Shown here piece by piece: positions 1-15,067 of a DNA stretch of 15,067 nucleotides (within the stretch, counting starts at the first letter, position 1; each line of letters begins with the position of its first letter). The notes beneath the pieces were generated by a model. It searched no databases and had not been told where the DNA came from. It worked only from the letters and a program-made list of their open reading frames with translations. The stretch comes from a virus. Lineage: Duplodnaviria; Heunggongvirae; Uroviricota; Caudoviricetes. The stretch lies in IMG/VR virus record IMGVR_UViG_2703718826_000001. One strand, written 5' to 3'. The translations under genes were made by a program, and so were the position numbers.

Positions 1-196
1 AATAAGTTGGAGTCATCACCCTATCTGCGTTAGGTGTTAATTTTGATGATATTTAAAATTATTTTTCCAGTTTTTTGATTTTTCAACGACTGAATATCGG
101 AAATAGTCAATGACGAACATCAGTATTTTTACATCATTACGTCCGGATCATTGTCGGTTTATCTCCTTTTACTTGTGGTAATTGAGGGATAACAAC

Positions 197-228
197 AAAA
201 AAGGTGAGTTTTGCGACTCACCTTTTTT
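197..228. terminator. bidirectional rho-independent terminator 3' of mlaA
   Basis: A-run 197-202, stem GGTGAGT 203-209 pairing with ACTCACC 216-222, T-run 223-228; forms hairpin plus U-tract on either strand; sits immediately after the mlaA stop (238-240, minus strand). Confidence 0.6.
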
Positions 229-237
229 ATTTATTTC

Positions 238-993
238 TTATTCAGAATCGATATCTTTTAAATCATCCTGAATCGCTTGCGCGTTCGGATTTTCCTGCGG
301 TTTGAGTTCGCCGCCATTAGCGATGAAATCATGACGCTGGAAGTACGCTTCGCGCACCATAATATAAGGATCGGACGACTGACGCAGCAGACCGTCGGAA
401 TCCAGCAGCTGAGCGCGGGTTTCGATCCCTTCAAGCGTCCATTTACCCACAGACATCGGCCAGGTCAACCAGGAAAGAACCGGGTAAAGACCATCCGCCA
501 TATCACCACCGTCATCACGCAGCGTGAAGCTACCGTAGAATGGTAACTGAACGTACGGCCCATAACCCACGCCATAATGACCAAGCGTACTACCGAAGCG
601 GTGAGGTTCAGTCCGTTGCAGTTTCGGGTTCGCCATCCCTGCAACATCAATAAAGCCGCCCATCCCCAAAATGGTGTTCAGGAAAAAGCGGGTAAAGTGG
701 ACCATCCCCTGATAAGGGTCGCCCTGCAAGAAGTAGTTAACCATCACCGCAGGTTCTTCAAGGTTGCCGGTAAAGTTGCTCAAACCGTTACGCGCCGGTT
801 GCGGAACATAATCACGCCAGGCGACAGCGACCGGTCGAACAATATACGGGTCTAATACATTGAAGTTGAAGTTGTACATGGTGCGGTTGAACCCTTCTAA
901 CGGGTCAGAACGCCCTTGCTGATCTGTACCGGAACTCGCACACCCCACCAGAAGCGTAGTTCCCAGAGCAAGCGCCGACAGGCGAAGCTTCAT
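238..993 (-). CDS. mlaA: MlaA (VacJ) outer-membrane lipoprotein, phospholipid transport
   Basis: 251-aa ORF; N-terminal signal peptide with lipobox LLVGC; sequence recognised from memory as E. coli MlaA/VacJ; expected synteny with yfdC and argW. Confidence 0.9.
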   Translation of the reverse strand: MKLRLSALALGTTLLVGCASSGTDQQGRSDPLEGFNRTMYNFNFNVLDPYIVRPVAVAWRDYVPQPARNGLSNFTGNLEEPAVMVNYFLQGDPYQGMVHFTRFFLNTILGMGGFIDVAGMANPKLQRTEPHRFGSTLGHYGVGYGPYVQLPFYGSFTLRDDGGDMADGLYPVLSWLTWPMSVGKWTLEGIETRAQLLDSDGLLRQSSDPYIMVREAYFQRHDFIANGGELKPQENPNAQAIQDDLKDIDSE

Positions 994-1286
994 AAATGTC
1001 TCCCTGTTTTTTTATGGCTTATGCAGTTTGCCATCCATGACGGAACGATACCGTATCCGCCTGTTTAGGTGTGGGCGATTGTAACAGCACGTCAACTGAT
1101 GTCCAGACGCCCTGATTTGCTGATTTGATCATAGCCTGGTAATCGCCGCCCTGTAGGCTACTTGATTCTATAGAAACAGAAAAAGGCAAACGCAGCCTTT
1201 TCTACATTTTCAGAGTAACTCCCGTCAGTTGCGAGCAAAAAAGCCGCTACGCTTTAGCTATACGTGCTAATTCAAGAGAAGAGACC

Positions 1287-2219
1287 ATGGACAACGACAA
1301 AATTGATCAACACAGCGACGAAATTGAAGTTGAGAGCGAAGAAAAAGAGCGCGGCAAAAAAATAGAAATAGATGAAGACCGACTCCCCTCCCGGGCGATG
1401 GCAATTCATGAGCATATCCGCCAGGATGGTGAAAAAGAGCTGGAACGCGACGCAATGGCGCTACTGTGGTCAGCCATTGCGGCGGGTCTGTCGATGGGCG
1501 CTTCGTTACTGGCAAAAGGGATATTTCATGTCGAACTGGAAGGTGTGCCGGGCAGCTTCTTGCTGGAGAAGCTCGGTTATACCTTTGGTTTTATTATCGT
1601 CATTATGGCCCGCCAGCAATTATTTACCGAAAATACCGTGACTGCGGTACTACCCGTCATGCAAAAACCGACAATGAGCAACGTCGGCTTACTTATACGG
1701 TTATGGGGCGTCGTGCTGCTGGGTAATATTCTCGGGACAGGTATTGCGGCGTGGGCATTTGAATATATGCCTATCTTCAATGAAGAAACTCGCGATGCAT
1801 TTGTCAAAATCGGCATGGATGTGATGAAGAACACCCCCAGCGAGATGTTTGCCAACGCGATCATTTCCGGCTGGCTGATCGCCACTATGGTTTGGATGTT
1901 TCCTGCAGCGGGTGCGGCAAAGATTGTGGTGATTATATTGATGACCTGGCTTATTGCCCTGGGTGACACCACCCATATCGTGGTCGGTTCTGTTGAAATC
2001 CTCTATCTGGTGTTTAACGGTACGCTGCACTGGAGCGATTTCATCTGGCCCTTCGCACTACCTACTTTAGCGGGGAACATCTGCGGCGGCACCTTTATCT
2101 TCGCGTTAATGAGTCATGCACAGATTCGTAACGACATGAGCAATAAGCGTAAAGCAGAAGCACGCCAAAAAGCAGAACGTGCGGAAAACATTAAGAAAAA
2201 TTATAAAAACCCGGCATAA
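1287..2219 (+). CDS. yfdC: YfdC, formate/nitrite-transporter-family inner membrane protein
   Basis: 310-aa ORF with multiple hydrophobic segments and a charged N-terminal region; divergent from mlaA and immediately upstream of argW as in E. coli; recognised from memory. Confidence 0.8.
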   Translation: MDNDKIDQHSDEIEVESEEKERGKKIEIDEDRLPSRAMAIHEHIRQDGEKELERDAMALLWSAIAAGLSMGASLLAKGIFHVELEGVPGSFLLEKLGYTFGFIIVIMARQQLFTENTVTAVLPVMQKPTMSNVGLLIRLWGVVLLGNILGTGIAAWAFEYMPIFNEETRDAFVKIGMDVMKNTPSEMFANAIISGWLIATMVWMFPAAGAAKIVVIILMTWLIALGDTTHIVVGSVEILYLVFNGTLHWSDFIWPFALPTLAGNICGGTFIFALMSHAQIRNDMSNKRKAEARQKAERAENIKKNYKNPA

Positions 2220-2277
2220 ATGGCGAGGGTTTAAGCAATCGAGCGGCAGCGTACTTACCCCGCACTCCATTAGCGGG

Positions 2278-2290
2278 TATACTCATGCCG
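2278..2290 (+). promoter_or_regulatory. putative argW promoter -10 (TATACT) and GC-rich discriminator
   Basis: TATACT at 2278-2283 followed by GC-rich CATGCCGC, 12 nt before the mature tRNA 5' end at 2295; no convincing -35 seen. Confidence 0.3.
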
Positions 2291-2294
2291 CATT

Positions 2295-2369
2295 GTCCTC
2301 TTAGTTAAATGGATATAACGAGCCCCTCCTAAGGGCTAATTGCAGGTTCGATTCCTGCAGGGGACACTT
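2295..2369 (+). tRNA. argW: tRNA-Arg (anticodon CCU)
   Basis: Cloverleaf readable by eye: acceptor GTCCTCT pairs with AGGGGAC, anticodon loop CTCCTAA, T-arm GGTTCGATTCC; matches E. coli argW from memory except the last two encoded nt are TT instead of CA (CCA end). Confidence 0.85.
2347..2367 (+). repeat. attL core: 21-bp direct repeat (3' end of argW)
   Basis: TTCGATTCCTGCAGGGGACAC is identical at 2347-2367 and 13946-13966; the first copy is the 3' end of the tRNA gene. Confidence 0.8.
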
Positions 2370-2480
2370 TAAAGACCTTTCTCTACATTTCACTTCATTA
2401 CATAACCACTTAAAAAACAGTAAGTTATCACCGAATCGGCCTGATTTTCATTTCAGTTAATTTCATGACATTACAACCTC

Positions 2481-2530
2481 GTGATGGTATAAGTGATGGT
2501 ATTCCCCAGTTCGATATGCAGATACCATCA
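2481..2530. promoter_or_regulatory. putative integrase arm-type binding sites (TGATGGTAT repeats)
   Basis: GTGATGGTAT at 2481-2490 and 2493-2502 (12-bp spacing) plus an inverted copy ATACCATCA at 2522-2530; the same tandem pair recurs inside the other island end at 13873-13893. Confidence 0.45.
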
Positions 2531-2540
2531 ATTTACCAAA

Positions 2541-3827
2541 ATGAGTACAGATATGGCCATTAATGTGCTTTCCCCCAAACAGATAGAAAACGCCAAGCCG
2601 AAGACCAATGATTACAAACTTACCGATGGAGGGAGTTTGTATCTACTGGTACGAAAGACTGGTGGAAAATACTGGCGTATGAATTATCGTTTTGATGGAA
2701 AACAAGTGACATTGGCATTAGGGGTCTACCCAGATGTCTCACTTGCAACAGCGCGGAAACGGCGTGATGAAGCCAGGCAACTACTAGCCGATGGTCGTGA
2801 TCCTCGCGAAGCAAAGAAACCCAAAAAGGAAGACCCAATTTCCCCCACGTTCGAGAGTGTTGCCAGAGAGTGGCATAGTGGAACGATGGGGCATCCTGAG
2901 TGGAAAGAGATCACCCGTAAAAAAATTCTCCGAGAAATGGAAAACCACCTCTTTCCTGCCATCGGTTCAAAGCCTATCGATACGCTCAAAACCCGTGACT
3001 TGATGCCGATGCTGGTTGAGATGACTGAGAAAGGAATTGGTGCCACAACGAGCCGGGTAAAAACCACTATGACGAGCATCTTCCGTTATGCAGTGCAACG
3101 TGGAATTGTCGATTACAACCCTGCCCACGATCTAAAAGGTGCAATTACGGCCCCCAAAGTACGACATCGCCCCGCACTACCTCTCGAACGTTTACCTGAA
3201 CTGTTAGCGAAAACGAGAAGTTACACGGGAAGACCATTGACTCGCCTAGCAGTTCTCTTTTCCCTGCACACTTTTGTGCGATCCAGCGAACTACGACATG
3301 CCAGATGGGAGGAGATCGACATTGAAAATGGGCTATGGACGATACCAGGACAACGTGAAGAGATCGCAGGGGTTAAATTCTCAGATCGGGGTGCAAAGAT
3401 GGGGGCTGCTCATTATGTCCCGCTATCTAGTCAGGCTATCGGGGTACTGGAGGATATAAGGAAAATCAGTGGTGAATATCTGCTGGTTTTCCCCGGTGAC
3501 AGCAACCCATATAAACCGATGAGCGAAAACACAGTTAATAAAGCACTGCGAACGATGGGTTACGACACTCAAACTGATGTATGCTTGCATGGGTTCAGGG
3601 CGATGGCCTGCTCTGCACTGACCGAATCAGGACTCTGGTCACGCGATGCAGTTGAACGGCAGATGAGTCACCAAGAAAGAAACGAAGTGCGGGCAGCATA
3701 TGTGCATCTTGCGCAGCACATGCAGGAACGCCGCAGAATGATGCAATGGTGGTCTAATTATCTGGAACTAAATAAGGACGAATTTCATGCTCCTTATGAC
3801 TTATCAGGTATTAACATTATCAATTAA
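2541..3827 (+). CDS. P4-type tyrosine integrase (start uncertain: 2493 GTG, 2541 ATG or 2553 ATG)
   Basis: N-terminal AKPK...Y.L.DGGSLYL...KYWRMNYRFDGKQ motif typical of P4-family integrases; C-terminal catalytic-region residues (R in VRSSELRHARWEEID, HGFRAM, AAYVH); located directly 3' of the tRNA; first 48 nt of the ORF overlap the arm-site repeats, so an internal ATG is preferred. Confidence 0.85.
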   Translation: MSTDMAINVLSPKQIENAKPKTNDYKLTDGGSLYLLVRKTGGKYWRMNYRFDGKQVTLALGVYPDVSLATARKRRDEARQLLADGRDPREAKKPKKEDPISPTFESVAREWHSGTMGHPEWKEITRKKILREMENHLFPAIGSKPIDTLKTRDLMPMLVEMTEKGIGATTSRVKTTMTSIFRYAVQRGIVDYNPAHDLKGAITAPKVRHRPALPLERLPELLAKTRSYTGRPLTRLAVLFSLHTFVRSSELRHARWEEIDIENGLWTIPGQREEIAGVKFSDRGAKMGAAHYVPLSSQAIGVLEDIRKISGEYLLVFPGDSNPYKPMSENTVNKALRTMGYDTQTDVCLHGFRAMACSALTESGLWSRDAVERQMSHQERNEVRAAYVHLAQHMQERRRMMQWWSNYLELNKDEFHAPYDLSGINIIN

Positions 3828-3857
3828 ATACTCTTATAATTTAAAACAGAGGTCATA

Positions 3858-4739
3858 ATGCAGCATTCAACAGAGAATGAAACTATATTCTTAGGAAATC
3901 TATGGATTGACAAAAAAATACCACCATTAGAATATTGTTCATTTGAACGCGCTTCAAGACTATTAGAATGCGAGATTGATGATTTATTACACCTATACGA
4001 AATAGGCGCTTTTAATATCGCATTCAAGGCGGATGGACTTGCAGTTAGATTTAATGTTAATTTCCTCAATAAAAATCAGAAAATGGAAATTGACTTAATT
4101 CATCCCGTATTAACTAATCAATCACTAGAGATGGAGTTTTCAACAATATGGTATGACCTTAAAGATGATTCCTTTGAACATTTTGAAAATGGGCTTCAAA
4201 TTATAGGATTTGCCTGTGGTATTTGGTACGCCGATGATATGATAAGTGACATAAAAAATGGATTAGCTATAGATCCAGATTATGAATTCAGGCTTAAACC
4301 GGTAAAAATACGAGATAATGTTTTGATGGCAACGGCCTCATATGAAGGAAATAAGGTCATTGATATTCCATTTGAAGATCTTCTTATCATGCGAAGAGAT
4401 TTAGAGTTAATATGGAAATCAGTAAAAACTGGAATTCCTATGCCAAGTTTACTTACGAAAAGAATTTCATCTGAACCTAAAATCCCCAAGCGATTAAATA
4501 ACACTGCTGAGCATCATGCAAAAAATAGGGAGGGGTTATTAAATGCAGCCATATATATTTTAGCAAAATACCCAAGCGAATGTCGTGGTGAAAGAAAAGA
4601 GATAAGTCCTGAAAAGTGGACTAACGCCATAATTAAACATTTAGGAGAGCTACCTCCAATATTTATCACTAATGAACAAGAAATCTTAAGAAAATTACGA
4701 TTAGCGGTTAATCATGCGGGGTTAAAACAAAAGGGGTAG
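3858..4739 (+). CDS. hypothetical protein (AT-rich orphan cargo gene)
   Basis: 293-aa ORF; markedly AT-rich against GC-rich neighbours; no domain recognised. Confidence 0.6.
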   Translation: MQHSTENETIFLGNLWIDKKIPPLEYCSFERASRLLECEIDDLLHLYEIGAFNIAFKADGLAVRFNVNFLNKNQKMEIDLIHPVLTNQSLEMEFSTIWYDLKDDSFEHFENGLQIIGFACGIWYADDMISDIKNGLAIDPDYEFRLKPVKIRDNVLMATASYEGNKVIDIPFEDLLIMRRDLELIWKSVKTGIPMPSLLTKRISSEPKIPKRLNNTAEHHAKNREGLLNAAIYILAKYPSECRGERKEISPEKWTNAIIKHLGELPPIFITNEQEILRKLRLAVNHAGLKQKG

Positions 4740-4805
4740 ACTGAAACAATCTACAGGTAGAGTTGATTACACTACCTTCACAGCATTTTGATATCCCCAT
4801 AGTAT

Positions 4806-4833
4806 CTGCCGTGTTCATTACATAACACGGCAG
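4806..4833 (+). promoter_or_regulatory. inverted repeat (10-bp arms, 8-nt spacer) just upstream of alpA
   Basis: CTGCCGTGTT 4806-4815 and AACACGGCAG 4824-4833; right arm ends 8 nt before the alpA ATG and overlaps the likely ribosome-binding region. Confidence 0.35.
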
Positions 4834-4841
4834 GTAATTTC

Positions 4842-5057
4842 ATGACATTAAAAACTTATCCTATCACTGGACATGCCCGCCCACGAGCTACTGCTGACTT
4901 TTTGCAAATAAGTACGGTTACTCTCTGGCGCTGGGAAAAGAACAATCCTGAATTTCCCAAATCTATACGCATTTCAAAACGGGTATCTGTTTACGATGCA
5001 CAAGAAATTAGGCAGTGGGTTAAAGCTCAATCAGCAGGATTGGAGGAAGTAGTGTAA
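4842..5057 (+). CDS. alpA: AlpA-family phage regulatory protein (excision regulator, HTH)
   Basis: 71-aa ORF; FLQISTVTLWRWEKNNPEFPKSIRISKRVSVYDAQEIRQWV fits the AlpA/Xis-like pattern (T-I/L-Y/W ... FP.P ... R.V.W ... EI..W). Confidence 0.7.
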   Translation: MTLKTYPITGHARPRATADFLQISTVTLWRWEKNNPEFPKSIRISKRVSVYDAQEIRQWVKAQSAGLEEVV

Positions 5058-5106
5058 TGACAATATTAACAAAGCTGGGGAGAAAAAAGCCTCCCCAACG
5101 TATTAA

Positions 5107-5301
5107 TCAATTCTTTGGTTCTAAACCTCGGCTTTGTAACTCTTTGCGTAGAATGCGCTTGATCCAAGCCGCTAGCGATTCATCGCCATCCTGCTGTTGT
5201 GCTTGTTCCATCAGTTCACGCAGTTCAGGGTCAAGTCGGAACTGGAATGGCGGATTCCCACGTCTTTCATTTTTGTGTGTTGACACGTCAATTACACCCA
5301 T
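5107..5301 (-). CDS. putative ribbon-helix-helix (Arc/CopG-like) DNA-binding protein
   Basis: 64-aa ORF; PPFQFRLDPELRELMEQ ... SLAAWIKRILRKEL resembles a beta-strand/helix/helix RHH fold; divergent from the downstream small-gene operon; the competing plus-strand ORF 5057-5407 is Ser/Cys-rich and implausible. Confidence 0.5.
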   Translation of the reverse strand: MGVIDVSTHKNERRGNPPFQFRLDPELRELMEQAQQQDGDESLAAWIKRILRKELQSRGLEPKN

Positions 5302-5334
5302 TGTAATGTATTTATGTGTAATGACACATTACAC
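5289..5334. promoter_or_regulatory. operator-like dyads ATTACA-N5-TGTAAT and TGTAAT-N5-ATTACA in a divergent promoter region
   Basis: ATTACA 5291-5296 / TGTAAT 5302-5307 and TGTAAT 5317-5322 / ATTACA 5328-5333, lying between and over the start of the RHH gene and upstream of the Icd-like gene. Confidence 0.4.
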
Positions 5335-5417
5335 ACAGAAAAACAAAATAGCAACGCCCCGGAGTGTTTGCAGCAGCACCGAGGCGTCTGACCAGCACGT
5401 TATATGAGGTAACGAAG

Positions 5418-5594
5418 ATGGCTAAACAGAAGTGTACCTGGTTATTTGCGGCGATCAACCGCAGTCAACGTAATGCCCGTCCGGTGATGTTAAGGATCAT
5501 CGCAGATAACGAACGATCAGCGCGGCGCAGACTTGCCCCGGACTATGTACTGAGCTTTGCCGGGCGCATTCCCTGCGGAGGTGAACATGCGTAA
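5418..5594 (+). CDS. Icd-like host cell-division inhibitor family small protein (putative)
   Basis: 58-aa ORF from the internal ATG with GAGG upstream; pattern W.FAA..R....RPVML.I.A.NE..ARR.LA.DYVLSFAGRIP recalled as typical of Icd-like proteins in P4-like islands. Confidence 0.5.
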   Translation: MAKQKCTWLFAAINRSQRNARPVMLRIIADNERSARRRLAPDYVLSFAGRIPCGGEHA

Positions 5595-5946
5595 TTATCC
5601 GCACCCCGGCGAACGCTGGCAGCATGAACGTGGCTGGACGGTCACGATTATCCGATTAATAGAAGCCTCGCCCTCTGTGGCGCTGGTTAATCCTGAATTC
5701 AGCTGTGAAGTGCTGATACGTCATGACAGCGACAACCAGCTATCCTCCTGCCCTCTGGCATGGTTTGAACAGCGGTATACGCGCCTGTTTGATGTACCGC
5801 TCTTTAAGCCTGCACCAGCTCCTGCAGGCGGTAGTGGTTCCGGCCCGCTGACACTGCATCCGTCTGTGCTATTTATCCGCTGGCGGGAGCGTAGCATATG
5901 GCGCTCTGCTGAGCCTGACGACGGTCACTATTCAAAGTTTCTCTGA
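5587..5946 (+). CDS. hypothetical protein
   Basis: ATG at 5587 preceded by GGAGG at 5-nt spacing; overlaps the preceding stop by 8 nt; no domain recognised. Confidence 0.5.
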   Translation: MRNYPHPGERWQHERGWTVTIIRLIEASPSVALVNPEFSCEVLIRHDSDNQLSSCPLAWFEQRYTRLFDVPLFKPAPAPAGGSGSGPLTLHPSVLFIRWRERSIWRSAEPDDGHYSKFL

Positions 5947-5977
5947 CAAAATACCGCTGAAAACGGAGTAATCCACG

Positions 5978-6262
5978 ATGAATATTTCAAACGGGCACAA
6001 CGGTGCTCAGGGCCACACTTTGCCTGAAAAACACAATACCGGTGCTTTTGCCTATGGGTTGTCAGAGGACAGTTTCGGAAAGCTGACCCGCGCAAGAAAT
6101 GCCTGCGACATGCTCCAGCTTCTCTTTTCTGAATACCCGTCTCAGGCCGGAGCACTGGACGCTGGCTGTGCGCATGGTGTCGCCGCGCTGATGGAGTACC
6201 TGCTGGCAGATTTGACGGATATTGCACACAGCTGCGCACTGATTGAAGGAGGTGCCAGATGA
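5978..6262 (+). CDS. hypothetical protein
   Basis: 94-aa ORF with GGAG upstream; GC-rich like the primase operon; stop overlaps the next start (ATGA). Confidence 0.55.
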   Translation: MNISNGHNGAQGHTLPEKHNTGAFAYGLSEDSFGKLTRARNACDMLQLLFSEYPSQAGALDAGCAHGVAALMEYLLADLTDIAHSCALIEGGAR

Positions 6263-6642
6263 ACCAGCCGCAGGTTTCCATTTTCCCGGCAGAAATGACC
6301 ACCGCGCTTTACCGGCGGGCTATTGCTTCAGCATGGCGGCAGAAAATGCTGAACGAAACTGGCAGTGATCAGTATGGTCCGCACAGCCTGACGGTGGAGC
6401 GTATTGAAATGGCCATTGCGCTGCATATCGAGTGCGTACTGATTAACGAGTACGGCGAAGTGCAGGGCGCCGCTGCCGCGCTGGCACTGCTGACTGACAT
6501 GCTGGAGCCGTCACTGCTGACCGCGCCGCCGGTACTGACCGCGCGCGGCTGTGAAGTGATGGCGGAGATGTACCGCACGCTTCCGGCGGCCTTTGATGAC
6601 TTCTGCAGTACCGGTGTGACGTTGTATGAGGGGGAAGTATGA
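6259..6642 (+). CDS. hypothetical protein
   Basis: 127-aa ORF coupled at both ends by ATGA overlaps (6259-6262 and 6639-6642). Confidence 0.6.
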   Translation: MNQPQVSIFPAEMTTALYRRAIASAWRQKMLNETGSDQYGPHSLTVERIEMAIALHIECVLINEYGEVQGAAAALALLTDMLEPSLLTAPPVLTARGCEVMAEMYRTLPAAFDDFCSTGVTLYEGEV

Positions 6643-9311
6643 CAATACAGACGGTTACGCAGATTTCAGCCGCCGCACGGGGGAAATGGCCCGTTATTCT
6701 GCAGATGCTGCGTATTGATGTACCTGAAAACGGCAGGCACGGTCCCTGCCCGAAATGTGGGGGCAAGGATCGTTTTCGCCTTGATGACCTTGACGGGCGC
6801 GGGACGTGGATCTGCAGCCAGTGTGGCAATGGTGACGGTCTGGATCTGGTTAAGCTCGTAACCGGTTACAGCGTCAGAAAGGCTGCGCAGGAGGTGGCGC
6901 AGGTGCTTAATGTGCCGGATGTGCAGGAACTGCCTGTTAAGCCTGCCAGACAAAAAGCCCCTAAACGCGACATGGGTCTTACCGTGGCGGCGCTGATGAA
7001 AGAGAGCCACACGGGAGAAAGCGCCTATCTGACAGGAAAAGGGTTCGCCGGATACCCGGCCTCTCTGACCGGAAGCGTGCAGCATATCAGCGGTAAGGAT
7101 TTTCCTGCCGGTTCCCTGCTGTTACCACTCACGACCAACACCGGAGCCGTGACCGGTGCACAGCTTATCGCCCCGACGGGTGAAAAAAGCATACTGCCCG
7201 GCAGCACGATGAAAGGCGCGTTTGTGTCGCTCAGCCCGTTACCGTCTGAACCACCGGTACAGGTGGTGATTACCGAAGGTTACGCTACGGCGCTGACGGT
7301 AAGCCAGCTCACTGCCGGATGCGTAGTGGCTGCCATATCTGCGGGCAACCTGCCCAATGTGGCGCAGTCGCTGCGGGCACGCTGGCCTGAGGTAAAAATT
7401 ATCATCGCCGGTGATAACGATTTTCAGGACGGGGGTGAGAATCCCGGCAGAGCCTTTGCTGAACGGGCGGCAAAAGCTGTTGGCGGCTGGATGACGCTGC
7501 CACCAGGAGAGATTAAGGCTGACTGGAATGACTTTCATCGGGAGCACGGTATTACCCGTGCCCGTGAAGCCTTTCGCAACGGTCTGGTACTGTGCGGGGA
7601 AGGCCGCACGCAACTGCCGCACGGGTTCCGTCTTACCCAGGAATATCTCTGGTATGAAAAGCAGGTACAGCGCAACGGTGAGACGGAGATCCAGAACGTC
7701 AAAATATGCAGCCCGCTGCGCGTGACGGCAATCACCTGCGATGCCGATGGCGGTAACTTCGGACGACTGCTGGAATGGGAAGATACGTGGGGTGAGTGTC
7801 GCCGCTGGGCGATGCCGATGGAAATGCTGAGCGGCAGTGGTGAGGAACTGCGCCGGGTACTGCTGGTTAACGGGCTGTCTTATATCAGCACCACCGGTGA
7901 GGCACGCGCACGCCTGATGGAATATATCTCACTGTGTAAACCGGAACGCCGCGTGACCTGCGTCAGTCGTACTGGCTGGCATGGTCAGGTTTACGTCCTG
8001 CAGGATGAGGTCAGCGGTGAAGGTGCAGAGGGTGTCATTCTCCAGACCACTTCCGTGCAGGGGCGTGATTTCCGCGTGTCGGGCACAACAGAGGAATGGC
8101 GGGAGCATGTATCCCGCTACTGTACCGGCAACTCCCGCGTGGCATTTGCTGTCAGCCTGGCCTTTGCTGCACCACTGTTACGGCTGGTTGGTATGGACGG
8201 CGGCGGCTACCACCTCAAAGGGGAATCGACAGACGGTAAGACCACCACCATGAAAGCGGCAACCTCCGTCTGCGGCGGGCCTGACTACTGGCAGACATGG
8301 CGGGCCACCGGCAACGCGCTGGAGGGATGCGCCAGCCGCCGCAACGATGCTGCCATGATGCTTGATGAGATCCGGGAAGTTGACGGACGCGAGGCAGGCA
8401 ATATCGCCTACATGCTGGCAAACGGTCAGGGCAAGGGCCGTGCCGGTACGGACGGTGAGCTGCGTACCCGTAAGCAGTGGCGCCTGTTGTTCTTTTCAAC
8501 TGGCGAGTTGTCTCTGACCGAACATGCGGCAAAGGCCGGTGAGCGTACTTTTGCCGGGATGGAAGTCAGGATGATCCAGATCCCCAGCGATTCCGGGAAG
8601 TTTGGCGTTTTTGAGGAGCTGCACGGCTTCGACAGCGGCAAGGCTCTGGCAGAGCATCTTGAATGGGCCACGTCCTGCTACTACGGTTCGCCGTTCCGGG
8701 AGTGGCTGAAAGCACTGACCGCTGATCTTAACGGACTAACGGCACAGGCAAAATCGCTGATGAAGGAATATGCTGCCGCCCTGACTCCTAAAGATGCAGG
8801 CAATCAGGTGGGCCGGGCTGTGAACCGCTTTGCACTGGTGGCGATGGCAGGTGAACTGGCAACCCGTCTGGGTATCACCGGCTGGCCTGAGGGTGAAGCA
8901 CTGCGGGCAACCCGCGTCTGCCTGAACGCATGGCTGAAAGATCGCGGGCACACCGCCAATCAGGAAGATATCGCCGCACTGGAGCAGGTTCGCAGTTTCT
9001 TTACCGCGAATCAGTACAGCCGCTTTGCAGACTGGTATGACGAGCGCAACCGCCCCGGCAATATGGTGGGCTGGCGCAGGGTGGAGAAAGGCAGTACCGC
9101 GCAGGGCACGGAAGCTGTCACTACGTTCTATGTCATGCCGTCCGGCTGGAAAGAAATCTGCAGGGGATTTGACCCGCGCAAGGTGGCGCGTCTGTGCGTA
9201 GATCGTGGATACCTGCTGCCCTCCACTGATGGCAAACTCCAGACAACCATTCGCCCGCCAGAGATGAATCCCCGCAGGCTCTATGTCTTCAACAGCGAGG
9301 TGCCGGGTTAA
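6639..9311 (+). CDS. P4 alpha-like primase-helicase (zinc-ribbon, Toprim, DUF927/D5-like NTPase)
   Basis: 890 aa; N-terminal CPKCGG...CSQCG zinc ribbon; Toprim-like ITEGYATA and AGDND; Walker A KGESTDGKTT near 8221-8247; GC-rich. Confidence 0.9.
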   Translation: MTIQTVTQISAAARGKWPVILQMLRIDVPENGRHGPCPKCGGKDRFRLDDLDGRGTWICSQCGNGDGLDLVKLVTGYSVRKAAQEVAQVLNVPDVQELPVKPARQKAPKRDMGLTVAALMKESHTGESAYLTGKGFAGYPASLTGSVQHISGKDFPAGSLLLPLTTNTGAVTGAQLIAPTGEKSILPGSTMKGAFVSLSPLPSEPPVQVVITEGYATALTVSQLTAGCVVAAISAGNLPNVAQSLRARWPEVKIIIAGDNDFQDGGENPGRAFAERAAKAVGGWMTLPPGEIKADWNDFHREHGITRAREAFRNGLVLCGEGRTQLPHGFRLTQEYLWYEKQVQRNGETEIQNVKICSPLRVTAITCDADGGNFGRLLEWEDTWGECRRWAMPMEMLSGSGEELRRVLLVNGLSYISTTGEARARLMEYISLCKPERRVTCVSRTGWHGQVYVLQDEVSGEGAEGVILQTTSVQGRDFRVSGTTEEWREHVSRYCTGNSRVAFAVSLAFAAPLLRLVGMDGGGYHLKGESTDGKTTTMKAATSVCGGPDYWQTWRATGNALEGCASRRNDAAMMLDEIREVDGREAGNIAYMLANGQGKGRAGTDGELRTRKQWRLLFFSTGELSLTEHAAKAGERTFAGMEVRMIQIPSDSGKFGVFEELHGFDSGKALAEHLEWATSCYYGSPFREWLKALTADLNGLTAQAKSLMKEYAAALTPKDAGNQVGRAVNRFALVAMAGELATRLGITGWPEGEALRATRVCLNAWLKDRGHTANQEDIAALEQVRSFFTANQYSRFADWYDERNRPGNMVGWRRVEKGSTAQGTEAVTTFYVMPSGWKEICRGFDPRKVARLCVDRGYLLPSTDGKLQTTIRPPEMNPRRLYVFNSEVPG

Positions 9312-9345
9312 GGCTTTGCGTGAGTCTTATTTATTAAGGGTAACA

Positions 9346-9533
9346 GGTGAAACAGGTGGAACAACCGTATTTTACAGGGCTGAACCTGATCCACCTTCTG
9401 AAATAGTGAGGTGGAACAGATGTAACGCCAGCCAATCCGCTGTTCCACCTTGTTACCCGCGATGTTCCACCGGTGCAGTGTATATAAATGCCTTATAAAA
9501 CAAAGCAGTAACACATGTTTCACCTGTTCCACC
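9346..9533. repeat. iteron cluster (putative replication origin / crr-like region)
   Basis: Seven copies of the 9-mer GGTG(G/A)AACA: plus orientation at 9346-9354, 9355-9363, 9410-9418; reverse complement at 9441-9449, 9463-9471, 9516-9524, 9525-9533; an AT-rich stretch at 9481-9500 lies between them; immediately 3' of the primase-helicase gene. Confidence 0.6.
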
Positions 9534-9621
9534 GCATCAGGGACATAAAGCAGACTGAAACAGAGGGTATTTTTATCTGGCTGGCTTTCATAGCCACGTC
9601 TGAATAACCGCAAGCGCCCGT

Positions 9622-9639
9622 TGTGCCAGCCACCACACA
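9622..9639 (+). promoter_or_regulatory. putative Ogr/Delta-type activator site (TGT-N12-ACA) of a late promoter
   Basis: TGT 9622-9624, 12-nt spacer, ACA 9637-9639, about 75-90 bp upstream of the Sid-like ATG (9712); AGGAG Shine-Dalgarno at 9702-9706. Confidence 0.25.
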
Positions 9640-9711
9640 CTGAGCACCGATAGTGTGCTTGTGTCAGCCACGACACAATTGACGTAACGAACCAACCCGA
9701 CAGGAGAAGTC

Positions 9712-10455
9712 ATGAACAACACCGCAGTGAATAACAACCTTTCCACTTTTCCGGCTGTAACGCAGCGGGCACTGGAAACCATGAACACAGCCAGAAACGC
9801 ATGGCTTGAAGCACGTCGTCAGCAGAAAGCGGCAGCGGATAATATTGCGACAATCCGCCAGCGTCGCGCTGAAATGGAAGCCACGACGAACACACTGAAT
9901 GAGGAGTGGCGCACGCTGTTTCGTGAAAGTCAGGGCGTGGTCTCAAAGGAAATGAAAAAACTGCGCACGGAAATTGCGCTGGGACGAGAAACGCTTGAGG
10001 ATTTTGATGAGCTGCTGGCGGCTCAGGAAAGCGAAAATGCACTTTTGCCGCAGAAAGCTGCGGAATTAGCCGGAAAGTATATCCACGCGCATAACATTCT
10101 TGTGGATATTCGCGCAAAACAAATCTGGGAAGATTTTATGCAGTCGCATGGAAAAGCGCTTATTCAGACGCTGAGCCTGCTTAAATCCACAATGGGCCGG
10201 GAAGCCAGTGCCGTTGTGGGTGTGGTGAATTCAGTTAATGACCCGGACACAGTGCTGAAAGACTTTATTCATAAACATATCACCAGACCGGCTCTGGCTA
10301 ACGATGCGATGCCTGAACAGGACCCGGTGTTTAAACTGGCGGGAGTTGCCCCGGATTATGCGGCGCGTCTGGATTTCAGTAATCAACTCTCTCCGGCAGC
10401 TATGCATAAAATAAAGGTTCGTCAGGAACTTGCTGAGAAGGAGAAAGCAGTATGA
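9712..10455 (+). CDS. Sid-like putative capsid size-determination (external scaffold) protein
   Basis: 247 aa, Ala/Glu/Lys/Leu-rich and presumably helical; size and position (first gene of the late operon, before the Psu-like gene) match P4 Sid; N-terminus resembles the Psu N-terminus as I recall it. Confidence 0.55.
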   Translation: MNNTAVNNNLSTFPAVTQRALETMNTARNAWLEARRQQKAAADNIATIRQRRAEMEATTNTLNEEWRTLFRESQGVVSKEMKKLRTEIALGRETLEDFDELLAAQESENALLPQKAAELAGKYIHAHNILVDIRAKQIWEDFMQSHGKALIQTLSLLKSTMGREASAVVGVVNSVNDPDTVLKDFIHKHITRPALANDAMPEQDPVFKLAGVAPDYAARLDFSNQLSPAAMHKIKVRQELAEKEKAV

Positions 10456-11003
10456 CGGCCCGAGGCACACCTGACCAGGCACTTACCAGTTTTCGGAATG
10501 CCCGTATTCTGTGGGCCGGACATAGTGAGAGCCGAAAAGCCGTTGAACAACAGATAACATCTCTCCTCGCTGCCACAGAAAAACCAGCAGATTATGCCCG
10601 ACAGCTCGAATTACTGCGGGAACGTCTGGATGTGCTGAAATGGCAAATTAACTGTGCTGCTCGGGAATGCATTTACTCGCAGCATTTATTGATGGAGGCC
10701 TGCACAGAAGCTGCTCTCAGCAATTTTATGCAGGCGAATGGGGCAGCCCTGACATCTGCACTGGCTCCGTTCCTGAAGGGGCGCGGAGGGGTTGACGTTG
10801 CGTCCCGTATATTACGCAGTGCTCTGGTTCGCCAGCTGGCAATAACACCGCCTGAAATTGCCGGGGATTATCGTGAGATCCTGGATGAATCCGGTTTGAT
10901 GCCAGACCCCGGGATGATTCGTGATTGCCAGGGCTCTTACACCCCGGCACAACATCTGCGTTTTCAGCAACGCCTGAATGACATTAACGATATACAGGAG
11001 TGA
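10452..11003 (+). CDS. psu: Psu-like polarity suppression / capsid decoration protein
   Basis: 183 aa; motifs KWQIN, FMQANGAALTSALAP and YTPAQ match my recollection of P4 Psu; AAGGAG upstream; start overlaps the previous stop (ATGA). Confidence 0.65.
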   Translation: MTARGTPDQALTSFRNARILWAGHSESRKAVEQQITSLLAATEKPADYARQLELLRERLDVLKWQINCAARECIYSQHLLMEACTEAALSNFMQANGAALTSALAPFLKGRGGVDVASRILRSALVRQLAITPPEIAGDYREILDESGLMPDPGMIRDCQGSYTPAQHLRFQQRLNDINDIQE

Positions 11004-11008
11004 TATTA

Positions 11009-11281
11009 ATGGCACTTAAATGTCCGGAATGCGGTACAGTTGCACACGCCAGAACAGCAGCCTATGAAGCTCCGTCAGTTAAACGCTCGTGGTATCAGTG
11101 CCAGAATCTGGAATGTTCCTGCACATTTACGGCACTGGAGAGTGTGGATAAGATAATCATGAAACCCCGGCGCAATGAACAGGAACCAGACAAATCACAA
11201 ACCCCGGTAAAACAACAGCAAACGCTCAATCGCTATGGCTCCGCGTCAAAACTGTCAAGCCGTCAGCAGATTCCTGTCTAA
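11009..11281 (+). CDS. Ogr/Delta-family zinc-finger late transcription activator
   Basis: CPECG...AHARTAAY...YQCQNLECSCTF...ESV closely resembles P2 Ogr (CPLC...AHARTSRY...YHQCQNVNCSATF...ESV); AGGAG 8 nt upstream of the ATG at 11009. Confidence 0.85.
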   Translation: MALKCPECGTVAHARTAAYEAPSVKRSWYQCQNLECSCTFTALESVDKIIMKPRRNEQEPDKSQTPVKQQQTLNRYGSASKLSSRQQIPV

Positions 11282-11304
11282 TTAGAAAAAAACGCCCACG
11301 TAAT

Positions 11305-11327
11305 CCCGGTCGAGTACCGGGATTTTT
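11305..11327 (+). terminator. rho-independent terminator after the late operon
   Basis: Stem CCCGGT 11305-11310 pairing with ACCGGG 11316-11321, loop CGAGT, followed by ATTTTT 11322-11327. Confidence 0.6.
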
Positions 11328-11766
11328 AACACCTTTTCCCTGGCTGGCCTGAGAGCGCATGAGTGCATGTCTATAGCGCATGAAAACGCATGAACCTTAT
11401 GCACCATTTTTGACGAGAAAGCCCTTGTGTGGTGGCTTCTGAGACGATTTATGAGGTGCATGAAAACCAGTCTGTTAAGCGAAGCGGGCAGGCGTGCGGG
11501 GCTGTTCGCATCAACATAAAAATAACGGGCTGATATAGTTATAAAATCAAATGAACTCTTTTAGTACGACATGGGTATGTGCGCCAGTAGCAACGTCAGC
11601 CCCCAAGCTTTCTATTGTTCTTTTCTGTTGTACCATCAATACGTACCGATTAGCTCCTAAGCATCAATATCAGTTTGAACGTATTGCTTTGAACTAATTT
11701 TTAGATGATTTTTTTCATTAAAAAATTATAATGTTGTAGATAAAAAGAGAATCTTATAGAGGCGTT

Positions 11767-12615
11767 ATGTCAAATAAAGTTGATGTTTTTTTGAGCCGAG
11801 TTAGCCATGTATCACAGTTTGTATTGGTGGCATTTGCTATTTTTGGATATTTTTATACAGTAAGACCAATTTACCAAAAGGAACTTTTATCAGAAGACAT
11901 TGCAAAAAAAGAAGTTGAATTAAATAAATTAAAAACTGCAATGGAAAACTCCCAAAAATTTATAGAGAATAATAAAATCTTACGAAAAGAATTGGAGGGA
12001 AGCATTGCCAAACTTGATTTACAATACAAAGAATCAGAAGAAAAATTAAATTCAATAAATTCTGAACTAAGAAAAACTTTAAATGAACTAAATAAACAAA
12101 AGACCATTGCCAAAAGAGCGGTCAATGCAAACAACAAGAATCTTGAATCTGTTTTCTGGGAGAATTTTTCGGGGCTAGTTGGAGTAGTTTATATTTCTAA
12201 GAGCACAGATTTTGTGAACAATACACTGGGTGACGCCAAAACAGCCTATAATACTCCTAGTAATTTATATATATCTCCTTATGATGCAATTAATGAAGCA
12301 TTAAAAAATGGCAATCATAACTTTATCTCAAGTTCAGAAAATGTCCCTGAAAATATCCGCAACAAAATTCTAGCAAAGATCCGTCGCGCTATTGAAAAAA
12401 ATAAGATTTCATTAACAAAAAAACCTATCGGTTTTGATGAAAAAATTAATAGTCTGATAAAAACTATAGAGTCAACTAAGTTACGCAAAAATGAAAACGA
12501 AATAATGAAAAATAACACTGCAGAAAGAGAACTATCATCTTATATTTTCCTGATAAATGGTCAATCAAGAATCCGCGCCATGGATTTCTTAAAAGACATT
12601 CAACATTTAGACTAA
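11767..12615 (+). CDS. hypothetical membrane-anchored coiled-coil protein (cargo gene A, candidate defence component)
   Basis: 282 aa; AGAGG 4 nt upstream of ATG; one N-terminal hydrophobic helix (VSQFVLVAFAIFGYFYTV) then a Lys/Glu/Asn-rich heptad-like region; strongly AT-rich; no known domain recognised. Confidence 0.75.
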   Translation: MSNKVDVFLSRVSHVSQFVLVAFAIFGYFYTVRPIYQKELLSEDIAKKEVELNKLKTAMENSQKFIENNKILRKELEGSIAKLDLQYKESEEKLNSINSELRKTLNELNKQKTIAKRAVNANNKNLESVFWENFSGLVGVVYISKSTDFVNNTLGDAKTAYNTPSNLYISPYDAINEALKNGNHNFISSSENVPENIRNKILAKIRRAIEKNKISLTKKPIGFDEKINSLIKTIESTKLRKNENEIMKNNTAERELSSYIFLINGQSRIRAMDFLKDIQHLD

Positions 12616-12631
12616 TATTGGATATCTTATA

Positions 12632-13336
12632 ATGAATACTAATACTAAATTTGATTTATGGTTGATTAGAGTAAGTTACATTGCCCAAGTTGGATTGTTT
12701 TTTTTGACAACCTTTACAATATTTTACACAGTAATTCCGATATACCAAAATGCAAATCTGCAGGAATCAATAGCAAAAAAAGAAATCGAATATAAACAAT
12801 TACAAGACAAAGAAAAAACTCTATATTTAAAGTTAAGAAAGGAATATTCAAGAAAATATGTTGTTGATGCAATCTCCCAATGTTCTCCAACAGAAATACT
12901 TATGCGTCAACCATCTGAAGATGACAGTAAAAAATCACATGATGTAAGAATGAAGGAATTAAAAACATTTTTAAACAAAGATATAACCAGTTGCTTTGAA
13001 AAAACTTTTTATAGCAACCCTTACATTAAGGAATTAAGAGACACTGATCAACAAAATATTCTTGTTAAAATTAAAAATTTATCCCCCTCTATAACTAAAC
13101 TACATGAAAAATATAAAGCAGAATTTGATGACGATAGCAAGTTATTGAATACTGGAAAAGAAAAATCGACAAGATTAAAAGAGGTGGAAGATTATTTAAT
13201 AGGAATAGGAGGTTACACAGAAAACAGCAAAAAGGATTTTGAAAACTCATACATAGAATCTGGAGCATATGACTTGGTTGTAAGGTATGGTTTTGAAGTC
13301 AACGATCTATTTTCCAAAACCATCAGAGACAATTAA
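12632..13336 (+). CDS. hypothetical membrane-anchored protein, N-terminal paralogue of gene A (cargo gene B)
   Basis: 234 aa; begins 16 bp after gene A; N-terminal helix (IAQVGLFFLTTFTIFYTV) and the FYTV-PIYQ ... IAKKE motif shared with gene A; divergent C-terminus. Confidence 0.75.
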   Translation: MNTNTKFDLWLIRVSYIAQVGLFFLTTFTIFYTVIPIYQNANLQESIAKKEIEYKQLQDKEKTLYLKLRKEYSRKYVVDAISQCSPTEILMRQPSEDDSKKSHDVRMKELKTFLNKDITSCFEKTFYSNPYIKELRDTDQQNILVKIKNLSPSITKLHEKYKAEFDDDSKLLNTGKEKSTRLKEVEDYLIGIGGYTENSKKDFENSYIESGAYDLVVRYGFEVNDLFSKTIRDN

Positions 13337-13347
13337 TTAGGTGAACA

Positions 13348-13377
13348 ACCTCCTCTATTTTAATTAATAGAGGAGGT
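13348..13377 (+). terminator. perfect 12-bp stem-loop 3' of cargo gene B (putative terminator or RNA-stabilising hairpin)
   Basis: ACCTCCTCTATT 13348-13359, loop TTAATT, AATAGAGGAGGT 13366-13377; begins 12 nt after the stop; no clean U-tract follows. Confidence 0.45.
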
Positions 13378-13872
13378 GCTTAAATTATAAAAACATTTCA
13401 GGTTTGATTTAGATAACACGCAAATAAAAAACAAACTAATGAAATATATAAATTAATTCTTAGGTATAAAATGTTACAATTAGAATATATTTAATTTTTA
13501 ACTTTAAATCATGATAAATCTAAAAGTAAGCACCCAAAAAACCTTCAAAACACAATACGTCGTGTCTCAACCCCATGGTATTTAGGGTTAAACCAAGTTA
13601 TAGCGCTGACTGGTGAGCGGTTTGAAGTCATTCTGGTATACATAAAATGAAAAAATACATTGGGAGATATACCCCTGACTTACAGAGCTGGTAACGGTTA
13701 CCAAGTCGCATTGTGTAATGCGTGGGGTGTAAAATTTTTTGGGTATTTTTTATCCAGTAGCAGGTTAGCCTGCCCCCCCTGCTCCTAACGTTCTTTCATT
13801 CCTCTTTTCATCATTTTTAGAACGATATAAACAGATGGATCTCTATGGTTTTAATGAGTCGATTTTATCGTC

Positions 13873-13893
13873 TGATGGTATCCATGATGGTAC
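13873..13893 (+). promoter_or_regulatory. putative integrase arm-type sites at the attR end
   Basis: TGATGGTAT 13873-13881 and TGATGGTAC 13885-13893, same motif and 12-bp spacing as at 2481-2502. Confidence 0.45.
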
Positions 13894-13945
13894 CTAAGAG
13901 AGAAAATAAAAAATAATACTTAAAAAACATGAAATTATAAATACT

Positions 13946-13966
13946 TTCGATTCCTGCAGGGGACAC
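13946..13966 (+). repeat. attR core: 21-bp direct repeat (partial tRNA 3' end); probably also the attL of the next island
   Basis: Identical to 2347-2367; here followed by CA (13967-13968), i.e. the canonical tRNA CCA end. Confidence 0.8.
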
Positions 13967-14143
13967 CATGCACACCTCTCCTGAAATCTACCATACCCCA
14001 CAAAAAGCCTTTATAATCAGCACATACCCTTACTTATGTTACTCAAATAGTCGCCTTAATTCTCCTCAGGGGAACGTAAATCAAGTCACATTTGGGGGCC
14101 TATTTAGGGGCACATCTTGGTCAATCTATTGCGAGGCCCCCAG

Positions 14144-15067
14144 ATGCCACTGACAGCTCGACAAGTTGAAACAGCCAAACCCAAAGATAAAATTTATAAG
14201 ATTGCCGATGGTGGTGGGCTCTACCTTCAGGTCAATCCTAACGGCTCAAAGTACTGGCGAATGAAGTACCACTATGCGGGGAAGGAAAAGAAACTATCAT
14301 TTGGCACCTATCCAACTATTACATTGGCTGAAGCTCGCAAACGTCGGGATGAAGCCAAGAAAATACATGCCGATGGTAAAGATCCCGGTGAAGTCAAGAA
14401 AGCTGAAAATCTTGAGAAAAACCTTTCCGAAGGAAGAACTTTTGCCGCAATCGCCACCGAGTGGTACAACGCAAAAGTTTCAGGCTGGTCTGCCAGCTAC
14501 GCTGATTATGTCGACAGAGCATTCAAAAATAATGTGTTTCCCTACATTGGAAACAGACCCATTAGTGAAATCGAACCTCTTGAACTTCTCGCAGTTCTTC
14601 AGCGTATCGAAAGCCGAGGAGCCTGCGAGCTAGCTAATAAAGTTCGCCAACGATGTGGTGAAGTGTTTCGGTATGCCATTGTTACAGGTCGGGCACGATA
14701 CAATCCAGCTTCTGATCTGGTTATAGCAATGAAAAGCTATAAGCGAACACATTACCCTTTCCTGCTTCCTCCTGAACTACCAGAGTTTTTATACAAACTC
14801 GAAAACTACACCGGCAGTATTGTAACCCGTGAAGCTACAAAATTGTTGATGCTCACAGGGCTGAGAACAGTAGAATTACGTATGGGGGAATGGTGTGAGA
14901 TCGATTTTACCCAAAAGATATGGGAAGTTCCTCCGACCCGGATGAAAATGAGGAAGGAGCATATCGTCCCTCTGTCAGATCAGGCAATCCAGTCTCTGCA
15001 AATCCTCAAAGAACTGACTGGAAGATACAGATACATCTTTGCCGGAATGGATTTGCCCCTATATTTC
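14144..15067 (+). CDS. second P4-type tyrosine integrase, 3'-truncated by the window end
   Basis: Hand translation from ATG 14144 gives MPLTARQVETAKPKDKIYKIADGGGLYLQVNPNGSKYWRMKYHYAGKEKKLSFGTYP...LTGLRTVELRMGEWCEIDF... with no stop to 15067 (308 codons); N-terminus parallels the first integrase; absent from the ORF track for lack of a stop codon. Confidence 0.85.
   Translation, partial: MPLTARQVETAKPKDKIYKIADGGGLYLQVNPNGSKYWRMKYHYAGKEKKLSFGTYPTITLAEARKRRDEAKKIHADGKDPGEVKKAENLEKNLSEGRTFAAIATEWYNAKVSGWSASYADYVDRAFKNNVFPYIGNRPISEIEPLELLAVLQRIESRGACELANKVRQRCGEVFRYAIVTGRARYNPASDLVIAMKSYKRTHYPFLLPPELPEFLYKLENYTGSIVTREATKLLMLTGLRTVELRMGEWCEIDFTQKIWEVPPTRMKMRKEHIVPLSDQAIQSLQILKELTGRYRYIFAGMDLPLYF

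Follow-up and report, generated by a model that had tools for sequence, protein, structure and literature searches.

The stretch of DNA analysed here (the window, 15,067 nucleotides) carries an insert at the tRNA gene argW, bounded by a perfect 21-bp direct repeat, TTCGATTCCTGCAGGGGACAC, with copies at 2347-2367 and 13946-13966. All modules of the insert are co-directional, in the order integrase, alpA, primase, sid, psu, delta, cos and cargo. The following features were recognized (strand given where one applies):

2295-2367, plus strand: argW, tRNA-Arg(CCT) (ARAGORN, Rfam and sequence)
2347-2367: attL core, left copy of the 21-bp repeat
2458-2473, plus strand: TAATTTCATGACATTA motif (direct/inverted repeat search)
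2482-2530: P' arm, tandem TGATGGTA at 2482 and 2494 (plus) and an inverted copy at 2523 (minus)
2553-3827, plus strand: P4-type tyrosine integrase, 424 aa (Pfam, identity to P4 Int)
3858-4739, plus strand: orf293, backbone gene of low GC (0.34)
4842-5057, plus strand: AlpA-family HTH protein (PF05930, E=1.6e-7)
5107-5301, minus strand: Arc/YlcI-like ribbon-helix-helix (RHH) protein (phrog_228, Arc-like repressor; NF041551)
5316-5336: perfect 9-bp inverted repeat TGTGTAATG-ACA-CATTACACA
5418-5594, plus strand: Icd/Kil-like cell-division inhibitor (NF033153, E=2e-23)
5587-5946, plus strand: orf119 (phrog_30862)
5978-6262, plus strand: orf94 (phrog_14861)
6259-6642, plus strand: DUF5375 protein, homologue of P4 orf106 (cnr) (Pfam)
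6639-9311, plus strand: primase-helicase, 890 aa
9346-9533: candidate replication origin, eight iterons GGTGRAACA around an AT-rich patch
9622-9677, plus strand: two TGT-N12-ACA dyads upstream of sid (9622-9639 and 9660-9677)
9712-10455, plus strand: homologue of Sid, the external capsid-size scaffold (phrog_6165)
10452-11003, plus strand: Psu homologue (Pfam Psu, E=1.5e-44)
11009-11281, plus strand: Delta, activator with a single Ogr/Delta zinc finger (PF04606, E=7e-16)
11302-11328, plus strand: late-operon terminator, a stem-loop followed by a U-run
11362-11509: cos region, with homology to the right end of P4 and to cos of P2-like phages
11510-13872: variable cos-adjacent hotspot, GC 0.31
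11767-12615, plus strand: cargo gene 1, 282 aa
12632-13336, plus strand: cargo gene 2, 234 aa
13873-13892, plus strand: P arm, tandem TGATGGTA at 13873 and 13885
13946-13966: attR core, right copy of the 21-bp repeat

By our own arithmetic, an exact 21-bp pair is expected by chance in 15 kb about 3e-5 times. The attL core is formed by the final 21 nt of argW, and because this left argW ends in ...ACAC|TTT, its encoded CCA has been lost. The attR core runs on as ...ACACCA, the displaced native 3' end of argW. When joined, the flanks (1-2367 and 13967 to the window end) align without gaps over 3,259 bp to the insert-free E. coli FDAARGOS_536, in which argW passes directly into the right flank; the boundaries of the satellite are therefore exact. 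The earlier note had described an 11.6-kb insert in argW, near P4 in length and without structural or lysis genes of its own, and this description holds. The repeat borders are perfect and the empty site exists, the unit measures 11,599 bp against 11,624 bp for P4, and families for capsid, tail or lysis proteins were not detected by Pfam, PHROG or NCBIfam in the scanned ORFs beyond coiled-coil noise. A helper prophage was not found within the window. Every gene of this copy is intact, and the lengths of 12 backbone genes equal those in RefSeq relatives.

The integrase start used here is that of the RefSeq relatives, the ORF itself opening at 2493. The protein has the Pfam domains Arm-DNA-bind_3, Phage_int_M and Phage_integrase, shares 52% identity with P4 Int across 409 aa, and retains the RSSELR, HGFR and RAAY motifs. 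Six copies of the arm-type repeat were observed (0.45 expected), with tandem pairs spaced 53 and 114 nt from the core, as in the annotated P4 attP arms; the inverted copy lies immediately upstream of the integrase start. In relatives, the arm sites are kept although the neighbouring DNA has diverged. The TAATTTCATGACATTA motif has a second copy at the alpA start (4835-4850) and an inverted one near attR (13928-13937), and is possibly a binding site for AlpA/Vis. The AlpA-family protein matches the same Pfam family as P4 Vis, which makes it a candidate Vis counterpart acting as excisionase or regulator. Between the two genes, orf293 encodes no transmembrane (TM) segment, had no PADLOC-DB v2 match at E<=0.1, and was found in all argW relatives examined.

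The RHH gene is divergent from the early operon, and ESY001, a sister element at tRNA-Leu, has an equivalent gene in this position. Its product is a candidate repressor, and the palindrome at 5316-5336, overlapping divergent promoter-like sites (5321-5349 on the plus and 5327-5300 on the minus strand), is a candidate operator. Within the early operon, the Icd/Kil-like protein matches the C-terminal portion of the P4 cI/kil ORF at 54% identity, the orf119 product is weakly similar to P4 orf151, and the DUF5375 protein shares PHROG 5991 and 40% identity with P4 orf106. No ORF of the window matches the epsilon families PF25738 or phrog_10016, and BLASTP found no similarity of orf94 or orf119 to P4 epsilon. 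The P4 CI-like RNA family was not detected in the window by Rfam. With epsilon absent and a candidate repressor of the RHH type present, this lineage may sense its helper, or derepress it, by a route other than that of P4.

The primase-helicase joins a Zn-ribbon and Toprim primase, as in P4 alpha, to a DUF927 helicase of the type found in SaPI Rep. Its residues 6-316 match the primase part of P4 alpha at 38% identity. The remainder is DUF927, where P4 alpha has D5_N/DUF5906/Pox_D5; this C-terminal part has no similarity to P4 alpha and matches the SaPI Rep structures 8tch and 5dgk. Downstream, seven of the eight iterons are exact and one is a near copy with one mismatch, four being in forward and four in reverse orientation; the P4 type I repeats read GGTGAACA. 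Iterons and dyads are positioned where P4 has its ori and Psid. The dyad at 9660-9677 aligns with that of P4 Psid, and the dyad region is a candidate Delta/Ogr-activated late promoter.

The late genes sid, psu and delta, together with cos, are 92-99% conserved across many genomes. Sid matches its PHROG profile end to end (E=9e-93; P4 Sid on the same profile, 6e-116), Psu belongs with P4 Psu to phrog_6366, and Delta shares a PHROG with its P4 counterpart, its one domain aligning to both halves of P4 Delta. Pairwise similarity to P4 is low for Sid (24% identity, E=1e-12) and Psu (30%).

In alignments, the cos region matches P4 as well as the P2-like (Peduoviridae) phages 500465-1 and MLG42, and it contains AAGCGGGCAGGCGTGCGGGG, which is identical in phage 500465-1. 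The cos site (about 11362-11509) was absent from the feature list of the earlier note. Its putative 19-nt cohesive end, GGCGTGCGGGGCTGTTCGC, lies at 11491-11509. Three sister satellites with different cargo have the 19-nt GGCGTGCGGGGCTGNNCGC in common and diverge directly after it, homology to the sisters ending at 11504-11509. In its right half, this putative cohesive end is unlike every phage cos found, and for this reason no specific helper was pinned down.

In published surveys, the P4 defence hotspot adjoins cos (PMC9122126, PMC8628076, PMC13586616). Here, the hotspot carries two paralogous genes. Cargo protein 1 (orf282) has an N-terminal TM helix, a coiled coil of about 120 residues and a helical C-terminal domain; the first approximately 70 residues of cargo protein 2 (orf234) are paralogous to it, and its C-terminal helical domain is different. 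The N-terminal module, a TM segment with the motif 'PIYQ..L.E.IAKKE', is followed by long coiled coils and helical heads unlike each other, and reaches about 700 uncharacterised protein clusters. Neither protein had a family or fold match or a PADLOC-DB v2 match at E<=0.1, nor did they resemble the defence systems named in PMC13586616. The pair was seen in seven genomes (CH4811 and six others). At least four different satellite backbones have it in their cos-adjacent slot, and in Klebsiella it adjoins a NACHT/STAND NTPase. We tentatively propose, with somewhat less than even confidence, that the pair is an anti-phage system of a new, membrane-anchored type with two components. The cargo is the sole uncharacterised part of the satellite, and it occupies the slot in which such satellites usually carry anti-phage defences.

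The backbone was found at argW in 61 of 5,426 complete E. coli genomes, and by extrapolation there are about 250 further genomes in which other integrases accompany its replication and late modules. The sister elements of E. coli PM4, isolate 58 and CH4811 (all at argW) and ESY001 share the architecture and a backbone that is 98.7-99.9% identical. They differ in the post-cos slot, which holds a YecA-family protein in PM4, a 398-aa hypothetical protein in isolate 58 and retron St85 in ESY001; such a cargo exchange exactly at cos implies that exchange is ongoing. ESY001 furthermore has its own int-alpA-RHH module and tRNA target, and in PM4, isolate 58 and CH4811 the attR is one G shorter than attL. 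Three different right flanks, dsdC, a UpaE island and a second integrase island, follow the same backbone at 99-99.9% identity, which argues for independent recent integrations.

Taken together, the insert is very probably a phage satellite of the P4 family in its integrated form, from a lineage common in E. coli, with modules ordered unlike those of prototype P4, and as such an ordinary member of a well-catalogued family of P2-like phage parasites. Protein comparison, which the earlier note had named as a point at which its reading could fail, put Sid, Psu, Delta and the Cnr-like protein into the PHROGs of their P4 counterparts. The earlier note had listed an uninterrupted integrase, arm-type repeats inside both ends, AlpA, iterons and an intact Sid/Psu/Ogr-Delta late operon, and each of these was borne out, the arms in P4 layout and spacing, and the late genes by Pfam for Psu and Ogr/Delta and by a PHROG shared with P4 for Sid. 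The primase-helicase that it listed has Pfam support, but is P4-like in the primase part and not in the helicase part. Its reading of a 'complete' P4-like satellite is supported, with three caveats: int, alpA, primase, sid, psu and delta are uninterrupted, cos, att and arm sites and iterons are present, and the size is that of P4, but no epsilon homologue was found, the helicase is DUF927 and the order is not that of P4.

P4-like satellites have been defined by seven core components, with at least five of the seven co-localised, and sorted into Types A, B and C (de Sousa & Rocha 2021, PMC8628076). In the argW satellite, five or six of the seven lie within 9 kb (int, alpA, sid, psu, delta, with or without alpha), which corresponds to Type B (without epsilon) or Type C (without epsilon and alpha). 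Its 11,599 bp without capsid, tail or lysis genes also fit the genomes of about 10-11 kb typical of such satellites. The prototype order, int-psu-delta-sid-alpA-epsilon-alpha (PMC8628076), is not followed, and the order int-alpA-primase-sid-psu-delta is not explicitly described in the Type A/B survey (PMC8628076).

Its intactness and varied flanking contexts make it reasonable to infer that the satellite can still excise, replicate and be packaged; its mobility and helper dependence are likewise inferred. The likely course of events follows P4 biology, the boundaries alone being directly visible. The integrase would recombine the argW 3' end with an attP composed of the P arm (13873-13892), the core and the P' arm (2482-2530), and AlpA would act together with Int in excision. 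While the satellite is a prophage, its early operon of icd, orf119, orf94, the cnr-like gene and the primase-helicase is probably silenced by the divergent Arc/YlcI-like protein, acting as a repressor at 5316-5336. Once the element is induced, its primase-helicase would start replication from the iterons at 9346-9533, and transcription from the promoter with the dyads, ahead of sid, would be switched on by the Ogr of a P2-like helper or by the satellite's Delta. Under the influence of Sid, the capsid protein of the helper would assemble into a small shell, which Psu would decorate while also countering Rho. Cutting at cos (11491-11509) and packaging of the 11.6-kb genome would fall to the terminase of the helper. 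The two paralogues in the swappable post-cos slot would most likely protect both host and satellite against phages.

The missing epsilon could also point to a domesticated, immobile P4-derived island, inherited vertically at argW and kept for its cargo or a host-beneficial Psu or Icd. Such an island would fit the imperfect attR of three relatives and the search of IMG/VR, in which neither the attP junction nor a circular form was found, as well as the IS insertions in other copies, one of which has a truncated delta next to IS2. We regard this as unlikely, however, as all genes are intact here with perfect att repeats, and the arm sites were conserved amid diverging DNA. The backbone beside three right flanks, the replication and late modules at another tRNA with another integrase, and the cargo swaps at cos, with the continuing exchange they imply, also speak against it.

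Considerably less probable is a hybrid PICI/SaPI-like satellite that borrowed sid-psu-delta-cos and in which a helper anti-repressor acts on the RHH repressor, an induction logic of the PICI and not of the P4 kind. The helicase match to SaPI Rep, the co-directional int, alpA and replicase with a small divergent repressor, and the undetected epsilon and CI-like RNA agree with this scenario; yet the early operon encodes homologues of P4 proteins (Kil/Icd, orf151-like, Cnr and the primase domain), the packaging and capsid-size genes are P4-type with a P2-type cos, and none of the PICI families terS, rpp, ppi and cpm was found in any satellite ORF. P4 can persist as a plasmid, and with its own replicase and origin this element might in principle do so too, spreading without a helper and carrying Sid, Psu and Delta as relics. 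We find this barely credible given the strong conservation of sid, psu, delta and cos and the lack of mobilisation or conjugation genes among the satellite ORFs (Pfam). Moreover, all P4-like sets in the published survey were chromosomal (PMC8628076).

An integrated P4-family satellite, our preferred reading, can be compared with further known systems. With P4 (NC_001609) it shares integration at a tRNA 3' end, a related integrase, tandem attP arm pairs at equal core distances, and the families AlpA/Vis, Kil/Icd-like, Cnr (DUF5375), Zn-ribbon/Toprim primase, Sid, Psu and Delta. Both have 8-9-bp GGTGAAC-type iterons upstream of sid, a TGT-N12-ACA late-promoter dyad, a P2-type cos directly adjoined by accessory genes, and a genome of the same size without structural genes. 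Unlike P4, the argW satellite has a divergent RHH protein, DUF927 in place of the helicase/origin-binding half of alpha, one zinc-finger domain in Delta instead of two, the late order sid-psu-delta, co-directional late and early operons and int upstream of alpA. No homologue of P4 epsilon and no second iteron cluster equivalent to crr were found, the target is argW instead of leuX, and the cohesive end departs from that of P4 after position 11. The layout int-alpA-replicase, the SaPI-Rep-like DUF927 helicase and the small divergent repressor resemble PICI/SaPI satellites, from which it differs in having Sid, Psu, Delta and a P2-type cos in place of PICI packaging or capsid-redirection genes. 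In the classical-order P4-like satellites of E. coli O157:H7 (for example NZ_CP017440, locus L014), the early operon is still divergent as in P4, alpha is of the D5 type (777 aa), the integrase is found beyond the hotspot and an ABC-three-component system serves as cargo; nevertheless, their sid-psu-delta-cos segment is 92.6% identical to ours at the DNA level, and there too the hotspot comes after delta-cos.

By its sequence, the element in argW of E. coli is an intact-looking satellite of the P4 family, and the earlier note, which had proposed a P4-like satellite at this tRNA gene, reads it essentially correctly. The finding is real, as indicated by P4-family gene matches, the attachment sites and the alignment to an empty site. 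Except for one gene, everything in the element is encoded on the plus strand. Its landmarks and flanking genes are as follows.

238-993, minus strand: mlaA
1287-2219: yfdC
2295-2367: tRNA-Arg(CCT), argW
2347-2367: attL core TTCGATTCCTGCAGGGGACAC, 21 bp, the 3' end of argW
2482 and 2494: arm-type repeats, a tandem pair 12 bp apart
2523: arm-type repeat, inverted copy immediately before the int start
2553-3827, plus strand: integrase with three P4-integrase Pfam domains
5107-5301, minus strand: Arc/YlcI-like ribbon-helix-helix (RHH) gene, candidate repressor
9622 and 9660: two TGT-N12-ACA dyads, 16/18 identical to each other
13873 and 13885: arm-type repeats, a tandem pair
13946-13966: attR core, the second copy of TTCGATTCCTGCAGGGGACAC

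An exact 21-bp repeat pair is expected by chance about 3e-5 times in 15 kb (our own arithmetic). When window positions 1-2367 and 13967-end were joined, they gave a 3,259 bp gap-free alignment spanning the junction in E. coli FDAARGOS_536, an empty site in which argW directly abuts the right flank. The insert is thereby delimited to a single base, and the identical direct repeats described before are indeed its ends. The element unit measures 11,599 bp, compared with 11,624 bp for P4, in agreement with the length originally suggested.

Integration alters the tRNA gene. In the lysogen, argW ends ...GGGGACAC/TTT, the genomically encoded CCA is gone, and the native ...ACACCA end is now found at attR (window 2360-2370 and 13959-13969). 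RefSeq accordingly annotates a tRNA of 72 nt in carrier genomes and of 75 nt at the empty site. Due to this loss, argW maturation would rely on 3' trimming and the CCA-adding enzyme. The attL and attR cores are identical in the window, unlike in three sister elements, whose attR core (L001:15598, L005:17174, L006:17418) reads TTCGATTCCTGCAGGG-ACACCA, one G shorter than attL, and whose right flanks all differ. The missing G may mark the position of strand exchange, or be an attP polymorphism.

To the right, a second P4-type integrase begins 178 bp past attR (14144-15067). At least 244 E. coli genomes have a 100% identical copy of this flank directly following argW; in the window it is cut at 15048 by a stretch that matches, base for base, the terminal 20 nt beside an annotated IS2 (L015:10621-10640). 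The satellite is therefore in tandem with an older island that is decaying. Across genomes, the same backbone is followed by dsdC, an OmpH/UpaE island or a second integrase island. These differing right flanks argue for repeated integration at this locus, which a passage in PMC3032704, citing Moritz & Welch 2006, already describes as highly variable.

Arm-type repeats lie inside both ends, as previously noted, and follow the design of P4. As in the element, each side of the annotated P4 attP bears a tandem pair of 12-bp arm repeats, with an inverted copy where int starts, and the arm-to-core distances are ~54 and ~113 nt in P4 versus 53 and 114 nt here. Around the right arm, the DNA of three sister elements that carry other cargo has diverged, yet both repeats persist, still 53-54 nt from the core. 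This conservation amid diverged DNA is the strongest sequence-level sign of selection on the sites. The arm octamer TGATGGTA occurs six times, versus 0.45 expected. The sixth copy (11631-11638, minus strand), ~140 nt past cos within the cargo segment, may be a chance occurrence; the sister element CH4811 has the same copy. The predicted attP reads ...AATTATAAATACT-TTCGATTCCTGCAGGGGACAC-TTTAAAGACC. Its junction had no match in IMG/VR, and circular or attP evidence was lacking among 29 IMG/VR loci encoding Sid relatives. A possible AlpA site is TAATTTCATGACATTA, a 16-nt motif with one copy close to attL, another at the start codon of alpA and an inverted one close to attR.

Each of the twelve backbone genes is exactly as long as in the RefSeq annotation of relatives, and no frameshift was seen. 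The integrase, uninterrupted as the earlier note has it, carries the three P4-integrase Pfam domains, shares 52% identity with P4 Int over 409 residues and retains the RSSELR, HGFR and RAAY motifs. It is followed by the low-GC orf293 of unknown function (3858-4739), for which PADLOC, Pfam and NCBIfam returned only coiled-coil noise, and then by the expected AlpA-family protein. Between the RHH gene and icd, a perfect 9-bp palindrome (5316-5336) lies over face-to-face promoter-like sites and is a plausible operator; consensus promoter and terminator scans gave no excess over the shuffled background. The early operon runs from an Icd/Kil-like gene (54% identity to the P4 kil region) through orf119 (weakly similar to P4 orf151), orf94 and a DUF5375 protein (40% identity to P4 orf106/cnr) to an 890-aa primase-helicase. 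In this last protein, the earlier annotation stands for the primase, as residues 6-316 (Zn ribbon and Toprim) are 38% identical to P4 alpha. They are the only part resembling alpha. The remainder is a DUF927 domain, which replaces D5_N/DUF5906/Pox_D5 and matches structures of SaPI Rep helicases, and a comparison of the C-terminal part with P4 alpha showed no resemblance. Among the ORFs, BLASTP, Pfam PF25738 and PHROG revealed none that is like P4 epsilon, and an Rfam scan (E<=0.1) recovered the tRNA only, without any RNA of a P4 CI-like or another family.

The iteron cluster, at 9346-9533, separates the replicase from sid and comprises seven exact matches to GGTGRAACA plus a near match (8-mer GGTGRAAC, 7 found versus 0.86 expected). 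The P4 origin has the same placement, and its type I repeats, GGTGAACA, are nearly identical. These near-P4 iterons contrast with the C-terminal part of the replicase, which presumably binds the origin and is unlike P4 alpha. A second, crr-like iteron cluster was not found in the element. The TGT-N12-ACA dyad is the recognition element of Ogr/Delta, and the second of the two dyads (9660) aligns with that of P4 Psid; none was found upstream of the cargo.

The late operon proposed before, Sid/Psu/Ogr-Delta, is intact, with all three genes identified. Sid (247 aa) matches phrog_6165, which also includes P4 Sid, from end to end (E=9e-93), although the pairwise identity to P4 Sid is 24% (E=1e-12). 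A tblastn search of Sid against 50,697 phage records gave no match, and the homology to P4 Sid was recovered only by pairwise and profile comparison. In some genomes RefSeq labels this 247-aa gene as a second Psu, which is excluded by the end-to-end match to the Sid PHROG. Psu itself is 30% identical to P4 Psu, and Delta has one Ogr-type finger and is followed by a stem-loop with a U-run.

A cos region, missing from the earlier note, was found downstream of delta. Positions 11362-11509 align with the P4 right end and are ~70% identical over 140 nt to Peduoviridae phages, in which the aligned stretch lies past the end of the early genes (replication gene A, DinI) and ahead of the accessory genes preceding the portal gene. 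The putative cohesive end is a 19-mer (11491-11509) in register with the 19-nt cohesive end of P4. Escherichia phage 500465-1 has AAGCGGGCAGGCGTGCGGGG without a mismatch. Past its first half, the 19-mer departs from the phages found and so points to no specific helper. The PM4, isolate 58 and CH4811 satellites have this 19-mer, GGCGTGCGGGGCTGNNCGC, in common, and immediately beyond it the alignment is lost. Homology between sisters thus runs out with the final base of the putative cohesive end, which pinpoints the site of cargo exchange. Past this base, the content is swapped for a YecA-family protein (PM4), a 398-aa hypothetical protein (isolate 58) or retron St85 (ESY001), which fits the published P4 defence hotspot adjoining cos (PMC9122126; PMC8628076; PMC13586616).

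Exchange at cos is also consistent with the relationships of the two parts. The window backbone (2368-11509) is closest to PM4 (99.9%), whose cargo differs, and the cargo (11510-13945) is closest to PD4 and CH4811 (99.8%), the CH4811 backbone being just ~99.3% identical. With different closest strains for backbone and cargo, the element is a mosaic. At least 80% of the backbone was present in 61 of 5,426 complete E. coli genomes, at argW in all those examined, while the window's cargo was found in seven genomes only. The icd-to-cos part was combined with another integration module, in one example at tRNA-Leu, in about one in four of the records sampled at even spacing from the 1,019 that matched, which extrapolates to ~250 genomes. 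In O157:H7 strains, a 92.6% identical sid-psu-delta-cos module belongs to an element of classical P4 layout whose alpha is D5-type. The whole element had no megablast match among 50,697 phage records.

The cargo consists of two genes, orf282 (11767-12615, plus strand) and orf234 (12632-13336, plus strand), with a GC content of ~0.3 and one N-terminal TM segment each. Their first ~70 residues are common to both (hhalign probability 99.3%), and they belong to small, unnamed Enterobacterales families. The confident AlphaFold models (pLDDT 87 and 88) are all-helical, and in them a very long TM and coiled-coil helix leads into a helical domain. Apart from coiled-coil noise, PADLOC, Pfam and NCBIfam returned no match, and Foldseek against PDB found no significant match for either model (best E=0.19). 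Among the non-significant matches (E 0.4-3), the ClyA-family alpha-pore-forming toxin components AhlB, AhlC, SmhB, ClyA and MakA recur for both models, which is a lead towards a possible membrane-disrupting effector, and not evidence for one. A profile search retrieved 692 cluster representatives, mostly via the N-terminal module; ten of these scanned with Pfam had no informative domain. In CH4811 (L001:13421-14267), the orf282 homologue, intact in the window, is annotated as two short ORFs, probably due to a frameshift. Between orf234 and the right arm, ~530 bp (13337-13872) are ORF-free, with a GC-richer patch at ~13540-13800 and no Rfam match.

The same pair recurs in other genera. It is found in a Cronobacter island, and in a P4-like element of Enterobacter it follows an Ogr-like gene and a cos-like sequence; no remnant of the Ogr-like gene associated with the Enterobacter/Cronobacter cargo was found here. 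In Klebsiella pneumoniae (L045, L046), at the proA locus, the pair (281 and 234 aa) adjoins a 979-aa NACHT/STAND NTPase, with no satellite genes nearby. An argW satellite of Citrobacter sp. wls714 (L048, GCA_005281025.1) encodes AlpA, a P2-type major-capsid-like protein (Phage_cap_P2), Ash, DUF5375, a DUF927 primase, Ogr, the cargo pair and int, with the pair located between Ogr and int. It lacks sid and psu, and may represent a different capsid-hijacking design. Of eight unknown P4-hotspot loci chosen at random, six were protective (PMC13586616), and by this analogy a defence role is a fair bet for the pair, a candidate anti-phage system. None of the systems named in that study resembles it. 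An uncharacterised pair repeatedly tied to satellites and defence islands is a candidate for a cheap phage-challenge screen.

P4-like satellites are abundant in Enterobacterales and a recognised anti-phage reservoir, and an extra copy contributes little. This one offers a clean, fully delimited example, with attachment sites, arms, origin, late promoter, cos and hotspot. Five of the seven P4-family components are clearly present and a sixth in part; epsilon and the prototype gene order are missing. This tally places the element inside the P4 family, among the variants that the published catalogue lists as Type B or Type C. The lineage it exemplifies, frequent in E. coli, departs in module order, replicase and the absence of epsilon from the P4 prototype underlying the detection rules.

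Follow-up and report, generated by a model that had tools for sequence, protein, structure and literature searches.

The window, by which we mean the whole stretch of 15,067 nucleotides that we analyzed, is E. coli chromosome: mlaA, yfdC (1287-2219) and argW, followed by an 11.6-kb element. The element is a P4-like satellite prophage integrated in argW, an assignment that rests on int, alpA, the primase gene, two Psu/Sid genes and delta, together with the 21-bp att cores at the tRNA gene (Table 1). Its integrase is 52% identical to that of P4; an alternative in-frame ATG for int lies at 2541. Another P4-type integrase gene begins at 14144, so that two islands lie in tandem at argW. Of 5,426 complete E. 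coli genomes, 63 carry a near-identical copy of the segment from int to alpA.

Table 1. Features of the argW element and its attachment sites, with positions counted from the first letter of the window
Feature	Position	Strand	Remarks
tRNA-Arg(CCT) gene argW	2295..2367	+	Integration target; ARAGORN; Rfam tRNA match, 63 bits; yfdC flank in annotated E. coli record
attL core, 21 bp	2347..2367	+	TTCGATTCCTGCAGGGGACAC; exact repeat of attR core
Box I	2377..2406	+	Phased TTCA-type direct repeats, including block 1 (2394-2406)
Box II	2450..2475	+	Includes block 2 (2458-2473); TTCA at 2452 and 2462, then TGACA, TTACA
Predicted int promoter	2465..2493	+	-35 ATGACA 2465-2470, 17-bp spacer, -10 TATAAG 2488-2493; from sequence
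Two tandem 12-bp integrase arm-type repeats	2481..2504	+	GTGATGGTATAA, GTGATGGTATTC; layout as in annotated P4 attP
Inverted arm-type repeat	2522..2530	-	GATACCATC; directly upstream of int start
int, P4-family tyrosine integrase gene	2553..3827	+	Pfam Arm-DNA-bind_3, Phage_int_M, Phage_integrase; annotated CDS in L001
orf293			Unknown 293-aa ORF between int and alpA
Extra motif copy	4763..4774	+	TTGATTACACTA; 0 mismatches to TTSATTACAYWA; just upstream of predicted alpA -35
Predicted alpA promoter	4777..4805	+	TTCACA-17-TAGTAT; consensus scan, weak match
Conserved hairpin	4803..4836	+	13-bp stem 4803-4815 / 4824-4836; arms CTGCCGTG / CACGGCAG, loop CAUUACAU
Block 1, alpA-proximal copy	4814..4826	+	TTCATTACATAAC; hairpin loop plus neighbouring stem bases
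Block 2, alpA-proximal copy	4835..4850	+	TAATTTCATGACATTA; spacer, start codon, codons 2-3
alpA	4842..5057	+	71-aa AlpA/Vis-family winged-HTH protein; Pfam PF05930, E = 1.6e-7
YlcI/YnfO-like gene	5107-5301	-	Divergent
Operator of divergent ylcI-like / icd-like genes	5291..5333		CATTACA half-sites in inverted orientation
Icd-like and DUF5375 genes			Further element genes
Toprim/DUF927 primase gene	6639-9311		Alpha-type
Two Psu/Sid-family genes			
Ogr/Delta-like gene	11000-11281		
P-arm integrase arm-type repeats	13874..13893	+	GATGGTAT ccat GATGGTAC (N4 gap); attR side; oriented and laid out as P4 P-arm repeats
attR core, 21 bp	13946..13966	+	TTCGATTCCTGCAGGGGACAC; identical to attL core

Two short blocks upstream of int recur exactly at the start of alpA. 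Block 1 is a 13-mer and block 2 a 16-mer, and the ATG in the downstream copy of block 2 (4842-4844) is the alpA start codon. The blocks keep the same order and strand at both places, with a gap of 51 bp in attL and 8 bp at alpA. The sequence-only reading had reported these coordinates, orientations and spacings, and all of them are confirmed in the sequence. Both blocks are variants of a single motif, TTCAT[T/G]ACAT[A/T]A, with four exact copies, all on the + strand. We shuffled the window 300 times with its dinucleotide composition preserved: 2.3% of the shuffles contained a repeated 16-mer, and none contained a collinear pair of repeats of at least 12 nucleotides within 100 bp; repeated 13-mers averaged 2.6, so one alone is unremarkable. 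The duplicated blocks are real and non-random. An Rfam scan of the window passed the tRNA alone and gave no match at E <= 1 near the blocks. A C4/CI-type immunity RNA, considered as a source of repeated seqA/seqC-like blocks, was rejected because Rfam returned only the tRNA.

The int-proximal blocks occupy the part of the attL P' arm that separates the 21-bp core from the integrase arm-type repeats. This placement, like the single motif behind both blocks and the hairpin at alpA described below, went unremarked in the sequence-only reading. Across the attachment site the order is P-arm tandem repeats, core, Box I, Box II, the tandem 12-bp pair, a conserved TTCGAT, the inverted repeat and the int start. 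The units of Box I are TTCT at 2379 (TTCA in relatives), TTCA at 2389 and 2394, and TACA at 2399. The window thus has TTTCT at 2378-2382 where its relatives carry TTTCA. The predicted int promoter overlaps both Box II and the first arm repeat, and its predicted start lies near 2500.

With AlpA as query, we gathered int-alpA modules located at argW; their sources were E. coli, Pantoea, Enterobacter, Buttiauxella, IMG/VR and metagenomes. The set comprises 29 distinct sequences in 17 lineages, with Int 74-100% and AlpA 64-100% identical to the proteins of the window; a single-AlpA genome scan gave three close relatives, and alignment-based viral and metagenome scans supplied the others. AlpA is encoded in all 17 lineages. 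A tblastn search of a phage collection with AlpA returned one weak Pseudomonas phage match and did not find P4 Vis.

Within the attL arm, the most conserved element other than the arm sites is TTCATGACATT (2462-2472, in Box II), which is invariant in all 29 sequences while the spacer around it varies. When the core, the arm sites and TTCGATA are left aside, the attL stretches kept in at least 16 of the 17 lineages are TTTCA at 2378-2382, TTCA at 2389-2392, TTCA at 2452-2455 and TTCATGACATT. The TTCA units have a strong orientation: in the attL arms of 12 lineages, 72 lie on the + strand and 7 on the - strand, with neighbours spaced by 5 or 10 bp in two clusters. The exact block 1 13-mer is restricted at attL to the lineage of the window. 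Variants of it occur in L035 and L047-49 (GTCATTACACAA) and in L044 (TTCATCACTT), and the remaining lineages have other phased TTCA units at this position.

The ATGACA and TATNNT hexamers of the predicted int promoter and their 17-bp spacing are retained in all lineages; in a consensus promoter scan, the int -10 hexamer TATAAG did not meet the scanner's rule. The invariance of Box II could in part reflect its role as a -35 element. Separately, we asked whether the ATG of attL block 2 opens a conserved small ORF. Its frame is open in 17 of 17 lineages, which is not significant: the variable part is short, and stops in the other frames coincide with conserved binding sites. The encoded peptide is conserved no more than the DNA sites impose.

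Two natural variants bear on the arm repeats. In L008, a Buttiauxella element, the three P' arm repeats switch jointly to GCGGGTAT and inverted GATACCCGC, and L099, an E. coli genome, has three tandem 12-bp arm units instead of two. Both variants support GATGGTAT as the integrase arm site. Since Box II stays unchanged in L008 while the arm repeats change, the boxes would not themselves be integrase arm sites.

The motif shared by the two blocks is concentrated in the two regions where they occur. Allowing one mismatch at most, TTCATNACAT has a density of 13.2 matches per kb in attL arms, 15.8 in alpA leaders and 0.08-0.18 in the rest of the same loci. This more than 100-fold enrichment in both regions is partly circular, since the lineages have a common ancestry and the window itself supplied the motif. 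Fifty-four matches lie on the + strand and none on the - strand, and several fall at non-homologous positions. With that reservation, the motif is enriched across related elements upstream of both int and alpA, on one strand, in line with the sequence-only reading.

A direct link between the two regions within one element has a narrower distribution. The best 12-mer match between attL and alpA beats shuffles (p <= 0.04) in the window, L003, L035, L006, L020 and L007, and is not significant in L037 (p = 0.32) or in nine long-loop lineages. The link is seen only in lineages whose AlpA is at least 84% identical to that of the window, plus L007. In the nine long-loop lineages AlpA is 64-71% identical, the alpA leader has ATGATTACAC-type or AATCACAT motifs, and Box II is unchanged. 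Block 2 at alpA is likewise retained, with single changes, only where AlpA is at least 84% identical, and its conservation in this close group is within what neutral divergence allows. Outside the set, the best 12-mer match between the P4 attP-int interval and the region upstream of vis was 10/12 against a null mean of 9.5, which is not significant. A distant alpA-like clade integrated at ssrA (L055, L062, L083, L085) has three CCCGGA direct repeats upstream of the gene and none in the attL-int interval. Given that P4 has no long shared block and that the upstream repeats of the ssrA clade are absent from its attL, the exact duplication is, on this comparison, a property of the window's lineage and not a general rule. 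The P4 result also implies that exact identity over 13 and 16 nucleotides exceeds what typical degenerate sites of a recombination directionality factor (RDF) would give.

Enrichment, strand bias and conservation are best explained by a common sequence-specific factor, most plausibly AlpA. The boxes share three features with RDF arrays: they lie in an att arm, they are phased direct repeats in one orientation, and the element carries a gene for a small winged-HTH candidate RDF. AlpA matches PDB 8c3t ('AlpA family phage regulatory protein') at E = 1e-3, and across six aligned lineages the region predicted to contact DNA (S24, V26-W31) does not vary. We therefore favor, with a probability of roughly 0.55, a reading in which the blocks are binding boxes for AlpA, the element's own RDF and regulator, serving excision, int repression and alpA autoregulation. 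On this explanation AlpA would correspond to P4 Vis and be functionally analogous to KplE1 TorI. The proposal of a shared regulatory module linking int and alpA, made in the sequence-only reading, thus survives in that the sharing is non-random and points to a common factor, with AlpA the most plausible one; its reach is limited, the sharing being significant only in lineages with a close AlpA and in L007.

If AlpA is the binding protein, the further steps can be proposed by analogy. AlpA monomers would bind head-to-tail on the phased TTCA-type repeats of Box I and Box II and bend the arm, and the bent attL arm would aid integrase in assembling the excisive attL x attR complex. AlpA on Box II would lower int transcription, because Box II overlaps the predicted int -35. 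Int may repress its own gene through the first arm repeat, which overlaps the predicted -10. The primary role of the attL boxes is probably excision, with int regulation as a by-product. At alpA, the pair of blocks spans about +2 to +38 of the predicted promoter, whose start would lie near 4812, and AlpA bound there would cover the leader and start codon and exert feedback on its own expression. The position of these copies suggests repression, whereas the AlpA of EcCICFT073 activates its own promoter.

The alpA leader has structure of its own, and this structure bears on whether the alpA-proximal copies act as DNA or as RNA. The conserved hairpin folds as RNA at -19.7 kcal/mol (z = -4.8). Across the 17 lineages, 91.9% of its cells are paired, a value matched in 0 of 500 shuffles and compared with 20-52% in slid controls. 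Four pairs show double changes (CG<->UA, GC<->AU) with G-U intermediates; RNAalifold was also run. The 3' arm spans the alpA Shine-Dalgarno AGG (4832-4834). Thirteen of the 17 lineages carry TTNATTAC in the loop, and the other four carry AATCAC. Most lineages have a -10-like NANNAT hexamer next to the 5' arm despite non-homologous upstream DNA. Between the window and L003/L005-type elements, homology starts at 4804, just 5' of the inverted repeat, which indicates that the hairpin moves together with alpA. The extra motif copy TTGATTACACTA is retained only where the upstream segment is common, namely in L006 (with one change) and L035.

On the reading that we prefer, the hairpin would mask the ribosome-binding site when transcription reads through from int and orf293, whereas transcripts from alpA's own promoter would start inside the 5' arm and could not form it. 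Davis, Simons and Kleckner reportedly described, in 1985, such a fold-back inhibition of transposase translation in IS10 and IS50. The likeness is that an RBS-hiding hairpin can form only in transcripts begun upstream of the gene's own promoter; the analogy is limited to the alpA leader hairpin, and the alpA start site is here predicted.

A rival account, which we consider unlikely, is that the attL boxes alone are AlpA protein sites and the alpA copies act as an RNA hairpin and initiation region, with the hairpin sequestering the Shine-Dalgarno in int/orf293 read-through. The resemblance to attL would then be secondary, or would reflect RNA binding by AlpA of the kind reported for P4 Vis. The stability of the fold, its compensatory changes, its placement over the Shine-Dalgarno, the recurrent NANNAT hexamer beside unrelated upstream DNA and the 4804 breakpoint all fit such an account, as do the post-transcriptional control of Int by Vis and the binding of RNA by Vis reported in PMC2951348 and PMC2603039. 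It leaves unexplained, however, the collinear identity of a 13-mer and a 16-mer with attL and the strand-specific motif in both regions. It also relies on a predicted alpA start site, few independent events lie behind the covariation, and L007 has the motif yet no hairpin. A mixed form is possible, if equally tentative: AlpA may act twice through one element, on DNA in attL and on RNA at the alpA hairpin loop and start codon, while the hairpin would insulate alpA from constitutive read-through out of int and orf293. In a variant of this idea, attL block 2 may be a duplicated translation-initiation region that couples translation of int and alpA; the frame begun by its ATG is uninterrupted in every one of the 17 lineages, and its end generally overlaps the int start codon.

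We also doubt that some factor besides AlpA, such as a host nucleoid protein (H-NS, IHF or Fis) or the integrase, occupies the boxes, or that Box II is kept simply as the int -35. The box sequences are AT-rich, H-NS silences the CP4So alpA promoter (PMC5148205), and IHF is active at a P4-type int promoter in PAI I-536 (PMC7286903). Box II remains constant while AlpA spans 64-100% identity, a pattern that would fit a host factor or RNA polymerase, and ATGACA-17-TATNNT is conserved in every lineage. But a -35 hexamer covers 6 conserved bases, not the 11-14 seen here. The IHF consensus is WATCAANNNNTTR, and the boxes, read by eye, do not match it. H-NS sites are degenerate and free of orientation, whereas the block motif is one-stranded and phased. 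The arm specificity of integrase is explained by GATGGTAT, whose change in L008 is independent of the boxes.

That the identity is a functionless by-product of history, left by local duplication, gene conversion or chance in AT-rich DNA, is very improbable. Such an origin would agree with the confinement of the exact attL 13-mer to one lineage, with the ordinary frequency of a lone repeated 13-mer and with the lack of such identity in P4. It does not account for the collinear pair, absent from all 300 shuffles, or for the invariance of Box II across 17 lineages. Among 13 near-identical sequences (the window, six IMG/VR sequences and six metagenome contigs, with Int 99-100% and AlpA 100% identical) and L099, the variable sites lie in the spacer and none in the blocks. 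Moreover, a T->C difference between lineages is found in both copies at once: both block 1 copies read CATTACATAA in the window and CATTACACAA in L035. Chance in particular is rejected by the shuffles of the window, both for the collinear pair (0/300) and for the heptamer considered next (0/200).

The heptamer CATTACA, counted with its complement, occurs 8 times in the window against 2.2 expected, and none of 200 shuffles reached 8. Of these copies, the blocks account for three and the 5291-5333 operator for three more, as two clusters; the other two are at background level. The last copy, which the sequence-only reading put at 13713-13719, is actually at 13714-13720. The CATTACA operator is found in six lineages with YlcI 90-100% identical to that of the window; in L005, L035 and L038, YlcI is 57% identical and the operator is replaced by ATGGTAATTACCAT. 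L005 and L035 nevertheless retain window-type alpA blocks. Conversely, L007 has a 98%-identical YlcI and the CATTACA operator with a divergent alpA leader. In nine lineages without a ylcI-like gene, attL Box II is retained and the alpA leader contains an ATTACA-like motif; 8 of these 9 also retain the alpA hairpin stem (weak in L042). The operator, unlike the blocks, tracks the YlcI variant, and the CATTACA excess, though real in number, thus merges two unrelated clusters. We take the operator, on these swaps, to be a separate system outside the block module. The idea that the YlcI/YnfO-like protein ('RHH') binds the blocks and co-represses int, alpA and the early operon through CATTACA, which drew on this excess and on the resemblance of the operator half-site TCATTACACA (5315-5324, - strand) to the block motif, is contradicted by these natural module swaps and by the arrangement of the operator as inverted repeats and the blocks as direct repeats, and we give it almost no credence.

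The reading of the blocks as AlpA boxes can be set beside several known systems, P4 among them. Like the element described here, P4 is a satellite with int, alpA/vis, an alpha-type primase, sid/psu and delta. Its attP likewise carries a pair of tandem repeats on each side of the core, followed by a single inverted repeat at the int start, and its int promoter overlaps the arm repeats. In the P4 core-to-int interval there are two boxes, as in our element; Cali is said to have assigned two boxes between core and int to Vis in 2004. Vis also acts on promoters (the late promoters and Pint), as we propose for AlpA. The differences are several. The AlpA of the window is 23% identical to Vis, and the boxes of P4, as read from its sequence, are apparently of a TCCGAG or GTCC type, compared with the TTCA and ATTACA types here. 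The alpA gene lies directly downstream of int and orf293 rather than in the PLL late-operon position. Our element carries a YlcI-like/icd module, and Rfam detected no CI/C4-type immunity RNA in it. Finally, the att and alpA copies are exact here, whereas P4 has no long shared block, so that the analogy with Vis rests on position and architecture. In P4 itself, Vis has been shown by EMSA and footprinting to bind the attP region (PMC2603039). Int and Vis each lower int expression, and Vis also binds RNA (PMC2951348).

KplE1 (CPS-53), also integrated at argW, offers a parallel in layout. PMC2951348 describes in its attL five short direct-repeat TorI sites, placed between the core and the P' arm sites and grouped into two blocks at a distance of about 63 bp; the second block adjoins the -35 of the mapped promoter PintS, the first Int arm site overlaps the -10, and intS is repressed by both TorI and IntS. 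An integrase promoter set within attL and repressed by Int and the RDF is the Panis 2010 paradigm. Block starts are about 63 bp apart in KplE1 and 68 bp apart in our element, and the predicted int promoter layout here matches that of the mapped PintS (PMC2951348). The two systems differ in their RDF and Int families, in motif (GTTCG, GATCG and GTCCG pentamers in KplE1) and in the position of torI at the far end of the prophage. The excerpted text of PMC2951348 mentions no duplicated site set at the torI start.

More generally, the sites of RDFs are usually direct repeats at intervals of roughly one helical turn (PMC7498355), and several of these proteins also regulate promoters (PMC7498355, PMC11963761). 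In 186 and P2, Apl and Cox are each a small protein that acts on direct-repeat arrays at att and at a promoter, coupling excision to transcription (PMC7498355), as AlpA may do. Unlike AlpA, they belong to another protein family, and their targets are the promoters of the lytic/lysogenic switch, not the leader of the RDF gene. The AlpA proteins of EcCICFT073, a Gram-negative PICI, and of CP4-57/CP4So-type prophages belong to the same Pfam family as that of our element; their over-production triggers int-dependent excision, and they act on their own promoters (PMC6092414, PMC5148205). CP4So AlpA is an excisionase (PMC5148205). EcCICFT073 AlpA activates its own promoter and triggers int-dependent excision; this positive autoregulation, with Pint unaffected, sets it apart from the scheme proposed here (PMC6092414). 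The excerpted texts of PMC6092414 and PMC5148205 do not define AlpA binding sites.

An excisionase-box design is already known from P4 and KplE1, and the feature that we describe, most likely of this kind, is real but fairly ordinary. The result leaves the current view of RDF biology unchanged. If AlpA binds the boxes, the element would provide an unusually clean, sequence-defined case in which one small protein couples excision, repression of integrase and its own expression. In the portions available of the literature cited here, no AlpA binding sites are defined in P4-like satellites. The sites are exact and easily mutated, and natural variants are at hand in the 17 lineages, including the variant with three arm repeats and the lineage with re-specified arm sites. 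P4-like satellites abound in Enterobacteriaceae, and the motif and the leader hairpin offer targets for studying how helper phages switch these satellites on.

The integrase (Int) arm sites vary naturally among relatives of this P4-like element. In a Buttiauxella relative (L008, 3560-3640), all three P' arm-type sites are altered jointly, from GATGGTAT / GATACCATC to GCGGGTAT / GATACCCGC, yet Box II, the attL P'-arm cluster that is a candidate AlpA site, is unaltered. This joint change beside a constant Box II suggests that the arm-binding domain of the L008 integrase has been re-specified. The Int arm sites also differ in copy number: an E. coli relative (L099, CM148320, 2715-2750) carries three tandem 12-bp repeats, GTGATGGTATAA, instead of two. 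The TTCGAT that separates the direct arm repeats from the inverted one is invariant in 17/17 lineages with related int-alpA modules at argW; P4 itself (L002, about 3933-3938) has it at the same relative place as the window.

Positions of sequence features in the window
Feature	Position	Sequence	Location or orientation
Att-arm 11-mer	2408-2418; 13918-13928	ACTTAAAAAAC	each att arm, identical orientation
Frame from attL block 2 ATG	2465-2563	MTLQPRDGISDGI...	
Invariant hexamer	2510-2515	TTCGAT	between direct and inverted arm repeats
10-bp inverted repeat	4766-4775; 5049-5058	ATTACACTAC / GTAGTGTAAT	both sides of alpA
Conserved 13-bp hairpin	4803-4836		directly 5' of alpA
Intergenic operator	5291-5333		ylcI-like / icd-like
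Inverted repeat arrays	9342-9536	GGTGAAACA / GGTGGAACA type	between primase and sid-like genes
Second island, P4-like arm repeats	14091-14114	TTTGGGGGCCTA / TTTAGGGGCACA	
Second island, inverted arm repeat	14133-14144	GAGGCCCCCAGA	
Second P4-type integrase gene	starts 14144 (region 14091-15067)		directly after attR

The 11-mer common to both att arms may serve for DNA bending or bind a host factor. Relatives keep an akin sequence, CTTAAAA(A/C)CAG, and in the distant ssrA-integrated clade a similar one, CCTTAAAAAAGCC, comes after a TTCAT-rich palindrome. Members of this clade (L055, L062, L083, L085) also have three CCCGGA direct repeats, spaced by about 20 bp, upstream of the alpA-like gene (about 5840-5910); the integration site is ssrA for L062, whose attL arm recurs in the other three. 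The CCCGGA repeats are absent from the attL-int interval of these four elements and are likely sites for the clade's alpA-like protein.

Block 1, one of two sequences duplicated between attL and alpA, forms the loop of the alpA leader hairpin, and the Shine-Dalgarno AGG of alpA lies within the 3' arm. The hairpin shows covariation across the 17 lineages, G-U intermediates included, and in L006, L020 and L037 its stem reaches 12-13 bp, taking in a -10-like hexamer. One possible role of the hairpin is to shield alpA translation from read-through arriving from upstream. The inverted repeat flanking alpA has each arm in a motif-like copy (TTGATTACACTA upstream; GTCATTACACTA at the stop codon, - strand), and is no more than chance expects of a 10-mer.

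The frame begun within attL block 2, the other duplicated sequence, remains open for 25-48 codons in 16/17 lineages; in the remaining one, L043, it forms an in-frame fusion with int. In most lineages its end overlaps the int ATG; in L004, L040 and L042 it stops 12-13 nt short of that codon. The alpA product likewise starts MTL. This open frame is not statistically compelling, because other-frame stops fall in conserved protein sites.

The probable replication origin is the set of inverted arrays between the primase and sid-like genes, which look like type 1 repeats of the P4 ori (GGTGAACA). Beyond attR, the second integrase gene with its own arm repeats places two islands in tandem at argW. 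The ylcI-like / icd-like operator is exchanged as a unit along with the YlcI variant. In the window it holds CATTACA inverted repeats; L005, L035 and L038 carry ATGGTAATTACCAT instead. This swap is a clean natural example of repressor-operator co-variation.

Follow-up and report, generated by a model that had tools for sequence, protein, structure and literature searches.

Repeats at both ends of a P4-like satellite in argW as candidate arm-type sites of its integrase

Five copies of the 9-mer TGATGGTAT, lying inside the two ends of a P4-like satellite, very probably serve as arm-type sites at which the island's own tyrosine integrase, a P4-family enzyme (2553–3827), binds, as judged by comparing the 15,067-nucleotide stretch of DNA that was analysed (the window) with related sequences. 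Both arms carry the repeats, attL three and attR two; they bear no sequence resemblance to the attachment core TTCGATTCCTGCAGGGGACAC and stand beside an integrase with an N-terminal arm-binding domain. Their arrangement is that of a P4-type attP—distal pair, core, proximal 12-nt pair and an inverted copy next to int—while the site sequence is not that of P4. A first-pass annotation had recognised in the repeats the geometry of arm-type sites for a lambda/P4-type tyrosine recombinase, and this reading is supported by the combination of an integrase carrying an Arm-DNA-bind_3 domain and repeats laid out as in the P4 attP record (X51522).

The 11.6-kb satellite sits in the 3′ end of argW, which has yfdC upstream of it, and lies between two copies of a 21-bp core within which we place strand exchange. 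The main landmarks of the island are as follows.

2295–2367, plus strand: argW, tRNA-Arg(CCT), the integration target; called by ARAGORN and annotated as tRNA-Arg in E. coli genomes
2347–2367, plus strand: attL core TTCGATTCCTGCAGGGGACAC, 21 bp, the last 21 bp of argW; direct repeat family D5, identical to the attR core
2553–3827, plus strand: P4-type tyrosine integrase of 424 aa with an N-terminal arm-binding domain (Pfam PF13356, PF22022 and PF00589)
4842–5057: AlpA-family protein (AlpA/Vis-type), by Pfam domain match
6639–9311: primase with Zn-ribbon, Toprim and DUF927, by Pfam domain match
Within the island: two Psu-like proteins, by Pfam domain match
11000–11281: Ogr/Delta zinc finger
11767–12615: cargo ORF of 282 aa
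12632–13336: cargo ORF of 234 aa
13946–13966, plus strand: attR core TTCGATTCCTGCAGGGGACAC, the copy of the argW 3′ end; direct repeat family D5

The left flank of the island was matched in all 5426 complete E. coli genomes, and among the matches listed those without the island stop at 2367. On the other side, window positions 13946–14100 correspond to the end of an uninterrupted tRNA-Arg in more than 250 E. coli genomes. These empty sites confirm the boundaries of the island. The integrase of the island was found in 72 genomes at a DNA identity of at least 95%.

Integration alters the 3′ end of argW. The empty-site version, retained at attR (window 13959–13970), reads GGGGACACCA and encodes CCA; at attL (window 2360–2372) it reads GGGGACAC, followed by TTTA and without CCA. 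Among the Citrobacter and Enterobacter relatives (L006, L085), the attL end of argW is GGGGACAATC, with the discriminator base changed too. The same tRNA gene also hosts composite loci: the genome of ETEC1720 (L002, NZ_CP122859, 11714–13460) carries a KplE1-like lambdoid prophage ending in torI between argW and the P4-type integrase—two unrelated integrase systems in tandem on one argW core—and its P4-like element has shrunk to int, one ORF and IS1. The integrase is truncated in strain EC2 (L001, NZ_CP058571).

Between the Ogr/Delta gene and attR lies AT-rich cargo (window 11500–13500; G+C 27–31%), and unrelated genes occupy the equivalent position in relatives. A variable anti-phage hotspot is reported at this position near attR in P4-like satellites, and the two cargo ORFs (11767–12615 and 12632–13336) may therefore be uncharacterised defence genes; Pfam and PADLOC searches of the ORFs at 11767–13336 returned no match.

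The five repeats are distributed over the two arms as listed.

2482–2490, plus strand: candidate arm-type site P′1, exact TGATGGTAT, invariant in 9/9 aligned attL arms; P4 counterpart 3954–3965
2494–2502, plus strand: candidate arm-type site P′2, exact TGATGGTAT, with TGATGGTA invariant in 9/9; P4 counterpart 3942–3953
2522–2530, minus strand: candidate arm-type site P′3, exact TGATGGTAT in inverted orientation, with GATACCATCA invariant in 9/9; P4 counterpart 3915–3926, beside the int start
13873–13881, plus strand: candidate arm-type site P1, exact TGATGGTAT, present in L086 and L101–L103 and invariant in the attR alignment; P4 counterpart 4163–4174
13885–13893, plus strand: candidate arm-type site P2, TGATGGTAC with one mismatch, with TGATGGTA invariant in the attR alignment; P4 counterpart 4151–4162

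The first-pass annotation had described a tandem pair with 12-bp spacing at 2481–2502, an inverted third copy at 2522–2530 and a matching pair at 13873–13893. Exact copies of the 9-mer start at 2482 and 2494, the start at 2481 being valid for the 10-mer GTGATGGTAT, which occurs there and again at 2493; the inverted copy is an exact TGATGGTAT on the minus strand. For the pair at the other end, the tandem arrangement, the 12-bp period and the first copy held as described, and the match of the last copy was incomplete: TGATGGTAC at 13885 ends in C, its one mismatch to TGATGGTAT. Relative to the core, the attL copies lie 115–163 bp and the attR copies 53–73 bp inside the island, close to the ~115–180 bp and ~55–75 bp given before. 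Both tandem pairs have a period of 12 bp, which exceeds one helical turn and counts against reading them as arm sites.

Phage P4 offers the closest comparison. Like the island, it is a satellite of 11.6 kb that encodes primase, Psu and Delta; its target is leuX where that of the window element is argW, and its integrase belongs to the same family (52% identity to the island Int). The arm repeats of P4 attP were reportedly first described by Pierson and Kahn in 1987; we relied on the annotation in X51522/NC_001609 for the arm repeats and in X05947 for the int promoter. X51522 carries six features labelled ‘attP arm sequence repeat’, the sixth of them within int, where no such additional copy was seen in the window. 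Read in int orientation, P4 has a pair (GTGGGGGCACAA and AAGGGGGCATAT), 55 nt, a 20-bp core, 113 nt, a proximal pair with a 12-nt period (TTGGGGGCATAA and TTGGGGGCATCT) and, at the start of int, an inverted TTGGGGGCACAT, its annotated 12-nt unit 15 nt away from the one before. The window has a pair, 52 nt, the core, 114 nt, a pair, 19 nt, an inverted copy, 22 nt and the int ATG. Both systems thus show a distal pair, then a proximal pair plus inverted copy between core and int, with the same 12-nt period, and since the layouts agree (52 vs 55 nt; 114 vs 113 nt), repeat number, orientation, period and distances all coincide. The comparison with known P4 arm sites that had been recommended therefore came out in agreement on number, orientation and spacing. 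P4 also shares a TTCGAT block between P′2 and P′3, and the –10 box of its Pint has the same register relative to repeat 1 as the likely –10 in the window. The motifs themselves differ: TGGGGGCAY (TGGGGGCAT) in P4 and TGATGGTAY (TGATGGTAT) in the window are identical at 6/9 positions, with differences at positions 3, 4 and 7. On these counts, the window motif is a specificity variant and not the P4 site itself.

A graded series of homologues, from 98% to ~55% identity to the island Int, allowed the conservation of the repeats to be followed. The integrase-anchored loci came from Buttiauxella, Rahnella, Citrobacter, Enterobacter, Pantoea and Yersinia plus one record labelled Chryseobacterium, all at argW. 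That last record (L005, CACSKA010000009.1, Chryseobacterium sp.) has an enterobacterial-type argW context and an island Int 81% identical to ours; the context suggests assembly contamination or mislabelling. We aligned nine attL arms (alignment A2), namely the window and eight relatives with an Int 61–89% identical, drawn from Enterobacter, Citrobacter, Buttiauxella, Rahnella, Pantoea, Yersinia and one gut metagenome. The core and the blocks TGATGGTAT, TGATGGTA and GATACCATCA were invariant in 9/9, while the 3-nt spacers varied (AAG, AAA, CTT, CGT, TTA), as did the core-to-pair region and the leader, both with indels. Even in the islands of Yersinia canariae, whose Int is just 61% identical, the three TGATGGTAT sites are still exact. 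Int is all that these islands have in common with the window; their cargo consists of AbiE, patatin, CBASS-like cyclase, or LysR and hydrolase genes, and no AlpA gene was called within 10 kb of int.

At the right end, the pair keeps a fixed distance to the core in all four integrase-anchored relatives with a readable right end (L086 and L101–L103); the right ends of L003–L006, L085 and L087–L092 were left out because the 10-kb flank was too short or the contig ended. L086, with an Int 89% identical, carries TGATGGTAT twice, and the core comes after it at the same distance as in the window. L101–L103 are three E. coli genomes picked by integrase match and taken with larger flanks; they present two different right-end cargoes and arm sequences, and in each the pair precedes by 55–56 nt the GATTCC of a core that is slightly degenerate. 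A metagenome scan that required pair and core and permitted a gap of 35–65 nt returned eight junctions—chosen by motif, and hence unbiased only in spacing and flank diversity—of which 8/8 had a gap (GGTA to GATTCC) of exactly 56 nt, as in the window (13894–13945), and four had wholly unrelated sequence upstream of the pair. The same attR signature gave 0 matches when viral contigs were scanned. One human gut metagenome contig (L100, 359–660) shows pair, 56 nt, core, 116 nt, pair, inverted copy and int around a single core, and is an attP in excised, circular form or else two islands in tandem. The conservation check advised for related argW islands thus gave invariant attL copies and an attR pair at a fixed core distance. 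A further conserved element was noted in attR, between pair and core.

13921–13938: A-rich box TAAAAAACA...TTA, with invariant or near-invariant columns in alignment A3

Together with the fixed 56-nt distal spacing, this box suggests a protein-induced bend, and it is possibly the site of a bending protein, a function that is speculative. The IHF consensus WATCAANNNNTTR had no match with up to one mismatch in either arm of the window; a perfect one occurs at the position of the A-rich box only in L100.

The layout extends beyond argW. Most of 80 P4-type int loci from a genome scan have a 12-bp-spaced pair and an inverted copy ~20 nt downstream, 60–80 nt upstream of int, with motif classes that go by clade: TGWTGGTA, TGYGGGTA, GAGTATA and GAGGGTA. 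The class follows two residues in the second beta-strand of the arm-binding domain, those just ahead of L-L-V: MH, LY and MY go with TGWTGGTA, MV and LI with TGYGGGTA, and MF with GAGTATA. Eighteen of the 19 alignment columns most informative on class fall at residues 9–102, the top ones corresponding to residues 20, 30 and 44 of the island Int. Mean normalised mutual information with class was 0.22 in the N-domain and 0.12 in the rest of the protein, a covariation that fits site recognition by the N-domain, with common descent and the position of the P′ sites directly upstream of the N-domain coding sequence as confounding factors. A tentative extension, to which we give somewhat less than even odds, is that the P4 integrase family uses a readable arm-site code, TG-nn-GG-n-AY, in which positions 3–4 (and 7) would be set by a few beta-strand residues of Arm-DNA-bind_3.

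The sites also bear on the start of the integrase gene, since the 444-aa ORF opened by GTG 2493 starts within P′2 and reads through P′3. As the first-pass annotation had argued, this ORF is over-extended at its 5′ end, and the int start is ATG 2553. PGAP begins the identical protein (WP_000996991.1, 424 aa) at the equivalent ATG; the invariant Met-Ala (M1-A2) of homologues aligns there; and the Pfam domain sets in at residue 26 of the long ORF (PF13356 Arm-DNA-bind_3, residues 26–109, E=4.9e-27), followed by the central and catalytic domains. The DNA upstream of ATG 2553 carries 1-nt indels among relatives, a conservation that is site-like and not codon-like, and the ATG at 2541 is found in the window only, being missing in relatives. 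The N-terminal 90 residues of the island Int align with the solved chains PDB 3JTZ and 3JU0 (E=1.3e-26 and 3.2e-15). The structures 3JTZ/3RMP and 3JU0 are those of the arm-binding domains from the integrases of HPI and HAI7, islands with target genes other than argW. In Yersinia canariae (L090–L092), the three TGATGGTAT sites lie farther upstream, ~217 nt from the called int ATG as against ~70 nt, which implies a long leader or another true int start.

Upstream of ATG 2553, the proximal pair coincides with a candidate promoter.

2465–2493, plus strand: putative int promoter (Pint), read by eye, with –35 ATGACA at 2465–2470, a 17-nt spacer and extended –10 TGgTATAAG at 2485–2493

The likely –10, TATAAG at 2488–2493 preceded by TG at 2485–2486, lies over repeat 1, and the –35 block TTCATGACATTACA is conserved in 8/9 aligned relatives. 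In P4, the Pint –10 annotated in X05947, CATAAT, runs from the end of repeat 1 into the first base of repeat 2. A promoter and terminator scanner run on 2200–2700 gave no matches; Pint went uncalled because its –10 ends in G. P′1 overlaps the likely –10 and P′2 the likely start of transcription, so that int should be repressed when Int occupies them: Int bound to P′1 and P′2 would occlude the –10 box and start site of Pint, and we infer autorepression through sites over the gene's own promoter. Such a circuit has precedents, as KplE1 IntS, at the same argW, represses its own promoter, which its arm-type P′ sites overlap, and P4 Int, too, is stated to repress the gene that encodes it, binding directly to sites in comparable places (PMC2951348).

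Three other explanations of the repeats were weighed against the integrase reading. That a 9-mer should have recurred by chance, without function, has a probability close to nil. Short repeats in two or three copies are common, and the window holds five more one-mismatch matches elsewhere; however, its ten matches to TGATGGTAT with at most one mismatch compare with 3.4 expected and were equalled in 0/200 shuffles, and 1/1000 first-order Markov simulations of the window produced an exact 9-mer pair spaced by 10–13 bp that had an inverted copy close by, a figure that leaves out the pair at the opposite end of the island. The geometry is moreover the same as in P4, and the sites are invariant across Int proteins of 61–89% identity while their flanks diverge, which excludes chance. 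We also consider it very unlikely that the attL copies are promoter and leader elements of int (a –10-like TATAAG and a leader hairpin) and the attR pair a coincidence. The likely –10 box does lie within repeat 1, and P′2 and P′3 can form a stem of 9 bp, the minimum free energy of 2488–2560 being –12.9 kcal/mol. This fold is, however, no better than those of shuffled sequences (z=–1.25; 22/200 fold as well), and the RNA hairpin P′2/P′3 was rejected on that score. Transcription from the putative promoter would begin at ~2500 and leave most of P′2 out of the RNA, the inverted copy in other motif classes is often an imperfect complement of P′2, and a hairpin leaves both the tandem copy P′1 and the attR pair at its fixed 56-nt core distance unexplained.

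Somewhat less improbable, yet still unlikely, is that the repeats are sites for an excisionase or regulator of the island (the AlpA/Vis-type protein at 4842–5057) that controls directionality and represses int. P4 Vis is reported by Cali et al. (2004) to act on two boxes between int and core, an AlpA-family gene is present in the island, and recombination directionality factors are described as typically binding direct repeats about one helical turn apart (PMC7498355). Excisionase sites would be direct repeats on one arm with a cognate excisionase gene alongside, which the TGATGGTAT repeats are not: their presence on both arms and the inverted copy are typical of arm-type sites and unusual for an excisionase, and they stay exact in Yersinia islands that have only int in common and no AlpA called within 10 kb. 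It is on account of these features that we regard excisionase sites as unlikely. In addition, the motif class follows the Int N-domain, the equivalent repeats of P4 are annotated as arm repeats, and a different repeat family, TTTCAnnnCATTACA, fits AlpA/Vis boxes better.

This second family occurs at 2386–2411, 2454–2479 and 4831–4856 with the pattern CATTTCA..TCATTACA.AACC; within it, the 15-mer AATTTCATGACATTA, a near-palindrome around CATG, is exact at 2459 and 4836. One copy lies over the putative int –35 and another over the alpA start codon, and several relatives keep the repeat at both places. The family may represent AlpA/Vis operator boxes that link the control of int and alpA.

Two further recombination systems help to place the arm-type reading of the TGATGGTAT repeats. 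The IntS/TorI module of KplE1 (CPS-53), a lambdoid prophage where the island is a P4-like satellite, uses the same argW target with a core, CTGCAGGGGACACCAT, that overlaps the island core; its int adjoins attL and is transcribed away from it, as in the island, and its P′1 lies over the –10 of int, like the site at the putative Pint of the island (PMC2951348). TAAA, conserved in all P′ sites of IntS (PMC2951348), is absent from TGATGGTAT, and the IntS arm sites were rejected as the same system because of this difference in motif. Lambda Int, the heterobivalent integrase, likewise has five arm sites split 2 + 3 (P1, P2 and P′1–P′3), with the three-site arm beside int and sites unrelated to the core sequence (PMC2951348). 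The island differs from lambda in that its Arm-DNA-bind_3 domain has another fold than the lambda N-terminus, the period is 12 bp compared with ~10–11 bp, the distal and proximal pairs point the same way with the third proximal site inverted, and int is transcribed away from att.

Upon excision, attP would consist of the P1–P2 pair, ~52 nt, the 21-bp core, 114 nt, the P′1–P′2 pair, 19 nt, the inverted P′3 and int. We envisage that the Arm-DNA-bind_3 N-domain of Int occupies the arm sites and the C-terminal domains the core, so that the bivalent protein would bridge and wrap arms and core into an intasome for both integration and excision, probably assisted by bending proteins and the AlpA/Vis-type excisionase. 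The sequences show the sites, their geometry and conservation, their positional homology to the annotated arm repeats of P4 and their covariation with the N-domain, whereas binding by Int, a role in the intasome and autorepression of int are proposals. The biology follows the P4/KplE1 paradigm; the motif specificity is this integrase's own.

For the island itself, the arm sites supply an independent, sequence-level confirmation of its ends and move the integrase start from GTG 2493 to ATG 2553, and their layout predicts autorepression of int through sites over its own promoter. They also yield a search signature—pair, 56 nt and tRNA core at one end; pair and inverted copy upstream of int at the other—that served to locate the two ends of P4-type islands in genomic and metagenomic sequences. 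If the arm-site code holds, then together with the near-universal layout it would make arm sites, island ends and integrase autoregulation predictable for thousands of tRNA-borne islands, and arm specificity could be reprogrammed.

Follow-up and report, generated by a model that had tools for sequence, protein, structure and literature searches.

A gene family of fixed position between int and alpA in satellites with P4-type integrases

Here we report that gene X, an AT-rich gene lying between the integrase gene (int) and alpA of a P4-like satellite, very probably belongs to a conserved satellite family that is fixed in its position and is not foreign cargo. No published description of this family was found in the literature, and the source annotations of its members read 'hypothetical protein' in every case seen. 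The integration zone of Gram-negative PICIs has been described as int and alpA only (PMC10111431); the X family adds a third, recurrent and previously undescribed component to it. How the helper switches on alpA, and whether a repressor exists in Gram-negative PICIs, are stated open questions (PMC6092414, PMC11773190), and X occupies the very position that one would predict for a sensor or regulator of alpA.

The window, a stretch of 15,067 nt analysed at full length, is an enterobacterial chromosome segment that carries the satellite (Table 1). The island measures 11.6 kb between two 21-bp repeats and is sited at tRNA-Arg(CCU), the sole match in an Rfam scan of the window. Its int is annotated in RefSeq as tyrosine-type recombinase/integrase, and int homologs contain Arm-DNA-bind_3, Phage_int_M and Phage_integrase. 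The gene order of the island is unlike the canonical P4 order, int-hotspot-psu-delta-sid-alpA-eps-alpha, in which X has no counterpart (PMC8628076), as had been supposed in a preliminary description made from the letters of the window.

Table 1 Features of the island, of gene X and of the DNA around it
Feature	Position	Strand	Details
mlaA	238-993		chromosomal flank of island
yfdC	1287-2219		chromosomal flank of island
tRNA-Arg(CCU)	2295-2367		ARAGORN and Rfam tRNA
attL	2347..2367		21-bp core TTCGATTCCTGCAGGGGACAC at tRNA-Arg(CCU) 3' end; exact direct repeat with 13946-13966
int, P4-type tyrosine integrase	2553..3827	+	424 aa from ATG; ORF opens at GTG 2493
X sigma70 promoter-like site	3811..3840	+	TTAACA-18 nt-TATAAT, 11/12, overlaps int stop; consensus match only
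X RBS	3848-3852	+	AGAGG
Gene X	3858..4739	+	ATG start, 293 aa
X wHTH, AlpA/Xis/MerR-type	3915..4067	+	residues 20-70; net charge -3; modelled beta-alpha-turn-alpha-wing 26-69
X acidic beta-rich insertion	4068..4373	+	residues 71-172; net -9 here; modelled domain to 178
X closing segment 'D-L-x-I-x-R', strand and helix	4374..4442	+	residues 173-195; modelled helix 179-191
X basic C-terminal module, four helices	4500..4736	+	residues 215-293; modelled helices 215-287
Hairpin 1	4754..4778	+	CAGGTAGAGT-tgatt-ACACTACCTT, 15 nt past X stop
alpA weak promoter-like site	4777..4805	+	TTCACA-17-TAGTAT, 9/12; consensus match only
Hairpin 2	4806..4833	+	perfect 10-bp inverted repeat CTGCCGTGTT-8 nt-AACACGGCAG, ends 8 nt before alpA ATG
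alpA	4842..5057	+	AlpA/Vis-family wHTH regulator/excisionase, 71 aa; PF05930 in homologs
Small ORFs incl. Icd-like gene	between alpA and primase
TOPRIM/DUF927 primase	6639-9311
Two Psu-fold genes	9712-10455 and 10452-11003
Ogr/Delta	11000-11281
Variable cargo region	11767..13336	+	between delta and attR; paralogous pair of AT-rich ORFs, 282 and 234 aa, GC 0.29-0.30
attR	13946..13966		second copy of 21-bp att core TTCGATTCCTGCAGGGGACAC

Judged from its sequence, X is a real gene under purifying selection; a stop-free run of 293 codons has a chance of 1.8e-11 given X's own base composition. The ORF is present exactly where the preliminary description had placed it, and the properties listed there were borne out. 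X is AT-rich and unlike its neighbours, with a GC content of 0.338 (GC3 0.255) against 0.481 for int, 0.421 for alpA, 0.590 for the primase and 0.465 for the whole island. The protein is soluble-looking, with no TM segment found, acidic residues 20-172 (net -12) and a basic linker and C-terminal third (+8); its overall pI of 5.8 is ordinary, on which ground a role as DNA mimic was rejected. Nor is there a recognisable domain: neither Pfam and NCBIfam (HTH_17, Phage_AlpA and MerR included) nor PADLOC-DB 2.0 gave a match to X at E<=10, PHROGs returned noise only, and a PDB sequence-profile search with the whole X family found nothing.

Conservation and position of the X family

Although X had been called an orphan, 566 relatives at E<=1e-3, of which 176 at E<=1e-10, came to light when 1.84 billion cluster representatives (clusters at 50% identity) were searched in full with a HMMER profile; almost all are 270-340 aa long. 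A word-indexed search had returned only 14 relatives, and a profile search of genome contigs with a shallow X alignment yielded only 3 loci; no match was found among INPHARED phages. For 131 aligned members no Pfam or NCBIfam family was matched, with HTH_17, Phage_AlpA and MerR absent at E<=0.01 and no match to Pfam RhuM, and 34 of the 131 matched phrog_7144, which has no assigned function. PADLOC, which the preliminary description had suggested as a check for a defence identity, gave no clear match: X itself was negative, and the 131 members gave only marginal matches to PDC-S05 (best E 4.6e-4, at most two members per model).

An X-family member was located just downstream of a P4-type integrase, at a distance of 13-96 nt, in 14 of 15 distinct element types, and likewise just upstream of alpA on the same strand in 14 of the 15. 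These elements come from E. coli, Salmonella, Pantoea, Yersinia, Serratia, Klebsiella, Morganella, Photorhabdus and Pectobacterium/Intestinirhabdus (at least eight named genera) and from metagenome and viral contigs. They occupy at least three integration sites (tRNA-Arg, yicC and der, with others besides) and span P4-like, D5- or DUF927-primase PICI-like and capsid-encoding types. Where the integrase lies 4 kb off, as in element L023, X still abuts alpA, and elements L036 and L012 share X at 98% and alpA at 100% identity with integrases of different types. The family is not universal across P4-like and PICI elements. Exceptions are EcCICFT073, in which alpA appears to follow int directly (judging from the place of 'ORF3', which lies after alpA) and which is still helper-inducible (PMC6092414); EcCIMP1, in which the interval holds a small unrelated gene according to its published description; and CP4-57 of E. 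coli K-12, in which the interval holds yfjH on the opposite strand. YfjH was rejected as an X homolog (hhalign probability 0.6%), as were EcCIMP1_002 and EcCICFT073 c1499/c1500 from the papers' own descriptions.

Among close relatives, 63 E. coli genomes have int, X and alpA as one block. Wherever this int was found in E. coli, X or at least its 5' part accompanied it; the shorter matches are truncations, present in few genomes (for example, ETEC1720, ETEC1739 and SW071611), and one X copy carries an IS1 insertion. No close relative entirely without X was seen, and there was no presence/absence polymorphism between elements that are otherwise alike. The same X ortholog is shared by the window, E. 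coli PM4 and a15, Salmonella L026 and the metagenomic L027, and Pantoea relatives also carry X; the exception as to the ortholog is UTME-8, which carries a distant homolog, X'. The int-alpA slot never holds an unrelated gene in these elements. The region after delta, by comparison, contains two AT-rich ORFs (282 and 234 aa) in the window and L026, a YecA-family protein in PM4, a 398-aa ORF in a15, Mrr_cat and HATPase_c in L027, and DUF4062 in UTME-8. Since this region is swapped in close relatives and X is kept, the hotspot of the known type is 11767-13336 and not X.

Divergence was estimated by the Nei-Gojobori method between the window and L026 and L027; closer relatives were used because dS against distant relatives is saturated, which makes dN/dS unusable there. 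For X, dS was 0.34-0.48 and omega 0.12-0.23, compared with 0.25-0.26 and 0.08-0.11 for int, 0.27 and 0.07 for alpA (L026 only) and 0.23-0.36 and 0.06 for the primase. Purifying selection on X is therefore 2-3 times weaker than on backbone genes, and its dS is comparable to or slightly above theirs, so that X is approximately as old as the backbone and has diverged along with it. In every element GC is low in the X-family gene (0.34-0.44) relative to its flanks (0.42-0.54); because this is common to all members, it is not a sign of recent import here. Together, these sequence comparisons indicate that X is a component of the backbone, not swapped-in cargo, in a large group of satellites with P4-type integrases, both P4-like and Gram-negative PICI-like.

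The preliminary description had taken X for a foreign gene in a second cargo slot beside the integrase. That X was recently acquired into such a freely exchangeable slot would agree with its low GC, its lack of an annotated domain, the unrelated int-alpA genes of other lineages (yfjH in CP4-57, EcCIMP1_002) and the recombination breakpoints that flank it. Against this stand a dS comparable to that of the backbone, an ortholog in the E. coli genomes and in Salmonella and Pantoea relatives, an int seen only with X or at least its 5' part, the AT-richness of the whole family, and a single family that fills the slot in 15 element types, with the real swap site located after delta. We regard this reading as highly improbable overall and, for this lineage, as largely refuted. 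The synteny comparison that the description had proposed shows close relatives keeping X with no unrelated replacement. Conservation in all relatives, which it had named among the findings that would speak against cargo, holds within the lineage but not for EcCICFT073, EcCIMP1 and CP4-57.

Architecture and diversification of the X protein

X is a non-enzymatic, soluble protein of three parts: a winged helix (wHTH), an insertion that varies between members, and a C-terminal module under strong constraint. An AlphaFold model built from the 131-sequence alignment (pLDDT 86, pTM 0.67) delimits these parts and leaves the linker at about residues 200-214 disordered. Conservation across the family is widest in the wHTH (Y26, R31, A32, C38, D42, H45 and G50). 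The insertion contains a conserved G-L-W motif at residues 121-123, and in the C-terminal module N-R-E, C and W are invariant and P-x-E is nearly so. In the smallest members (197 aa) the wHTH, the closing helix and the C-terminal module are retained without the large beta-domain, which is thus an insertion of variable size; its variation explains the range of family lengths from 197 to 380 aa. Median net charges in the family are -2 for the wHTH, -9 for the insertion and +2 for the C-terminus. No conserved catalytic-type motif or invariant polar cluster was found in the family.

The only fold matches to the model were wHTH domains of the MerR/Xis/AlpA type, with which the modelled X shares the beta1-alpha1-turn-alpha2-wing topology, and the predicted fold as a whole appears largely new. 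An hhalign comparison of the X wHTH with an AlpA alignment was in register and weak (P 0.001, probability 20%). At positions occupied by T, W, R and K in AlpA, X has D41, D42 and H45, and in the aligned wHTH D, L and H stand in place of W, R and K; R31 and H45 are conserved; as the winged helix is acidic, DNA binding by it is doubtful. The C-terminal module alone matched neither PDB profiles nor Pfam and has no fusion partners, only fragments. Apparent 'C-terminus-only' relatives were rejected as full-architecture members with tiny insertions or miscalled starts. A metal site formed by C27, C38, H45 and C242 was likewise rejected (there is no co-variation, and C27 alternates with Y/F), as was a WYL-type wHTH regulator of the BrxR/CapW kind, whose combination of wHTH, WYL and WCX domains X does not have.

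At greater distance X is replaced, only ever by distant homologs. In the UTME-8 sister element, which occupies the same att site, int is 76-77% and alpA 86% identical to the window and X' only 23-24%; X and X' are nevertheless of one family (hhalign probability 100%, E 9e-41), and DNA homology picks up again at 4804. The yicC clade has int genes of 86-91% identity with X proteins of 31-61%. Conversely, elements with ~25% identity in int and alpA share 56-64% identity over the last ~80 residues of X. The type of C-terminal module has a rho of 0.14 with int type and 0.09 with alpA type, compared with 0.69 between int and alpA, and X domain types in general track alpA type weakly (rho 0.09-0.46). 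The winged helix is the family-wide constant, and the C-terminal type varies independently of those of int and alpA. Along the protein, omega was lowest in the C-terminus (0.02-0.07), followed by the wHTH (0.09-0.24), the middle (0.16-0.31), the linker (0.4-0.6) and residues 1-19 (~1 in one comparison); with a dN of 0.35 against 0.09 for the C-terminus, the insertion is the fastest-evolving folded part.

Regulatory DNA and possible roles of X

The promoter-like site of X was compared in five close relatives (dS 0.02-0.5 elsewhere), in which the -10 box, the RBS and the ATG are invariant and the -35 box nearly so; among 11 elements compared, the strong site is confined to the window lineage. 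The X-alpA spacer measures 90-113 nt and has the same predicted layout of hairpin, weak promoter and hairpin in 11 of 11 elements. Hairpin 1 is probably the 3' end or terminator of the X transcript. Its half-site GGTA(C/G)AGT occurs in six of eight elements with the same C-terminal module, the variants being GGTAAAGT in L010 and GGTACTG in L002, and its pairing is kept by a compensatory G-C/C-G change relative to L012 and by G.U-compatible changes in L009 and L012. As the half-site occurs only once near X, it was rejected as an operator, and no repeated operator-like motif was found near X. The weak site would start alpA transcripts at hairpin 2, and -10-like boxes are likewise placed in other elements. 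A strong predicted hairpin precedes alpA in 11 of 11 elements, ending 1-8 nt before the start codon, with a sequence that follows alpA type; the alpA SD lies partly in its 3' arm here and at the junction of loop and 3' arm in most elements.

Tentatively, we propose that X is a constitutively expressed sensor or regulator that gates AlpA-dependent induction. X would be made in the quiescent island, in this element presumably from the near-consensus promoter that precedes it. Recognition of a protein of the helper phage or of a competitor phage would fall to the variable insertion, and the winged helix and C-terminal module would provide a constant output. Candidate targets of that output would be the alpA control region (the terminator-like hairpin, the weak promoter and the 5' hairpin over the SD), AlpA itself or a conserved host factor, and X would be a functional analogue of the SaPI sensor-repressor Stl on a different fold. 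Such a role is suggested by the order int, X, alpA on one strand in 15 element types and at least three integration sites, by the association of X with alpA in L023 and L036, and by the spacer layout, which is alike in 11 of 11 elements. It is also consistent with the stability of X in close relatives in which the post-delta cargo is swapped, with its backbone-like dS and its omega, low above all in the C-terminus, with its replacement by distant homologs only between sister elements, with predicted fold matches to MerR/Xis/AlpA-type wHTH only, the weak in-register match to AlpA and no catalytic motif, invariant polar cluster or TM segment, and with the 11/12 promoter-like site and its conserved -10 box and RBS. 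It would, moreover, address the questions on alpA activation and the Gram-negative PICI repressor raised above. Several observations argue against it, however. The winged helix is acidic in the family median too, which leaves DNA binding doubtful, no repeated operator-like motif accompanies X, and X is co-directional with its putative target, which is unusual for a regulator. Some satellites also work without X: EcCICFT073 is still helper-inducible, and the slot gene of EcCIMP1 is unrelated. RNA-based immunity downstream of alpA (PMC10111431) means that a protein repressor is not required. Last, X domain types follow alpA type weakly, and the strong promoter was seen in the window lineage only. 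We consider doubtful a more specific version that makes X the missing sensor by which Gram-negative satellites perceive their helper phage. X would then be an Stl-like switch on the AlpA/Xis fold, the hypervariable insertion of which would bind a helper protein and the C-terminal module of which would keep alpA off until the helper arrives, either by way of the hairpin, promoter and hairpin of the spacer or via a conserved host factor; if true, the allelic diversity of X would set which phages induce which satellite.

It is possible, if somewhat less probable than a regulatory role, that X is a single-gene, non-enzymatic anti-phage or helper-interference protein, a conserved 'moron' that the resting satellite would express; its acidic domain would bind a phage protein, and its C-terminal module would block some conserved process of host or phage. 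Satellites typically encode interference proteins that are not enzymes (Psu/Sid, SaPI Ppi/Cpm and PICI Rpp), which speaks for this possibility. So do the moron-like layout of an AT-rich gene with its own strong promoter-like site and 3' hairpin (consensus matches only) and the combination of a fast-evolving middle with allelic replacement between sister elements, as in an arms race. Defence genes abound in satellites, and in tests many P4 genes that lack an annotation proved protective (PMC13586616); a few X-family members weakly match PDC-S05, a RhuM-domain candidate that was protective in one study (PMC12881386). On the other side, X has no effector domain, TM segment or catalytic motif, PADLOC was negative for X, and the family matches are marginal (E >= 4.6e-4) with no Pfam RhuM. 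The slot is never filled by unrelated systems in close relatives and lies outside the P4 hotspots mapped in thousands of elements, and a defence role would not explain why X stays coupled to alpA in satellites that differ widely. A further alternative, an accessory recombination or establishment factor, would make X a Xis-like protein of increased size that, alongside AlpA, tips the balance of integration against excision by shaping attP/attL/attR complexes or by controlling int expression. Its fold and position fit, since X directly follows int at the short distance given above in 14 of 15 element types, within the 'integration zone', and co-transcription with int is likely in elements that show no separate X promoter. 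Directionality factors, however, normally co-evolve with their integrase and att arms, and X tracks integrase type poorly: the rho of its C-terminal type is low, the same module occurs with 25%-identical integrases, and X is exchanged between 76%-identical ones. The excisionase/regulator role is already filled by AlpA, the winged helix is acidic, and in L023 and L036 X stays with alpA and not with int; we consider this alternative unlikely.

As a regulator, X would offer a direct experimental handle on the specificity of satellite induction; as an interference or defence protein, it would represent a new non-enzymatic type missed by current defence finders. Either way, the family corrects an annotation error, namely that an AT-rich gene beside the integrase is therefore foreign cargo.

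Comparison with known systems

The closest structural reference is the AlpA/Vis/Xis group (PF05930, HTH_17; MerR superfamily fold), to which X does not belong by sequence profile. X is four times larger, with an insertion of ~100-180 residues at the wing and an additional conserved C-terminal module, and its recognition helix is acidic where that of AlpA/Vis/Xis is basic. A MerR fold that does not bind DNA is known from CbpM, a 100-aa chaperone modulator paired with CbpA; X has no sequence similarity to CbpM, which lacks both the insertion and the C-terminal module. YfjH of CP4-57 occupies the same int-alpA interval of an element with a P4-type integrase, is of similar size (318 aa) and is also uncharacterised; unlike X, it lies on the opposite strand, and there is no detectable homology.

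Defence hotspots of P4 and P2 have been mapped between int and psu-delta-sid and from the primase to att (Rousset et al. 2022, PMC9122126; PMC13586616). Like their cargo, X is AT-rich, domain-less, next to the integrase and rapidly diversifying. Unlike it, X lies outside the mapped hotspots, the equivalent of which here is 11767-13336 after delta, and is not exchanged for unrelated genes where core genes are near-identical. X also has the features of a moron, namely its own promoter-like site, a 3' hairpin and a deviant GC (0.34 against 0.42-0.48 in the flanks), the first two as consensus matches only.

Stl of SaPIs and Rpr of Gram-positive PICIs differ from X in fold and sequence, which are unrelated, and X is absent from some Gram-negative satellites. 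Stl is, moreover, divergent from the operon that it represses, whereas X is co-directional with int and alpA and no repeated operator-like motif was found. Stl-type derepression by a helper protein would be consistent with one feature of X alone, its hypervariable insertion. The resemblance lies in the arrangement: X adjoins int in a satellite, is presumably expressed in the resting state, and combines an N-terminal HTH-type domain with a highly divergent candidate sensor region that differs between islands. By analogy with Stl and Rpr (PMC6092414), X would couple induction of the satellite to a protein of the helper phage.

Conserved structures between X and alpA

Two hairpins lie between X, the 293-aa gene that follows the integrase gene, and alpA (see the table). 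The one preceding alpA has equivalents in ten further satellite elements carrying members of the X family, and in all 11 elements it comprises 8–13 bp and ends 1–8 nt 5′ of the alpA start codon, with a Shine–Dalgarno sequence at the junction of the loop and the 3′ arm in most of them. Its structure is kept, with sequences unrelated between alpA types, and it is absent from Rfam. This hairpin could be a site of AlpA autoregulation or a translational or antitermination control element.

For the hairpin that follows X, the half-site GGTA(C/G)AGT was found to be conserved in six of eight elements having the conserved C-terminal module of X in common (variants occur in L010 and L002), and it persists even between elements with unrelated int and alpA genes and saturated silent sites. 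We also observed one compensatory G-C/C-G change, together with changes compatible with G.U pairing. Downstream of alpA, the zone holding the YlcI/YnfO-family and Icd-like ORFs is where RNA immunity of the P4 type would be expected; a search of this zone against Rfam returned no match.

Features of the P4-like island and their coordinates in the window
Feature	Position	Strand	Remarks
att direct repeat, 21 bp	2347-2367 and 13946-13966		Bounds the 11.6-kb island
Hairpin 3′ of X	4754-4778		15 nt 3′ of the stop codon of X
Strong hairpin before alpA	4806-4833		Equivalents in L002, L006, L009, L010, L012, L013, L019, L022, L023, L024
Small YlcI/YnfO-family ORF	5107-5301	-	RefSeq annotation of identical element
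Icd-like cell-division-inhibitor ORF, 3′ of alpA	about 5420-5600	+	RefSeq annotation of identical element
Psu-fold gene	9712-10455		Pfam Psu, E 1.8e-9; tandem, overlaps next gene
Psu-fold gene	10452-11003		Pfam Psu, E 1.5e-44
AT-rich cargo ORFs, GC 0.29-0.30	11767-12615 and 12632-13336		Cargo of the window element

Upstream flank and integrity of X in relatives

A conserved sequence of ~40 nt, CGACGGGG(C/A)GAAAAGCGG..CCTTACCGCCTG, lies 40–80 nt 5′ of X, in the int–X spacer of L006, L009, L012 and L019 and also in L023, which retains it though no int adjoins X, its integrase gene lying at a distance of 4 kb. The sequence could represent a cis element associated with X, or be left over from an int 3′ region. 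Comparison of the IMG/VR contig L036 with the IMG/VR contigs L012 and L037 revealed X at 98% and alpA at 100% identity next to an integrase of another type (54% against the L024 type), which shows that the integrase has been exchanged and that the breakpoint falls between int and X.

In the metagenome relative L027, in the region corresponding to 4842-5057 of the window, the alpA start region is conserved and no alpA gene is called; alpA may be a pseudogene here, and such pseudogenes are reported to be frequent in P4-like elements (PMC8628076). X is intact in this element, with an omega of 0.12. Among E. coli genomes X is occasionally inactivated: IS1 has inserted into it in CE0021a (H8), and it is truncated after ~525 nt in ETEC1720 and ETEC1739 (matches H29, H30 and H43), in which the element appears to be cut.

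Psu-fold genes, cargo and island layout

The first of the tandem Psu-fold genes probably encodes a Sid-like capsid-size factor; its RefSeq names vary between 'phage polarity suppression protein', 'septation initiation protein' and 'phage capsid morphogenesis protein'. The two AT-rich ORFs are the real cargo of the element. A Salmonella relative carries the same pair, and unrelated genes take its place in PM4, a15, L027 and UTME-8. Neither ORF had a match in Pfam or PADLOC. They are paralogous (49% identity over 53 aa) across an N-terminal hydrophobic segment and the start of a coiled-coil-like region, and the pair is a candidate membrane-anchored two-gene defence system.

Finally, the island is of the same size as P4, and its gene order, int-X-alpA-...-alpha-(sid-like)-psu-delta-cargo, is unusual among P4-like elements.

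Follow-up and report, generated by a model that had tools for sequence, protein, structure and literature searches.

A 9-bp iteron array downstream of the primase-helicase gene of a P4-like satellite is a probable single-part replication origin

What is the role of a cluster of short repeats that lies between the primase-helicase gene and the late genes of a phage satellite, and which protein reads it? The cluster is found in a 15,067-nt stretch of viral DNA (here called the window, meaning the whole stretch that was analyzed), and a preliminary description had taken it for the replication origin or the cis-replication region of the element, by analogy with the ori and crr of phage P4. The window carries an 11.6-kb, P4-sized island bounded by a 21-bp direct repeat, TTCGATTCCTGCAGGGGACAC, at 2347-2367 and 13946-13966. 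This repeat matches the 3′ end of tRNA-Arg(CCT), and the island adjoins mlaA and a gene of the formate/nitrite-transporter family. Pfam searches identified an integrase (2493-3827), AlpA (4842-5057), a DUF5375 protein (6259-6642), the primase-helicase (890 amino acids [aa]; open reading frame [ORF] at 6639-9311, plus strand), which is the proposed initiator, two Psu-family proteins, one sid-like (9712-10455) and the other psu (10452-11003), and an Ogr/Delta zinc-finger protein (11000-11281). The element thus has the gene set of a P4-like satellite: integrase, AlpA, an alpha-like primase, Sid/Psu, and Delta at a tRNA gene. Neither epsilon nor cos of P4 was identified in the window. The genes between 2493 and 11281 are all co-directional (int, alpA, primase-helicase, sid, psu, and delta), a PICI-like layout combined with the hijacking genes of P4.

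An exact search of both strands of the window for GGTGRAACA found seven copies, all of them packed into the 188 bp between 9346 and 9533. They start at 9346, 9355, and 9410 on the plus strand and at 9441, 9463, 9516, and 9525 on the minus strand. The preliminary description, which had proposed this k-mer search, had placed seven 9-mers at the same positions and ended the primase ORF at 9311, and the search and the ORF listing bore out both. By chance 0.25 copies would be expected, and none of 200 dinucleotide-preserving shuffles got to seven. When one mismatch was allowed, an eighth copy appeared within the array (GGTGGATCA, 9387-9395, minus strand), and the 10 other hits were isolated singles across the window, outside the array. 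In addition, alignment with relatives brought out about four further degenerate copies, at 9337, 9419, 9451, and 9507, all of them conserved as sites of iterons. The site therefore contains about 12 iteron positions: seven exact copies, one copy with a single mismatch, and four decayed copies.

From left to right, the array opens with a plus-strand tandem trio at 9-bp spacing (9337-9363), in which a degenerate AGGGTAACA is followed by GGTGAAACA and GGTGGAACA. Next come the one-mismatch copy on the minus strand and a plus-strand tandem pair (9410-9427) composed of an exact GGTGGAACA and a decayed GATGTAACG. These are followed by three inverted copies on the minus strand (9441-9471), exact at 9441-9449 and 9463-9471 and degenerate at 9451-9459 (CGGGTAACA), and by a right tandem trio, also on the minus strand and at 9-bp spacing (9507-9533), with one degenerate copy and then GGTGAAACA and GGTGGAACA. 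The degenerate first copy begins 26 bp past the stop codon at 9311, and the first exact iteron begins 35 bp past it. The array is bracketed by an 18-nt inverted repeat, 89% complementary, whose two arms are the outer tandem pairs at 9346-9363 and at 9516-9533. Two of the positions that are decayed in the window, 9387-9395 (GGTGGATCA) and 9419-9427 (GATGTAACG), are exact GGTGGAACA copies in the close relatives L003, L005, and L007, which means that the window's copy of the presumed origin has lost some sites.

Two AT-rich tracts accompany the iterons. The first (9322-9336, 80% AT) precedes the first tandem iterons. The main tract (9477-9510, 74% AT, with an 80% AT core at 9481-9505) is the proposed DNA-unwinding element; it has a GC fraction of 0.275 over 40 bp, and within the intergenic region no 30-bp duplex is less stable. 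Across the whole window, however, it ranks only within the top 4.7% of the least stable 30-bp segments, which counts against an origin. The preliminary description had set an AT-rich center between the direct and the inverted copies, whereas the tract really lies between the second and third of the exact inverted copies. The array is asymmetric about it, with about nine iteron sites on the left and three on the right, and in the window the iterons directly flanking it are all on the minus strand, two further points against an origin. Both tracts were kept in 47 relatives, the first with a mean AT fraction of 0.72 to 0.77 at +11 to +25 from the stop codon and the main one with 0.71 to 0.78 at +166 to +190.

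Homologues of the primase-helicase (57 to 100% identity) are abundant in Enterobacterales, and the relatives were drawn from more than 100 loci, 55 from a set with one genome per species and 60 from viral contigs. Nearly all of these relatives have 6 to 14 copies of a 9-mer in the first 250 bp past the stop codon. The offsets of the copies from the stop are also conserved, at about +26/35/44 (plus strand), 77 (minus), 99/108 (plus), 128 to 147 (minus), 158 (plus), and 190 to 220 (minus). The left end is thus made of two or three plus-strand copies at +26/35/44 and the right end of two or three minus-strand copies at +190 to +220, and in many relatives there is a plus-strand copy at about +158, just left of the AT tract. 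In 46 of 52 loci, an unbiased density scan found the densest 8-mer repeat of the whole locus within 250 bp past the stop codon, and no other segment of the loci came near the array's repeat density. Three of the six exceptions had a 10- to 11-copy array of GTGGGAACA about 1.1 kb downstream of the stop. A GTGGGAACA array of 9 to 11 copies, about 1.1 to 1.2 kb past the helicase stop, marks a single lineage (L039, L047, L056, and L116), and this suggests that a gene was inserted there between rep and ori. In the 60 viral-contig loci the position of the array was as in the genome loci.

The array accompanies the helicase gene regardless of what follows (sid, delta, or neither of them). It is also found with distant homologues (31 to 35% identity): Pseudomonas phage phiAH14b has 10 copies of GGGGGAACA directly 3′ of the gene in the same layout, and Klebsiella phage P12620-1 has 11 copies of TGAACCAAC directly 3′ of the gene. 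No clear array was seen past the gene of the distant homologue in Pseudomonas phage vB_Pae_U10. Among 5,426 complete Escherichia coli genomes, 333 carry the array region at 90% identity or more. The preliminary description had made its reading depend on the repeats being kept next to the primases of relatives, and the array indeed stays with the gene in about 100 of them.

The 9-mer itself varies by lineage, while the layout and both AT tracts stay. In addition to GGTGGAACA of the window, the variants included GGTGTAACA, GGGGTAACA, CTGGTAACA, TGGGTAACA, C/GTGGTAACA, and GAGGTAACA, and further relatives carried GTGGATACA, GTGGTTACA, GTGGGAACA, and ATGTAGTACA. In a DNA alignment of 10 sequences, 42 of the 72 iteron columns were invariant compared to 8 of the 89 spacer columns (p = 1e-11). 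All copies keep their register, and the specificity base switches in every one of them at once while the spacers diverge. Such concerted change is expected of sites that are read by one trans-acting protein.

Comparison of the iterons with the proteins showed where that reading might take place. First, in close protein pairs, which were chosen after the data had been inspected, substitutions fell in the last 63 aa when the iterons differed (17 of 73) and not when they were the same (0 of 66, three pairs; Fisher p = 7e-6). A good example is the pair L023 and L024, which has 33 differences in 905 aa and helicase cores that are 99% identical, with GGTGTAACA iterons in one and CTGGTAACA iterons in the other; the differences in the C-terminal domain are at positions 846, 850, 866 (K to R), 870, and 887. 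For L030 and L019, whose iterons carry TAACA and TTACA, respectively, 8 of 18 substitutions are in the last 63 residues, and for L025 and L028 the count is 4 of 22. Second, K866 always occurs with G at iteron base 2, and R866 occurs with T, with A, or with the ATGTAGTACA type, whose register is different. Residue 866 sorted with base 2 without exception in the loci that were classified, 45 from genomes and 59 from viral contigs, an association that is confounded by phylogeny, with perhaps three or four independent switches and with lineages that overlap between the two sets. Third, a sliding-window comparison of protein identity with shared iteron type gave no signal for any segment, the signal being confined to near-identical pairs, and the single protein column that fully discriminated the GGTGG from the GGTGT types was in the primase domain.

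Three genomes contain two elements each, with a different iteron type in each element: Pantoea stewartii (L004 and L046), P. leporis (L013 and L052), and Enterobacter intestinihominis (L042 and L012). In this sample of three genomes, the different iterons of co-resident elements are consistent with selection against cross-talk or incompatibility.

The primase-helicase is composed of a zinc ribbon (aa 32-68), a Toprim_3 domain (209-304), and a DUF927 helicase (330-612) in Pfam, followed by a C-terminal helical region and a winged-helix-like domain. The latter is the proposed iteron-binding domain (aa 828-890 of the predicted structure; codons at 9120-9308, plus strand). Its predicted order is a strand, a helix at 834-841, a second helix at 846-856, and a wing formed by strands 869-871 and 879-884, and K866 is predicted to sit in the loop ahead of the wing. 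The model of the C-terminal structure is of high confidence, yet it comes from a shallow alignment of 51 sequences, none of them below 56% identity, and the first ∼40 residues of the model cannot be relied on. For the helicase core, sequence comparison gave matches to SaPIbov1 Rep (8tch, E = 4e-15) and to SCCmec Cch (5dgk, E = 3e-13). The model of the C-terminal region was structurally closest to SaPIbov1 Rep, to Cch, and to a winged-helix protein in complex with oriT DNA; a sequence profile covering the final 115 residues matched no solved structure. Judged by these matches, the initiator appears to be a Rep/Cch-like helicase (hexameric, AAA+/SF3-like), and the model predicts that it ends in a winged-helix domain. 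The relatives L050, L051, L122, and L061 (phiAH14b) have the DUF927 helicase and the C-terminal domain in a protein of ∼700 aa without a fused primase, and phiAH14b has a separate Toprim gene upstream. It follows that the primase and the helicase act as modules that can be exchanged.

The array at 9337-9533 is most likely the vegetative replication origin of the satellite, and it is predicted to be of the single-part SaPI/PICI type. Since the array fits the SaPI/PICI design and the protein is homologous to the SaPI Rep/Cch class, the origin would be fired by the primase-helicase encoded next to it. The earlier choice between an origin and a cis-replication region holds to the extent that the array is very probably the cis site of the adjacent primase-helicase, as its presence in about 100 relatives and its co-variation with the C terminus indicate; the idea that it is an ori or crr of the P4 alpha type did not stand. 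When the island is induced, the primase-helicase, made from the gene immediately upstream, would bind the 9-bp iterons through its C-terminal winged helix. With several subunits or hexamers bound to either side of it, the AT tract at 9477-9510 would then be distorted and melted, the DUF927 helicase would load itself onto the opened DNA, and the zinc-ribbon/Toprim primase domain of the same protein would supply the host polymerase with its first primers. Which origin each initiator fires would be set by the exact iteron sequence and by a few residues in or near the wing, around K866. We infer that iteron binding, melting, self-loading, and priming could all proceed here without the need for a second cis site.

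This arrangement has close parallels among the staphylococcal pathogenicity islands. SaPI origins are located immediately downstream of rep and have six to twelve iterons around an AT-rich region, with opposed iterons on the two sides of that region; the iterons are read by a C-terminal winged helix of Rep, which loads itself (PMC9371898). The likenesses to the window are several. In SaPIbov1, SaPI1, and SaPI5 the origin is immediately 3′ of the initiator-helicase gene, as it is in the window at 26 to 35 bp past the stop; both have short iterons around an AT region and an initiator with a C-terminal winged helix (predicted, in the case of the window); and in the PriRep of SaPI5 the primase and helicase are fused, as they are here. 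There are differences too. The iterons of SaPIs are 5 to 6 bp long compared to 9 bp in the window, the window's array is asymmetric, and opposed iterons flank the AT tract in SaPIs, whereas in the window the AT-adjacent copies are all on the minus strand and it is the outermost tandem pairs that are inverted. Also, the primase domain of the window protein is of the DnaG/Toprim type that is common to P4 alpha, and its host element is an Enterobacterales P4-like satellite with sid, psu, and delta.

The same origin design occurs in Gram-negative PICIs and is functional in the E. coli island EcCICFT073, where the origin supports plasmid maintenance (PMC6092414). Like the window's element, EcCICFT073 is an E. 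coli island with int and alpA and a single direction of transcription, and its origin has two sets of iterons, CTGTCTACC / GGTAGACAG, that flank an AT-rich region directly 3′ of pri-rep. However, its iteron sequence is different, it has no sid, psu, or delta, and its PriRep is composed of D5_N, DUF5906, and Pox_D5 (the P4 alpha helicase type) rather than DUF927 and bears no similarity to the protein of the window. Since the EcCICFT073 origin follows an unrelated D5-type PriRep, this origin organization is common to two initiator families.

Iteron plasmids offer a further comparison. Their origins (RepA/RepE/Pi type) also combine short repeats, a winged-helix initiator, and an AT-rich unwinding element, and lineage-specific iterons set the specificity. 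Plasmid Rep proteins are not helicases and depend on DnaA and on DnaB-DnaC loading, whereas the initiator of the window is itself a helicase-primase, and no enrichment of DnaA boxes was found. Plasmid iterons serve both initiation and control, and the array could by the same token be mainly a control element, which would titrate or handcuff the initiator (copy number and incompatibility) or block read-through into sid. The different iteron types in the three two-element genomes agree with this, but three genomes are a small sample. It also agrees with the want of a predicted intrinsic terminator between the primase stop and sid. Indeed, neither intrinsic terminators nor sigma-70 promoters were predicted in 9200-9800, so read-through across the presumed origin into the late operon is possible; P4, in contrast, has an annotated terminator between alpha and crr, and none was predicted at 9312-9711 of the window. 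However, control is compatible with origin function and so is not an exclusive explanation, and an AT tract embedded at a fixed, conserved position is a feature of origins, not of titration sites. That the array is mainly a control element is thus unlikely, and an origin remains the preferred reading.

An alternative closer to the preliminary description is a P4-type crr, i.e., a replication enhancer that is bound by the initiator and loops to a separate true origin elsewhere. The P4 octamer given in the preliminary description, TGTTCACC, was correct when checked against the P4 record. In the window, this octamer occurs twice, at 5580 and 13340, which is within chance, and not at all in 9300-9600. 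The resemblance of the array to P4 therefore held for the motif (GGTGAACA in P4 compared to GGTG(G/A)AACA, with one extra base) but not for the exact octamer. In the P4 record, repeat clusters are found at 4291-4590 and 9310-9413, about 4.5 kb apart. One of the two parts, crr, directly follows the alpha stop, between alpha and att/int, and its GGTGAACA repeats surround an AT-rich stretch. The other part, ori, lies just upstream of sid and not between int and the primase, where the preliminary description had expected it. P4 and the window have in common tandem copies at 9- to 11-bp spacing, an embedded AT-rich stretch, a satellite gene set with sid, psu, delta, DUF5375, and AlpA, and homologous primase domains. 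The position after the alpha stop, the repeats around an AT-rich stretch, the similar motif, and the homologous primase domains favor a crr.

Several observations are difficult to reconcile with it, however. The array is also at the position of P4 ori, ∼90 bp upstream of the sid promoter dyads: the gap between the array and the first dyad is 89 bp, compared to 80 bp for the equivalent gap in P4. In P4 the alpha operon is divergent from the sid operon and the late order is sid-delta-psu, whereas the window's genes are co-directional, and because alpha and sid are adjacent and co-directional here, the array holds the P4 crr and P4 ori positions at once. The repeat unit is a type I octamer in P4 and a 9-mer, one base longer, in the window. 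Moreover, P4 has a two-part ori and crr, whereas just one cluster is present in the window and in its relatives. In the relatives the locus's own core 9-mer occurs only 0 to 1 times elsewhere within ±6 kb, and so these too have no second cluster. The preliminary description had likewise found no second cluster, which proved right for the window and the relatives in the exact, one-mismatch, core 9-mer, and density scans.

The protein is not of the P4 type either, beyond its primase. P4 alpha has a zinc ribbon, Toprim, D5_N, DUF5906, and Pox_D5, whereas the window protein has a zinc ribbon, Toprim_3, and DUF927, and P4 alpha aligns with aa 1-316 only, the primase domain, at 38% identity (BLASTP and profile comparison). 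No similarity was found between the C-terminal profile and the C terminus of P4 alpha (hhalign probability, 0.2%), and the P4 alpha structure was absent among the top fold matches listed for the C-terminal region. The initiator, taken earlier for an alpha-type protein, is consequently alpha-like in its primase domain only, with a DUF927 helicase and an unrelated C terminus, although a distant winged-helix relationship may link this C-terminal domain to the origin-binding domain of P4 alpha. The lack of a second cluster and the non-P4 helicase and C-terminal domain weaken the crr explanation, which is quite improbable. One cluster 3′ of rep with an internal AT tract, as seen in the sequence, appears to fit the SaPI/PICI design better than the ori/crr of P4. 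A blastn search of 9300-9720 in distant mode against phage records, including P4, gave no match, and the P4 resemblance is therefore limited to a short motif. The near-identity of GGTGAACA and GGTG(G/A)AACA despite the unrelated binding domains could be due to chance, to convergence, or to an old origin kept by a swapped-in initiator.

The repeats might instead be operator sites for a transcription factor of the late operon (sid-psu-delta), e.g., AlpA or Delta, as they lie upstream of sid and the preliminary description had put the late promoter beside them. However, the probable activator sites are separate from the array. Past the array and before sid are two TGT-N12-ACA dyads (9622-9639 and 9660-9677), spaced 38 bp apart, of which the second begins 52 nt ahead of the sid ATG (9712). 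They sit inside 19-nt direct repeats that are 89% identical. Their geometry is identical to that of the P4 Psid dyads (9493-9510 and 9531-9548, with the sid ATG at 9583), and they are probably where Delta/Ogr activates the late promoter, which would thus be separate from the array. In addition, the array remains beside the helicase gene even where the gene that follows is a different one or is missing, and the iteron changes track the helicase C terminus, all of which makes operator sites a very unlikely explanation. Finally, that the copies are chance repeats or a functionless, decaying relic is extremely improbable and effectively refuted despite the degenerate copies at 9387 and 9419 that are exact in close relatives, given the shuffles, the density scan in relatives, the far greater conservation of iteron columns than of spacers, the identity of the region in so many E. 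coli genomes, and the conservation of the array across Enterobacterales and in the Pseudomonas and Klebsiella phage records.

The design proposed here, a single iteron cluster read by a self-loading initiator, has precedents in the phage-inducible islands of staphylococci and E. coli, and as such the array is a well-supported and fairly ordinary feature that leaves the general picture of island replication unchanged. It does locate the likely origin and the likely determinant of initiator specificity for a satellite family that is common in E. coli and other Enterobacterales, and it indicates that, behind one and the same primase domain, P4-like satellites use helicase/origin-binding modules of at least two kinds that are not homologous. 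The more interesting part is the specificity code together with the different iterons of co-resident elements, and this part is unproven. A bolder proposal, for which we would put the chances at somewhat less than even, is that these elements form a large, undescribed P4-like branch in which the helicase/origin-binding part of alpha was swapped for a DUF927 self-loader of the SaPI Rep/Cch type, ori and crr collapsed into one origin, and a code relating wing residues to iteron bases gave rise to many orthogonal replicons. If so, the code would let several satellites share a cell without cross-firing or incompatibility, and the P4-like iteron would be either an ancestral origin kept by the swapped-in initiator or a product of convergence. 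A literature search found no mention of DUF927 together with P4-like satellites, and the census papers on P4-like elements handle alpha as one component and do not discuss origins.

The matched initiator-iteron variants, including near-isogenic pairs such as L023/L024, make the recognition rules of SaPI-type self-loading helicases testable. Paired with the gene, the 9300-9600 region could be turned into a set of orthogonal mini-replicons. Satellites could also be classified, and their incompatibility predicted, by iteron type.

Other features of the window were also inspected. An Rfam search matched the tRNA alone. Two ORFs that overlap the region of the array, 9283-9498 (plus strand) and 9308-9676 (minus strand), were rejected as genes, having no Pfam hit and no RefSeq gene annotated there. 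Three further ORFs, 3858-4739 (293 aa), 11767-12615 (282 aa), and 12632-13336 (234 aa), had neither a Pfam nor a PADLOC match; the latter two fall between delta and attR, where the GC content is low, a typical site of satellite accessory or defense cargo.

Follow-up and report, generated by a model that had tools for sequence, protein, structure and literature searches.

We describe two adjacent genes, here called A and B, which a P4-like satellite in E. coli carries as exchangeable cargo in a slot associated with defence, and which encode predicted single-pass inner-membrane proteins that are a good candidate for a defence acting at the cell envelope. The window, by which we mean the whole stretch of DNA analysed, comprises 15,067 nucleotides of the virus record IMGVR_UViG_2703718826_000001. 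We are nearly certain that A and B form a real, co-functional membrane pair, and an anti-phage function, argued from genomic context and guilt by association, is reasonably likely. The full reading, in which an envelope-level anti-phage pair with periplasmic heads would block genome entry, is offered tentatively, its chances falling somewhat short of even. A and B belong to no described family.

Gene A (11767..12615, + strand) encodes 282 aa and is identical or near-identical to RefSeq WP_000066845, while gene B (12632..13336, + strand) encodes the 234 aa of WP_001095698; both entries are annotated as 'hypothetical protein'. The two genes are co-directional and 16 bp apart, as an earlier, sequence-only reading of this DNA had described them, and the expression signals it had pointed out were found at the positions given. 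A Shine-Dalgarno-like AGAGG (11758..11762, + strand) lies 4 nt 5' of the ATG of A, and a candidate -10 hexamer, TATAAT, is located at 11727..11732 (+ strand). The hexamer is accompanied by a weak -35, and the consensus promoter scan was silent on it because a good -35 is absent; the count of promoter-like sites in the region was not above that in shuffled sequences. A perfect 12-bp hairpin (13348..13377, + strand; arms 13348-13359 and 13366-13377) lies 12 nt 3' of the stop codon of B and was confirmed with a folding energy of -21.4 kcal/mol (z = -5.9), and the terminator scan made no call there because the hairpin has no U-tract. Two TGT-N12-ACA boxes of the Ogr/Delta type are present upstream of sid (9622-9677) and none was found upstream of A. 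An Ogr/Delta late promoter driving A and B was dropped as a candidate, the boxes being solely 5' of sid.

The genes have been maintained as coding sequences by purifying selection. Compared with the Salmonella orthologues, dN/dS is 0.12 for A and 0.125 for B, and the reading frames are neither disrupted nor unconserved, since length, order and frame are kept from 84% down to about 36% identity; gene artefacts were rejected as an explanation on these grounds. The earlier description of an operon-like pair also held across Enterobacterales, with B always following A in the cassettes examined. The A-then-B arrangement occurs in satellites of Salmonella (84% identity) and Enterobacter (51%), next to an integrase gene in Cronobacter and in one Logan contig, beside a NACHT/STAND NTPase in Klebsiella, and in a contig (L014) with genes for HNH, PAAR-pyocin S toxin, colicin-immunity and CdiI proteins. 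Divergence of A correlates with that of B (r = 0.96 over 28 pairs from 8 cassettes). Searches by tblastn with A and B gave 0 matches in 50,697 GenBank phage genomes, and in the plasmid collection two weak matches to the N-terminal module only.

The element carrying the pair is a P4-like satellite integrated at argW, and both Pfam and the RefSeq annotation of an identical locus confirm its integrase, primase, Sid-like, Psu and Ogr/Delta genes. The Pfam matches were Phage_integrase, a Toprim_3/DUF927 primase, Psu (1.5e-44) and Ogr_Delta (7e-16), and the Sid-like reading frame gave a weak Psu match. The sole Rfam match within the window is tRNA-Arg(CCU) (argW, 2295-2367), the 3' end of which contains attL, represented by the 21-bp core TTCGATTCCTGCAGGGGACAC (2347..2367, + strand). 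An exact copy of this core at 13946..13966 (+ strand) forms attR, where the satellite ends on its right side; from 13946 onwards the sequence is again homologous to the argW flank of other E. coli genomes. The integrase gene is situated at the opposite end of the prophage, and the cargo slot from psu/delta to int therefore spans att. Conserved satellite DNA 3' of delta (11282..11510, + strand) includes a hairpin-plus-T terminator-like site near 11305-11327, presumably holds the cos-proximal region, and ends at the left cargo junction. A 19-mer of the P2/P4 cos site gave 0 matches in the window with up to 3 mismatches allowed, and region 11000-11700 was without a blastn match in the phage collection.

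Between delta and attR lies the variable cargo block (11511..13945, + strand), with 30.4% G+C. The sequence-only reading had called this DNA compositionally foreign from two sampled 60-nt lines; the counts of 19 and 38 G+C were reproduced exactly, and G+C is 0.27-0.32 over 11600-13600 versus 0.56-0.62 in the primase (59% overall). The sid-psu-delta flank is common to 1,052 complete E. coli genomes, and this cargo accompanies it in only 7, or 7 of the 5,426 complete E. coli genomes searched. At the left junction, sid-psu-delta homology breaks off at 11504-11511 in about 1,045 E. coli genomes, and the whole cargo block aligns with that of a Salmonella satellite (L037) at 77% identity. Comparison of the slot across related satellites showed that the cargo is truly swapped, as had been anticipated: a flank that is 98.7% identical, in strain N1286 (L011), carries IetA and IetS in this slot instead (PADLOC E = 1.5e-79 and 4e-45), and EDL933 (L012) has a different multi-gene cargo there. 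The interval from psu/delta to int/att in P4-like satellites was reportedly described as a defence hotspot, adjacent to cos, by Rousset et al. in 2022. The cargo studied here shares with such a hotspot a P4-like element, a position between psu/delta and int, variable content, and a defence system in a sister element. Defence systems are abundant in P4 hotspots (PMC9122126), and in a preprint 6 of 8 unknown P4 loci chosen at random were phage-protective (10.64898/2026.02.27.708500).

The location beside the late genes sid-psu-delta would also suit a role in the satellite's own life cycle, in which A and B would tune lysis or envelope steps of the helper, in a spanin-like or lysis-timing manner, for satellite release and not for defence of the host. 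An N-terminal TM helix followed by a periplasmic coiled coil is reminiscent of Rz, and a noise-level match to an Rz-like PHROG was obtained (E = 0.006). We consider such a role extremely unlikely, because a gene pair present in 7 of 1,052 flank-sharing E. coli genomes has no core function in the satellite, and because the cassette is not confined to satellites, being found also in a Klebsiella island, on plasmids and in islands that have no satellite genes. Neither a lipoprotein partner, an endolysin nor a holin was found, and the TGT-N12-ACA box is missing 5' of A. The Rz-like match itself was discarded, as only the coiled coil was covered.

Both proteins have the single hydrophobic segment attributed to them by the sequence-only reading, and the heptad-like stretch was confirmed in A. 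AlphaFold2 models contain one long helix, spanning residues 4-153 in A and 6-84 in B. In the predicted layout of A, a short tail in the cytoplasm leads into a single TM helix, which is followed by a long helical stalk (about 120 residues) and, at about 159-280, by a helical head; B has the same architecture, with a helical stalk of about 50 residues and a helical head. What had been overlooked is that A and B, judged by their sequences, are paralogues that share a nearly invariant N-terminal membrane module. The A-type module (aa 1-50; 11767..11916, + strand) is composed of D..L.R.SH.SQ, the TM helix and FGYFYTVRPIYQKELLSEDIAKKE, and the B-type module (aa 1-52; 12632..12787, + strand) is paralogous to it (49% identity over 53 residues, E = 1e-12). 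Among 25 homologues the A-type module has a mean identity of 84%, versus 39-42% in the remainder of A, and a dN/dS of 0.03; for the B-type module the values are 80% among B homologues and 0.017. Stalks and heads of both proteins diverge fast, in contrast to the module.

The heads are quite likely periplasmic, with an N-in/C-out orientation, a prediction based on a charge bias, a bias towards even numbers of cysteines, and the invariant cysteines of B. Mean net charge over 131 family representatives is +3.6 in the N-terminal tail versus -0.7 in the stretch of 15 residues that follows the TM helix. Beyond the helix, 97 of these representatives have 2 or 4 cysteines, 11 have 1 or 3, and 23 have none. 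In B, Cys84 (codon 12881..12883, + strand) and Cys121 (codon 12992..12994, + strand) are kept in 16 of 16 B-type sequences, from which the head is probably held by a disulfide. The predicted topology leaves only about 15 residues of each protein in the cytoplasm, and as A and B would be almost wholly periplasmic, any sensing would have to occur in the envelope.

The module also defines a large family that is without Pfam or PADLOC annotation and that was likewise missed before. Its motif is D.WL.R.SH.SQ, a TM helix, and FGYFYTVxPxYQKxLLxExIAKKE (core FYTVxPxYQ..L.E.IAKKE). The module profile matched 516 clusters at E<=1e-10 and 746 at E<=1e-3, with scores of 114.7 bits for A and 104.6 bits for B, and the module is N-terminal in 150 of 150 among the matches listed. 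A and B conform to the family pattern, an N-terminal module in a protein of 200-330 aa followed by a variable helical region. Pfam searches found no domain beyond coiled-coil noise in any of 116 family members, and two members matched the DivIC model (best E = 9.8e-6). Members are distributed over Proteobacteria, Desulfobacterota, Bacteroidota and others; solo members are common, and natural chimeras exist in which heads and modules have already been swapped. Scanning GTDB with strict back-translated patterns gave 10 confirmed loci in 100,044 species genomes, a number unusable as a prevalence estimate because the patterns were strict. When the short module profile was used in a word-indexed homology search, the matches were all fragments of <=103 aa and carried no names.

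Mobile elements recur among the neighbourhoods of the family. A member lies directly 3' of the integrase gene in 186/P2-like prophages (L033, L034), and another between the large terminase and integrase genes of a prophage that encodes a lambda P-type replication protein (L036). A Burkholderia plasmid has a solo member next to both an integrase and IetAS, a member in a Klebsiella indica element adjoins a primase, and some solo members adjoin STAND NTPases. Several family neighbourhoods contain interbacterial toxin/immunity genes instead of phage defence genes. In Desulfovibrionales, distant solo members are found amid housekeeping genes, and one follows an RND pump at a distance of 20 bp; the family may for this reason have a general envelope role.

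A housekeeping explanation would take the family to be an envelope one, comparable to the stress-sensing or scaffold pairs PspB/PspC or FtsB/FtsL, that became mobile in enterobacteria and has no part in conflict. The Desulfovibrionales members amid core genes are consistent with it, as are the DivIC matches and a weak, non-significant similarity of B to PspC (E = 0.097). It is nevertheless very unlikely for A and B, given their patchy distribution (7 of 5,426 E. coli genomes, and the few loci recovered by the strict GTDB patterns), their AT-rich foreign composition, and the recurrence of family members beside integrases, satellites and defence genes.

Toxin genes in some neighbourhoods would fit interbacterial competition as the function, with A and B protecting, for example, against toxins that act on the membrane or in the periplasm (colicins, pyocins, CDI, Rhs or T6SS effectors) rather than against phage, and hitch-hiking in the cargo slots of mobile elements. 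The member in contig L014 lies near colicin-immunity, PAAR-pyocin S toxin and CdiI genes, and further members have as neighbours a CdiA-type filamentous haemagglutinin that includes a PT-VENN domain (L020), an RHS toxin (L029) and RES toxins (L007 and L030). A periplasmic location would suit immunity to envelope-acting toxins. However, no toxin gene is found beside A and B in the satellites, whereas immunity genes are normally directly 3' of the cognate toxin gene, and the slot is a documented phage-defence hotspot in which the sister element has IetAS. We therefore judge this explanation improbable, though less so than the housekeeping one.

The sequence-only reading had recognised no known domain in either protein, and wider searches agree with it: Pfam, NCBIfam, PHROGs and PADLOC yielded only coiled-coil noise, such as SMC at E = 7e-6, far below the cut-off of that model. 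In PADLOC-DB v2 the best match of A was LeoB (E = 0.34) and B gave nothing. Fold searches with A and B, which had been proposed as a check, provided no link to any known system, and A and B profiles compared with PDB sequences produced nothing below E = 0.01. The accessions WP_000066845 and WP_001095698 are absent from all literature searchable as full text and from the searched supplements of Rousset 2022 and DefensePredictor, and DNA words of A and B are absent among the synthesised sequences of the 2026 P4 study (10.64898/2026.02.27.708500). The new P4 systems Crouga, Bandua, Aernus, Toga, Reve and Hailong bear no resemblance to the pair, and a literature keyword search did not find a described equivalent.

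How might such a pair act against phage? A could pair with B through the conserved membrane-proximal modules, as in other single-pass coiled-coil pairs, although this is speculative. The variable periplasmic heads may then bind a component of the incoming phage to which the periplasm gives access (for example tail tip, tape measure or ejection proteins), which is equally speculative, and with that component bound the genome-delivery conduit would fail to form at the inner membrane. The outcome would be superinfection exclusion, the cell being spared rather than killed, again as a matter of speculation. An entry block of this kind is possible as the mode, with a probability clearly below one half.

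The alternative mode is the abortive-infection-like one favoured by the sequence-only reading, which turned out to be an assumption that is not specifically supported; the predicted topology puts nearly all of A and B in the periplasm. Here the heads would sense a phage component or envelope damage, and the TM helices would oligomerise into a lesion, collapse the membrane potential and kill or arrest the cell; in a variant, one paralogue may restrain the other as in a holin/antiholin pair. The slot and neighbourhood evidence applies equally to this mode, and the module is more conserved than an anchor requires, with an invariant Gln (Gln17), an invariant Pro (Pro34), and aromatic and small residues. 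The architecture is also like that of T4 holin T and antiholin RI, with a single TM helix, a periplasmic domain and a disulfide. TM proteins are regarded as suicide effectors in many defence systems (PMC9122126). The TM proteins of the DS-numbered DefensePredictor systems compared are dissimilar to A and B (<=8.5 bits). Members without a partner are frequent, which is hard to square with a toxin needing an antagonist and argues against the idea that a family member is a pore of constitutive toxicity requiring an antidote. A and B are not accompanied by an endolysin or a regulator, and the sequence identifies no pore. On balance cell killing is unlikely, and less likely than an entry block, which fits the evidence at least as well.

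The module can be recognised across phyla and is nearly invariant (dN/dS 0.02-0.03), a hint that it has an active role in the membrane for which a simple blocker would have no need; to our knowledge, exclusion proteins seldom have a membrane anchor as conserved as this. It is conceivable, though we would call it doubtful, that the superfamily of at least 500 clusters constitutes a new class of envelope-level immunity, with A and B as the first members examined. Heads that evolve fast and are interchangeable would serve as periplasmic receptors, coupled to a near-invariant TM/juxtamembrane 'engine', and phage would be detected before or during genome entry, either by a solo protein or by a pair of paralogues with unequal stalks.

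In almost all characterised bacterial defence systems that we know of, infection is sensed in the cytoplasm, and the very few that we know to act at the inner membrane or in the periplasm are largely exclusion proteins, single and phage-specific. If A and B are protective, they would represent a modular envelope-level system in which a conserved membrane module carries swappable periplasmic heads, and a function could be assigned to >500 unannotated protein clusters. They would also offer a handle on the phage components that are exposed in the periplasm at genome delivery, and would show that a P4 slot lying against att, not int, is missed by psu-to-int searches. If they are not protective, they remain a clear example of a widespread membrane module that lacks annotation, for which interbacterial competition or envelope biology are the leads.

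Several known systems share parts of this architecture. The Rz spanin and the T4 holin T/antiholin RI combine an N-terminal TM helix, a periplasmic helical domain and disulfides, and the T4 pair responds to a periplasmic signal from a superinfecting phage. The predicted architecture of A has the N-terminal TM helix and periplasmic coiled coil of an inner-membrane spanin, but B does not look like a spanin partner, its N-terminus being of the uncleaved-anchor type and its first Cys at residue 84. No lysis genes were found in the element or in the other A/B contexts examined, neither sequence nor fold gave a significant match to Rz or T4 T/RI, and the A/B cassette occurs outside phages. FtsB/FtsL and PspB/PspC are small N-in/C-out single-pass proteins that pair via the TM helix and a membrane-proximal coiled coil. 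Matches to FtsB/FtsL (DivIC-type) and PspB/PspC are weak and limited to the TM/coiled-coil region; these proteins are core, vertically inherited and have much shorter periplasmic parts, whereas A and B, whose heads are large and variable, are a rare cargo of mobile elements.

Among defence systems, IetAS, reportedly a system of Gao et al. 2020, is an unrelated ATPase-plus-protease, presumably cytoplasmic, and is relevant solely as a slot-mate of A and B. Closer in form are the DefensePredictor systems DS-13 (E. coli; WP_000387046 + WP_001022716) and the single-gene DS-40 and DS-43, whose DS numbers are given in the supplementary tables of PMC13092281. They encode, as A and B do, only small helical proteins, which have TM segments at the N-terminus and show no enzymatic domain that could be recognised, and DS-13, with two genes that encode membrane proteins only, is the nearest analogue that we found in the defence literature. 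They are not homologous, however: profiles of A, B and the module score <=8.5 bits against them, and the FYTVxPxYQ module is absent.

Superinfection-exclusion proteins of prophages offer a parallel to the entry block that we tentatively prefer. HK97 gp15 and T4 Imm and Sp are inner-membrane proteins of this kind, in addition to SieA. The SieA protein of P22 blocks genome delivery by disturbing the periplasmic/membrane conduit of ejection proteins, and its sequence types are very divergent (PMC10461980). Exclusion proteins are, like A and B, small, encoded by mobile elements, located in the inner membrane and expressed in the lysogen, and members of the A/B family have comparable positions beside the integrase at a prophage end. 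On the predicted topology, A and B share with them an inner-membrane location in which the functional part is exposed to the periplasm or membrane. By sequence they are unrelated, neither A nor B having a tblastn match in the 50,697 phage genomes, and A and B are two paralogues versus one protein. Unlike the exclusion proteins, A and B combine a long coiled-coil stalk with a near-invariant TM module that recurs in >500 clusters.

The element in the window is a P4-like satellite inserted at argW. It has the order tRNA-Arg(CCU), integrase, primase, Sid-like ORF, Psu, Ogr/Delta and cargo, with the tRNA (2295-2367) at the left end and copies of a 21-bp att repeat at 2347 and 13946. Two cargo ORFs, A (11767-12615, 282 aa) and B (12632-13336, 234 aa), lie 16 bp apart on the plus strand, as the sequence-only reading had placed them. 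Its claim of foreign composition also holds: G+C is 0.27-0.32 across about 11600-13600 versus 0.56-0.62 in the primase, and the two 60-nt lines sampled earlier recount to exactly 19 and 38 G+C. The signals it described are present as well, with AGAGG four nt 5' of the ATG of A and TATAAT at 11727-11732. The latter has a poor -35, and promoter-like sites in the AT-rich stretch around A/B are not more numerous than in shuffles. B is closed by the perfect 12-bp hairpin reported earlier (arms 13348-13359 and 13366-13377; -21.4 kcal/mol on folding, z = -5.9), which lacks a U-tract and is thus not a textbook intrinsic terminator. From the hairpin to attR run about 570 bp of AT-rich DNA (13378-13945), without any ORF of at least 50 aa or Rfam match, nonetheless alignable to the Salmonella satellite inside a 77%-identical block.

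Just 5' of the Sid-like ORF (start 9712), TGT-N12-ACA inverted-repeat boxes at 9622-9639 and 9660-9677 on the plus strand match the Ogr/Delta-activated late-promoter pattern. The whole window contains six such matches, a chance level since 35 of 200 shuffles gave six or more, and the stretch from delta to gene A has none. Directly 3' of the integrase is an AT-rich ORF of 293 aa (3858-4739, plus strand, G+C about 0.30-0.35) with no match in Pfam or PADLOC. Only its residues 14-56 align (51% identity) to the equivalently placed ORF of the Salmonella satellite, which has 292 aa, though the integrases of the two satellites are 86% identical; the window ORF seems to be a second variable gene, its N-terminus conserved and its C-terminus swapped. 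Right of attR, 13946-14600 matches other E. coli DNA adjoining tRNA-Arg, under an annotated tyrosine recombinase, which suggests that argW holds tandem or decayed islands.

The position between delta and attR is an exchangeable cargo slot, and a defence slot. When 9700-14600 was compared by megablast with 5,426 complete E. coli genomes, the sid-psu-delta flank was present in 1,052, and in all but seven of these homology ended at 11504-11511 of the window, the chromosomal match returning from 13946. Over 11650-13400 the seven cargo-bearing genomes match the window at 99.8% identity or more. The satellite of E. coli N1286 has a 98.7%-identical flank, and its A/B position (L011 8929-12375) is taken by an ATPase and an S8 protease that PADLOC identifies as IetA and IetS (E = 1.5e-79 and 4e-45), while EDL933 carries another multi-gene cargo between delta and int. 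Same-slot comparison thereby bears out the cargo swapping raised by the earlier reading. This region of P4-like satellites is reported to be a defence hotspot (PMC9122126), and six of eight unknown P4 loci chosen at random were reported as phage-protective (2026 preprint, 10.64898/2026.02.27.708500). A defensive outcome for unknown cargo is expected there. The 2022 search took the stretch between psu and int, over no more than ten genes (PMC9122126). In this satellite lineage the slot abuts attR because the integrase is at the other prophage end, and judging from that method text such a search would probably miss it. The Enterobacter hormaechei satellite (L002) has two cargo positions: its A-B pair is placed after the primase and a second Ogr/Delta gene, and a 1,034-aa SIR2 + STAND NTPase protein is encoded on the far side of psu (1-1421).

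A and B are real genes, paired and paralogous. A word-indexed protein search returned 58 relatives for A and 17 for B, all from Enterobacterales and all without a name, and the A-then-B order recurs with a spacing of 10-31 bp or a slight overlap. Cassettes were found in Salmonella satellites (84% identity, same layout, different chromosomal site), an Enterobacter satellite (51%), a Cronobacter integrase/Ogr remnant (42%), a Klebsiella island where the pair adjoins a 979-aa NACHT/STAND NTPase, a contig where it adjoins an integrase fragment, and a contig also bearing HNH, PAAR-pyocin and immunity genes. Pairwise identities of A correlate with those of B (r = 0.96, 28 pairs from eight cassettes). 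Compared with their Salmonella orthologues, A has a dN/dS of 0.12 and B one of 0.125, and the entire 2.7-kb cargo, including non-coding DNA, aligns to the Salmonella element at 77% identity.

The paralogy resides in an N-terminal module: residues 4-56 of A and 6-58 of B are 49% identical (BLASTP, E = 1e-12), and nothing else in the two proteins aligns. Mean identity of the first ~50 residues is 84% among A and 80% among B proteins versus 35-42% for the remainder, and dN/dS is 0.02-0.03 in the module versus 0.15-0.16 in the heads. The module runs from a short polar tail (D..L.R.SH.SQ) through a single hydrophobic helix into a membrane-proximal helix, which reads FGYFYTVRPIYQKELLSEDIAKKE in A and FTIFYTVIPIYQNANLQESIAKKE in B. 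It defines a large family without annotation; an exhaustive profile search of 1.84 billion representative proteins matched 746 clusters at E<=1e-3 and 516 at E<=1e-10. Among the best 150 matches the module is always N-terminal, in proteins mostly of 200-330 aa, and 116 diverse members have no Pfam domain beyond coiled-coil-type noise. Natural chimeras with an A-type module and a B-type head occur as solo proteins, lacking a paralogue partner (P0049 from Pectobacterium, P0050 and P0051 from two contigs), so module and head are separable units. The Pectobacterium polaris chimera (L007 8001-8708), P0050 and P0051 have 235-245 aa and cysteine-containing heads, and the L007 gene adjoins a RES-domain toxin gene.

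AlphaFold2 models of both proteins are all-helical and confident (mean pLDDT 86.4 for A, 87.7 for B), and fold searches with them gave no meaningful match. A is modelled as one unbroken helix (residues 4-153) followed by a helical domain (159-280), and B as a helix (6-84) followed by a helical domain. The stalk past the membrane segment thus has a length of roughly 120 residues in A and 50 in B, which would hold the heads at different heights if the stalks are extended. Each protein has one hydrophobic segment, in agreement with the earlier reading. Across 131 family representatives, the tail preceding this segment averages 5.6 Lys/Arg versus 2.0 Asp/Glu (net +3.6), and the 15 residues past it average a net charge of -0.7. 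Past the helix, 97 representatives have two or four cysteines, 11 have one or three, and 23 none. B has exactly two, C84 and C121, invariant in 16 of 16 B-type sequences, with surrounding sequence down to about 30% identity. Membrane proteins follow the positive-inside rule, and exported bacterial proteins are biased to even cysteine numbers; together these strongly indicate a cytoplasmic N-tail and a periplasmic stalk and head, the latter part probably often disulfide-bonded across the family. With only about 15 residues facing the cytoplasm, detection or action would have to occur in the membrane or periplasm. Paralogy, the family-defining module and periplasmic topology are additions to the earlier claims.

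Solo members lie directly 3' of the integrase in two 186/P2-like prophages (L033 and L034 from IMG/VR, about 9970-10774), which also carry CI and CII(CP76) genes, and between the large terminase and integrase genes of a prophage encoding a lambda P-type replication protein (L036 9932-10963). In a Klebsiella indica element a family member adjoins the primase. A solo member on bpln_1p, a conjugative plasmid of Burkholderia plantarii, is flanked by a site-specific integrase and by IetA/IetS (L030 6974-11468), the same kind of system as in the slot of E. coli N1286. Contexts in enterobacteria and prophages suggest conflict functions carried on mobile elements; the contexts of distant solo members do not, Desulfovibrionales members residing among ordinary chromosomal genes, one of them 20 bp 3' of an RND pump. 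Neither A nor B had a tblastn match in 50,697 GenBank phage genomes. Some members stand beside RES, RHS or CdiA-type toxin genes, and several family neighbourhoods contain toxin and immunity genes, which makes a role in interbacterial competition a serious rival to phage defence.

The reading to which we commit is an envelope-level anti-phage system acting at or before genome entry; its anti-phage role is inferred from context only. A and B would pair via the conserved module, and their variable heads would bind to a component that the phage exposes in the periplasm, so that the genome-delivery conduit would not form or not function. Pairing, phage target and exclusion instead of killing are speculative. 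The sequence-only reading favoured abortive infection at the membrane, for which the conservation of the TM module, suggesting an active membrane role, is the main argument. That label is not specifically supported, and we rank exclusion above it because solo members are common, which speaks against a toxin requiring an antidote, because neither a regulator nor a cytoplasmic sensor is present, and because family members adjoin the integrase at prophage ends, a typical position of exclusion genes. A/B makes a strong candidate for experiment, cheap to follow up and unusual in its place in the cell.

The earlier view of A/B as undescribed hotspot cargo is supported, the slot being swapped and the pair belonging to none of the described systems tested. 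FtsB/FtsL, PspB/PspC, the inner-membrane spanin Rz and the T4 holin T with its antiholin RI are analogous in architecture; as a spanin the pair falls short in two respects, the lipoprotein partner and the lysis cassette. Among recently described defence systems the nearest analogue is DefensePredictor DS-13, two genes for small TM-only proteins sharing no sequence with A/B. Among functional analogues, exclusion proteins of the inner membrane come nearest; P22 SieA, for example, acts by interfering with the conduit of ejection proteins (PMC10461980). Proteins of this type are single and have no sequence in common with either A or B. Defence at the genome-injection site is known in E. coli from SNIPE (PMC13190303), but SNIPE is a nuclease.

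Follow-up and report, generated by a model that had tools for sequence, protein, structure and literature searches.

The superinfection-exclusion proteins HK97 gp15, T4 Sp and Imm, and P22 SieA are prophage-encoded inner-membrane proteins and accessory genes of resident elements. Other membrane proteins work in pairs: FtsB/FtsL and PilN/PilO are single-pass paralogues or analogues that dimerise via transmembrane and coiled-coil segments, as parts of housekeeping machines.

The main defence hotspot of P4 satellites lies between psu/delta and int (PMC9122126; 10.64898/2026.02.27.708500). Transmembrane systems described in P4/P2 hotspots combine a HAD hydrolase with a 3TM protein, an RT-nitrilase with a 1TM protein, or 2TM and 1TM proteins with TIR (Rousset et al. 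2022, PMC9122126), and their membrane proteins are the proposed effectors (PMC9122126). In assays of the P4 hotspot, 6 of 8 loci of unknown function and 8 of 11 candidate systems protected against phages (10.64898/2026.02.27.708500). We analysed a window of 15,067 nucleotides (IMG/VR record IMGVR_UViG_2703718826_000001) and focused on two neighbouring genes, A and B, found in this position. Neither PMC9122126 nor 10.64898/2026.02.27.708500 includes them in its set of validated systems, and their RefSeq accessions had no mention in the literature and the supplementary text of PMC9122126 that were searched.

Two membrane-anchored genes in a P4-like satellite

The carrier of A and B is a P4-like phage satellite in E. 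coli, of about 11.6 kb, integrated in a tRNA gene (Table 1). Its end is the right att repeat; in strain NCTC11023 the element stops at this repeat and dsdC follows. The two att repeats place A and B between delta and attR, and the circular form reads delta - A - B - att - int. The location is that of the P4 hotspot, with psu/delta on one side of the two genes, attR on the other, and int next to attL. The content also fits: the base composition of A/B is foreign (GC content about 0.29, compared with about 0.55 for the satellite core), the genes are rare (7 of 5426 complete E. coli genomes), and the site has variable content. The Sid-like/Psu/Delta block matches phrog_6165, phrog_6366, and phrog_603. 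The P4/P2 cos sequence had no match at up to three mismatches.

Table 1. Features of the satellite and of its two cargo genes (positions in the window)
Feature	Position	Strand	Basis or remark
tRNA-Arg (CCT), integration site of the satellite	2295..2367	+	ARAGORN
Left att repeat (tRNA-Arg 3' end)	2347-2367	+	direct repeat D2
Integrase of the P4-like satellite	2493..3827	+	Pfam Arm-DNA-bind_3, Phage_int_M, Phage_integrase
Alpha-type primase/helicase of the satellite	6639..9311	+	Pfam Zn_Ribbon_Prim, Toprim_3, DUF927; phrog_1139, E=4e-183
Sid-like gene	9712-10455	+	
Psu gene	10452-11003	+	Pfam Psu
Delta gene	11000-11281	+	Pfam Ogr_Delta; cargo hotspot begins 3' of Delta
Gene A, 282 aa	11767..12615	+	ORF; 58 homologues
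Module of A, aa 1-57	11767-11937	+	
Transmembrane segment of A, aa 15-32, VSQFVLVAFAIFGYFYTV	11809..11862	+	hydropathy
Juxtamembrane motif of A, RPIYQKELLSEDIAKKE	11863-11913	+	directly after the transmembrane segment
Gene B, 234 aa	12632..13336	+	ORF; 17 homologues
Module of B, aa 1-59	12632-12808	+	
Transmembrane segment of B, aa 17-34	12680-12733	+	hydropathy
Invariant Cys84 of B	12881-12883	+	invariant columns of B family
Invariant Cys121 of B	12992-12994	+	invariant columns of B family
11-bp perfect stem-loop	13349..13376	+	13 nt past the B stop codon; without U-tract
Right att repeat, TTCGATTCCTGCAGGGGACAC, copies tRNA 3' end	13946-13966	+	direct repeat D2

Both open reading frames are as the sequence-only reading had described them; its interval, 11767-12760, takes in the full length of A but, of B, just the module part. 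No other open reading frame of at least 40 aa lies within or between them on the + strand. The stem-loop after B folds as RNA at -21.4 kcal/mol (z=-5.9) and is likely where the A-B transcription unit ends; the terminator scan did not call it. An Rfam search of 11200-14200 had no match, and the promoter scan near A/B gave chance-level signals only, in AT-rich DNA.

Each protein has one hydrophobic segment. The AlphaFold2 model of A is a single helix (aa 3-155, transmembrane segment and stalk) with a helical head (aa 156-282; mean pLDDT 86.5), and that of B a helix (aa 6-84) with a helical head (aa 85-234; mean pLDDT 87.6). Structure searches for A/B returned no fold or sequence similarity to any solved or viral structure, including zero matches at E<=0.001 for B against viral structures with Foldseek.

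A conserved N-terminal module with unrelated C-terminal parts

The common N-terminal membrane module, first noticed by eye, is confirmed by several lines of evidence. BLASTP aligned A 4-56 with B 6-58 without gaps (26/53 identical, E=1e-12), and no other alignment was significant. The Smith-Waterman score of the N-termini, 121, far exceeds those of whole-segment shuffles (22.8 +/- 4.4, z=22) and of shuffles keeping hydrophobic and charged segments apart (29.6 +/- 7.0, z=13). Family profiles of A (28 homologues) and B (19) aligned over 70 columns (probability 99.8%, E=2.9e-28), and both proteins match the module profile at E about 1e-30 to 1e-33. The dissimilarity of the C-terminal parts also holds beyond comparison by eye: their pairwise score is only z=1.4 against shuffles, and the trimmed family alignments gave E=0.39 and a probability of 0.2% with hhalign. 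With cluster-to-cluster hhalign in agreement, we reject remote homology of these parts.

The module extends far beyond this pair. At E<=1e-3, its profile retrieved at least 729 clusters (50% identity), 480 of them still at E<=1e-10, from several bacterial phyla; in every match listed it lies near the N-terminus, and most proteins have 200-330 aa. Its signature, a provisional definition from this work, consists of invariant Q17, V32, P34, Y36, Q37, L41, and E43 (A numbering) followed by a helical stalk, and both A and B conform to it. Searches of Pfam, NCBIfam, PADLOC, and specific PHROG families gave no match for A, B, or 126 diverse family members. A large unnamed protein family is thus defined by this N-terminal anchor and is absent from domain and defence databases. 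The Pfam DivIC model reached 2 of the 126 members, with E about 1e-5, which fits nothing more than a shared architecture. By tblastn, A and B had zero relatives in 50,697 phage genomes, and A had two weak matches, covering the module only, in plasmids of Burkholderia. A word-indexed protein search with the module profile returned only fragments of at most 103 aa and no annotated full-length members. Scans found 10 loci in viral contigs and 10 in genome contigs, the latter being so few because the back-translated pattern was narrow. We inspected the neighbourhoods of about 25 distinct loci out of the 729 clusters.

Conservation is concentrated in the membrane region. Mean identity in the A family is 87% in the transmembrane segment and 84% in the juxtamembrane part, against 34% in the stalk and 32% in the head; the corresponding values for B are 62%, 75%, 33%, and 28%. 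The A family has 17 invariant columns; 15 lie within aa 16-43, and the remaining two are L52 and Y172. Between lineages, third-codon positions under conserved module residues agree in only about 40-55%, and the conservation of the module therefore reflects selection and not recent transfer.

The N-terminal flank has on average 4.7 K/R and 1.7 D/E, and the first 15 residues past the membrane have a mean net charge of -0.5; in a partly redundant set of 199 proteins, the N side is the more positive in 95%. Past the module, in the same partly redundant kind of set, cysteines number 0 in 66 proteins, 1 in 7, 2 in 93, 3 in 9, and 4 in 20. Because of this charge bias and of the even cysteine counts, we infer a cytoplasmic N-terminus and a periplasmic C-terminus. 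The earlier picture of an anchor bearing soluble domains is thereby amended on two points: the anchor is the most conserved part, presumably a working core rather than a passive tether, and the domains it bears are most likely periplasmic.

Linkage, candidate role, and origin of the A-B pair

The ordered A-then-B pair was found in E. coli, Salmonella, Enterobacter, Cronobacter, and two metagenomic enterobacterial contigs, with 9-18 nt between the genes where this could be cleanly measured. The order was confirmed in the window and in loci L001, L005, L020, L022, L030/31, L035/36, L037, and L040. Counted by lineage, it was verified in six divergent ones of Enterobacterales; B adjoins A in 6 of the 7 enterobacterial A-type lineages inspected. 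In Enterobacterales, the cassette is mostly directly 3' of delta in P4-like satellites, as in L035 and in satellites that differ in their primases (L030, L037). Outside the module, A and B have diverged side by side, with r=0.95 across 28 comparisons that reach down to about 25% identity. This would fit a functional unit, possibly an A-B heteromer.

Such linkage has another reading, which we hold rather unlikely: A and B might be independent single-gene functions placed side by side, each forming homo-oligomers with its own specificity and no A-B complex. Solitary genes of the A-like and B-like C-terminal classes do occur in many genomes (L002, L007/L017, L008-L011, L013, L015, L032), and distant bacteria with such genes include Marinicella, Advenella, and Porphyromonadaceae, and Nitrospira, Polaromonas, and Pectobacterium, so that co-assembly is not required by the family. 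In addition, one B-type gene follows delta without a preceding A (L038), and the other C-terminal classes are always single among the loci seen (L016, L025-L029). Against this stand the constant order, the short spacing, and the parallel divergence, in at least six lineages and several kinds of elements, as well as the near-constant adjacency of B to A in enterobacteria. Linkage alone could yield parallel divergence, and these observations thus only weaken the alternative.

The explanation that we tentatively favour, and hold possible though just short of probable, is that A and B are single-pass inner-membrane proteins with variable periplasmic heads, which co-assemble through their anchors and act against phages at the envelope. 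They would be members of two old C-terminal classes of one large unnamed single-pass inner-membrane family. The module comprises a short positive cytoplasmic stretch (D-x-[WF]-L-x-R-x-S-[HY]-x-[SA]-Q), a single transmembrane helix ending in FGYFYTV (FTIFYTV in B), and a juxtamembrane helix (P-x-Y-Q-[KN]-x-x-L-x-E-x-I-A-K-K-E) that probably continues as a coiled-coil-like stalk. Given the N-in/C-out orientation, this stalk and the all-helical head should be on the periplasmic side, and the head of B is predicted to be disulfide-bonded. The module would be the conserved working core, most likely the unit that assembles in the membrane, and stalks and heads would be fast-evolving interchangeable parts that provide specificity. 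In Enterobacterales, the two genes are inherited together as a cassette that closes with a hairpin of its own, in the psu/delta-att-int hotspot. Expressed from the resident element, the pair might co-assemble via the common module and act at the envelope on incoming phages. It might keep their genomes from entering (superinfection exclusion), or it might sense entry in the periplasm and then disturb the membrane. Of this explanation, the module homology, the size of the family, its conservation pattern, the cassette linkage, and the genomic positions are observed, and the topology, the co-assembly, and the anti-phage role are our inferences.

We found no experiment or homology tying the module family to phage resistance. 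Some neighbourhoods count against the candidate anti-phage action and suggest an envelope function unrelated to phages, which we deem unlikely: for example, immunity to periplasm-acting bacteriocins, immunity to contact-dependent toxins, or another trait of lysogenic conversion. One pair has colicin/cloacin immunity genes and a PAAR-pyocin S toxin around it (L005), relatives adjoin a CDI toxin locus (L017) and an Rhs toxin (L039), and in Pseudodesulfovibrio a relative is 3' of an RND efflux operon (L003); variable periplasmic heads would also be suited to recognise imported toxins. Yet, no cognate toxin gene is consistently adjacent, and sampling is best for the P4 psu/delta-int hotspot, where the assays cited above found frequent protection, and for prophage accessory slots. 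The latter include the position directly after int in repressor-int operons (L025-L028) and the opposite strand between a Q-like antiterminator and the small terminase (L029). Other relatives are next to a tail-sheath gene (L016) or beside integrases (L032, L040).

A bolder reading, which we regard as doubtful, takes in the whole family. The module would be a self-contained membrane effector of a large envelope-surveillance family with interchangeable phage-sensing heads. Placed outside the cytoplasm, the heads would sense an arriving phage through its tail tip, its ejection proteins, or damage to the cell wall; the conserved anchor would in turn shut off entry or make the membrane potential collapse. 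A and B might be two heads of unequal reach (stalks of about 120 and 50 residues) on one hetero-oligomeric anchor. Prophages and satellites in several phyla of double-membrane bacteria would thus carry a modular immune family that senses in the periplasm. Whatever its role, the pair leads to a family that is unnamed in the databases and recurs in accessory slots of satellites and prophages, and its unusual pattern, a conserved anchor with fast-changing periplasm-exposed parts, suggests that one shared mechanism in the membrane is combined with exchangeable parts for recognition. A defensive role would extend the catalogue by an enzyme-free class at the level of the envelope and make many "hypothetical" hotspot genes annotatable; otherwise, the family is still a widespread and testable unknown of mobile elements. 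At 1.6 kb, the cassette is small and easily cloned.

As for the origin of the pair, the sequence-only reading had proposed a local tandem duplication followed by divergence of the soluble domains, perhaps giving a heteromeric membrane complex or sensor and effector variants. The genes are indeed neighbours on the same strand with similar N-termini. However, a recent duplication within the satellite with rapid C-terminal divergence now appears very unlikely, because the module copies are only 61% identical in DNA, with a longest identical run of 12 nt, the family is broad, each class has solitary relatives in other phyla, and the C-terminal profiles are unrelated. The class-typical module variants of A and B also recur in solitary genes, such as P0143. 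Gene conversion or recent recombination between the copies was discarded, as their third-position identity is inconsistent among loci (0.67, n=24, in the window; 0.33 in L005 and L022). Some single B-type genes have an A-type module (P0049-51, P0082) and might be deletion products of an A-B tandem, for which their DNA gives no decisive sign. Judging from the sequences, A and B would be two old classes of one domain family that were joined, or an old paralogue pair that was retained.

Comparison with known systems

The spanin Rz and the T4 holin T/antiholin RI share with A/B a single N-terminal transmembrane segment, a periplasmic helical domain, and cysteines, and A has a weak PHROG match to an Rz-like spanin (phrog_89, E=0.006, 17.5 bits), but a lysis-related pair, either inner-membrane spanin or holin/antiholin, is hardly credible, since this match is below any useful threshold and covers the coiled coil only, no outer-membrane lipoprotein partner is embedded or adjacent on the + strand, Pfam gives no holin or spanin match, relatives lie in repressor-integrase operons or opposite late genes and not in lysis cassettes, and P4-type satellites have their lysis supplied by the helper phage. 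TolA/TonB-type energised anchors have an SHLS motif in the transmembrane helix (S, H+4, L+11, S+15). A has S10 and H14, followed by V21 and I25 at the remaining positions, and in place of the His, B has Tyr and many family members have Asn or Gln, so that neither protein belongs to this type.

FtsB/FtsL and PilN/PilO resemble A/B in their adjacent genes, N-in/C-out anchor, coiled coil, and small periplasmic domain, and this analogy makes their type of pairing a plausible model for A-B co-assembly. A/B differ from them in lacking homology and in being mobile cargo instead of housekeeping components; the Pfam DivIC model matched neither A nor B, which sets aside a septum protein of the FtsB/FtsL/DivIC type. 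The transmembrane systems of P4/P2 hotspots occupy the same hotspot of the same kind of carrier element. They pair a membrane protein with an enzyme or a sensor, whereas A/B have no enzymatic partner and no PADLOC match; with no PADLOC-DB v2 family at E<=0.1 for A or B, they do not belong to an anti-phage system described there.

We know of no exclusion phenotype for the A/B family. Still, superinfection-exclusion proteins, compared here by their described properties, are like A/B in being small, membrane-anchored products of accessory genes, with a site of action at the inner membrane or in the periplasm that would also suit A/B, and the relatives of A/B found in repressor-integrase operons recall the expression of exclusion proteins from resident elements. 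What sets A and B apart is that they form a paralogous pair, built on a deeply conserved anchor that is common to hundreds of clusters across phyla.

The N-terminal anchor and its family

Comparison of the two cargo proteins, A and B, upheld the sequence-only reading in its claim that their N-termini are alike and their C-terminal parts are not. BLASTP aligned A 4-56 with B 6-58 without gaps (26/53 residues identical, E=1e-12) and returned no further similarity outside this segment. The Smith-Waterman score of the N-termini (121) lies far over those of shuffled B N-termini (22.8 +/- 4.4, z=22), and over those of shuffles that kept hydrophobic and charged segments separate (29.6 +/- 7.0, z=13); the C-terminal parts do no better than chance (z=1.4). 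Profile-profile comparison of the family alignments (28 A homologues, 19 B homologues) aligned 70 N-terminal columns (probability 99.8%, E=2.9e-28), and gave no significant C-terminal similarity once this module was trimmed from both (E=0.39).

A profile of the first ~57 residues (module alignment A1), scored against 1.84 billion representative proteins, matched 729 clusters with E<=1e-3, of which 480 reach E<=1e-10. The module is near the N-terminus in 150/150 matches listed, most of which are 200-330 aa long. Its consensus is D-x-W-L-x-R-x-S-H-x-S-Q, ~12 hydrophobic residues, then FGYFYTV-x-P-x-YQK-x-LL-x-E-x-IAKKE, and Q17, V32, P34, Y36, Q37, L41 and E43 (A numbering) are invariant in A1. 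Carriers include Enterobacterales, Marinicella, Lysobacter, Advenella and Polaromonas, as well as Burkholderia plasmids, Nitrospira, Pseudodesulfovibrio and one Porphyromonadaceae genome; to our knowledge, every carrier group found has two membranes. Pfam gave only stray coiled-coil matches for A, B and 126 diverse members, NCBIfam, PHROGs and PADLOC (no model of which is matched) gave no specific match for the family, and no relative was found among the sequenced phage genomes of INPHARED. A and B belong to a large, new and unnamed family, conserved in its membrane anchor.

Mean pairwise identities in the A and B families are, respectively, 87% and 62% in the transmembrane segment and 84% and 75% in the next 20, juxtamembrane residues, vs 34% and 33% in the stalk and 32% and 28% in the head. 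In the A family, 15/17 invariant columns fall within residues 16-43. Since codons for conserved residues agree between lineages at only ~40-55% of third positions, the protein conservation reflects selection rather than recent spread. An anchor so much better conserved than the stalk and head does not behave like a passive tether.

Monomer predictions with AlphaFold2 give A a single helix over residues 3-155 and B one over 6-84, each followed by a helical head (mean pLDDT 86.5 and 87.6). The N-flank of family proteins has on average 4.7 K/R vs 1.7 D/E, the first 15 residues past the membrane have a net charge of -0.5, and the N side is the more positive in 95% of 199 proteins (a partly redundant set). 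Cysteine counts after the module are strongly even (0:66, 1:7, 2:93, 3:9, 4:20, in a partly redundant set), and C84 and C121 of B are invariant. Together, these sequence features point to an N-in/C-out topology, with periplasmic heads that would be disulfide-bonded.

Clustering the post-module parts by BLAST produced 31 components, led by the B type with 63 members and the A type with 62. By hhalign, components 0, 2, 3, 8, 9 and 10 form a B-like superclass and components 1, 6 and 7 an A-like one, with no link between the two. B-like proteins are ~5 times commoner among representative-only matches, and the consensus of the 126 diverse members retains B's two cysteines and L...D...L motif, so that B represents the usual type of the family and A a less frequent one with a long stalk. 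Some single genes join a B-type C-terminal part to an A-type or mixed module: those of P0049, P0050 (L002 6001-6708), P0051, in which the module type switches after AKKEVE, and P0082 (L008 6001-6708), in which an A-type transmembrane segment is joined to B-type YQNASLQESIAKKE. Recombination between the two modules of an A-B tandem could have produced them, or they could represent an earlier state.

The A-B cassette

A precedes B on the same strand, with a spacing of 9-18 nt where cleanly measured, in E. coli (the window, L001, L020), Salmonella (L030/31), Enterobacter hormaechei (L037), Cronobacter (L035/36) and the IMG/VR contig L022, and in two metagenomic contigs where the surroundings differ: toxin/immunity genes in L005, an integrase fragment next to the pair in L040. 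In a Citrobacter draft (sp. Res13-Sevr-PEB04-36), A is cut by the end of one contig (L006) and B lies near the start of another (L014, 637-1341), which indicates an assembly break inside the cassette. A perfect hairpin closes the cassette in the window (-21.4 kcal/mol, z=-5.9); promoter matches in this AT-rich DNA are at chance level.

A and B might instead be independent single-gene functions that are merely adjacent. A-like genes are single in Pantoea, Marinicella, Advenella, Porphyromonadaceae and Pseudodesulfovibrio, and B-like genes in Pectobacterium, Klebsiella indica, Nitrospira, Polaromonas, L032 and L038. Co-occurrence, as part of the first interpretation, is upheld, although pairing is optional across the family. 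Yet non-module identities of A and of B drop in parallel from ~80% to ~25% (r=0.95; 28 comparisons of eight pairs, of which P0018/P0062 and P0027/P0067 are pairings inferred solely from contigs of equal length), and the cassette was therefore inherited as a unit over a long time. We regard mere adjacency as unlikely, although it is the best placed of the alternatives. The cassette is present in satellites with different primases, between which it has moved.

Genomic positions of the family

Features of the window
Feature	Position	Remarks
Host DNA		E. coli chromosome with mlaA, yfdC, tRNA-Arg; carries P4-like satellite
tRNA-Arg(CCT)	2295-2367	
Direct repeat, 21 nt	2347-2367 and 13946-13966	TTCGATTCCTGCAGGGGACAC; first copy at tRNA 3' end
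Integrase	2493-3827	satellite
293-aa ORF	3858-4739 (+)	directly 3' of integrase
Alpha-type primase	6639-9311	satellite
Imperfect direct repeat, 30 nt	8875-8904 and 11337-11366	73% identity; inside primase gene and delta-A intergenic
Sid-like gene	9712-10455	
Psu	10452-11003	
Ogr/Delta zinc-finger gene	11000-11281	
Gene A	11767-12615 (+)	282 aa
Gene B	12632-13336 (+)	234 aa
Hairpin	13349-13376	11 bp
Region with second integrase gene	13946-15067	beyond right att repeat; start near 14145, extends past ORF 14274-14633

Relatives occupy accessory positions in satellites and prophages. The module gene of L025-L028, four related prophage contigs, begins at, or overlaps, the integrase stop codon, the order in L025 being repressor (phrog_4), phrog_3989, integrase and module gene, all in one direction. 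In L029 it is flanked by a Q-like antiterminator gene and the small terminase gene and is encoded on the opposite strand, a location that is one of the classic sites for accessory genes in lambdoid phages. In L016 it adjoins the tail-sheath gene of a P2-type tail cluster, where two + strand genes (319 and 96 aa, 2675-3921) separate the tube and sheath genes and the gene at 6184-6981, 3' of the module gene, encodes a 265-aa protein that matches no family and contains an internal hydrophobic stretch. Further members adjoin integrases or Ogr/Delta genes. In L024 two ORFs of 58 and 194 aa (7998-8773) take the place of an intact module gene 3' of the prophage integrase, probably as a frameshifted copy; the 449-aa and 755-aa ORFs 3' of it, the latter with an ATPase-like N-terminus, could be other cargo. 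As exceptions, several members are near CDI, Rhs or pyocin loci, and a 210-aa member in Pseudodesulfovibrio indicus (L003, within 2883-6633) starts 20 nt 3' of an RND efflux gene (ACR_tran) on the same strand, an operon context that does not look like mobile cargo.

In the window, the 21-nt repeats bound a satellite of ~11.6 kb, in which A and B follow delta and precede the right attachment site. Once the element is circular, they fall between psu/delta and int, where P4-like satellites have their main cargo hotspot (PMC9122126; bioRxiv 10.64898/2026.02.27.708500). The A/B segment has a GC content of ~0.29 vs ~0.55 for the satellite core and is carried by only 7/5426 complete E. coli genomes. 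Strain NCTC11023 has a near-identical element of identical layout that ends directly 3' of B, followed by dsdC where the window has the second integrase. The latter, with an Arm-type N-terminus (MPLTARQVETAKPKDKIYKIADGGGLYLQV, read by eye), points to a further island that integrated in tandem with the satellite, at the duplicated 3' end of tRNA-Arg. The 293-aa ORF, in AT-rich DNA (GC 0.33-0.41), is hypothetical per RefSeq in NCTC11023, lacks matches in Pfam, NCBIfam, PADLOC and PHROG, and may mark a second cargo slot. The expected P4/P2 cos sequence, queried with <=3 mismatches, was not found in the window.

Proposed role, origin of the pair and known systems

We tentatively propose that A and B are N-in/C-out inner-membrane proteins that would assemble with each other by way of the module and the first part of the stalk. 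Produced by the resident element, they would act at the envelope on incoming phages and either prevent the genome from entering or, on a signal in the periplasm, perturb the membrane. We infer every link of this chain (topology, co-assembly, resident expression, envelope action), and give the whole slightly less than an even chance. The defensive part is based on genomic position only; among randomly chosen P4 loci of unknown function, 6/8 protected against phages (bioRxiv 10.64898/2026.02.27.708500). An envelope role unrelated to phages, such as immunity to imported toxins, is improbable, a little more so than mere adjacency.

The tandem duplication proposed at first, taken as a recent one, is very improbable as the origin of A and B. 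Their module DNA is 61% identical and has no identical run longer than 12 nt, their C-terminal classes are unrelated, and the B-type variant F-T-I-F-Y-T-V-I-P also occurs in single genes elsewhere (e.g., P0143, adjoining an integrase). Most simply, the family is old and comprises several C-terminal classes, and linkage of two of these arose in Enterobacterales.

By architecture, the nearest known proteins are prophage inner-membrane superinfection-exclusion proteins, Rz-type spanins and housekeeping pairs of the FtsB/FtsL or PilN/PilO kind; A and B tested as members of none of them, and a lysis function is the least credible reading of all. The family is absent among the systems named in PMC9122126 and bioRxiv 10.64898/2026.02.27.708500, and no named system in the latter resembles A or B. 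The two genes exemplify a new family, here as a two-gene cassette at an already known hotspot.

Follow-up and report, generated by a model that had tools for sequence, protein, structure and literature searches.

Does the DNA studied here end in one integrative element or in two, and if two, what is the second, and does it still have a working integrase? The window (the whole stretch analysed, 15,067 nt, from the Caudoviricetes record IMGVR_UViG_2703718826_000001) covers the mlaA–yfdC–argW locus of E. coli, and its last part, positions 13946–15067, holds a second copy of the argW 3′ end followed by a reading frame for a tyrosine integrase. An initial annotation of this segment read it as the start of a second integrase-bearing element in tandem with a first one, and took that second element to be probably the CPS-53/KplE1-type island of the locus. 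K-12, NCTC11023, FDAARGOS_536 and CFT073 carry different elements in the argW–dsdC interval, and argW–dsdCXA is termed a highly variable island in the title of Moritz and Welch 2006, as cited in PMC7545054. As described below, we hold with high confidence that the segment is the junction of two independent integrative elements at argW, and that the integrase gene of the downstream island has been broken by the insertion sequence IS2.

Arms from two elements flank the second argW core

The last 21 nt of argW, TTCGATTCCTGCAGGGGACAC, occur as two exact copies in the window, at 2347–2367 and at 13946–13966, and a control with dinucleotide shuffles gave any match at ≤3 mismatches in 0 of 200 cases; the second att-like site of the initial annotation is thus real. 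Its nature becomes apparent from its flanks. The left flank of 13946–13966 is that of the attR site of NCTC11023, a strain in which a P4-like satellite is the sole element between argW and dsdC; the left arm there is as in the window, and past the core the sequence passes into the dsdC flank. The right flank is that of the attL site of FDAARGOS_536, in which a large island (hereafter island 2) extends from argW to dsdC. With a satellite arm on its left and an island arm on its right, the core is therefore a hybrid site, attR and attL at once, in agreement with the proposal that the attR of the first element doubles as the attL of the second. The coordinates of these and all other features are collected in Table 1.

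The tRNA gene itself bears the mark of the insertion. With the satellite in place, the CCA end of argW is encoded only to its first C (…GGGGACAC|TTTAAAG), and in the RefSeq annotation argW is 72 nt long in NCTC11023 and 75 nt long in FDAARGOS_536. A series of n elements should be bounded by n+1 att copies; the window has 2, and the third would lie beyond 15067. Its counterpart is seen in FDAARGOS_536, where the 20-nt segment ATTCCTGCAGGGGACACCAT, a repeat of the attL sequence, forms the distal end of the island adjoining dsdC, about 74.6 kb downstream. A third copy, which the tandem reading predicts, is thus present in this relative, although it lies far from the integrase: within 20 kb of the island integrase gene in FDAARGOS_536 there is none, and it is found only ~75 kb on, at dsdC.

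Table 1. Positions in the window of the features of the argW locus and the evidence for each (int2, integrase gene of island 2)
Feature	Position	Strand	Basis
argW, tRNA-Arg(CCT), integration target	2295..2367	+	ARAGORN (sole tRNA found)
Satellite attL core, 21 nt, argW 3′ end	2347..2367	+	Exact repeat
P4-like satellite, about 11.6 kb	2368..13945	+	RefSeq products of the 99.4% identical NCTC11023 element
Satellite integrase	2553–3827		Pfam; 424 aa as annotated in NCTC11023
Satellite alpha primase (TOPRIM/DUF927)	6639–9311		RefSeq product names in NCTC11023
Satellite Sid-like, Psu and Delta genes	9712–11281		RefSeq product names in NCTC11023
Satellite two-gene low-GC cargo	11767–13336		GC profile
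Candidate arm-type sites of the satellite integrase, attR arm (TGATGGTAT / TGATGGTAC)	13868..13891	+	9-mers common to both arms
Second 21-nt core: satellite attR and part of island 2 attL	13946..13966	+	Exact repeat, flank comparison
Displaced argW 3′ fragment, encoded CCA kept	13946..13968	+	Sequence; comparison with the 75-nt tRNA of FDAARGOS_536
Island 2 20-nt identity segment ATTCCTGCAGGGGACACCAT	13950..13969	+	Common to both island att sites in FDAARGOS_536
Island 2 left arm and int2 leader	13967..14143	+	100% identical to the argW–int spacer where island 2 is alone
int2, truncated P4-type (CP4/IntS-like) tyrosine integrase gene, codons 1–301 of 396	14144..15047	+	Reference identity, Pfam
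IS2 right end, terminal 20 nt, transposase on the minus strand; breakpoint in int2	15048..15067	-	IS2A match

A P4-like satellite lies next to argW

The element between the two cores has the int, alpha primase, sid, psu and delta genes, the size (within ~7–15 kb) and the terminal att repeats by which P4-like satellites are recognized, and its core set of int, alpha, Sid-like, Psu and Delta genes is the same as in the satellites described by Moura de Sousa and Rocha (PMC8628076). Its gene functions are taken mostly from annotation, and that of the integrase from Pfam; the RefSeq calls for the NCTC11023 element comprise an integrase, an Icd-like protein, a TOPRIM/DUF927 primase, a "septation initiation protein" (Sid-like), Psu and an Ogr/Delta zinc finger protein. 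The low-GC cargo gave no significant match by PADLOC and Pfam. Among complete E. coli genomes, seven carry the satellite, at 99.3–99.4% identity, with matches that end at window position 13969. We place the right boundary of the satellite at 13966 and regard it as an independent, probably excision-competent unit.

The candidate arm-type sites in the attR arm have matching copies in the attL arm at 2482, at 2494 and, inverted, at 2521, and these repeats are presumably bound by the satellite integrase. The satellite looks intact as a whole. Given an intact integrase reading frame, both cores and the TGATGGTAT repeats in both arms, the satellite should still be able to excise, and to do so precisely. 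Judging from the sequence, such excision would restore the junction between argW and the island, including the encoded CCA.

Island 2 recurs directly beside argW in other E. coli genomes

The sequence from 13946 onward has matches in 276 of 5426 complete E. coli genomes, and 266 of these matches cover 80% or more of the query. Almost all of them begin exactly where the core begins, within the annotated tRNA-Arg gene, and therefore the second integrase lies directly beside argW in those strains. The satellite alone (for example, in NCTC11023) and the island alone (in the 266 genomes) are thus both found at argW, and this independence bears out the claim that two integrase-bearing elements stand in series here. 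The junction of the satellite with int2 was found in none of the 5426 complete E. coli genomes and in none of our metagenome or GTDB scans.

The FDAARGOS_536 island gives the fullest view of what follows the integrase in relatives. It spans about 74.6 kb and contains many copies or fragments of IS3, IS66, IS5, IS30 and IS21 elements; its cargo includes a PapB fragment, a cluster of HsdR-N, DEAD-helicase, ATPase and TerB-N genes, sugar-acid metabolism genes and Ag43, and its right end encodes a DUF932 protein, an antirestriction protein, a JAB protein, a DUF987 protein and a YeeU-type antitoxin. We take this right-end gene set to be typical of CP4-type islands (such as CP4-44 and CP4-6). The right ends of CP4-type islands carry Ag43, a DUF932 protein, an antirestriction protein, and RadC/JAB, YeeT and YeeU–CbtA-type genes. 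A comparison of the two arms of island 2 for arm-type repeats gave 0 shared 9-mers. A different stack is present in KD602, where argW is followed by a P22-like prophage with torI, then by a ~42-kb island with a P4-type integrase, and then by the int2 island; the match of this genome to the int2 region starts at window position 13933.

IS2 interrupts the integrase gene of island 2

The start of int2 is well defined. The frame from the ATG at 14144 is open through the last base of the window, 15067, the start codon that RefSeq assigns in identical DNA is the base equivalent to 14144, and the product has integrase domains in Pfam; on all three counts the start and the open frame described in the initial annotation are confirmed. 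The gene had been placed directly after the attR core. It is indeed downstream of the core, with a gap of 177 nt, and thus shows the arrangement of a tRNA 3′-end repeat beside an integrase gene. Within the leader, a 9-nt inverted repeat (TGGGGGCCT at 14093–14101 and AGGCCCCCA at 14134–14142) overlaps a GAGG ribosome-binding site. No consensus promoter match is present in 13967–14143, and the sole plus-strand match lies inside the coding sequence.

At the protein level, int2 is identical to WP_001131472.1 (396 aa) at 301 of 301 residues, up to position 15047. The N-terminal arm-binding domain matches PF13356 (Arm-DNA-bind_3; E = 2.9e-28, residues 3–88) and, in the PDB, 3ju0 and 3jtz (a "CP4-like integrase" domain; residues 1–97). 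It is followed by a core-binding domain with matches to PF22022 (Phage_int_M; E = 4.1e-33, residues 100–193) and to 2kj8, from the CPS-53 integrase (residues 96–203); 5hxy is a further PDB domain match, and the NCBIfam model PRK09692 is matched at positions 7–307 of 413. Of the catalytic domain PF00589 (Phage_integrase), just positions 3–80 of 172 are matched. The catalytic set is accordingly incomplete: the region of the first catalytic Arg is kept, and the HxxR motif, the His and the Tyr, all of which full-length relatives have, are absent. The window copy ends at G301, and in the 396-aa reference the HxxR motif (GHGFRH) and the segment RGTYNHA lie at residues 328–368; alignment with IntS likewise puts the HxxR motif, the second His and the tyrosine of RGxYNHA beyond residue 301.

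The cause of this truncation is apparent at the very end of the window. Homology to all 276 reference copies of int2 ends at 15047, and the remaining bases, 15048–15067 (TGGATTTGCCCCTATATTTC), agree at 20 of 20 positions, with 0 mismatches, with the terminus of IS2A as annotated in K-12. They likewise agree with the terminus of an IS2 copy in KD602, which is 1331 bp long and has a 5-bp target duplication. At the breakpoint, the references read …GCCGGAA|GAAATGATGTT… and the window reads …GCCGGAA|TGGATTTGCCCCTATATTTC; an uninterrupted int2 would read on as …GCCGGAAGAAATGATGTT…. This terminal match, together with the loss of homology, shows that IS2 is inserted at codon 302 of 396, and the insertion leaves int2 without the HxxR motif, the His and the nucleophilic Tyr. 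IS2 belongs to the IS3 family and is 1331 bp long, with a 5-bp target duplication; only its tip of 20 nt, identical to the known terminus, falls within the window, and the stop codon that would end the frame is read from the K-12 IS2A sequence, in which the frame would continue for 13 foreign codons to FAGMDLPLYFQTSVIT*.

Several statements about the integrase change in this light. The "308-aa partial integrase" of the initial annotation consists of 301 integrase codons, which stand, and 7 codons contributed by foreign DNA, which do not belong to the gene. The same annotation relied on a functional 14144 frame, with a non-functional one as its own counter-indication; the frame is non-functional, being interrupted by IS2 at codon 302, and the second integrase should be annotated as a pseudogene (IS2-disrupted) rather than as an intact gene. 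A query composed of 14600–15047 and 450 nt of IS2 found the int2/IS2 junction in 0 of the 5426 complete E. coli genomes, and scanning metagenome contigs and GTDB genome contigs for the exact pattern gave no match either. Since no other record scanned has IS2 at this position in int2, the junction rests on the present sequence. An independent insertion in int2, of IS903B, is present in JX21CE8.

The absence of int2 from the list of open reading frames, also remarked on at the outset, is a fact with a trivial cause: the gene was missed because the lister omits reading frames that run off the source, a listing rule and not biology. The two frames that the list gives instead (13968–14153 and 14274–14633) do exist, both in another frame than int2; neither is annotated in the RefSeq copies of identical DNA, and the former (61 aa) has no Pfam or PADLOC match. 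The case illustrates how a reader can be misled when a lister drops edge frames and the window happens to include just the first 20 nt of an insertion sequence.

Assembly of the locus and competing explanations

We propose that the satellite integrase recombined the attP site of the satellite with the argW core, so that each end of the satellite would now carry the 21-nt core. The crossover would have occurred inside the 21 nt and left of the CCA, as attL reads …ACAC|TTTAAAG and the displaced attR fragment reads …ACACCA. The right-hand core abuts the left arm of the large argW island (~75 kb in relatives), with the integrase start a short distance on. IS2 entered the island integrase after 15047, at codon 302; the gene is dead in this strain, and the island is presumably unable to excise with its own enzyme. 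As for the order of arrival, the island was quite likely resident when the satellite entered between argW and the island. We favor this order because the island is widespread at argW, is heavily decayed by IS elements and, in KD602, is the element furthest from argW.

Could the second integrase instead be intact past the window, as part of a resident CPS-53/KplE1-type prophage, with each element excising independently? There are real likenesses: no stop codon interrupts the frame before the window ends, the locus is the CPS-53 site of K-12 (the K-12 element, with IntS and TorI, occupies argW in the same tRNA-then-integrase orientation), and IntS resembles the int2 family protein in its three-domain layout and can be aligned with it from end to end. 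The 16-nt KplE1 core at argW, CTGCAGGGGACACCAT (PMC2951348), is also contained in the repeat here, at 13954–13969, inside ATTCCTGCAGGGGACACCAT; this match does not discriminate, since CTGCAGGGGACACCAT is merely the argW 3′ end. However, the last 20 nt are the terminus of IS2 and identity to the 276 reference copies stops at 15047, and the identity between the int2 family protein and K-12 IntS is just 48% over 386 aa, at which level we reject orthology and regard IntS as a homologue in the same family from a different element. The cargo argues in the same direction: the ~75-kb, IS-ridden island of relatives has HsdR-N, helicase, TerB-N, Ag43 and YeeU-type genes, and none of the examined genomes with an identical integrase has yfdGHI (gtr-like), tail-fibre remnants or torI. 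KplE1 further differs from island 2 in its core (16 nt versus a 20-nt identity segment) and in size (10.2 kb versus ~75 kb in relatives), and the integrase here is disrupted by IS2. We therefore regard an intact CPS-53 as exceedingly improbable, and the downstream island should not carry the CPS-53 label, contrary to the initial identification. The IS2 tail might alternatively be an artefact of assembly or of the window edge (a collapsed repeat or a chimeric join) that hides an intact int2, as the window end falls inside an insertion sequence, which is common for draft contigs, and no other genome scanned has IS2 at this position. Yet when a contig stops just inside a repeat, the reads as a rule support the adjacency as true; the break coincides with the terminal base of IS2, with a 20/20 match, as in a real insertion, and int2 has been struck independently elsewhere by IS903B; we consider an artefact very unlikely.

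The two integrases are both of the P4-type family, share 38% identity and have one orientation and one core, which would also suit one composite element that has both integrases and for which the 21-nt copy at 13946 would be an internal relic and not a boundary. Either half, however, can be found at argW without the other, joined cleanly at the core, and the pair occurs together in none of the 5426 complete E. coli genomes, and so we give the composite reading almost no credence. The opposite history deserves more attention: the satellite might have come first, to an empty argW, with the island then integrating into the satellite attR and IS2 arriving later. The map does not fix the order of arrival, because island entry into the satellite attR gives the same map; the satellite attR (core plus dsdC-side flank) holds the whole 20-nt island core, and several genomes have the same satellite at an otherwise empty argW. 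This sequence of events nonetheless seems unlikely to us, since 266 genomes have the island immediately at argW and its heavy IS decay suggests long residence, satellites of such type are small, intact and mobile, and the position of the int2 island in KD602, furthest from argW of three, fits newcomers arriving at the tRNA side.

Two further consequences can be imagined, which we consider highly improbable: the satellite integrase might recombine the argW attL with the distal attR of the island and so mobilise or delete the whole stack, or the truncated int2 product of ~314 aa, which keeps the domains for arm and core binding, might still be made and bind DNA at the att site common to both elements, as a regulator or as an inhibitor. 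Recombination of the whole stack might occur because the island core lies within the 21-nt core of the satellite, whose integrase is intact.

Discussion

The components of this junction are all of well-known kinds (a P4-like satellite, an island with a P4/CP4 integrase, and IS2), and the arrangement is an ordinary, partly decayed one. The hypervariability of the argW–dsdC island, the integration of elements in tandem at one tRNA gene and decay by insertion sequences are known biology, and the proteins and DNA are 99–100% identical to database entries, so that novelty is confined to the junction and to the position of IS2. The locus offers a clean worked example of element stacking at argW, with little significance beyond correct annotation. 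Tandem P4-like elements, or P4 components adjoining complete elements, have been described (PMC8628076); in contrast to those arrays, the neighbor here is a large island unrelated to the satellite except in its integrase family and its att core.

The closest relatives of island 2 in kind are the CP4-type islands of E. coli, with which it shares the integrase family (with a match to the "CP4-like integrase" N-terminal domain in the PDB), direct repeats flanking a tRNA gene and, as seen in FDAARGOS_536, the right-end gene set. It differs from them in its tRNA target (argW) and in its central cargo, the body of the island being known from relatives only. We also considered the pathogenicity island of CFT073 at this locus as a candidate for island 2 and rejected it, as there is no P4-type integrase at the CFT073 site; PAI-CFT073-argW occupies the same argW–dsdC interval and carries upaE, ipuA and ipuB.

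Effect of satellite integration on the 3′ end of argW

CCA is normally encoded in E. coli tRNA genes. In the window, the 3′ end of the functional argW copy (2360-2375) reads GGGGACAC followed directly by TTTAAAG at the junction with the P4-like satellite, so that the CCA end is now only partly encoded, while ACACCA is retained in the displaced argW fragment at attR (13960-13970). The RefSeq annotation gives a tRNA length of 72 nt in NCTC11023, which carries the satellite alone, versus 75 nt where the second argW island (island 2) stands alone. The argW copy of the window would therefore need the CCA-adding enzyme.

Probable recombination sites, repeats and candidate cargo of the satellite

The arms of the satellite carry two families of short motifs (see table), which are likely arm-type integrase sites. 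A separate 25-26-nt repeat, CAGTTAATTTCATGACATTACAACCT, lies upstream of the satellite integrase gene, with a second copy (88% identity) just upstream of a small HTH gene at 4842; the pair may represent an operator or promoter element common to both genes.

Repeats and low-GC open reading frames in the window
Feature	Coordinates	Description
TGATGGTAT/C motifs near attL	2480-2530	three copies, two direct and one inverted
TGATGGTAT/C motifs near attR	13868-13891	two direct copies
ACTTAAAAAACA motif	2408 and 13918	
CAGTTAATTTCATGACATTACAACCT repeat	2454-2479 and 4831-4856	
293-aa ORF	3858-4739	~33-40% GC; directly after satellite integrase
ORF pair in the same orientation (282 aa, 234 aa)	11767-13336	27-31% GC; between satellite delta/psu genes and attR
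9-nt inverted repeat TGGGGGCCT / AGGCCCCCA	14093-14101 and 14134-14142	32-nt spacer; leader of int2, the island 2 integrase gene

The co-oriented ORF pair lies where P4 has its known variable (defence) hotspot. The pair gave no matches in PADLOC and no significant match in Pfam, and was found in only 7 of the 5426 complete E. coli genomes searched; it is a candidate for an uncharacterised module with a cargo or defence role. The 293-aa ORF likewise matched neither Pfam nor PADLOC, and is annotated as a 'hypothetical protein' in NCTC11023.

Island 2 and other elements at argW

Beyond the window, island 2 of FDAARGOS_536 contains a conserved cluster of four genes (L001, 26574-36900), encoding an HsdR N-terminal domain protein, a hypothetical protein, a DEAD/DEAH helicase, and an ATPase and TerB-N protein, which looks like a defence-type module. 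The same cluster is found in E. coli KD602, where argW is followed by three serial elements (L002 1-21400, together with L009): a P22-like prophage carrying torI, an island of ~42 kb (with a P4-type integrase and a relaxase, HxsABCD, a YhhABC RiPP cluster and a set of three tyrosine recombinases), and finally the int2 island. The 13 nt directly before the core are common to KD602 and the satellite of the window.

The inverted repeat of the int2 leader overlaps, with its right arm, the GAGG ribosome-binding site just ahead of the ATG at 14144; the repeat might play a part in translational or autoregulatory control. We also observed that in E. coli JX21CE8 (NZ_CP178438.1) the int2 gene is interrupted by IS903B, an independent inactivation of the integrase by an IS element.
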